Shown here: positions 1 to 24,000 of the stretch, piece by piece
How positions within the stretch are numbered: the stretch's first letter is position 1
How the letters are laid out: each line of letters begins with the position of its first letter
Assembly (NCBI RefSeq): GCF_001579945.1
Contig: NZ_CP011971.1
Span: 2,702,030-2,726,029 of the forward strand
DNA from: Steroidobacter denitrificans
GTDB lineage: Bacteria > Pseudomonadota > Gammaproteobacteria > Steroidobacterales > Steroidobacteraceae
Direction: 5' to 3'
Length of the DNA: 24,000 nucleotides
Notes under the pieces: generated by a model
What the model saw: only the letters and a program-made list of their open reading frames with translations
Database searches by the model: none
Told to the model about the DNA's origin: nothing
Translations under genes and position numbers: made by a program

Positions 1-190
1 CTTCACCGATTACGGCATCGATCTGGAACTGCGCTTCTGGATCGCCGATCCGCAGGAAGGCGTCAACAACGTGCGTTCCGACGTCAACCGGACCATCTGG
101 CGATTATTCCGCGACAGCAATATCACCATCCCGGCCGCGCAGCGTGAAATCATCATGCGCGATCCGCCGGCGATCGCTCACGACGCATGA
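1..190 (+). CDS. MscS-family mechanosensitive channel, C-terminal fragment (5' end outside window)
   Basis: The frame starting at nt 2 is open from the window edge to TGA at 188-190. The translation is FTDYGIDLELRFWIADPQEGVNNVRSDVNRTIWRLFRDSNITIPAAQREIIMRD. It resembles the C-terminal cytoplasmic domain of MscS-type channels, which ends in an I-x-IP-x-x-QR-like motif. Family assignment is from memory of that pattern only. Confidence 0.6.
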   Translation, partial: FTDYGIDLELRFWIADPQEGVNNVRSDVNRTIWRLFRDSNITIPAAQREIIMRDPPAIAHDA

Positions 191-255
191 GCCGGACCTC
201 GCGGCCATGAGGTAAAGACAATGCGCCTATCCCATGAACCGCCGCATGGATCCGC

Positions 256-657
256 ATGAAAATTCCGGAGGAAGCCGTCGAGTTGCGCTTCATCCGCGCC
301 GGCGGCCCCGGAGGGCAGAATGTCAACAAGGTATCGAGCGCCGTCCAGCTGCGCTGCGATCTGAACGCCTGGCCGGCCCTGCCTGAAGCAGTACGCATCC
401 GGCTGCGCCGGCTGGCGGGCAGACGTCTCACGGACGAAGACGTGATCGTGATCACCGCACAGCGCTTTCGAACCCAGGAGCACAACAAGCGCGATGCGCT
501 CGAACGCCTGTCCGCACTGGTGGCGCAGGCCCGCATCGAGCCCAAGCCACGCAAGCCGACCCGCCCCACGCGCGCATCGCGGGAACGGCGTCTGGAAAGC
601 AAGCAGCAGCGCAGTCAGGTCAAGAGCGGACGGGCGCGGGTGCGCGATCTCGATTAG
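256..657 (+). CDS. arfB: Peptidyl-tRNA hydrolase ArfB (alternative ribosome-rescue factor B, YaeJ family)
   Basis: 133-aa ORF with the class-I release-factor GGQ motif (RAGGPGGQNVNKVSSAV). It also has the basic Lys/Arg-rich C-terminal tail typical of ArfB, and the size fits. Confidence 0.9.
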   Translation: MKIPEEAVELRFIRAGGPGGQNVNKVSSAVQLRCDLNAWPALPEAVRIRLRRLAGRRLTDEDVIVITAQRFRTQEHNKRDALERLSALVAQARIEPKPRKPTRPTRASRERRLESKQQRSQVKSGRARVRDLD

Positions 658-759
658 GCTCGAGCCTCGCCACAAGCGCCCTCGGCCGAATGCGCTCGCC
701 CCTCGGCCGAATGGACACCGCGGTCTCGCCGCAAGCCCGGCGGCGGATGCAACATATGC

Positions 760-3207
760 TTACCGGTGCGTCACCTGCAGCACACTGTTGCGTATCTGCT
801 CGTGCAATACCATCTGCGCATCGTCGGCGACGGCCGGCAGCATGTCCGTATAGGTCAGCCGCCCCTCGGCGCTCACGCCGAGTACGCCGCGCGCCCGCAA
901 CAGGTCGATGAATTTCTTGAACAATGTCTTGTCGAAGAATTCCGGTGAGTTCAACTCGTAGAGCAGCGACATGCGTTGCGCCATCAGCTGGCACTGAGAC
1001 TCCAGCGCATCCTGGCTGACGCGCCCGCTGCCGGATTTCAACAGCACCGAAATGACCAGGTAATAACGCTCGATGATCTGCACGGTGACCTGTGCGAGCA
1101 CCGACAGCTGGACCGCTTCCGTGGAACCGGTCGCCGGCCGCCGCCACTGCGCGCCGGCCTCGCTGGACTCCAGCAAGCCGTGATTCGCCAGATCGTCCAG
1201 CGTCTCGCTCACCGCCGCGGCGATTTCCGCCTCGCTCCAGCGCAGAAACAGTTCATCGCGCACATAGGGATAGATGCGCCACATCAGCCGTTGGATATCC
1301 TCGGTACGAACCGTCCGGTTGTTCAGGAAGCAGCACGCGATCAGCGACGGCAACGCCATGAGATGCAGCACATTATTGCGGAAGTAGGTCATGAGCACGG
1401 AGTTCTCTTCCGTCATCTTCAGGACGTCGCCCAGCGGATGCCTGAGCCTCTGGATCACGCCCATGCTTTCGGCATGCCGCAGCATCGAGGCGCCATCCGC
1501 CCGCGTGATCCACACCTGCGCGGAATACGGCGCCTGGCGCAGCAGCGAGGCATAGAGTTCCAGCTGACGCACCAGGTCGCTCTCCAGCATCGACTGCTTG
1601 GGTGTGGCGAGCAGCACCAGCGCCAGCAGGTTGATCGGCGTGACGCAGGCCGCCGCGTTGATATGGGTCATGATGCGCCCGGCCAGTTCACCGACGGCAG
1701 CCGTGAGCCAGGGCGGACGCTCCTGTTTTTCGGCACTGCCGGGCGTGCGATCCGGTACGTAGCGGGCCAGTATTTCGTCGAGATGGATGGCCTCGCCGAA
1801 ACTGACATGCACCTTGCCGAAGCGCCGCCGCAGCGCCGGCAAGGTGCGCAGGATGCCGAACACGGTTTCCTTTCGCTTGGGCCTGCCGGACAGCTCGCTG
1901 ATATAGGTCTCGCCCTCGACGAGCCGTTCATAGCCGAAATACACCGGCAGGAACACGATCGGGCGACGGGGTTCGCGCAGATAGCTGCGCAGGGTCATCG
2001 ACAGCATGCCGGTCTTCGGCTGCAATAACCGTCCGGTGCGGCTGCGGCCGCCTTCGATGAAATACTCGATCGAATGCCCGCGAGCCATCATCAGGCCGAG
2101 GTATTTCATGAACACCATCGTGTACAGCGCGTTGCCCTTGAAGCTGCGGCGCATGTAGAACGCCCCGCCCTTGCGCAGGAAACGCCCCACGACCGGCATG
2201 TTGAGATTGATGCCTGCCGCGACGTGCGGCACCGCATAGCCCTTGTAATACACCGCGTAGGACAACAGTAGATAGTCGATATGACTGCGATGACAGGGCA
2301 CATAGACGACCTCGTTGCTCTCGGCGATCTTTTGCAGCTGTTCGACATTGTGCAAATCGACGCCGTCGTAGAGTCGCGTCCAGAACCAAGTCAGCCCGCG
2401 GGCCATGAACGCCACGAAAATATGCGAATAATTCGCCGCGATTTCGTCGATATATCCTCGCGCGAGCTGCAAAGCTGCGCGTCGCGGAATCTTTCGGGCG
2501 CGCATTTCATCCGCCATGGCCTTGCGCACGGCGGCGGCGCGCAGCACCTGGGTTGCAATCGTGCGCTGGTGCGACAGATCCGGGCCGATCGCCGCGCTGC
2601 GCTGCCGCGCCAGCAAAGTGCGCAGATTGCGCGCGATGCGTCGCACGGCCCGCGCTTCGTCCGGGCCTTCATCGACCCCGGCACGCAGCGAGACCGGTTC
2701 GCCGAATTGCACGAACAAGTTGCGCGCGTTCACCAGGACCGACAGCAAGCGGCGGAACCGTCCGACGCGCGTCCAATTCTCCGCCAGCAGCATCCGCAGC
2801 CAGGAACCTTCACGATCCGGCGCCCGACCCCACAGGACGGTCACGGGAACGAACTCCACCTCGAGTTCGGGATCGGCCGCCGCCGCCGCCACCCAGCGGC
2901 GCAGCGGCGCCTGGATGCGATGATCGATGCGATCGCCCCAGAACCCCGCCCGCCGCTCCATGAACACGACCGCCTCCGGCGGCAGCGGTGCCGGCAGCCC
3001 CTGCAGAGGCGCCGGCAACCCATGCGCCGCACAGACTTTCTCCAGCACGATCAGATCGGCAATGCCGCGGCGCTCCAGCACATAGCAGATCACACGCTCC
3101 CGCCGGCCGTAGCGGCGCTGCAAGTCCTCGGACAGAACATGCGGGCGAGCCAGGCGGGACAGCGGCGCGCGCGTCAGGCGCAGCCAGAATCGTTCGAGCC
3201 TTTGCAT
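760..3207 (-). CDS. plsB: Glycerol-3-phosphate 1-O-acyltransferase PlsB
   Basis: 815-aa ORF with the HX4D acyltransferase motif (CHRSHIDYLLLS), followed by FIEGGRSRTGRLL and VPVYFGYE blocks. Length and layout match PlsB. Confidence 0.93.
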   Translation of the reverse strand: MQRLERFWLRLTRAPLSRLARPHVLSEDLQRRYGRRERVICYVLERRGIADLIVLEKVCAAHGLPAPLQGLPAPLPPEAVVFMERRAGFWGDRIDHRIQAPLRRWVAAAAADPELEVEFVPVTVLWGRAPDREGSWLRMLLAENWTRVGRFRRLLSVLVNARNLFVQFGEPVSLRAGVDEGPDEARAVRRIARNLRTLLARQRSAAIGPDLSHQRTIATQVLRAAAVRKAMADEMRARKIPRRAALQLARGYIDEIAANYSHIFVAFMARGLTWFWTRLYDGVDLHNVEQLQKIAESNEVVYVPCHRSHIDYLLLSYAVYYKGYAVPHVAAGINLNMPVVGRFLRKGGAFYMRRSFKGNALYTMVFMKYLGLMMARGHSIEYFIEGGRSRTGRLLQPKTGMLSMTLRSYLREPRRPIVFLPVYFGYERLVEGETYISELSGRPKRKETVFGILRTLPALRRRFGKVHVSFGEAIHLDEILARYVPDRTPGSAEKQERPPWLTAAVGELAGRIMTHINAAACVTPINLLALVLLATPKQSMLESDLVRQLELYASLLRQAPYSAQVWITRADGASMLRHAESMGVIQRLRHPLGDVLKMTEENSVLMTYFRNNVLHLMALPSLIACCFLNNRTVRTEDIQRLMWRIYPYVRDELFLRWSEAEIAAAVSETLDDLANHGLLESSEAGAQWRRPATGSTEAVQLSVLAQVTVQIIERYYLVISVLLKSGSGRVSQDALESQCQLMAQRMSLLYELNSPEFFDKTLFKKFIDLLRARGVLGVSAEGRLTYTDMLPAVADDAQMVLHEQIRNSVLQVTHR

Positions 3208-3282
3208 CGATTTATTCTTGTTATCGAATCCCGCACGTCGCTCAACAGCTGCAAGCCGTTTCGGCGCGGTCCAGCTGCCCGA

Positions 3283-3525
3283 TCAAGGATCGCCTCCCTC
3301 GGCTCGCTCCAACGCGCGGTCCAGCGCCTGCTTGTGCTGCCGGGTGATGTCCTCCACTTCGCGCGCACGATCCATGGTGCCCACCATATCGTCCAGCACC
3401 GTTTCCCTGACGTCCGGGGAATCCGCAGGCTCCGCATCCCGCGAGGCCGGCGCTTGAGAGGAGCCGCAAGCCGCCAGCAGCAGCCATGCGAACATCATGA
3501 AGCCGAGACGTTGAAATGGGATCAT
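3283..3525 (-). CDS. Small predicted lipoprotein, unknown function
   Basis: The track ORF is 3283-3606. An internal ATG at 3525 is preceded by GAGG with a 7-nt spacer. It gives MIPFQRLGFMMFAWLLLAACGSS, a signal peptide with an LLAAC lipobox. That start also avoids overlap with the upstream gene, which ends at 3545. Confidence 0.5.
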   Translation of the reverse strand: MIPFQRLGFMMFAWLLLAACGSSQAPASRDAEPADSPDVRETVLDDMVGTMDRAREVEDITRQHKQALDRALERAEGGDP

Positions 3526-3544
3526 CGAGGAGCCTCGCAGTCGG

Positions 3545-4060
3545 TCACGGAGCATGATCGTCGCATATGCGGCGCAGGAACAGCTCCAGATAATCGCAGA
3601 TCTCATCGATATTCGCCGTCAGGCGATGATCCGAATCGATCAGGTGCAATACCGCCTTGTATTGCCGTGCCCAGCGAATGACATTGTCCGGCGGCACCAC
3701 CTCGTCGTTCCATCCTTGCACGATCATGACGGGACAGGAGGCCGGCTGCGGCGTGTGCTGCTCATACCCCGGCATATAGAATGCTGGTGCCAGCAAAAAC
3801 AGTCCGGCGGCCGGCACCTGGCTACAGACTGAGGCAGCGACATGACCGCCCATACTGGAACCGACCAGGATCAGCTCGCCCGGCAGATCCCGGCAAACCT
3901 GCAGCACGCGCTGCACACGCGCCTGCGGCGCCATGCCACGCTGGTCCACCGATTCCACGCTCAGTCCGTGCCGGCGCGCCACCGCCGCCATGGCGAGGAT
4001 CTTCGTCCCCCAGGGTTCGCCGTCCTGGCCGTGGCAAAAAACGATATGAGAGCGGCTCAT
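3545..4060 (-). CDS. Alpha/beta-fold hydrolase (YqiA-like esterase)
   Basis: 171 aa with the nucleophile elbow GSSMGG and later candidate Asp (GWNDEVVP) and His (DSDHRL) residues. The N-terminus [10 protein letters not shown] is typical of small serine esterases. The start overlaps the ttcA stop (ATGA at 4057-4060). Confidence 0.7.
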
Positions 4061-4911
4061 CGCCTTCCCTGCCCGGCGAAGGCCGATTCACCCCGGAGCC
4101 GGCCTTCGCCGGGCGACACCTCGCCGGCCGGGACGGAGCCGGCGGAAGAGAACCCGAACAGGCTCCTATCGGCCAGATGCGAAGGCACCACGTTGCAAAT
4201 ACTGGAAAAAATCGTCTCGATGCGGCCCGGATGGCGCCGTTCCCATTCGTGCAGCATTTTCTTGATCTCCATGCGCTGCATATTGTCCTGCGATCCGCAC
4301 AGGGAGCAAGGTATCAGCGGAAACTGGCGCGCACGCGCATAGCGCTCGATATCGGCTTCGGCGACATAGGCCAGCGGCCGGATGACGATGTGGCGGCCAT
4401 CCTCGGAATGCAGACGCGGCGGCATCGCCTTGAGCTTGCCGCCGAAGAACATGTTCAAGAACAGCGTCTCCACGATGTCATCGCGATGATGGCCCAGGGC
4501 CACCTTGGTGATGCCGTTCTCGGCCGCATAGCGATACAGGGCGCCGCGGCGCATGCGGGAACATAGGCCGCACATGGTCTTGCCTTCGGGAATGACGCGC
4601 TTGACGACGCTGTAGGTGTCCTGATCGATGATATGGAAAGGCACGCCCAGGTCGGTGAGATAATCCGGCAGTACGTGGGCGGGAAAACCGGGCTGTTTCT
4701 GGTCGAGATTGACCGCGATCAGCTCGAATTGCACCGGTGCACTGCGCTGCAGCGACATCAGGATGTCCAGCAGGGTATAGGAATCCTTGCCGCCCGACAG
4801 GCAGACCATCACCCGGTCGCCCCCTTCGATCATGCCGAAATCCTCGATCGCCTTGCCGACCAGGCCTCGCAGCCGCGCCTGCAGGCGCTTGAAGTTGTTC
4901 GAAACATTCAT
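4057..4911 (-). CDS. ttcA: tRNA 2-thiocytidine(32) biosynthesis protein TtcA
   Basis: 284 aa with the PP-loop SGGKDS and Cys motifs [10 protein letters not shown] and CSLCGSQ. Overall collinearity with TtcA. Confidence 0.9.
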
Positions 4912-4955
4912 TCCTAAAATTCTCCACTCCGGGCGCGGCGCGGCCGCCGAGGCGC

Positions 4956-7900
4956 TCAGCGCCGATCGGCGTCCTGAGCGGGCGCGGCGCGGCCGGCGGC
5001 GTGACGCAATTTTTCTATCTGGTGCGCCACATGCTCGGGTGTATGCGTATTACGAGCCAGAAAGCCATAGGCGATCGGCACGACATACAGTGTCAGCAGC
5101 AACGAAAAAATCACGCCATAGACGACCACGGCGCCGATCGCGGTGCGGGCCTCGGAGCCCGCGCCCGTGGCCAGCAGCAGCGGCACCGCGCCGAACGCCA
5201 TGCACAGGCTGGTCATGATCACCGGCCGCAGCCGGATCGCGGCCGAACGGATGACGGCCTCATGAAACGCCACGCCGCGATCGCGCAACTGGTTGGCGAA
5301 TTCGACGATCAAGATGCCGTTCTTGGCGGCCAGGCCGATCAGCATGATGGCGCCGATCTGACTGTATACATTGACCGATCCGGAAGTCGCCCAAAGCCCC
5401 AGCAATGCGCCGGTCACGGCCAGCGGCACCGTGAGCATGATGATGAACGGATGGCGAAAACTTTCGAATTGGGCGGCGAGCACCAGGAACACGATCACCA
5501 GCGCCAACACGAAGGTCAGGTATAGGGCGCTGCCGGAACGCTTGAATTCGCGCGATTCGCCATCGTAACCGATCTGCGCGTGGGGCGGCAATTCCGTGCG
5601 CACCAGGTTTTCCATGTAATTCAACGCATCACCAAGCGCGTATCCTGGATTCAGACTGGCGGAGATCGTGATCGCCCGCAGCCGATCGAAACGCTTCAGT
5701 TCCTTGGGTCCGGCACTTTCCTGCACGCTCACCAAGTTCGACAACGGTACCAGGGTATCGGTCGTGGCGGAGCGCACATAGATGTTCGCCAGATCCTTCG
5801 GCGTGGCGCGGTCGTGCTCGCGCGCCTGCAGGATCACGTTGTATTCCTCGCCGCGATCCAGAAAGGTGGTGACGATGCGCGAGCCCATCATGGTTTCCAG
5901 CGTGCGCCCGACCGCCGTCAGCGACACGCCTAAATCGGCGGCACGGTTACGATCGATGGACACATCCAGCTGCGGCTTGCGTGAATAAAAATCGGAACTC
6001 AGGTTCGACAACCCCGGATTCTCCACGGCCTTTTGCATAACGATGTCGCGCCAGCGAGCCAGCTCCTCATAATCGCCGCCGCGCAGCACGATCTGCACGG
6101 GCGAGCCGCCGCCGCGGATGCCCAGCCCCGCGGGCGTGATGACCGTGACGCGCACGCCGGCCAGGCTCTGCAACTGCGGCCGCAGCCGCGCGGCAATCTG
6201 CTGTGCGGATTCGGTGCGTTCATCGAAGTTCGACAACACCAGCAGCAGACGCCCGACGCTCACATCGCCGCCGCCACCCCAGTCACCGCTGCGCGTCATG
6301 ACCCGGCTGACATTGCCTCGCCGTACTTCCTGCGCAACGATCGCCTCGGCCTGGGCCAGGTAGCGGCCCATATACTGCAGGCTGGCGCCTTCGGGTCCGG
6401 TCAACACGATCATGACGCGCTGGCGATCCTCCGCGGGGGTGTATTCCGCCGGCAGCAGCTTGAACAGCACCACACCGAGCAGAAGCGACAGCACACCGGC
6501 GCCGATGACCCAGGCGGGGACGGCCTGCGCCTTGCGCAACGAAGCCTCGTAGCAAGCCGAGAACCAGCGAAAGAAGCGCTCCACCGCATGCGCCAATCGG
6601 CCGCGCACGATGCCCTTGTCGAAGATCCTGGAGCACAGCATGGGCACCAGTGTCAGCGATACCAGTGCCGAGAACGCCACCGCCGCGGCGATCGTGATGC
6701 CGAACTCGCCGAACAACCGACCGACATTGCCCGGAATGAACGAGATCGGCAGGAACACGGCGATCAGCACCAGGGTCGTGGCGATGACCGCGAAGGCGAT
6801 TTCACGCGAGCCATCCAGCGCGGCCAGCAGCGGCGCTTCGCCCTGCTCGATGCGCCGCACGATGTTTTCCAGCACGACGATGGCATCATCCACGACCAGG
6901 CCGATCGCCAGCACCGCACCCAGCAAGGTCAGTACATTGATGGAAAAACCCGCGACAGCCATGACCAGACCGGCCGAAATGATCGAGACCGGAATCGTCA
7001 GCGCCGGAATGATCGTGGCACGCATCGTGCCCAGGAACAGATAGATCACGATCAACACCAGCAACAACGCCACGATCAGCGCATGGATCACCTCGTTGAT
7101 CGATTCGCTCACGAAGATCGTGTCGTCGGCATGGACCTGCAGGCGGATATCCGCAGGCAAGGTTTCGCCGATACTGGCCAGTTCCCGGCGCACACCCCGG
7201 GAAACCTCCAGCACATTGGCCGTGGATTGCGGCACGATCCCCAGGCTCACGCCGGGCCGGCCGTTGGTGCGCGCGAAATTGCGTAAATCCTCGGCGCCGA
7301 GCTCAACGTCGGCGACCTCTCCCAGGCGCACCAGGTAGCCGTCCGCGCCGCGCCCCACGACCAGCGAGCGAAAATCCTCGGGCTTGCGCAGGCCGGCGTC
7401 GGTGCGCAAGGTAAACTCGCGCTCCAGGGATTCGATACGGCCGGCCGGCAGTTCGACATTTTCGGCGCGCAGCGCCGCCTCGACATCCTGTACCGTGAGC
7501 TGGCGCGCCGCCAACGCCTGGCGATCCAGCCAGATGCGCATGGCGTAGCGCCGTTCACCCGAAATGCGCACCTGCGCCACCCCCTCGACCACCGAGAGCC
7601 GGTCGACCAGGTAGCGTTTGGCGTAATCCGTCACCTCCAGTTGGGAGCGATGCGTACTGTCCAGGCTGAGCCACATGATCGCATCGGAACCGGTATCGAC
7701 CTTGGCGACTTCAGGCGGATCGGCTTCCACCGGCAGATCGCCCAACACCCGCGAAACCCGATCGCGCACATCGTTCGCCGCCGACTCGATATCGCGTCCC
7801 AGGCTGAATTCGATATTGATGCGTGAGCGCTCCTCCATGCTGGTGGAACGCAGCGTATCGATGCCTTCCAGGCCGGCGATCTGATTCTCGATGAGCTGGG

Positions 7901-8090
7901 TGATCTTGGACTCGACGATTTCCGCCGATGCGCCTCGATACAAGGTATCGATACTGACGATGGCAGGCTGCACATCGGGTGTTTCACGTACCGTGAGGCG
8001 CGTGGCCGCCATCACACCCAGGATCGTCAGCAGCAAGCTCACGACCATCGCGAAGACGGGGCGCCGAATGGAAATATCGGACAGGATCAT
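4956..8090 (-). CDS. RND-family efflux transporter, inner-membrane permease (AcrB/HAE1-like)
   Basis: 1044 aa with the typical N-terminus [16 protein letters not shown]. Large periplasmic loops alternate with TM bundles, and [12 protein letters not shown] and [10 protein letters not shown] blocks are present. The start overlaps the adaptor stop (ATGA at 8087-8090). Confidence 0.93.
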
Positions 8091-9367
8091 GTCGCGCCGG
8101 GGCCGGGGCGCTCGCCCAGCGCGTCCAGCAAGACCTCGGTACCCGCATCCGGCCCGCCGGCATCCGCTTCCACCCGGACGCGGGCGCCGTCATGCACATT
8201 GAGCGTGCCGTCGGTGACGATCTGGTCCTGCGGCGTCAGGCCCTGCAGGATCTCCACTTCGCCGGGACGCCGCCGCCCGATCTCCACCTGGCGCTTGTAC
8301 ACCCGTCCCTCGTCCACGACGAACACGAAATGTCGGGAATCTTCCGGAACGATCGCACCTTCGGGAATCAGCAGCGCCGCGCCTTCCTCGCGTACCAGCT
8401 TCAGATTCATGAACATGCCAGGGCGCAACCTGTCGTCGCGGTTGTCGATCAATGCGCGGATGCCGATCGAACGACTGATCGGATCGAGCCGCGTGGCTAC
8501 GCTGGCGACACGGCCGGTGAATATCTCGCCCGGATATGCCGTGCTGCGTGCCTCGATCGTCAAACCCGGCTGCAGAACCGCCATGAAAAGCTCCGGAACC
8601 GAAAAATCCAGCTTCACGATGCTCAAATCATCCAGCGTCGTGATGATCTGTCCCGGGCTGACGAGTCCGCCGAGACTGACGTTGCGCAAGCCCACGCGCC
8701 CGGCGAACGGGGCGATGATCCGGCGATCTTCCAGCCGCGAGCGCGCGGCGACGGCCCGTGCCTCGTTGGCCTGCAAGGCGGCCCGGAGCTGATCGAGTTG
8801 CGCCTCGGACAGCGCCTGCGTCGCATAGAGTTCCTGACTGCGGCGGTACTGGCTGCGGCTGTCGCCGGCGGCGGCCTCCGCGGCGGCCAGATCGGCACGC
8901 GGCTCGCTGCTCTCCAGTTCGACCAGCAGTTGTCCCTTGCGCACCTGCTGGCCTTCCTCGAAATGGATCGCAACGACACGATCGGCCACCTTCGCGGTGA
9001 TATCGACGGACTCGTTGGCGCGGACGGTACCCAGCGCCTCGACCTCCCGCGCGAATGTCTTGCGCTCCGGATAGGTGGTATGGACCGCCGTTGCGGCGGT
9101 GCCGGGACCAGCAGCGGCCGGCAACGACGCCACCGGCAGGGACGATCGAGTGGCAAACAGATACCCGGCTGCGGCGATGGCCGCGAGGATCCCTGCTGCG
9201 ATGATCAGGTGTCGCCGGACCGCAGGCCGAATCATCGCGCCATTCGCGGCCGGCGTACCGGACTCATCGTCCGCGGCCGGCGCATCGATGCCGTCGCCCG
9301 AAGCGGACGATTCCGACCCCCGGCTGATGATGGGTGGATCGGGAACCCGGCGAGGCGAATAACTCAC
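8087..9367 (-). CDS. RND efflux periplasmic adaptor (membrane fusion protein, HlyD/AcrA family)
   Basis: Contains one TM/signal anchor (HLIIAAGILAAIAAAGYLF), an Ala/Arg/Gln-rich coiled-coil hairpin, and IIAPFAGRVG. It is translationally coupled to the permease. The start is uncertain. The track uses GTG 9499. I prefer GTG 9367, which has AAGG 6 nt upstream, and third-position GC rises downstream of it. ATG 9235 and ATG 9418 are alternatives. Confidence 0.85.
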   Translation of the reverse strand: MSYSPRRVPDPPIISRGSESSASGDGIDAPAADDESGTPAANGAMIRPAVRRHLIIAAGILAAIAAAGYLFATRSSLPVASLPAAAGPGTAATAVHTTYPERKTFAREVEALGTVRANESVDITAKVADRVVAIHFEEGQQVRKGQLLVELESSEPRADLAAAEAAAGDSRSQYRRSQELYATQALSEAQLDQLRAALQANEARAVAARSRLEDRRIIAPFAGRVGLRNVSLGGLVSPGQIITTLDDLSIVKLDFSVPELFMAVLQPGLTIEARSTAYPGEIFTGRVASVATRLDPISRSIGIRALIDNRDDRLRPGMFMNLKLVREEGAALLIPEGAIVPEDSRHFVFVVDEGRVYKRQVEIGRRRPGEVEILQGLTPQDQIVTDGTLNVHDGARVRVEADAGGPDAGTEVLLDALGERPGPGAT

Positions 9368-9560
9368 GGCCAGCCTTGATGCATCTCTAAGTCCAGTCAG
9401 GCGCCGCGGGTGCGGCATCAACGAGATCCACGCCCGGAGCCGAGCGTCCCGGTAGGATTGAGAGTGAATTGTACCGGCTAAGTTCAGTATTGCCGGCACG
9501 CCGGCCGGAATCCCGGCGAACTGAATCCGTTATCGCCGGGGCGCCCGACAATACCGAACC

Positions 9561-9584
9561 GCGGGTGAGCGCATTCTCACCCGC
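9561..9584 (-). terminator. GC-rich hairpin downstream of cysK (possible weak intrinsic terminator)
   Basis: GCGGGTGAG-cgcatt-CTCACCCGC forms a 9-bp stem with a 6-nt loop. It begins 22 nt after the cysK stop on the minus strand. The trailing sequence (GGUUCGGUAUUGU) is only moderately U-rich, so this is not a textbook terminator. Confidence 0.3.
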
Positions 9585-9605
9585 GCAGGTGCCTCCCCCG
9601 CCGGA

Positions 9606-10550
9606 CTAAAGCGGTTCGGCGTCGGAGGCTTCGTTGATACCTTCGAATAAAGGCGTGGACAAATAGCGTTCCCCGGTATCCGGCAGCATGGCCAGAATTA
9701 TCGAACCCTGCGGCGCACCCTGTGCGACCTGCAGTGCGGCCGCAAACGTCGCGCCCGAGGAAATACCGCAAAAAATACCTTCCTTCGACGCAAGCTCACG
9801 TGAATACTGGATCGCCGCGTCATCCGTCACCGTGACGATCTGGTCGCAGACCGAGCGATTCAGTACGGCCGGCACGAAGTCGGGCGTCCAGCCTTGGACT
9901 TTGTGGGATTTGAACTCCGCCCCCGTCAGCAAAGACGCATTGGCCGGCTCTGCGGCGATAATGCGGGTCTGCGGCCGCGCCTTCTTGATGATTTCCCCGG
10001 CGCCCGTCAGGGTGCCGCCGGTACCCCAGCCGCTCACCCAGAAGTCGAGGCGCCGGCCGGCGAAATCGCTGAGGATTTCCGGGCCGGTGGTATTGCGGTG
10101 ATACGCCGGGTTCGCCTCGTTCTCGAACTGGCGCGCCAGAAACCAGCCATGCTTCTGCGCCAGTTCCGCGGCCTTGACCACCATGCCGCTGGCCCGCCCG
10201 GCCGCGGGGGTCAGCACAACCTTGGCACCCAGCATACGCATGACCTTGCGGCGTTCCACCGAGAAGGACTCCGCCATCACGGCGACGAAGGGATAGCCCT
10301 TTGCCGCACAGACCATGGCCAGCGCAATGCCGGTATTGCCGGAAGTGGCCTCGACCACCGTCTGCCCCGGTTTCAGCACGCCGCGCTGCTCCGCGTCCTC
10401 GATGATGGCGATCGCCAGGCGATCCTTCACCGACGCCAGCGGGTTGAAGAACTCGCATTTCACATACATCTCGACATGCGCTGGGGCGAGCCGATTTATC
10501 TTGACGATGGGTGTGCGGCCGATCGTACCGAGTATGTTGTCGTAGATCAT
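9606..10550 (-). CDS. cysK: Cysteine synthase A (O-acetylserine sulfhydrylase)
   Basis: 314 aa with the PLP-lysine motif NPLASVKDR, plus TSGNTG, GWGTGGTLTG, GISSGA and a C-terminal GERYLSTPLF. Confidence 0.9.
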   Translation of the reverse strand: MIYDNILGTIGRTPIVKINRLAPAHVEMYVKCEFFNPLASVKDRLAIAIIEDAEQRGVLKPGQTVVEATSGNTGIALAMVCAAKGYPFVAVMAESFSVERRKVMRMLGAKVVLTPAAGRASGMVVKAAELAQKHGWFLARQFENEANPAYHRNTTGPEILSDFAGRRLDFWVSGWGTGGTLTGAGEIIKKARPQTRIIAAEPANASLLTGAEFKSHKVQGWTPDFVPAVLNRSVCDQIVTVTDDAAIQYSRELASKEGIFCGISSGATFAAALQVAQGAPQGSIILAMLPDTGERYLSTPLFEGINEASDAEPL

Positions 10551-10613
10551 GGTGTTTGCTGATGTTTGGTCTAACGATGAAAAAAGCAGGATGGCTCGAG
10601 GACACCCTGGATA

Positions 10614-10706
10614 TTATTTCCAGAGCGTTATTCCCAGGATGTTATTCCCAAGACGGACCTGTGAGGCGATAATGGTACCAGCCCTGCATCCAGCAGGCTT
10701 ATTCCA
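10614..10706. repeat. Four copies of a TTATT(T)CCA motif in the cysK/glgA divergent intergenic region
   Basis: The copies are ttatttcca (10614-10622), ttattccca (10628-10636), ttattccca (10642-10650) and ttattcca (10699-10706). The two central copies are exact GTTATTCCCA decamers 14 bp apart. They lie 64-156 bp upstream of the cysK start. Confidence 0.4.
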
Positions 10707-10915
10707 TTATTGCACTGCCTAATGCCTGTGGTTAGGGTAACCGCCCTGGTCTGCAGGCGATGGCGTATGCCGCAGACCGTACGATACCCGCTCCGGGTTG
10801 CCGGCGTTCGCCGGCATGCAGCTTTCGCAGGGGGCCGTCTCGCCCACAAGCGCACCGGTCCAAGGACCGTTTTTCCTGCCCACCGCCGTCCCACCCATTC
10901 CAGACATCTCTCTAC

Positions 10916-12376
10916 ATGATGAGCTTGCGCATCTGTTTCATCGCCTCCGAAGTCGCACCGCTGGCAAAATCCGGCGGGCTGGCGGACGTCGCCAGCGCAC
11001 TGCCGCGCGCCCTGCATGAACAAGGCTGCGATGTGCGCGTATTCATGCCCCTGTATGCCGGCATGAGCAGTGTGGGGTTGACTCTGCAGCCGCTTTCCCA
11101 GGCTCGCGCCATCGAATTGCATCTGGGCGCGCAGCGCTACGAAGTAGCGCTGCTGCACACGCAGATCCCGGGATCCTCCGTGCCCCTGTATCTGGTGCAT
11201 TGTCCAGCAGCCTACGATCGTCCCACGCTGTACACCGGTGACGCCGATGAACATCTGCGCTTCTTGATCCTGCAGCACGCGGCTCTGCAAGGCTGTCAGC
11301 GCCTGGGCTTCGCGCCGCAGATCGTTCATTGCAATGACTGGCATACGGCGCTGATGCCCTCGATGCTCCGGTCGCTGTACGCCTGGGATCGGTTGTTCGC
11401 CGATGCGCGCTCGCTCCTGTCGATCCACAATATCGGCTATCAGGGTAATTTTCCGGCCGCGACGATCGCCGACGTCGGCGGCGATATCGGTGTCCAGCCC
11501 GGCACGCTTGCCGACGGCACATTCAACTGGTTGCGCGAAGGCGTCCTGCACGCCGATGCGGTCACCACGGTCAGCCCGACTTATGCCCGGGAAATATGCA
11601 CACCCATGGGTGCGCACGGGCTCGATGCGACCCTGCGCAGCCGCGCCGACGGCGTAACCGGCATACTCAACGGCGTCGACTACCAGGAATGGAACCCCGC
11701 CGCCGATCGCTACCTGAAGCACCATTACACGCCGCAGGACATGAGCGGCAAGGCCGCGACCAAACGCACCTTGCTGGATTGGTTCAATCTCGAGACGGGG
11801 GATGCACCGCTGCTGGGCATCGTTTCACGCCTCACCGTACAGAAGGGTTTCGACCTGTTGTTCGAGGTGCTGCCCGACATCCTGACTACACGGGATCTGG
11901 GCATCCTGGCGCTGGGCAGCGGCGATGCGCTCTATGAGACGTTTTTCACCGGCCTGCAGCAGCGCTTCCCGGAACGGGTCATGTTCCATTGCGGCTACAG
12001 CGATGAACTGGCGCATTTGATCGAAGCGGCCAGCGATATGTTCCTGATGCCCTCGATGTACGAACCCTGCGGCCTGAACCAGATGTACAGTCTGAAATAC
12101 GGCACCGTGCCGATCGTGCGGCGCACCGGCGGACTGGCCGATTCGGTGCAGGCGTGGGATCCGTCCACCCGTAGCGGCACGGGCATCGTATTCAATGACT
12201 TCGATGCCTCGGCGGTACGCTGGGCCCTGGGCACGGCGTTGGATCTCTACCAGGATCGCGACACCTGGAAACGACTGGTTCGCAACGGCATGGCGCAGGA
12301 TTTTTCCTGGCCGCGCCAAAGCCGGCAATACCTGGACCTTTATCGTCGTTTATTGGGCGCCCCGGTCCGGATCTGA
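10916..12376 (+). CDS. glgA: Glycogen synthase (ADP-glucose type)
   Basis: The track ORF starts at 10760. The conserved N-terminus MMSLRICFIASEVAPLAKSGGLADV (KSGGLADV motif) begins at ATG 10916. The C-terminal block is PSMYEPCGLNQMYSLKYGTVPIVRRTGGLADSV. Confidence 0.92.
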   Translation: MMSLRICFIASEVAPLAKSGGLADVASALPRALHEQGCDVRVFMPLYAGMSSVGLTLQPLSQARAIELHLGAQRYEVALLHTQIPGSSVPLYLVHCPAAYDRPTLYTGDADEHLRFLILQHAALQGCQRLGFAPQIVHCNDWHTALMPSMLRSLYAWDRLFADARSLLSIHNIGYQGNFPAATIADVGGDIGVQPGTLADGTFNWLREGVLHADAVTTVSPTYAREICTPMGAHGLDATLRSRADGVTGILNGVDYQEWNPAADRYLKHHYTPQDMSGKAATKRTLLDWFNLETGDAPLLGIVSRLTVQKGFDLLFEVLPDILTTRDLGILALGSGDALYETFFTGLQQRFPERVMFHCGYSDELAHLIEAASDMFLMPSMYEPCGLNQMYSLKYGTVPIVRRTGGLADSVQAWDPSTRSGTGIVFNDFDASAVRWALGTALDLYQDRDTWKRLVRNGMAQDFSWPRQSRQYLDLYRRLLGAPVRI

Positions 12377-12398
12377 TCCGGATCTCCGCGGCGCGGCA

Positions 12399-12905
12399 TC
12401 AACGTACCATCTGCAGGTTGACGATGCCGCTGCGCTGAAACGGGATTTTCCGGAGCAGTCCCAGATCGGTACGCACCGACCCTTCCAGTATGTAATTGAC
12501 CTGGTCGCGCCCGTTCAAGCGTGACAACAGCCGTCCCGCGCTGCTGACGAAATTCGTGCGCACCGTCATGTCGAATTCCGTAGCTCCCAAGGCCGGGACG
12601 ACAAAGGCATTGTGCGTGGAGCCTTCGGCGAAGCTGTCTCCTTCCAGGAACAATTTGTAGTCGATGGCCTTGATCGGCAACTGAAGATCGTTCGGGTTCT
12701 CCACGTTCAGACGCACCAGGAACTGCTGATTGAACAAATCCGCGGAGGTCATCGCAATACTGACGATGCTCAGGCGCGGCGTTTCGACCCTGGGGGCCAG
12801 CGCGCTGCAACCGGCCGTTCCCGCCGCCAGCACGATCAGCAGCGCAGCCATCCGGCCGGACGAGGAGAAGCTTCGAGACATGAAGGCAGCGAAAGACTTG
12901 AGCAT
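12399..12905 (-). CDS. LEA_2 / WHy-domain lipoprotein
   Basis: Signal peptide with lipobox LAAGTAGC, followed by LVRLNVENPNDLQLPIKAIDYKLFLEGDSFAEG, which is typical of LEA type-2 (water-stress/hypersensitive-response) domains. The start could instead be an internal Met (MSRSF or MAALL). Confidence 0.7.
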   Translation of the reverse strand: MLKSFAAFMSRSFSSSGRMAALLIVLAAGTAGCSALAPRVETPRLSIVSIAMTSADLFNQQFLVRLNVENPNDLQLPIKAIDYKLFLEGDSFAEGSTHNAFVVPALGATEFDMTVRTNFVSSAGRLLSRLNGRDQVNYILEGSVRTDLGLLRKIPFQRSGIVNLQMVR

Positions 12906-13040
12906 AGAGACTCCAAAAACTGGGGACTGGACACTGGGGCAGGTAACAGGGAACCGGAATCGCAGACCTGCATGGCTTGCCGCCCTGACGGATCGTTCGC
13001 CTGAACGTTCGATCGCAGGTTCAAGTGCGCAAAAACCGGA

Positions 13041-14360
13041 TTATCCGCGTTTCAGGCTGGACAACATGCTGCGGGTCACCAAGGTCACGCCTGCCTCGGT
13101 GATATAGAAGCGCCGCGCATCCTCTGCCGGATCGACGCCGATACGAGTGCCGGCCGGCACCACCGAACCGGTGTCGATGATCGCTCTCTTGATCGTACAG
13201 CCCGGCCTGATCAACACGTCCGGAAAAACGACGGCGCGCTCTATATAGCTGCGCTCATCGATACGCACATTGGAAAACAGCAGCGACTGATTCACATGCG
13301 CGCCGGAAATGATGCAGCCGCCGGATACCATGGAATTGACGGCCATGCCGCGCCGGCCCTGTTCATCGAGCACGAATTTGGCCGGTGGATACTGGCGCTG
13401 ATAGGTCCAGATCGGCCATTTCTCATCGTATATATTGAGTTCAGGATCGACGTGCACCAGTTCCATGTTCGCATCGTAGAACGCATCCACCGTGCCTACG
13501 TCGCGCCAATAGCGCTGCACCCGGGTATGCACATCGGTGAACGGGTAGGCATACACCTTCAGCCTGTCGAGCGCCTCGGGAATGATATTGCGTCCGAAAT
13601 CGTGCGAGGTACCCGGGCGATTCGCCTGCTCTTCCAGCAGCCGGTACAGCAGGTTGGCCTTGAATACATAGATGCCCATGGAGCCCAATGCGAATTGTTC
13701 GCGGCCCGGAACGCCCTCGGGTTCGCGGGGCTTCTCGGAAAATTTCGTGATACGGTATTCCGTATCGACGCTCATGACGCCGAAGGCCGTCGCCTGCTCG
13801 CGCGGCACCTCCACGACACCGACGGTGATATCCGCCTTTTTCTCCACGTGCTTGGCCAGCATTGGACCATAGTCCATCTTGTAGATGTGATCGCCGGCCA
13901 GCACCAGGATATGACGCGGATGATGCAGTTTGAGAATCTCCAGGTTCTGATAGAGCGAATCGGCGGTTCCGCGATACCACATCTCCCCCATCTGCTGCTG
14001 CGCCGGAATCACCTCGACGAACTCGCCGAGTTCGCCGCGCAGGTAACTCCAGCCGCGCTGGATATGTTGGATCAGGGAGTGCGCCTTGTACTGGGTCATC
14101 ACCGAGATGCGGCGAATACCGGAATTGACGCAATTCGACAGCACAAAATCGATGATGCGGAACTTGCCGCCGAAGGGAGTGGCCGGTTTGCAGCGAAAAT
14201 CCGTCAGATGCTTCAGGCGCTCGCCGCGCCCGCCCGCCATGACGACCGCCATGGTATGGCGCGTGATGCGGCTGACATATCGTCGAAACTCCATTTGCCG
14301 GCGCACAGGCCGCTCGTCCTGGAATCCGCTTGTCGCTGTCGGCGCTGTATTCTGCTTCAT
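13041..14360 (-). CDS. glgC: Glucose-1-phosphate adenylyltransferase
   Basis: AVVMAGGRGERLKHLT Gly-rich loop, FGVMSVD, FSEKP, and a C-terminal left-handed beta-helix region. The start is ambiguous and none of the candidates has a good SD. The track uses TTG 14435; ATG candidates are 14423, 14360 (chosen, 440 aa) and 14294. Confidence 0.9.
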   Translation of the reverse strand: MKQNTAPTATSGFQDERPVRRQMEFRRYVSRITRHTMAVVMAGGRGERLKHLTDFRCKPATPFGGKFRIIDFVLSNCVNSGIRRISVMTQYKAHSLIQHIQRGWSYLRGELGEFVEVIPAQQQMGEMWYRGTADSLYQNLEILKLHHPRHILVLAGDHIYKMDYGPMLAKHVEKKADITVGVVEVPREQATAFGVMSVDTEYRITKFSEKPREPEGVPGREQFALGSMGIYVFKANLLYRLLEEQANRPGTSHDFGRNIIPEALDRLKVYAYPFTDVHTRVQRYWRDVGTVDAFYDANMELVHVDPELNIYDEKWPIWTYQRQYPPAKFVLDEQGRRGMAVNSMVSGGCIISGAHVNQSLLFSNVRIDERSYIERAVVFPDVLIRPGCTIKRAIIDTGSVVPAGTRIGVDPAEDARRFYITEAGVTLVTRSMLSSLKRG

Positions 14361-14503
14361 GTCTGGACGCTCTGGCGCCATGTGCGATCGGCTCGGTGCG
14401 GCCCGGTGGGTCTCGACACGCATGTTAGCCGACAATGGCCTGACTGCCGACCGTGTTGGCGCAACTCATTCCGCACGGCCCATTCTGCCCATGCCGCAGC
14501 TAT

Positions 14504-14545
14504 TCCTGCCATCCTGGTCATGCCATCCTGATCATGCCATTCTGA
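14504..14545. repeat. Three tandem 14-bp units in the glgC / DUF192-gene divergent promoter region
   Basis: The units are tcctgccatcctgg (14504-14517), tcatgccatcctga (14518-14531) and tcatgccattctga (14532-14545). A related ccattctgcccatgcc lies at about 14479-14494. Confidence 0.6.
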
Positions 14546-14566
14546 CGGGCCGGGTCGAGATGATAG

Positions 14567-15796
14567 ATGATGATGCCTCCACGACACCTGATGTCCTGCT
14601 GTCTGTTGGCGATGAACCTGCACACGGTCAGTGCGGGTGCCGCCGACCCAGCCGGGGATGCCGTCCTGAAGCCGGCGGCTGCCGATTCGGTCACGAAAAC
14701 CTATCCGCCGGCCCCGCGGCCGGCTCATGAATCCGAGCCCTTGGCAGATCAGACGCCGCGATGCCTGGCGCAGGGCGACGGTTACCTGCGGGCCCGCATC
14801 GCCGGCTCGATCCAGGGCGAATTGGACTGGGGCAACGAAGGCACGCACTGTACCGGCACGATACGTCCTGCCGGCCAAGGCATCCGGATACACTTCAGCC
14901 GCTCGGAGGCCGCAGCCGACGACATCGAGGCACACGGCGCAGCCGAGGATGCGACCCGCCCGTCCGCTCGCCAGAGCAAGACCGACACCGGCCGCCCTGC
15001 CAATGTAGGCGCCGCGCACCGGCTCGTCCTGGTATTCGGCATTACCGGTCTGCGCGAAGGGCAGTCCGCAAAGGCCCAACCCGTCAATCTCACTGTGATC
15101 CGCGAAGGCCGTGGACAGTTCTACAGCACGCAGGGTGACGACAAGTGCCTGCTGGACGAAGTGATCCAGACGCCCATCATCGGCCTGCCGAGACGCTTGC
15201 GCAGCTATCGGATCGTCGCCCGCGGTTTCTGCACCGAGCCGGCGCGCGCAGTACGCGGTCCGGGAGCGATCCTGTTGTCCCGGTTCGATTTTGCCGGACA
15301 GGTGGACTTCGAGACACAAGACACGGAAGATGAATCCCACATGGCCATGAAGGTTCAGGGTACGGCTCAAGATGCCGGGAATCCTGACGCGCAGGCGCTG
15401 GACCGGTTCTTTCCCCGCGCCCACCTGCGGATCGCCACGCCCGATGCGCGGCTTCACGATTTCGATGTATGGCTGGCCGATAACGATGCGCGCCGTGCGC
15501 GGGGTTTCATGCATATCGAGCAACTCGATGCGAACGCCGGCATGCTGTTTCTATTTCCGCGGCAAGAACGCATCGCCATGTGGATGAAGAACACCCATGT
15601 ATCGCTGGACATGCTGTTCGTGCGCGCCGACGGGACGGTGGATCGTGTGGTCGAGCACACCAAGCCCCTGTCGCTCGAGACGATCGAGTCGATCGATCCG
15701 GTGGCGGCCGTGATCGAGCTCAAGGCCGGAACGGCCGCCCGCCTCGGAATCCGCAAGGGCGCACAAGTAATGCATCCGGCGTTCGGACGGCCCTGA
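14567..15796 (+). CDS. Secreted protein: about 280-aa N-terminal region of unknown function fused to a C-terminal DUF192 domain
   Basis: 409-aa ORF with a signal-like N-terminus (MSCCLLAMNLHTVSA|GA). The last ~124 aa match the DUF192 pattern (ADNDARRARGFMH...GMLFLFP...MWMKNTHVSLDMLFV...VIELKAG). No in-frame stop separates the two parts. Confidence 0.65.
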   Translation: MMMPPRHLMSCCLLAMNLHTVSAGAADPAGDAVLKPAAADSVTKTYPPAPRPAHESEPLADQTPRCLAQGDGYLRARIAGSIQGELDWGNEGTHCTGTIRPAGQGIRIHFSRSEAAADDIEAHGAAEDATRPSARQSKTDTGRPANVGAAHRLVLVFGITGLREGQSAKAQPVNLTVIREGRGQFYSTQGDDKCLLDEVIQTPIIGLPRRLRSYRIVARGFCTEPARAVRGPGAILLSRFDFAGQVDFETQDTEDESHMAMKVQGTAQDAGNPDAQALDRFFPRAHLRIATPDARLHDFDVWLADNDARRARGFMHIEQLDANAGMLFLFPRQERIAMWMKNTHVSLDMLFVRADGTVDRVVEHTKPLSLETIESIDPVAAVIELKAGTAARLGIRKGAQVMHPAFGRP

Positions 15797-15876
15797 TCCA
15801 CGGGCTAAGGAAGGGTTCCTCCGGAAGAATTTTCCCGGCCATCGAACAGGGGCTGCACGCATAAGGAAGGTGAATC

Positions 15877-16659
15877 ATGGATCGCTTCGACCTCGTCCAG
15901 TCGTTCATCGAACAATGCGAACGAGCCACACATACCGACGATCTGAAACTGGCCTTCCAGCACGCACTGGGGCGTCTGGGATTTCGCTACTTCGCCTGCG
16001 GTTTCCATGTCGATCCCCTGCATCCTCGCGATGCGATCATGATGCTCGATTATCCCCGCGCATGGGTCGCAATCTACAGCGAACAGCAGCTACATCGCAT
16101 CGATCCGGTATTCGTGCGTGCCGGCCGCACGGCGCTGCCCTTCTTTTGGGACAGCAGGGAATTCAGGATCGGCGTGCGGCCGCGTCAGCGCAAGATGCTG
16201 GCGGAGGCGCGCCGCTTCGGCATCGCGCACGGCTATACGATTCCGATTCATTCGCCGCGATCTCCGCTGCCGCTGCGCGCCTCCTGTTCCGTCATTCCCG
16301 ATACATCTTCGATTCATCGTCACAGCTATTTTGCCGTCCAGCTGATGGCCGGCCATCTGTTCGAGTGCGCCGCCCGCCTGAGAAACTTGAATCGCCCTGC
16401 CGTCGAAACGCCTCAACTGTCCCGGCGGCAACGGGAATGTCTGGAACTGGTTGGACAAGGAAAAAGCGACTGGGAAATCGCGATGATCCTGGGCATCAGC
16501 GCACATACGGTCCATACATATATCACCGCCGCGATGCGGCGGTTCCAGGTTTCGACACGCCAGCAGGCGCTGGTGTGTGCGCTTGCCTGGCATCAGATAT
16601 CGTTCGGCGATGTACTGCGCGCGCGGCCGGTCGCGGATGACGGCAGCGCCGAGGCATGA
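15877..16659 (+). CDS. LuxR-family acyl-homoserine-lactone-responsive transcriptional regulator
   Basis: Strong SD (AAGGAAGG, 6-nt spacer). The N-terminal autoinducer-binding domain carries the conserved W-x3-Y...DP...PFFW residues (YPRAWVAIYSEQQLHRIDPVF...LPFFWD). The C-terminal LuxR HTH is LSRRQRECLELVGQGKSDWEIAMILGISAHTVHTY. Confidence 0.9.
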   Translation: MDRFDLVQSFIEQCERATHTDDLKLAFQHALGRLGFRYFACGFHVDPLHPRDAIMMLDYPRAWVAIYSEQQLHRIDPVFVRAGRTALPFFWDSREFRIGVRPRQRKMLAEARRFGIAHGYTIPIHSPRSPLPLRASCSVIPDTSSIHRHSYFAVQLMAGHLFECAARLRNLNRPAVETPQLSRRQRECLELVGQGKSDWEIAMILGISAHTVHTYITAAMRRFQVSTRQQALVCALAWHQISFGDVLRARPVADDGSAEA

Positions 16660-16683
16660 AAACCGAAACACCCTCACGAGCGG

Positions 16684-16703
16684 ATACCCCTGATCAGGCG
16701 AAT
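16684..16703. promoter_or_regulatory. lux-box-like 20-bp dyad upstream of the LuxI gene
   Basis: In ATACCCCTGATCAGGCGAAT, 8 of 10 positions are dyad-symmetric, and the core CCTGATCAGG (16689-16698) is a perfect palindrome. The centre is 33 bp upstream of the centre of a -10-like CACAAT (16724-16729). That is the spacing expected for a box centred near -42.5. The luxI SD GGAGG is at 16747-16751. Confidence 0.4.
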
Positions 16704-16758
16704 TCACAAAAGAGTGCAAGCATCACAATCTTGCCCGGAGTGAATCGGAGGTCGAGGG

Positions 16759-17499
16759 ATGATCTTCATCGTCAATGCCGAGAATCGCCGTTTTCTCGAT
16801 TCTGCTCTGATGCAGATGTATCGTCATCGCAAAGCGGTGTTCGTCGACGAACTCGGCTGGAACATCCCGCACGCCGGCGGCCTGGAAATGGATCGTTACG
16901 ATCGTGAAGACACGATCTACCTGGTTGCCCGTCATCGCGGCGAGCGGCGGATTCAGGCCTCCGCGCGCCTACTGCCGACCCTGGGCCCGCATCTGATGAG
17001 CGACGTGTTCCCGCATACTCTCCACGGCGGCATACCACGCGGCGAGCGGATCTGGGAAGCCTCTCGTTTCTGTCCTGCACCGGACCTCGGCGGCCGGCGG
17101 CGCCGGCTGGCGCTTCTTTGGGAAGTCTTCTGCGGACTCATGGAAACCTCGCTGCTGTTCGGTATCGAGCGCATCGTCTTTCAGGCCGGCACCGCGCTTC
17201 TACCCCTGGCGCTGCGCTGCGGCTGGGATGCCGCCGTGCTCGGTCCGACCCTGCCCTGCGGCAATGATCGTGTCACAGCCGTCGGCGTCGATATCACCCT
17301 GCAAGGGCTGCGCTCCATGCGTGAACGTTTCGGCATTCCGTCCCCCGTCACACGCTTCGTGACACCCGCCGACGTCGCTGTATGCCTCGGCTGGCTGCGG
17401 CAACACGAGGCCGACATTCCCGTTCAATTACCGACGAGCGCCGGACAGGACGATGGCCGCCGTGCGCAGGAAGACTTCGTCCCGCCGCGCTCCACATGA
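16759..17499 (+). CDS. Acyl-homoserine-lactone synthase (LuxI family)
   Basis: Conserved LuxI residues and blocks are present: RHRKAVFVDELGW, EMDRYD, YLVA, ARLLPT, IWEASRF. At 246 aa it carries a ~40-aa C-terminal extension relative to typical ~200-210-aa LuxI proteins. Confidence 0.9.
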   Translation: MIFIVNAENRRFLDSALMQMYRHRKAVFVDELGWNIPHAGGLEMDRYDREDTIYLVARHRGERRIQASARLLPTLGPHLMSDVFPHTLHGGIPRGERIWEASRFCPAPDLGGRRRRLALLWEVFCGLMETSLLFGIERIVFQAGTALLPLALRCGWDAAVLGPTLPCGNDRVTAVGVDITLQGLRSMRERFGIPSPVTRFVTPADVAVCLGWLRQHEADIPVQLPTSAGQDDGRRAQEDFVPPRST

Positions 17500-17511
17500 T
17501 CGTACCCCGCG

Positions 17512-18435
17512 ATGTCACGCCGGCAACGACTGCATGTCCCGGGAGGGATCTATTGCGTTACTCAATTCGGCAGTGCCCGACAGCCCCTTTTTCCAGCGCC
17601 CGGCCATCACGGAATTTTCGAGCGCTGCTTCAGCGCCGCGCTCGAGCGCACCGGTACCCGCGCCATCGCCTATTGCTGCCTGCCATGCCGGATCCACCTG
17701 GTGCTGCAGGTCGGCACCGTACCGCTCGGACGCTTCCTGCAAGGCTATGCCGGTCCTTACGTGCGGACGATACATTCGCAGACCGGCGAATCCGGCCACC
17801 TGTTCGCCCGACGTTATCACGCCGTGCTCATCGATCCGCAAGGTTGGCTGCCGTCCATGATCCGTTATATCCATTATCTACCGGTAACGCTCGGCCTGGC
17901 GGCGGACCTGGGCGCCTATCCTTACAGCAGCCATTTCGATTATCTGGGCTGGCGAAACCGCGCCTGGTTGCACCAGCATATCGCGTTGCGGTCGATGGAA
18001 ATGCATGAAGATGCACGCGGAGATTACACGCGACTGATGCAGCGTCCACCCGCCGCGGGAGAGATCCGTCGGCTCCAGGCCGGTGAGGTGGATCCCCGCG
18101 TACTCGGCGACGGCAATTTCGTCGCTACGCTACCGCGCAGCGTGCGGATACCGCGATCCGCCATGTCGCTGGAGAAGATTACCCGCAACGTCACCCTCAT
18201 GCTCAACGTGAAGCACACCGAACTGTTTTCACGATCCAGGTTGCGCCGTCCGGCACTCGCACGCTCCGTCATCGCCTGGCATGCCATCGAACTGGGCGTC
18301 GCCCGCCTGAGCACCATCGCGAATTATCTCGGACGCGATCCGGCAACGATCACACTCGGCATCGCCCGTCATCGAGTGCGCCGCCCCGAGTTGTTCCGGC
18401 TGGATGCATTCCGTCATCTGGTGCCGCTGGGGTAA
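17512..18435 (+). CDS. Y1 (IS200/RAYT-like, COG1943-type) transposase-fold protein with C-terminal DnaA-C-like helix-turn-helix; probably domesticated
   Basis: The N-terminal ~150 aa align to the REP-associated tyrosine transposase pattern: RRQRLHVPGGIYCVTQFG, AYCCLPCRIHLVLQV, GHLFARRYHAVLID, RYIHYLPVTLGLAADLGAYPYSSH. The C-terminal ~90 aa (SRSRLRRPALARSVIAWHAIELGVARLSTIANYLGRDPATITLGIARH) resemble the DnaA domain-IV HTH. The gene starts 12 nt after the luxI stop. Confidence 0.7.
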   Translation: MSRRQRLHVPGGIYCVTQFGSARQPLFPAPGHHGIFERCFSAALERTGTRAIAYCCLPCRIHLVLQVGTVPLGRFLQGYAGPYVRTIHSQTGESGHLFARRYHAVLIDPQGWLPSMIRYIHYLPVTLGLAADLGAYPYSSHFDYLGWRNRAWLHQHIALRSMEMHEDARGDYTRLMQRPPAAGEIRRLQAGEVDPRVLGDGNFVATLPRSVRIPRSAMSLEKITRNVTLMLNVKHTELFSRSRLRRPALARSVIAWHAIELGVARLSTIANYLGRDPATITLGIARHRVRRPELFRLDAFRHLVPLG

Positions 18436-20309
18436 GCTCCAAGCTGCGTCACGTCGCGCCGGAATCCCTGCCGATGTTGAGCGTGCCACAGGCCCGCGTA
18501 CACACCCCGGCATTGCAGCAATTCGGCATGGCTGCCCTGTTCCACCAGCATGCCGCCGTCGAGCACCAGGATCCGATCCGCTGTCGTAACGGTCGCAAGC
18601 CGATGGGTGATCGCCAGAACGGTGCTTCCCGCAGTGATCCGTTGCAGTTCGCTCAGCACACCACGCTCCGTTGCACCGTCCAGCGATGCCGTCGCCTCGT
18701 CCAGCACGATGATGCGTGCTCGTCCGAGCACTGCGCGTGCGATCGCGATACGCTGGCGTTCGCCGCCTGAGAGCCGCACGCCGCGCTCGCCCACCGGCGT
18801 ATCATAGGCCTGCGGAAGGCTCATGATGCGGTCATGAATATTCGCCAGGCGCGCAGCCCAAATGATTTCTTCGCGTGGCGCGTCGCGTCCCACGGCGATA
18901 TTTCTGGCGATCGTGTCGTGAAACAGGATGACATCCTGGGGCACGACGGCAATCTTGCGCCGCAAGACAGCCAATGGCATCTGCTCCACAGGCATACCAT
19001 CGATACGTATCGTACCCTGGCTTGGACTGTACAGACGCAGCAGCAGGCGGATCAGCGTGGATTTACCTGCGCCGCTGCCCCCCACGATCGCTACCGTATC
19101 GCCGGCATCGATCCGAAAGGAGATCGAACGCAACGCCGGCGCCCCTTCCTCATAGGAGAATTCGACCCCGTCGAATTCCACATCGCCCCGAACCATGGGG
19201 ACCGTGCGCTCATCTGCCACAGCCATTGCAAACGGTGCTTCCGGCCGCTCGGCCAGGACACCCAACAGCCGCTCGACATATGCGAACGCCTGGGCGCTGT
19301 CGCGCAATGCCAGCCCAAGCATCTCCAATGGAGCCACCAGTCGTATCACATACGCATGGACCAGCACGACATCTCCAAAGGTCATGGCGCCGCGCAACAC
19401 ATCGCGAGCGGCGAAAATCACCGTCGCGCCGAGACAAGCCGCAAAAATGCCACCCAGCAATACGCCGTTGGCGGCGCGCCGGCTAAAGAATCCCCGCCAG
19501 GCAGCCTCGATGGCACGCAACGCAGCGCGATAGCGCGCACCGGCAGCAGCTTCAGCATTGAAGCATTTCACGGCTTCGCAATTCAGCAAGCTATCGGTAA
19601 ACATCGCATGAGCCGCGATATGTGTCTGTGCGATCCGGCGTGCCGGCCCTTCGATATCCGCCGCGCCGTGCTGGAACGCCAGCACGTACGCCGCGGTTGC
19701 CGCCAGCAATACTGCCAGGTAGATTTCATGCTCGAGCCGGACGAGAACGACGGCGATCAACCCAAGTTCCAGCAACACGGGAAACACCGTGCACAGTGCC
19801 GCGCTCAACAGCAGGCGACAGCCCTGGACGCCCTGTTCAGCCAGCTGCCCTATCGACCCCAAGCGCCCCCGGACATGCCAGTGCAAAGGCAAACACAGTA
19901 GATGCTCGAACACTCGCCGGCCGATCGCCCGACATACGCGCTGCTCCGCACATCCATGGCGATACAGGCGCCACTCGCCGATCAGGCGCGTCGAATACTG
20001 ACCCACTGCATACAGCAAGGCCAGGGCGGTGACGGCAAATTGCTCCTCTCCCGCCCTCTCCAGCACATCCAACAGGAATTTCAGCACCAGCGGCGTCAAC
20101 GCCGCCGCGCAGGCACCCGCCACCGCCAGCAAGATCACCATCCGCAAATCACGCCGCACGGAGCGATCCGCCGCCCGCCGAAACAGCAGCCAGACATCAC
20201 GCCATACGTGAAAGCGAAAGAGCCGCGCGTGACCGGGGAAGGCAGAGGCATTCATCGGTACACGATGTAAAACCCTGCCGGACATCGCAAGCGCCCTTGC
20301 CGATATCAT
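18414..20309 (-). CDS. ABC exporter, fused permease/ATPase (candidate McjD-like lasso-peptide export/immunity protein)
   Basis: An N-terminal 6-TM exporter domain is followed by Walker A GGSGAGKST, signature LSGGERQRIAIARA and Walker B IIVLDEATS. The start may be ATG 20309, 20285 or 20255. The 3' end overlaps the convergent gene by 22 bp (18414-18435). Confidence 0.88.
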   Translation of the reverse strand: MISARALAMSGRVLHRVPMNASAFPGHARLFRFHVWRDVWLLFRRAADRSVRRDLRMVILLAVAGACAAALTPLVLKFLLDVLERAGEEQFAVTALALLYAVGQYSTRLIGEWRLYRHGCAEQRVCRAIGRRVFEHLLCLPLHWHVRGRLGSIGQLAEQGVQGCRLLLSAALCTVFPVLLELGLIAVVLVRLEHEIYLAVLLAATAAYVLAFQHGAADIEGPARRIAQTHIAAHAMFTDSLLNCEAVKCFNAEAAAGARYRAALRAIEAAWRGFFSRRAANGVLLGGIFAACLGATVIFAARDVLRGAMTFGDVVLVHAYVIRLVAPLEMLGLALRDSAQAFAYVERLLGVLAERPEAPFAMAVADERTVPMVRGDVEFDGVEFSYEEGAPALRSISFRIDAGDTVAIVGGSGAGKSTLIRLLLRLYSPSQGTIRIDGMPVEQMPLAVLRRKIAVVPQDVILFHDTIARNIAVGRDAPREEIIWAARLANIHDRIMSLPQAYDTPVGERGVRLSGGERQRIAIARAVLGRARIIVLDEATASLDGATERGVLSELQRITAGSTVLAITHRLATVTTADRILVLDGGMLVEQGSHAELLQCRGVYAGLWHAQHRQGFRRDVTQLGAYPSGTR

Positions 20310-20670
20310 TCACCGTGTATGGGTCGGGCTGCCGCGTCCACCGGCAGCTCAACCGAGCGCCCCCGACATCGTCCCAATGCCATTCTCAGTCATTGGCGGC
20401 CATTCTCGAAATCGTCCCACAAACCTTTTCAACAATGATTCTATAGTTGATGCTGCCATGATCTTCTGTTGATTTTGCAGCGATTTTCGAGCGATTGCCT
20501 AGGCGACCTTCCAGGTGATCCTCGAAGAAATAATCTTCGATGATTCCTGGATACCTTCCGGGTACTTCCTGGACGATGCAGCAGACAGCCGCCTGGACGC
20601 TGCCCTGCTTGTCCGCTTCGATTTCTCCGAAAACATCCGAAGAAACAGGTTCATGACCGATGGTGTCAGA

Positions 20671-20757
20671 GTTTGCTTGTTTGCTTTCTTTTCTGGATCG
20701 ACCGGCGCCGAAGGGTGATGTCGGCGCACCGGTTCGTCTACAAGCAAATTAGCAAAC
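20671..20757. repeat. 87-bp composite imperfect palindrome in the AT-rich spacer
   Basis: The outer arms are gtttgcttgtttgctt (20671-20686) and aagcaaattagcaaac (20742-20757), complementary at 14 of 16 positions. The inner arms are accggcgccga (20701-20711) and tcggcgcaccggt (20721-20733). They pair over 11 bp with a 2-nt bulge around a 9-nt loop. Confidence 0.55.
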
Positions 20758-21067
20758 TCCGGCACCGGCTCGGAATGACCGTCGCACAATGCTGGTTCAG
20801 AACGACGCATCGGCGAATCCGGGGATTTTTATTGATCGAGTCCTTCAAGCGGACAGGCTGCAAACCCCTTGAATTCCGGTATTCTCGCCCGATCCGCCTC
20901 AGGAAATCTCCACTGCGCCTGGATGGCCCCGACTCACCTGCGCGTATCCACGCGCGACCGGAAATAATTATTACAAGACTATCCCCGTTGACACCGATGA
21001 TTCTGGCGCGCACGTTGATCCCGCCACTGCGGTCGGCAATCACTCGCACTCATCGAAGGAGACAGTC

Positions 21068-21184
21068 ATGAATACGACACTGACAATGGTCGATCTGGGA
21101 GATGCACGGGTCGAGACACGGGAGATTGGAGCACGGCAGCAGCAGGACAACGAGCGTGTTCTAGGACCGAGGCCGCTGGTGTAA
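21068..21184 (+). CDS. Lasso peptide precursor (38 aa): MNTTLTMVDLGDARVETREIGARQQQDNERVLGPRPLV
   Basis: Short ORF with AAGGAG (21056-21061) 6 nt before the ATG, located directly upstream of the lasso B and C genes. It has a leader-like segment MVDLGDARVETR with Thr two residues before the putative cleavage point. Acidic residues (D, E) sit 7-9 residues downstream as ring acceptors. It is too short to appear in the ORF track. Confidence 0.75.
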   Translation: MNTTLTMVDLGDARVETREIGARQQQDNERVLGPRPLV

Positions 21185-21200
21185 TTCAGCAATAACCTTC

Positions 21201-21240
21201 GGCGGAGTGCGCGGCGCCGGTACCAGCCGCGCACTCCGCC
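21201..21240 (+). terminator. Perfect 15-bp-stem hairpin between precursor and B gene (attenuator / mRNA-stabilising structure)
   Basis: GGCGGAGTGCGCGGC (21201-21215), a 10-nt loop gccggtacca, then GCCGCGCACTCCGCC (21226-21240). It starts 17 nt after the precursor stop. No U-tract follows (ctccagcgtt), so it is not a canonical full terminator. Confidence 0.55.
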
Positions 21241-21264
21241 CTCCAGCGTTATGGCGATACGACC

Positions 21265-22143
21265 ATGGACATGCCTTCTTTATTCAATATCTCTCGCAGT
21301 ACATGCCCGGCCACGCTGGATTTGGATGAATGGCCGAAACCCGTGGGTTCCAGCAATGATCGAGCGCCGAACGTAACCCGGCGCCCGGGCGATGGCACGA
21401 CGCGTTTCGAGCGCCTCCCCACCTATTGGCTACCGGCCCACGTCTATACCTGTCATGTCCCCGGCGGCACAGTATTTCTGGATCTGCGTCGCAATCGTTA
21501 TCTCGGCGTCGGTGAAGCCGAAACGCAGACATTACAACGTCATGTAGCAAACTGGCAGGATGCCACTCTCGACCTGGAACGCGATTCATTCAACGAATCG
21601 ACGGCGAGGCACATTCTCGATGCGTTGGTCGAGTCCGCGCTGTTACAAACGGAATCTGAATGCAGCAGGATCTTCTCGTCAACCTCCACCGGCCTGCAGG
21701 AAGCGCGGCACGGTCTCGAGACCGTTCGGGCTTCTCATCGATCCATTCGTGCGCCAGATTTGTGGCGATTCCTGCGAAGCTGCCTTTGGGCACATTGCAT
21801 TCTGCGCACCTCGTCACTGTACGACGCTGCCCATGCCATCGAGGATTTCAGGCAGACCGGCGGTTCGATCTTATCTCCGGCGGATCCCGCACAGACTTAT
21901 CGCTGCGTACAGATCTTTCGCCGCCTGCGGCCCTACGTCTTTGCCGCACAGGACCGATGCCTGTTTCAGGCACTGGCGCTGGTGCGTTTCCTGCAGTATT
22001 ACCAGACACCCGCCACCTGGATCATCGGCGTGCGCGTCAGACCCTGGGCTGCGCACAGCTGGGTGCAACAGGACGAACTGATCCTGGATGGGACGCCCGA
22101 GTCCGTACGCGAGTACATACCGATTCTCGCCGTCGAGGCATAG
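21265..22143 (+). CDS. Lasso peptide leader peptidase, fused B1 (PqqD-like RRE) + B2 (transglutaminase-like Cys protease)
   Basis: The N-terminal part YTCHVPGGTVFLDLRRNRYLGVGEAETQTLQRHV looks like a PqqD-type leader-recognition element. The C-terminal part carries the Cys/His/Asp arrangement DRCLFQALALVRFL...WAAHSWVQQDELILDG, typical of McjB-type proteases. Confidence 0.85.
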   Translation: MDMPSLFNISRSTCPATLDLDEWPKPVGSSNDRAPNVTRRPGDGTTRFERLPTYWLPAHVYTCHVPGGTVFLDLRRNRYLGVGEAETQTLQRHVANWQDATLDLERDSFNESTARHILDALVESALLQTESECSRIFSSTSTGLQEARHGLETVRASHRSIRAPDLWRFLRSCLWAHCILRTSSLYDAAHAIEDFRQTGGSILSPADPAQTYRCVQIFRRLRPYVFAAQDRCLFQALALVRFLQYYQTPATWIIGVRVRPWAAHSWVQQDELILDGTPESVREYIPILAVEA

Positions 22144-22149
22144 GCTGCC

Positions 22150-24000
22150 GTGCTGCGCTTCATGGGATGGGTCTGGGATGCGAGAGAGCCGCAGCAGGCC
22201 GAATTCGCTCGCTCGCTGCAACGAACACTGCTCGCTAGGCTGAACTGGCAGATGGCATTGGATACGCGTGGGGCGCAATGCTTCCTCACTGGCGGACACC
22301 CGAGTGCCCAATACCAGGTGCTGCCTCACGGCGCCGGCATCGTGCTCGGCACCCTGTTCGAGCAGCGTGCCGACCCCGTCGATGATTCGGCCTACCGGCC
22401 TGCGATCATCGAACCGCGGGATATACAGCCGCTCCTGAATAGCCAGGGGCGGCGACTGATCGAAAATTACTGGGGCAACTACCTCGCCATCCTGTGCGAC
22501 GAACATCGCAGCGGCATCTGCATCATCAAGGATCCCACCGGCCCTCTGCCCTGCTTCATCACCTCGCTGCACGGCCTTACGATGCTGTTTTCCTCTGTGT
22601 CCGATTGCCTGAATCTCGGCGCATTCTCCTTCACCGTCAATCCCGCCTACTTGAGAGATCGAGTTTCGGGCCGGCACGAAACCTCCCACGGCGCACTCAA
22701 CGAAGTCCGCCCGCTGTATGGCGGCGAGTGTCTTCACTTCGACTTTCGCACGCACCCCATGACGCGCACCACCCGGCTCCATTGGCACCCATTGCGTCTG
22801 GCCTACGATACGAATCCGGTTGAACACCCCGCCCAGGCGGCCGCCATGGTGCGCGCCGCGGTGCGCGCCTGCACCCGCACGCTGGCTGCCGAGCACGATG
22901 CCGTGCTGCTGCGGCTCTCCGGAGGCCTGGACTCCTCCATCATCTGCGCCTGCTTGGCCGATATGCCCTCACGACCCACTGTGACCAGCTATACCTACTA
23001 CGATCCGCACGGACCCGCGGACGAGCGGCCTTGGGCACGGCTCGCCGCTGCGCACGCCGCCTTTGAACACCTCGAATATCCTTTCGACCCACAAACGATC
23101 GATCTGCGTCGGCGGCCCAAACTGCTCCCATCGGTATACGTGGTATCGATACTCGAATATCTCGATCTTTCGAAGCTCGAGCGGCAGCTGACCGCCGACC
23201 GTGGCGCAACCGCCATATTCTCAGGCGACGGCGGCGATTCCGGCTTTTGCAGCGACTCGATCGCGCTTGCCCTCGTCGAATACTTGAAGCGCCACGGCCT
23301 TCGTTCAAACGCTCTGCTCCTGGCGACCCAAATCTCGCTCTATACCCAACGTTCGTCCTGGCAGGTGTTGGCCAACTCCCTGCGACGCTGGTTTCGCGGT
23401 CAGACGCCGGCCGATCAACAGGAAGTCCAGGAGACCATCAACCGGCTGGCCCATCCGGATCTGCGATCCCGTACAGCTGTCGACTCTACGCCCGTACATC
23501 CCTGGTTTCGCGACTGTGACGAGACTCCCTGGGCACTTATGCGCCGGCTCGGTAATCTGCCGAATCCGATGCCCTACTACGACCTGTCCGCTGATCCTGA
23601 CACCAAAACACCGGAGGTCGTCGCGCCGCTGTATGCGCAACCGGCCGTGGAACTGTTTTTGCGCATTCCCCTGTACGTCCATTTTTTTGAGGGAAAGGAT
23701 CGTGGGTTGGCACGGGACGCCTTTGCCGGCATGGTACCCGCGCCCATACTCCAGCGTCTGTGGAAAGACCGTGCCCCAGGCTTTCTGGAAGAAATCGTGA
23801 GCCGCAATCGGGAAGCGTTGCGTGAACTCCTGCTCGATGGTGTACTGGCGGCATCGGGCCTATTGGACCGTTCGGCCACCGAACAGGCGCTGTCGCCGAT
23901 GCCTTCGAAAAGCCTCGTTGTTCCGATCGAGTTGTTCAGTCATCTGGACACGGAGCTCTGGGCGCGCCAATGGATGGACGGCCGGCACGAACCCGGAATC
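22150..24000 (+). CDS. Lasso peptide lactam synthetase / cyclase (asparagine synthetase B-like, McjC family), 3' end outside window
   Basis: I translated this frame by hand. It is open from GTG 22150 (GAGG at 22135-22138; alternative ATG 22162) to nt 24000, giving 617 codons with no stop. It contains the Asn-synthetase PP-loop AVLLRLSGGLDSSIICA (about 22906-22950) and later FSGDGGDSGF. It is not in the supplied track because it has no stop codon inside the window. Confidence 0.85.
   Translation, partial: MLRFMGWVWDAREPQQAEFARSLQRTLLARLNWQMALDTRGAQCFLTGGHPSAQYQVLPHGAGIVLGTLFEQRADPVDDSAYRPAIIEPRDIQPLLNSQGRRLIENYWGNYLAILCDEHRSGICIIKDPTGPLPCFITSLHGLTMLFSSVSDCLNLGAFSFTVNPAYLRDRVSGRHETSHGALNEVRPLYGGECLHFDFRTHPMTRTTRLHWHPLRLAYDTNPVEHPAQAAAMVRAAVRACTRTLAAEHDAVLLRLSGGLDSSIICACLADMPSRPTVTSYTYYDPHGPADERPWARLAAAHAAFEHLEYPFDPQTIDLRRRPKLLPSVYVVSILEYLDLSKLERQLTADRGATAIFSGDGGDSGFCSDSIALALVEYLKRHGLRSNALLLATQISLYTQRSSWQVLANSLRRWFRGQTPADQQEVQETINRLAHPDLRSRTAVDSTPVHPWFRDCDETPWALMRRLGNLPNPMPYYDLSADPDTKTPEVVAPLYAQPAVELFLRIPLYVHFFEGKDRGLARDAFAGMVPAPILQRLWKDRAPGFLEEIVSRNREALRELLLDGVLAASGLLDRSATEQALSPMPSKSLVVPIELFSHLDTELWARQWMDGRHEPGI

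Follow-up and report, generated by a model that had tools for sequence, protein, structure and literature searches.

A region of Steroidobacter denitrificans DNA is very probably a functional-looking class II lasso peptide cluster of the Steroidobacteraceae (metanodin-like) type. Four described open reading frames (ORFs), encoding a precursor (A), a peptidase (B), a cyclase (C) and an ABC transporter (D), were re-examined in the 24,000-nucleotide stretch analysed here (the window). All four were found at the coordinates given in the initial annotation and are uninterrupted, and on sequence grounds they make up an apparently intact A-B-C lasso set with a divergent upstream ABC exporter. The order A-B-C, with a B-C spacing of 6 nt, and the upstream, divergent placement of D agree in coordinates and strands with the arrangement described previously. 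The claim of an intact, uncharacterized lasso locus also held, as B scores above the cut-off of the curated lasso B2 model and C, an Asn-synthetase-like protein, lacks the N-terminal Cys nucleophile. The outcomes that had been named as speaking against this claim, B and C products that are not lasso-like or a C that is a genuine AsnB with an N-terminal Cys, were checked for and were not observed. No paper linking S. denitrificans to a lasso peptide was found in the literature searched. Gene identities, motifs, family membership and the logic of the cleavage site, the last drawn from approximately 70 homologous precursors, are established directly in this study. The cluster is otherwise a fairly ordinary member of a known lasso family; its sole unusual trait is a ring predicted to begin with Glu instead of Gly.

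The precursor gene A (21068–21184, forward strand; stop codon at 21182–21184) encodes the 38-residue peptide MNTTLTMVDLGDARVETREIGARQQQDNERVLGPRPLV. Both the 38-codon ORF and its strong Shine–Dalgarno sequence, as first annotated, can be read from the sequence, with AAGGAG at 21056–21061, 6 nt before the ATG, conserved in two related loci (L081 and L082). The ORF is more than a chance find: a search of all six reading frames of the 24 kb window turns up the leader pattern of the family a single time, relatives with a C that is approximately 81% identical have a called 38-residue gene in which the same leader precedes a diverged core, and approximately 70 homologous small ORFs lie directly upstream of B and C homologues at other loci. 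These homologous precursors, drawn from 83 related loci, share the leader motif DLGDAxxET(R/K), which is followed at once by a variable core with Asp or Glu at positions 8–10. In the relatives with approximately 81% identity in C (L081–L083) the leader is nearly unchanged and Asp9-Asn10 is retained, while the core has diverged; between the window and L081 the divergence starts exactly at core position 1, right after ETR. The leader cleavage site is thus predicted to follow ...DLGDAxxET(R/K), here ETR. Since the approximately 70 precursors fix this position, the leader is assigned as the 18 residues MNTTLTMVDLGDARVETR (21068–21121), ending in ...VETR with Thr at −2, and the predicted core as the 20 residues EIGARQQQDNERVLGPRPLV (21122–21181).

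This core has the hallmarks of a lasso peptide: a leader Thr at −2, Asp9 as a possible ring acceptor and no Cys. The absence of Cys, and hence of a disulfide, places it in class II, as had been proposed. A nine-residue macrolactam ring between Glu1 and Asp9 is reasonably likely; Gly3 and Glu11 are also present, so that other rings are formally possible. The calculated monoisotopic mass of the 20-residue Glu1-Asp9 lasso is 2256.209 Da (2256.2087). No basic residue in B or C was found to co-vary with an acidic core position 1. The initial annotation had left the core undefined, and the unusual Glu1 emerges from the family comparison. In the NCBIfam library, leader residues 4–18 weakly match the benenodin family (NF033522; 18.9 bits, cut-off 33, E = 1e-3), because the proteobacterial leader motif ...LG.A...T is common to both; membership of that family was rejected, since the score falls below the cut-off and the core is unrelated.

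B (21265–22143, forward strand) encodes 292 amino acids with a fused RRE domain (approximately residues 50–125) and a transglutaminase-like Cys protease domain (approximately residues 160–292), and an identical 292-residue protein is called by NCBI and named a lasso B2 protein. It scores 60.3 bits against PF13471 (cut-off 26) and 60 bits against NF033537, 'lasso peptide biosynthesis B2 protein' (cut-off 33), and its triad Cys232/His264/Asp275 is invariant or nearly so in 44 homologues. The Cys-His-Asp protease half of the fused ORF originally annotated is thereby borne out. The PqqD-like half fared differently: Pfam's PqqD model does not detect it, while an RRE fold is indicated by the structure model and a profile match. 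The AlphaFold model of B (pLDDT 86.9, with low confidence in the first ~50 residues) has an N-terminal domain of three strands plus helices. A fold search of the PDB placed the lasso RREs TbiB1 (5v1v; probability 1.0, TMt 0.63) and TfuB1 (6jx3) first among its matches; the alignment covers a single domain, and the E-values are weak (2e-3) for that reason. A sequence profile of the B family also matches TfuB1 (E = 0.0075). The model and profile thus support a lasso leader-binding RRE at the N-terminus of B. The true start of B is uncertain and may be ATG 21265, ATG 21271 or GTG 21343, because the GTG start of the close relatives L077 and L078 reads GTA in the window and a 4-nt indel, here a deletion, has joined B to another upstream frame. 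Conservation of B begins only at approximately residue 50.

C (22150–24000, forward strand) starts with GTG, is open for 617 codons in the window and encodes an ATP-dependent, Asn-synthetase-like lactam synthetase with the PP-loop motif SGGLDSS at 22918–22938 (amino acids 257–263). An identical public protein from S. denitrificans has 620 amino acids, so that C ends three codons beyond the window; C is missing from the ORF list for the sole reason that it extends past the window. The annotated Asn-synthetase-like ORF of at least 617 codons is thus confirmed by this full length and by a score of 84 bits against PF00733. The glutaminase Cys2 is absent from C, whose N-terminus reads VLRFMGW, and from the consensus of 20 homologues. 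Throughout the related loci surveyed, C always adjoins homologues of B and A. Against the curated lasso-cyclase models C falls far below the cut-offs (NF033561, 53.9 bits against 300; NF033535, 19 bits against 525), which says little about a proteobacterial C because both models, by their names, cover narrow subfamilies (an albusnodin/ikarugamycin-family cyclase and an 'exception'-type model, respectively).

D (18414–20309, reverse strand) is a 631-residue ABC half-transporter with a membrane and an ATPase domain, transcribed divergently from A-B-C. It matches PF00664 and PF00005, and its Walker A (GGSGAGKS), signature (LSGGERQ) and Walker B (IIVLDEA) motifs are intact. The divergent TMD-NBD exporter of the initial annotation therefore stands. 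Its McjD-type label does not: the membrane domain scores 83–91 bits against Atm1, ABCB7 and ABCB6 and 29 bits against McjD (4pl0), and likeness to McjD by sequence was rejected. What ties D to the cluster is recurrent synteny and not resemblance to McjD. At least 15 loci, drawn from several genera, have orthologues beside A-B-C that are 36–53% identical over the aligned stretch, either in the same upstream-divergent position (L009, L018, L022, L030, L042, L047, L052 and L081) or immediately downstream of C (L050, L053, L055, L060, L063 and L066). This recurrence in two arrangements across several genera makes chance proximity unlikely, and D is probably the exporter and immunity pump for the peptide.

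Several non-coding elements surround A. A block at 20985–21067 (forward strand), a putative promoter and 5′ UTR of A, is far better conserved with L081 and L082 than the remaining D-A spacer. It contains a TTGACA −35-like hexamer at 20988–20993 with no good −10 hexamer, and a consensus promoter scan of the forward strand of this block found no promoter. Between A and B, a perfect 15 bp, G+C-rich stem-loop without a T-run occupies 21201–21240 (forward strand). The 83-nt region around it (21180–21262) folds at −43.1 kcal/mol (z = −4.75), and none of 200 shuffled sequences folds as well. In L077 and L081 paired changes preserve the stem, and a hairpin with z < −2 follows A in 82% of 71 family precursors. 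This stem-loop is probably a transcript attenuator or stabilizer that sets the ratio of A to B and C. The D-A spacer also holds two inverted 18-mers, AAGCAAACAAGCAAACTC (20669–20686, reverse strand) and AAGCAAATTAGCAAACTC (20742–20759, forward strand), 55 nt apart in an element spanning 20669–20759. The window contains two matches to the pattern, where 100 shuffles predict 0.00, and both arms lie within islands conserved with L081 and L082; the motif was not found upstream of the precursors of more distant loci. The 18-mers may act as operators of the divergent promoters.

The functional neighbourhood probably reaches upstream to a transposase-like gene and a LuxR/LuxI pair. The transposase-like gene (17512–18435, forward strand) encodes a 307-residue protein that combines a RAYT/IS200-like N-terminal domain with a DnaA-C-type helix–turn–helix (HTH). 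Its matches to PF08299 (28.5 bits) and NF047646 (49.8 bits, cut-off 80) are both below cut-off, PF01797 was not detected in the protein, a single His remains of the HUH motif (IHLVLQ), and conservation of the catalytic Tyr reaches just ~75%. In 28 related loci a homologue occupies a fixed syntenic position, upstream of A-B-C and co-oriented with it; homologues with 43–45% identity also occur in an unrelated housekeeping context. An active IS200/RAYT Y1 transposase was rejected in view of the degraded HUH motif, the NF047646 score and the fixed position, and the gene is instead a conserved neighbour in clusters of this type and a possible regulator. The LuxR-type receptor (15877–16659, forward strand; PF03472, 104.7 bits; PF00196, 59.4 bits) is followed by a LuxI-type acyl-homoserine-lactone synthase (16759–17499, forward strand; PF00765, 88.2 bits), whose stop codon lies 12 nt upstream of the transposase-like gene. 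A LuxI homologue also adjoins lasso loci L036, L039, L050, L056, L072, L073 and L081, and a search for a lux-box-like palindrome found none. Quorum-sensing control of the cluster by this pair is possible.

Further genes are expected beyond the end of the window. In relatives whose C is 81–84% identical (L077–L083), a convergent gene for an S9 AtxE2-like isopeptidase lies just after C, of which only the 3′ end is present on the contigs of L081–L083, and in L077 and L078 (C 84% identical) a TonB-dependent receptor gene stands behind it. The best solved matches of the peptidase are AtxE2 (5txc; E = 1e-22) and the sphingopyxin isopeptidase (5jrk), and its best NCBIfam match is NF033523, 'Atxe2 family lasso peptide isopeptidase' (184 bits, cut-off 400). 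By analogy with these closest relatives, S. denitrificans is predicted to carry both the AtxE2-like isopeptidase gene and the receptor gene just past the window, where the initial annotation had already suggested that an isopeptidase, a receptor or a second transporter might lie. Reviews treat ABC-transporter and isopeptidase lasso clusters as alternatives (PMC7549694). The two gene types occur together in L022, L030, L050, L054, L055, L060, L063, L066 and L081, and they would co-occur at the locus in the window as well if the predicted isopeptidase is present there.

Other readings of these data differ in what the product would be and whether it is made or exported. If the leader were cut one or two residues later, the ring would begin at Ile2 (Ile2-Asp9, eight residues, 2127.166 Da) or at the canonical Gly3 (Gly3-Asp9, seven residues, or Gly3-Glu11, nine residues; 2014.082 Da), giving a different product. 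Gly is the commonest first residue among characterized lasso peptides (PMC13632552), distant members of the same cyclase family carry Gly1, and a ring from Gly3 to either acidic residue, at 9 or at 11, would be of an accepted size. A later cut would, however, shift the conserved Thr to −3 or −4, and every canonical Gly1 relative in the set has it at −2. The Gly position is not fixed in the sister cores, many of which have no Gly before the acceptor Asp (for example QLPILPLFID), and the divergence from L081 begins exactly at the residue after ETR. A start directly after Thr-x has moreover been demonstrated for metanodin, where MS/MS places it two residues past the conserved Thr, at a non-Gly Asn1 (PMC12670498), and Glu1 is chemically feasible, given the Glu1-Glu8 ring of the class II lasso peptide palassoptide A2 (PMC13632552; JACS 2026). 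Metanodin (Asn1, 2025) and palassoptide A2 (Glu1, 2026) are, by analogy, the published precedents for a peptide of this kind, and the later cut is distinctly improbable.

That D belongs to no part of the pathway, being a neighbouring Atm1-like exporter of metal or glutathione conjugates while the peptide remains intracellular or is released by other means, we consider unlikely. The bit scores of its membrane domain point in that direction, as does the lack of D between the transposase-like gene and A in approximately two-thirds of the closest related clusters; its recurrence beside A-B-C in the two arrangements given above, and its retention at the same place in the close relative L081, argue for membership. 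The rearranged start region of B could also mark the cluster as a decaying remnant in which B is made poorly or not at all and no peptide arises: the relatives' GTG is lost, the deletion joins another upstream frame to B, and its first ~50 residues are unconserved and modelled with low confidence. Yet all four ORFs are uninterrupted, NCBI calls the 292-residue B, the in-frame ATG codons at 21265 and 21271 sit 25–31 nt past the hairpin, and the catalytic and RRE parts of B, the ATP-binding motif of C and the ABC motifs of D are intact. Decay is thus very improbable.

In the pathway that we propose, from an intact cluster to a Glu1 lasso, the 38-residue precursor would be translated from its strong ribosome-binding site, and the N-terminal RRE of B would bind the 18-residue leader with its hallmark Thr at −2. 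The Cys232/His264/Asp275 protease domain of B would then cleave after Arg18, and C would spend ATP to adenylate the side chain of Asp9 and link it to the new α-amine of Glu1 while the tail threads, yielding a 20-residue lasso with a nine-residue ring and no disulfide. The stable hairpin after A probably holds the A transcript in excess over B and C, the divergent half-transporter D would export the peptide, and the TonB-dependent receptor and isopeptidase predicted past the window would re-import and linearize it. A more speculative reading, to which we give a rather low probability, is a complete quorum-sensing-gated circuit that makes, exports, re-imports and destroys a lasso with an acidic first residue. 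Expression of A-B-C would be triggered by LuxR/LuxI together with the domesticated transposase-like HTH protein, the Glu1-Asp9 lasso would leave through an Atm1-like, non-McjD-like pump, and the receptor and AtxE2-like isopeptidase beyond the window would recover and linearize it. If true, the circuit would offer a tractable system, because the S. denitrificans host is cultured, for asking what isopeptidase-type lasso peptides do, for instance whether they serve in signalling or scavenging rather than killing.

Among known systems, the microcin J25 (mcjABCD) and capistruin (capABCD) clusters share with the window a precursor, a fused RRE-protease B, an Asn-synthetase-like C and an ABC half-transporter, and their mechanism, leader removal followed by ATP-dependent lactam formation, is the same as that proposed here. 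In both, D lies downstream, whereas in the window it is upstream and divergent, and their first core residue is Gly whereas that of the window is Glu. McjD itself is only remotely similar to the membrane domain of D, which resembles Atm1/ABCB7. The benenodin family is the sole match of the window precursor in the curated library, through the leader only. The astexin/AtxE2 and sphingopyxin clusters of Alphaproteobacteria have an isopeptidase and a TonB receptor that are matched in L077 and L078, outside the window, but the peptidase of the relatives scores under the curated 400-bit cut-off. Palassoptide A2 resembles the window core in being of class II with a ring that starts with Glu; it differs in coming from ancient oral Actinomyces, in its actinobacterial cluster with split B1/B2, in its eight-residue ring closed on Glu, in its unrelated sequence and in having no exporter or isopeptidase context in common. 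The metanodin cluster, soil-metagenome BGC 89 from Steroidobacteraceae (J Nat Prod 2025, PMC12670498), was compared by its description, which has no ABC transporter in contrast to the divergent exporter of the window. Its core begins with Asn and that of the window with Glu, yet in both precursors the leader has Thr at −2 and the core opens with a polar residue other than Gly. The two clusters share the Steroidobacteraceae origin and the proteobacterial order of A, fused B and C, and the inverted S9 'isopeptidase' that follows C in the metanodin cluster is matched in the closest relatives of the window.

The S. denitrificans locus is an uncharacterised lasso-peptide cluster, clean and apparently intact. 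The initial annotation had built this reading on four open reading frames, all of which were found in the window: an ABC half-transporter, D (18414-20309, minus strand); a 38-codon precursor gene, A (21068-21184, plus strand), with AAGGAG 6 nt upstream; a 292-codon leader peptidase gene, B (21265-22143, plus strand); and an Asn-synthetase-like cyclase gene, C, which starts with GTG at 22150 on the plus strand and is open for 617 codons to the window end. As had been remarked, C is missing from the ORF track, an omission arising only because the gene runs off the window; the fragment is 100% identical to a 620-amino-acid NCBI protein of S. denitrificans, so that just three codons are missing. 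The B protein and the transposase-like protein described below also have identical counterparts among S. denitrificans entries. B is already named as a lasso protein by NCBI, and a literature search found no paper connecting S. denitrificans with a lasso peptide. The analysis supports the cluster reading and corrects it on three points: the type of exporter, how the core is defined and how far the neighbourhood reaches.

Both biosynthetic enzymes could be assigned. B matches PF13471 (60.3 bits) and passes the NCBI model 'lasso peptide biosynthesis B2 protein' (60 bits; cut-off 33), and when 44 homologues are aligned, its Cys232, His264 and Asp275 show little or no variation. The Pfam PqqD model was not detected on the N-terminus of B even at E<=10, and the question of a RiPP recognition element (RRE) was then taken to a structure model and a profile search. 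In the AlphaFold model computed from the 44-homologue alignment (pLDDT 86.9), the N-terminal domain consists of three strands and helices and, among solved structures, best matches two lasso leader-binding proteins, TbiB1 (5v1v; probability 1.0, target TM 0.63) and TfuB1, with other RREs next; the sequence profile of B also finds TfuB1 (E=0.0075). From the family scores, the Cys-His-Asp conservation, the modelled RRE match and the TfuB1 profile match, B is therefore a fused RRE-protease, as originally proposed. Its ORF is intact and its true start codon is uncertain. NCBI calls the 292-amino-acid form, and conservation starts near residue 50; compared with two close relatives (L077 and L078), the window differs at 21330-21380 in two ways: 4 nt are deleted, and the GTG with which B begins in those relatives reads GTA. 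Together these changes join an upstream frame to B and add about 36 non-conserved residues. C matches PF00733 with 84 bits and carries the SGGLDSS PP-loop at residues 257-263. Since its N-terminus reads VLRFMGW and Cys2 is absent both from C and from the family consensus, C is, judging by these residues, not a glutamine-hydrolysing AsnB; a genuine AsnB here was one of the outcomes that the initial annotation had said would refute its reading. The NCBIfam lasso-cyclase models, which by their names cover narrow subfamilies, match C well below their cut-offs, and a PDB sequence search with the C-family profile gave weak matches to AsnB and beta-lactam synthetase and zero solved lasso cyclases.

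The core of the precursor was defined by comparison with related loci. A single scan of representative genomes with the C-family alignment gave 76 loci, mostly from Steroidobacteraceae and not including S. denitrificans itself, and seven more (L077-L083) were added through look-ups of close homologues. In nearly all of them a B homologue lies directly upstream of the C homologue, and about 70 small ORFs upstream of B carry a common leader, ...(L/I)x(L/V)(V/I/L)DLGDAxxET(R/K). The cores that follow this motif in the more distant loci are of the canonical Gly1 type, with Asp or Glu at position 8 or 9, which fixes the register and puts the hallmark Thr at -2. In the same register, the window precursor divides into the leader MNTTLTMVDLGDARVETR and the core EIGARQQQDNERVLGPRPLV, in which Asp9 is the predicted acceptor of a nine-residue ring; the core contains no Cys and the peptide would therefore belong to class II. 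The calculated mass of the lasso product is 2256.2087 Da. Three metagenomic relatives with C about 81% identical have the precursor MNTTLTLVDLGDARFETR|QPGIPEELDNLSVVGVRQLV; the leader is almost identical to that of the window, the differences start exactly at core position 1, and Asp9-Asn10 is kept.

A core starting at Gly3 would bring the window peptide into line with the Gly1 cores of the distant loci, but this register is unlikely because Gly is not found at a conserved position among the sister cores. Among 66 distinct cores of the family, position 1 is occupied by Gln (33), Gly (14), Cys (10), Glu (5), Ala (2), Asp (1) and Met (1). Metanodin, whose source is an uncultured member of the Steroidobacteraceae, was shown by MS/MS to start with Asn two residues past the conserved Thr, and its authors mention a relative with Gln at the first core position (PMC12670498). 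Palassoptide A2 has a Glu1-Glu8 ring, and a large-scale analysis cited in the same report found all residues except Pro at position 1 (PMC13632552). By analogy, these precedents support the assignment of the window core to the family register, and with metanodin and palassoptide A2 on record a Glu1 ring, though rare, is not without precedent. No column of B or C qualified as a basic residue specific to the clusters with Glu or Asp at position 1 (6 acidic versus 51 other clusters).

Further precursor types were observed in the related loci. In most Gln1 and all Cys1 cores from Steroidobacteraceae, such as QLPILPLFIDSISSFGLLPL, position 10 holds the only suitably placed acidic residue, and in several of them the sole acidic residue of the entire core (precursors upstream of B in L001-L010, L013, L015, L018-L025, L028, L031, L034, L037, L040, L042 and L047). 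Such placement implies a predicted ten-residue macrolactam ring; only seven-, eight- and nine-residue rings appear among natural lasso peptides in a 2026 review (PMC13352647). The alternative is that these precursors are cut one residue later, with Thr at -3. Two tail-to-tail clusters (A-B-C facing C-B-A) occur in L002-L010 and L037, with degraded copies in L015 and L040. The second precursor of these loci has Cys at both ends, for example CSLTIGPYFDFLYGPGHTRC, which suggests a disulfide from ring to C-terminus in addition to the putative Cys1-Asp10 ring. In six other loci (L011, L012, L016, L017, L029 and L041) no B homologue is detectable, and the gene immediately before C encodes a precursor with the family leader. 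One of these, L012, is from Steroidobacter flavus and has no candidate leader-peptidase ORF upstream of the precursor; another locus of this species (L023) holds a complete cluster, and B may therefore act in trans.

The cluster very probably extends beyond the window. In relatives with C 81-84% identical, a convergent S9 peptidase (793-871 amino acids in L077 and L078) follows C within about 10-50 nt. Among solved structures the peptidase matches two lasso isopeptidases best, AtxE2 (E=1e-22) and the sphingopyxin enzyme; in NCBIfam the top model is 'Atxe2 family lasso peptide isopeptidase', whose cut-off of 400 bits it does not reach (184 bits). A TonB-dependent receptor follows the peptidase in L077 and L078, and in L081 a single contig carries LuxI, the transposase-like gene described below, D, A, B, C and the 3' end of the peptidase. 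By analogy with these relatives, S. denitrificans very probably has the same peptidase and receptor arrangement beyond C. Among the other loci, clusters with predicted Asp10 rings have a TonB-dependent receptor directly after C without an isopeptidase, whereas those with Asp or Glu at 8-9, as in the window lineage, have an isopeptidase, usually with a receptor behind it (L001-L025 compared with L014, L022, L026, L030, L032, L036, L038, L039, L045 and L049).

Upstream of the cluster lie genes for LuxR (15877-16659, plus strand) and LuxI (16759-17499, plus strand), the latter ending 12 nt before a transposase-like gene (17512-18435, plus strand; 307 amino acids). The transposase-like protein has a RAYT/IS200-like N-terminal domain and a DnaA-C-type HTH, matches that both score below curated cut-offs. 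One His is left of its HUH motif, so that the protein has the look of a domesticated DNA-binding protein rather than of a mobile element. In 28 related lasso loci a homologue is encoded upstream in the same orientation. We nevertheless dropped the view that this is a lasso-specific regulator: homologues 43-45% identical occupy a fixed housekeeping context, between methylcrotonyl-CoA carboxylase genes and a DNA glycosylase and with no lasso genes (L084-L088), and a quick neighbour-joining tree places them within the lasso-linked copies, so that the association with lasso genes is one-way only and the family is not lasso-specific. The family as a whole resembles a domesticated transposase, and a regulatory role at this locus is a hypothesis. 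A LuxI homologue stands beside seven other lasso loci (L036, L039, L050, L056, L072, L073 and L081) from several unrelated genera; a literature search found nothing on a link between LuxI and lasso clusters, and no lux-box-like palindromes were found upstream of luxR, luxI or the transposase-like gene or in the D-A spacer. The 3' ends of D and the transposase-like gene overlap convergently by 22 nt (18414-18435; 4 nt in L081). The region at 760-15796 looks like ordinary housekeeping: a PlsB-type acyltransferase (760-3207), an AcrB-type RND pump with an HlyD-type adaptor (4956-9499), a PLP-dependent enzyme (9606-10550), a nucleotidyl transferase with a GlmU-like C-terminal domain (13041-14435) and a DUF192 protein (14567-15796).

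Two noncoding elements were found within the cluster. The D-A spacer contains two inverted 18-mers, AAGCAAAYWAGCAAACTC, at 20669-20686 (minus) and 20742-20759 (plus), 55 nt apart, where none is expected by chance; they fall within islands conserved in L081 (C 81% identical) and are absent from more distant loci. A family-wide operator of this GCAAAC type was rejected, because precursors from outside the S. denitrificans lineage lack the 18-mer in their upstream regions. An ORF in the same spacer (20499-20810, minus strand; 103 amino acids) was likewise rejected as a gene, as it has no family match and the indels in its alignment to L081 are of lengths not divisible by three. Between A and B lies a perfect 15-bp G+C stem-loop (21201-21240) without a T-run; the surrounding 83 nt fold with -43.1 kcal/mol (z = -4.75), the stem is kept in L077 and L081 through paired substitutions, and a hairpin with z < -2 follows the precursor in 82% of 71 family precursors. 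Hairpins acting as attenuators or stabilisers are commonly invoked for lasso clusters, and we infer such a role here, keeping the precursor mRNA in excess. An Rfam scan of 16500-24000 gave zero matches.

The exporter requires a different label from the one first given. The Walker A, signature and Walker B motifs of D are all intact. Its membrane domain scores 83-91 bits against Atm1/ABCB7/ABCB6 exporters versus 29 bits against McjD, the microcin J25 exporter, to which its likeness is only remote; its sequence therefore does not support the label McjD-type. Its place in the lasso pathway rests on synteny: orthologues are upstream and divergent, as here, in eight loci (L009, L018, L022, L030, L042, L047, L052 and L081) and directly downstream of C in six (L050, L053, L055, L060, L063 and L066).

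Automated tools tend to overlook the precursors of this lineage because the ring does not start with Gly, and metanodin is, to our knowledge, its only characterised peptide. The host here is cultured and fully sequenced. The peptide, if made, would be a further, proteobacterial case of a Glu-initiated ring and would probe the tolerance of the B and C enzymes of this clade for polar or charged first residues. Exporter-type and isopeptidase-type lasso clusters have been presented as alternatives in a review (PMC7549694); nine of the loci collected here (L022, L030, L050, L054, L055, L060, L063, L066 and L081) contain both an ABC exporter and an AtxE2-like S9 peptidase, usually with a TonB receptor as well. 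An exporter combined with a probable importer and isopeptidase and with quorum-sensing genes could help to explain lasso peptides that are made and then deliberately linearised. The locus establishes no new principle, as the enzymology, the cluster logic and non-Gly first residues are already documented in known systems; what stands out is a ring that would start with Glu, an exporter accompanied by a probable importer and a probable isopeptidase, and quorum-sensing genes next to the cluster, in a bacterium available in culture.

What the first reader, a model, noticed from the sequence alone, without database searches (positions are those of the whole stretch)
21068..21184. Precursor whose conserved leader register puts Glu, not Gly, at core position 1
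Seen in the sequence: the leader ...MVDLGDARVETR is followed by EIGARQQQDNERVLGPRPLV.

Established knowledge: lasso leaders carry a nearly invariant Thr at the penultimate (-2) position. Cores usually start with Gly, less often Ala, Ser or Cys. An Asp or Glu at position 7, 8 or 9 closes the ring. From memory, the L-x-x-L-G-x-A-x-x-x-T-x spacing resembles astexin/caulosegnin-type leaders.

Inference: cleavage after T-R gives a 20-aa core with Glu1 and Asp9, that is, a 9-residue ring made from a Glu alpha-amine. I do not recall Glu1 among characterised lasso peptides.

The alternative is a start at Gly3, with a G3-D9 7-residue ring or a G3-E11 9-residue ring. That would place Thr at -4, which is itself non-canonical. 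Either outcome departs from the rules. The Gln/Arg-rich ring and the Pro-Arg-Pro tail are also unusual.
Basis: partly seen in the sequence, partly recalled or inferred. Interest (0 to 1): 0.75.

Follow-up and report, generated by a model that had tools for sequence, protein, structure and literature searches.

The report
Lasso peptide precursor starting with glutamate
This is a real but unannotated lasso-peptide precursor gene in Steroidobacter denitrificans whose knotted ring should be closed from an N-terminal glutamate rather than the usual glycine, which is unusual but now has published precedents and is common in this bacterial family.

Summary
The 38-codon ORF at 21068-21184 is real. It has a GAAGGAG ribosome-binding site and sits 80 nt upstream of an intact lasso B protease and C cyclase. 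A divergent ABC exporter lies upstream. The source is Steroidobacter denitrificans.

I recovered 109 unique homologous precursors from the same position next to B homologues. All share the leader [IV]DLGDAxxxT[KR] with Thr at -2. One of them is the structurally solved rubrivinodin, which fixes the cleavage register.

In the Steroidobacteraceae-type clade, core position 1 is mostly Gln (42 of 70 unique cores). Glu occurs in 8, arising in at least six separate cyclase lineages. The four closest relatives read CAG (Gln) where the window reads GAG (Glu). Asp9, Asn10, Gly15 and Arg17 are conserved around a hypervariable core.

The best reading is a Glu1-Asp9 nine-residue ring with an 11-residue tail. 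A Gly3 start is disfavoured.

The novelty is reduced by two papers. Metanodin (2025, Steroidobacteraceae) has Asn1. Palassoptide A2 (2026, Actinomyces) has an NMR-proven Glu1 ring. I file this as a new member of a known kind, of moderate interest.

Side lead: many relatives have Asp10 as their only candidate ring acid, which predicts 10-residue rings.

The parts
20985..21067 (+). Conserved upstream region and 5' UTR of the precursor gene, containing a TTGACA hexamer near 20989 and the Shine-Dalgarno sequence GAAGGAG at 21055-21061.
   Evidence: About 70 nt are nearly invariant between the window and L081-L083. The sequence was read. The promoter scan found no full sigma-70 match on this strand, so a promoter role is inferred.
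21068..21121 (+). Leader peptide, 18 aa: MNTTLTMVDLGDARVETR. Thr(-2) is codon ACA at 21116-21118 and Arg(-1) is at 21119-21121.
   Evidence: The motif [IV]DLGDAxxxT[KR] is shared by 109 unique precursors, including rubrivinodin's. There are weak matches to the benenodin (NF033522, E 1e-3) and subterisin (PF24178, E 0.08) leader models.
21122..21184 (+). Core peptide, 20 aa, plus stop: EIGARQQQDNERVLGPRPLV*. Glu1 is GAG at 21122-21124. The predicted ring acid Asp9 is GAC at 21146-21148. Gly15 and Arg17 in the tail are conserved.
   Evidence: Codon-by-codon comparison with L081-L084 shows position 1 as GAG against CAG. Gly3, Asp9, Asn10, Gly15, Arg17, Leu19 and Val20 are conserved and the rest is hypervariable.
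21201..21240 (+). Perfect 15-bp stem-loop between the A and B genes.
   Evidence: Found by the inverted-repeat search. The 81-nt stretch containing it folds at -42.1 kcal/mol, z = -4.55. The stem is conserved in relatives with one compensatory pair. There is no T-tract, so it is not a classical terminator. A role in setting the A:BC expression ratio or stabilising the mRNA is inferred.
21265..22143 (+). Lasso B protein, 292 aa: leader peptidase with a transglutaminase-like core and an N-terminal domain conserved in homologues.
   Evidence: PF13471 scores 60.3 bits (cut-off 26) and NF033537 lasso_biosyn_B2 scores 60 bits (cut-off 33). It is 100% identical to the S. denitrificans protein P0001. 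Cys232 and His264 are invariant and Asp275 nearly invariant.
22150..24000 (+). Lasso cyclase C (asparagine-synthetase-like). It is 620 aa in full and the last three codons lie beyond the window.
   Evidence: PF00733 scores 84 bits (cut-off 21). It is 100% identical to P0047, 620 aa. The start, end and the PP-loop SGGLDS at residue 257 were mapped.
18414..20309 (-). Divergently transcribed ABC exporter, 631 aa. This is the likely D gene for export and self-protection.
   Evidence: PF00664 and PF00005 both score above their cut-offs. A 638-aa ORF occupies the same place and orientation in relative L083; its family was not tested.

Best explanation
The ORF encodes the precursor (A) of a class II lasso peptide made by the adjacent B, C and D genes of Steroidobacter denitrificans.

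Proposed mechanism:
1. The N-terminal domain of B binds the DLGDAxxxT leader.
2. The Cys-His-Asp protease of B cuts after Arg18, leaving Thr at -2.
3. The cyclase C adenylates the side-chain carboxylate of Asp9.
4. The freed alpha-amine of Glu1 attacks it. This closes a nine-residue macrolactam (EIGARQQQD) around the 11-residue tail NERVLGPRPLV.
5. Arg17 and its neighbours probably act as the steric lock.
6. The ABC transporter exports the product.

The predicted mass is 2256.2087 Da.

Glu at position 1 is not a freak. This cyclase clade normally uses Gln1, and Gln and Glu interchange repeatedly by a single C/G change in the codon.

What is shown: the gene content, the leader register, and the conservation of Asp9 and the tail anchors. 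What is inferred: the cleavage site, the ring linkage, the threading and the export.
For: - Cluster genes: B, C and D are present and intact.
- Register: the leader aligns without gaps to 109 unique precursors next to B homologues. L068 encodes rubrivinodin (GAPSLINSEDNPAFPQR..., PDB 5OQZ) with the same IVDLGDAKELTQ|G leader.
- Clade pattern: in a tree of 97 cyclases, the clade without Gly1 has Gln in 42 of 70 unique cores and Glu in 8. Glu occurs in at least six separate lineages nested among Gln1 relatives.
- Closest relatives: their cyclases are 81% identical in my alignment. They read CAG (Gln) at position 1 and keep Gly3, Asp9, Asn10, Gly15, Arg17, Leu19 and Val20.
- Ring acid: it is almost always Asp followed by Ser, Asn or Gly in this clade.
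- Experimental precedents: metanodin has Asn1 with Thr at -2 and comes from Steroidobacteraceae. Palassoptide A2 has a Glu1-Glu8 ring shown by HMBC, and its cyclase accepts all residues but Pro at position 1.
Against: - No product has been observed for this cluster.
- Glu1 here is a derived single-nucleotide change from Gln. It could lower yield or abolish maturation with this particular cyclase.
- I found no Glu-specific compensating change in the cyclase across six Glu/Gln pairs. That is neutral, not supportive.
- The leader-recognition (RRE) domain of B was not detected by Pfam.
- The ring linkage in rubrivinodin (Gly1-Glu9) is from my memory of the literature, not from a text I could read.
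Confidence: 0.75

Rival explanations
1. The precursor is a crippled variant. The ancestral core began with Gln, as in all four closest relatives, and the Q1E change (CAG to GAG) stops or strongly reduces cyclisation. The cluster would then make little or no lasso peptide, or only a linear or pyroglutamyl peptide.
For: All four closest relatives read CAG and the window differs by one base. Outside the cyclases known to be tolerant at position 1, lasso cyclases are generally strict for their native residue there, as summarised. No charge-complementing change specific to Glu1 cyclases was found.
Against: Glu1 recurs in at least six other cyclase lineages, and Asp1 in at least two more. That is unlikely if acidic residues were dead ends. 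The rest of the core keeps all the conserved anchors, and B, C and D are intact. Gln and Glu are nearly the same shape.
Confidence: 0.13
2. The core starts at Gly3 (cleavage after Ile, Thr at -4). This would give a seven-residue Gly3-Asp9 ring or a nine-residue Gly3-Glu11 ring, so that position 1 is the canonical Gly.
For: Gly3 is conserved in the four closest relatives and in 28 of 70 non-Gly cores. Seven-residue rings exist, as in the xanthomonins (reference list seen).
Against: It needs cleavage two residues beyond the conserved Thr-x site used by rubrivinodin and metanodin. In 10 of the 28 Gly3 cores the ring from Gly3 would have six residues. 42 of the 70 cores have no Gly3. Glu11 is not conserved: the relatives have Pro, Leu or Glu there.
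Confidence: 0.05
3. Cleavage occurs one residue later (Thr at -3). The conserved Gln/Glu would then be the last leader residue and the ring would be Ile2-Asp9, with eight residues. Across the whole clade this would convert the predicted 8, 9 and 10-residue rings into the canonical 7, 8 and 9.
For: In the Thr(-2) register, 35 of 70 non-Gly cores have Asp10 as their only acid within positions 7-11, which predicts 10-residue rings unknown in nature. A one-residue shift would remove that anomaly.
Against: In the closest relatives the next residue is Pro (QPGI..., QPGL...). Pro is never seen at position 1 and was the only substitution rejected by PalC. Metanodin shows experimentally that the polar residue after Thr-x is ring residue 1 in this bacterial family. 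Clusters with two precursors have Gly or Asp at this same position (L151).
Confidence: 0.04

Closest known systems
Rubrivinodin (Rubrivivax gelatinosus; class II lasso peptide; PDB 5OQZ)
   Same: The B protease is homologous (about 35% identity in the best tblastn segment, L068) and the cyclase falls in the same family tree. The precursor gene sits immediately upstream of the B homologue in both. The leader is the same (IVDLGDAKELTQ against MVDLGDARVETR), with Thr at -2 and a 'DN' after the ring region.
   Different: Rubrivinodin starts with Gly1 and, from memory, closes on Glu9. The window peptide starts with Glu1 and closes on Asp9. The cyclases belong to different clades, which are separated by eight diagnostic alignment columns.
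Metanodin (soil metagenome, Steroidobacteraceae; J Nat Prod 2025, PMC12670498)
   Same: The bacterial family is the same. It has a proteobacterial A-B-C architecture, Thr at -2, a non-canonical polar residue at ring position 1, and a precursor missed by automatic annotation.
   Different: Metanodin has Asn1 rather than Glu1. Its cluster has an isopeptidase and is listed among clusters that lack the D exporter, whereas the window has a D exporter. I could not retrieve its sequence, so homology was not measured.
Palassoptide A2 (Actinomyces, ancient dental calculus; JACS 2026, PMC13632552)
   Same: It is the only characterised lasso peptide with Glu at core position 1. The alpha-amine of Glu1 forms the macrolactam, shown by an HMBC correlation from the Glu1 alpha-H to the Glu8 delta-C.
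   Different: It comes from Actinomycetota and has an eight-residue ring closed on Glu8. Its cyclase PalC is exceptionally promiscuous. The window peptide is gammaproteobacterial, has a single B gene with no separate RRE (B1) gene, should form a nine-residue ring closed on Asp9, and lies in a clade where Gln1 is the norm. Sequence relatedness was not tested.
Astexin/caulosegnin/benenodin-type proteobacterial lasso clusters
   Same: They share the generic LGxAxxxTx leader. The window leader gives a weak hit to the benenodin model NF033522. The closest relatives of the window cluster carry an Atxe2-family isopeptidase and a TonB-dependent receptor after C, as astexin clusters do.
   Different: Those peptides start with Gly, or Ser/Ala in the caulonodins. 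The benenodin model score of 18.9 is below its cut-off of 33. The window cluster also has an ABC exporter.

Membership tests
Lasso peptide biosynthetic gene cluster (RiPP class) | A short precursor gene next to the maturation genes, with Thr at the penultimate leader position. | tested here: met
   The 38-aa ORF lies 80 nt upstream of B. Thr17 is followed by Arg18, and the motif aligns without gaps to 109 unique homologous precursors.
Lasso peptide biosynthetic gene cluster (RiPP class) | Asp or Glu at core position 7, 8 or 9 to close the ring. | tested here: met
   Asp9 in the Thr(-2) register is invariant in the closest relatives and is followed by the clade-typical Asn.
Lasso peptide biosynthetic gene cluster (RiPP class) | A B (B2) leader peptidase with a transglutaminase-like fold and a Cys-His-Asp triad. 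| tested here: met
   PF13471 scores 60.3 bits (cut-off 26) and NF033537 scores 60 bits (cut-off 33). Cys232 and His264 are invariant and Asp275 is at least 90% conserved among 32 homologues.
Lasso peptide biosynthetic gene cluster (RiPP class) | [quoted passage not shown] | tested here: met
   PF00733 scores 84 bits (cut-off 21). SGGLDS lies at residue 257 of the 620-aa protein. The NCBIfam lasso-cyclase models score below their cut-offs.
Lasso peptide biosynthetic gene cluster (RiPP class) | A leader-recognition element (RRE, B1 or PqqD-like domain), separate or fused to B. | tested here: inconclusive
   The N-terminal 172 residues of B give no Pfam hit even at E = 10. However, this region carries invariant residues across homologues (Leu72, Asp73, Tyr79 in FLDLRRNRY).
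Lasso peptide biosynthetic gene cluster (RiPP class) | A threaded lariat topology in the mature product. | not testable with these tools
   This needs MS/MS, carboxypeptidase and heat assays, or NMR.
Canonical Gly1 (or Ala/Ser/Cys1) lasso core | A small residue at core position 1. | tested here: not met
   Position 1 is Glu (GAG, 21122-21124). The clade norm is Gln.
Benenodin family lasso peptide (NCBIfam NF033522) | A score at or above the curated cut-off of 33 bits. | tested here: not met
   The score is 18.9 bits, E = 1e-3, and only the leader matches (residues 4-18).
Subterisin family (Pfam PF24178) | A score at or above the gathering cut-off of 27 bits. | tested here: not met
   The score is 13.4 bits, E = 0.083, and only the leader matches.
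Glu1 lasso peptides (palassoptide A2 type) | A macrolactam formed from the alpha-amine of an N-terminal Glu. | not testable with these tools
   This is predicted from the register only. It was shown experimentally only for palassoptide A2.

The most novel reading that the evidence does not exclude
The window peptide belongs to a large, uncharacterised Steroidobacteraceae and soil clade of lasso systems whose cyclases have moved away from Gly1 to a Gln/Glu-type position 1. Their ring sizes extend beyond the known 7-9 residues: half of the non-Gly cores have Asp10 as the only possible ring acid, and one locus has Asp11. At least some members combine an ABC exporter with an isopeptidase and a TonB-dependent receptor in one locus. 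On this reading, the S. denitrificans product would be the first proteobacterial Glu1 lasso peptide. It would also be a cultivable, genome-complete entry point to a new structural subclass.
Probability: 0.45. Interest if true: 0.6.

Novelty: new member of a known kind. Interest (0 to 1): 0.4.

Why it matters
Position 1 supplies the amine that closes the lasso ring. It was long treated as Gly, Ala, Ser or Cys only, so mining tools miss precursors that break that rule. This one is unannotated, and the metanodin authors report that antiSMASH missed theirs in the same way.

The comparison shows that a whole Steroidobacteraceae-type clade uses Gln or Glu at this position and swaps between them freely. 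This has three uses:
- It gives a natural test set for how cyclases recognise residue 1, through eight clade-diagnostic cyclase positions.
- It provides a cultivable strain (S. denitrificans) in which to obtain a proteobacterial Glu1 lasso.
- It points to probable natural 10-residue rings.

The finding does not overturn current understanding, because Asn1 and Glu1 lassos were published in 2025 and 2026.

Tried and rejected
- Searching the protein database with the precursor itself failed because it is shorter than the 40-aa minimum.
- Exact look-ups of the precursor and of B in the gene-position index found nothing.
- A first scan of genome contigs with B alone found no relatives. The scan with an alignment worked.
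- The contigs of the two closest cyclases (84% identity, L158-L164) all break at the GC-rich A-B hairpin, so they carry no precursor.
- Sequence searches of the PDB gave no hit for C and only a non-significant one for B (E 0.5), so FusC helix 18 and Leu337 could not be mapped onto this cyclase.
- Pfam found no RRE or PqqD domain in the N-terminus of B.
- I looked for cyclase substitutions shared by Glu1 lineages against their Gln1 sisters, for example a gained basic residue. None recurred across six pairs.
- The metanodin sequence could not be retrieved from the paper or its supplement, and it is not among my loci. Its relatedness and ring size could not be checked.
- The terminator scan did not classify the A-B hairpin as an intrinsic terminator because it lacks a T-tract.
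- Literature searches for a natural 10-residue lasso ring found none. Only an engineered 10-mer of fusilassin is reported.
- The Gly3-start, Thr(-3) and Glu11-ring readings were considered and rejected. The Gly3 and Thr(-3) reasons are set out under the rival explanations. A Glu1-Glu11 ring was rejected because Glu11 is not conserved.

Full report
**1. Observation**

GAAGGAG lies at 21055-21061, six nucleotides before the ATG.

A perfect 15-bp stem-loop at 21201-21240 follows the ORF. The 81-nt stretch containing it folds at -42.1 kcal/mol, with z = -4.55 against shuffles. The next gene starts at 21265.

On the opposite strand there is only a 64-aa ORF, with no support from other evidence.

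**2. Context**

- 21265-22143 encodes a lasso B peptidase. PF13471 scores 60.3 bits and NF033537 'lasso peptide biosynthesis B2 protein' scores 60 bits, both above their cut-offs.
- 22150 onwards encodes an asparagine-synthetase-like cyclase (PF00733, 84 bits).
- Both proteins are 100% identical to proteins of Steroidobacter denitrificans, from a 3.47-Mb contig.
- The cyclase has 620 aa and only its last three codons lie outside the window. Its PP-loop SGGLDS is intact.
- B keeps the invariant Cys232 and His264, and Asp275.
- A 631-aa ABC exporter is transcribed divergently at 18414-20309.

The gene set A, B, C and D is therefore complete. The precursor itself is not on record as a called gene.

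**3. Relatives**

Scans of genome and metagenome contigs with an alignment of B proteins returned 157 loci. A script extracted the small ORFs just upstream of each B homologue.

This gave 109 unique precursors. All carry the leader [IV]DLGDAxxxT[KRQM...] with Thr two residues before the variable core.

One of them (L068, Rubrivivax) encodes GAPSLINSEDNPAFPQRV. This is rubrivinodin, a produced and structurally solved lasso peptide. The literature gives its sequence as GAPSLINSEDNPAFPQR-, PDB 5OQZ. This anchors the cleavage register for this leader type.

**4. Position 1 across the family**

A neighbour-joining tree of 97 linked cyclases splits into two parts.
- One clade comes mainly from Burkholderiales and Sphingomonadales. 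Its cores start with Gly and mostly close on Glu9.
- The other comes from Steroidobacteraceae and soil metagenomes. It contains 70 unique non-Gly cores.

Position 1 in the 70 non-Gly cores:

| Residue | Cores |
|---|---|
| Gln | 42 |
| Glu | 8 |
| Thr | 5 |
| Asp | 4 |
| Cys | 4 |
| Ala | 2 |
| His | 2 |
| Asn | 1 |
| Tyr | 1 |
| Phe | 1 |

Glu1 appears in at least six separate lineages nested among Gln1 relatives: the window, L016, L022/L025, L149, L132 and L004. Two further Glu1 cores seen fell outside this tally.

Some clusters carry two precursors with different first residues. L151 has Asp and Gly, and L142 has Gln and Cys.

**5. The closest relatives**

L081-L084 have B proteins matching at 50-69% (best tblastn segment). 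The cyclases of L081 and L082 are 81% identical to the window's in my alignment. All four carry the same 38-codon gene.
- The leaders differ at three positions.
- Eleven codon columns, one of them the stop codon, differ only synonymously.
- The core is hypervariable except for position 1 (CAG, Gln, in all four; GAG, Glu, in the window), Gly3, Asp9, Asn10, Gly15, Arg17, Leu19 and Val20.

This is the expected pattern for a precursor with a fixed ring acid and a fixed locking region. The window's Glu1 is thus a single C-to-G change from the local Gln1 state.

**6. Which core start?**

- A Gly3 start needs cleavage two residues past the conserved Thr-x site. Only 28 of 70 non-Gly cores have Gly3, and in 10 of those the ring from Gly3 would have six residues.
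- A start one residue later (Thr at -3) would put Pro at position 1 in the closest relatives. Pro is the only residue never found at position 1 in a large survey, and the only one rejected by the tolerant cyclase PalC.
- Glu11 is not conserved.

The Thr(-2) register with Glu1-Asp9 is the only reading that works across the family. Predicted masses are 2256.2087 Da for the Glu1-Asp9 lasso, 2127.1661 Da for an Ile2 start and 2014.0820 Da for a Gly3 start.

**7. Mechanism**

The steps below follow established lasso biosynthesis and are not shown here.
1. B binds the leader and cuts after Arg18.
2. C adenylates the Asp9 side chain.
3. The Glu1 alpha-amine closes the nine-residue ring around the pre-folded tail.
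4. The exporter removes the product.

I compared six Glu1 cyclases with their Gln1 sisters and found no recurrent substitution. This fits one pocket accepting both side chains, which are nearly the same shape.

Eight alignment columns separate the Gly1 clade from the non-Gly clade. In P0047 numbering the non-Gly residues are K127, P214, H249, T282, E344, L391, H511 and D540. These are candidates only, because clade and position-1 identity are confounded.

Published work, as summarised, ties position-1 tolerance to FusC helix 18 and Leu337 and to charge-complementary residues. I could not map those onto this protein.

**8. Literature**

- Metanodin (J Nat Prod 2025) comes from a Steroidobacteraceae-like metagenomic cluster. 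It has Asn at ring position 1 with Thr at -2, supported by MS/MS. Its authors note Gln at that position in a related cluster, and report that antiSMASH missed the precursor.
- Palassoptide A2 (JACS, September 2026) from Actinomyces has a Glu1-Glu8 ring proven by NMR. The authors call Glu1 unprecedented among previously characterised lasso peptides. Its cyclase accepts every residue except Pro at position 1. The paper also cites a large-scale survey in which all residues but Pro occur at position 1.

Glu1 is therefore rare and only just characterised once, in a distant phylum. It is no longer unknown, and the non-Gly habit of Steroidobacteraceae clusters has been glimpsed in print.

**9. Verdict**

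The structural interpretation (Glu1, Asp9, nine-residue ring) is well supported by comparison but lacks experimental proof. The novelty claim is weakened.

I file the peptide as a new member of a known kind and score interest at 0.4.

The main residual doubt is whether this particular Q-to-E change is fully tolerated by its cyclase (rival at 0.13).

One practical point for any experiment: a pyroglutamyl linear peptide from Glu1 has the same mass as the lasso, so MS/MS or NMR is needed.

**10. Side observations**

- Half of the non-Gly cores (35 of 70) have Asp10 as the only acid within positions 7-11 in the Thr(-2) register. Examples are QWSVWPIWFDSV..., QLAVLPLFIDNL... and CTSVPAVSVDSL...C.
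- In those cores, the conserved Gly at Asp+6 and Lys/Arg at Asp+8 line up with the window's Gly15 and Arg17.
- This predicts natural 10-residue rings. As of a 2020 preprint, all characterised natural lasso rings have 7-9 residues and only an engineered 10-mer has been reported; a 2026 review mentions only the engineered 7-10 range of fusilassin.
- The closest relatives also carry an Atxe2-type isopeptidase and a TonB-dependent receptor after C, while another close relative (L083) has a D-sized ORF in the exporter's position upstream of A, like the window.

Noticed in passing
L001-L013, L085-L126, L132, L137, L143-L145 (precursors upstream of B homologues): 35 of 70 unique non-Gly cores have Asp10 as the only acidic residue within positions 7-11 of the Thr(-2)-anchored core. 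Examples are QWSVWPIWFDSVFLLGEKDL, QLAVLPLFIDNLTAFGLLPF and CTSVPAVSVDSLYGPGHARC. This predicts natural 10-residue macrolactam rings. L129 has two precursors whose first candidate acid is at position 11. As of a 2020 preprint, characterised natural rings have 7-9 residues and only an engineered 10-mer is reported.
   Followed up: partly
L158 2839-7733 and L159 2707-7619 (downstream of cyclases 84% identical to the window's); L083 1315-3231: The closest relatives have a convergent Atxe2-family lasso isopeptidase (NF033523, E 4.6e-54, below its cut-off) and a TonB-dependent receptor directly after C. L083 has a 638-aa minus-strand ORF upstream of A in the position of the window's exporter; its family was not tested. 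This cluster type may therefore combine an exporter with an isopeptidase. The window ends inside C, so this is unknown for S. denitrificans.
   Followed up: partly
window 21201-21240: The 15-bp perfect GC-rich hairpin between A and B is conserved in relatives, with one compensatory pair. It has no T-tract. Several metagenome assemblies (L158-L163) break exactly at it.
   Followed up: partly
window about 20985-21067: About 70 nt upstream of the precursor ATG are almost invariant between the window and L081-L083, more conserved than the core-coding region. This may be a promoter, operator or 5' UTR element.
   Followed up: no
window 15877-16659 and 16759-17499: A LuxR-type regulator (autoinducer-binding domain plus GerE) and a LuxI-type acyl-homoserine-lactone synthase lie 0.9-4.5 kb from the exporter gene. 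Quorum-sensing control of the lasso cluster is possible but was not tested.
   Followed up: no
window 17512-18435; L083 395-1318: A 307-aa protein lies next to the exporter. It has a sub-threshold REP-associated tyrosine transposase match (NF047646, 49.8 bits, cut-off 80) and a sub-threshold DnaA C-terminal helix-turn-helix match (PF08299, 28.5 bits, cut-off 31.5). The same gene is in the same position in relative L083, so it may travel with the cluster.
   Followed up: no
window 21265-21390; L158 70-170; L159 30-130: The first 40 or so residues of the annotated B protein (MDMPS...CPAT.DLDEWPK) are conserved in relatives. There they form a separate short ORF that ends in a stop and is out of frame with B, which starts at a GTG. 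The true start of B in the window, or the existence of a small upstream ORF, is uncertain.
   Followed up: no
L115, L120, L121, L123, L126 (precursors): One subgroup of cores begins and ends with Cys (for example CTSVPAVSVDSLYGPGHARC). This suggests Cys1 lassos with a Cys1-Cys20 disulfide and an Asp10 ring acid.
   Followed up: no
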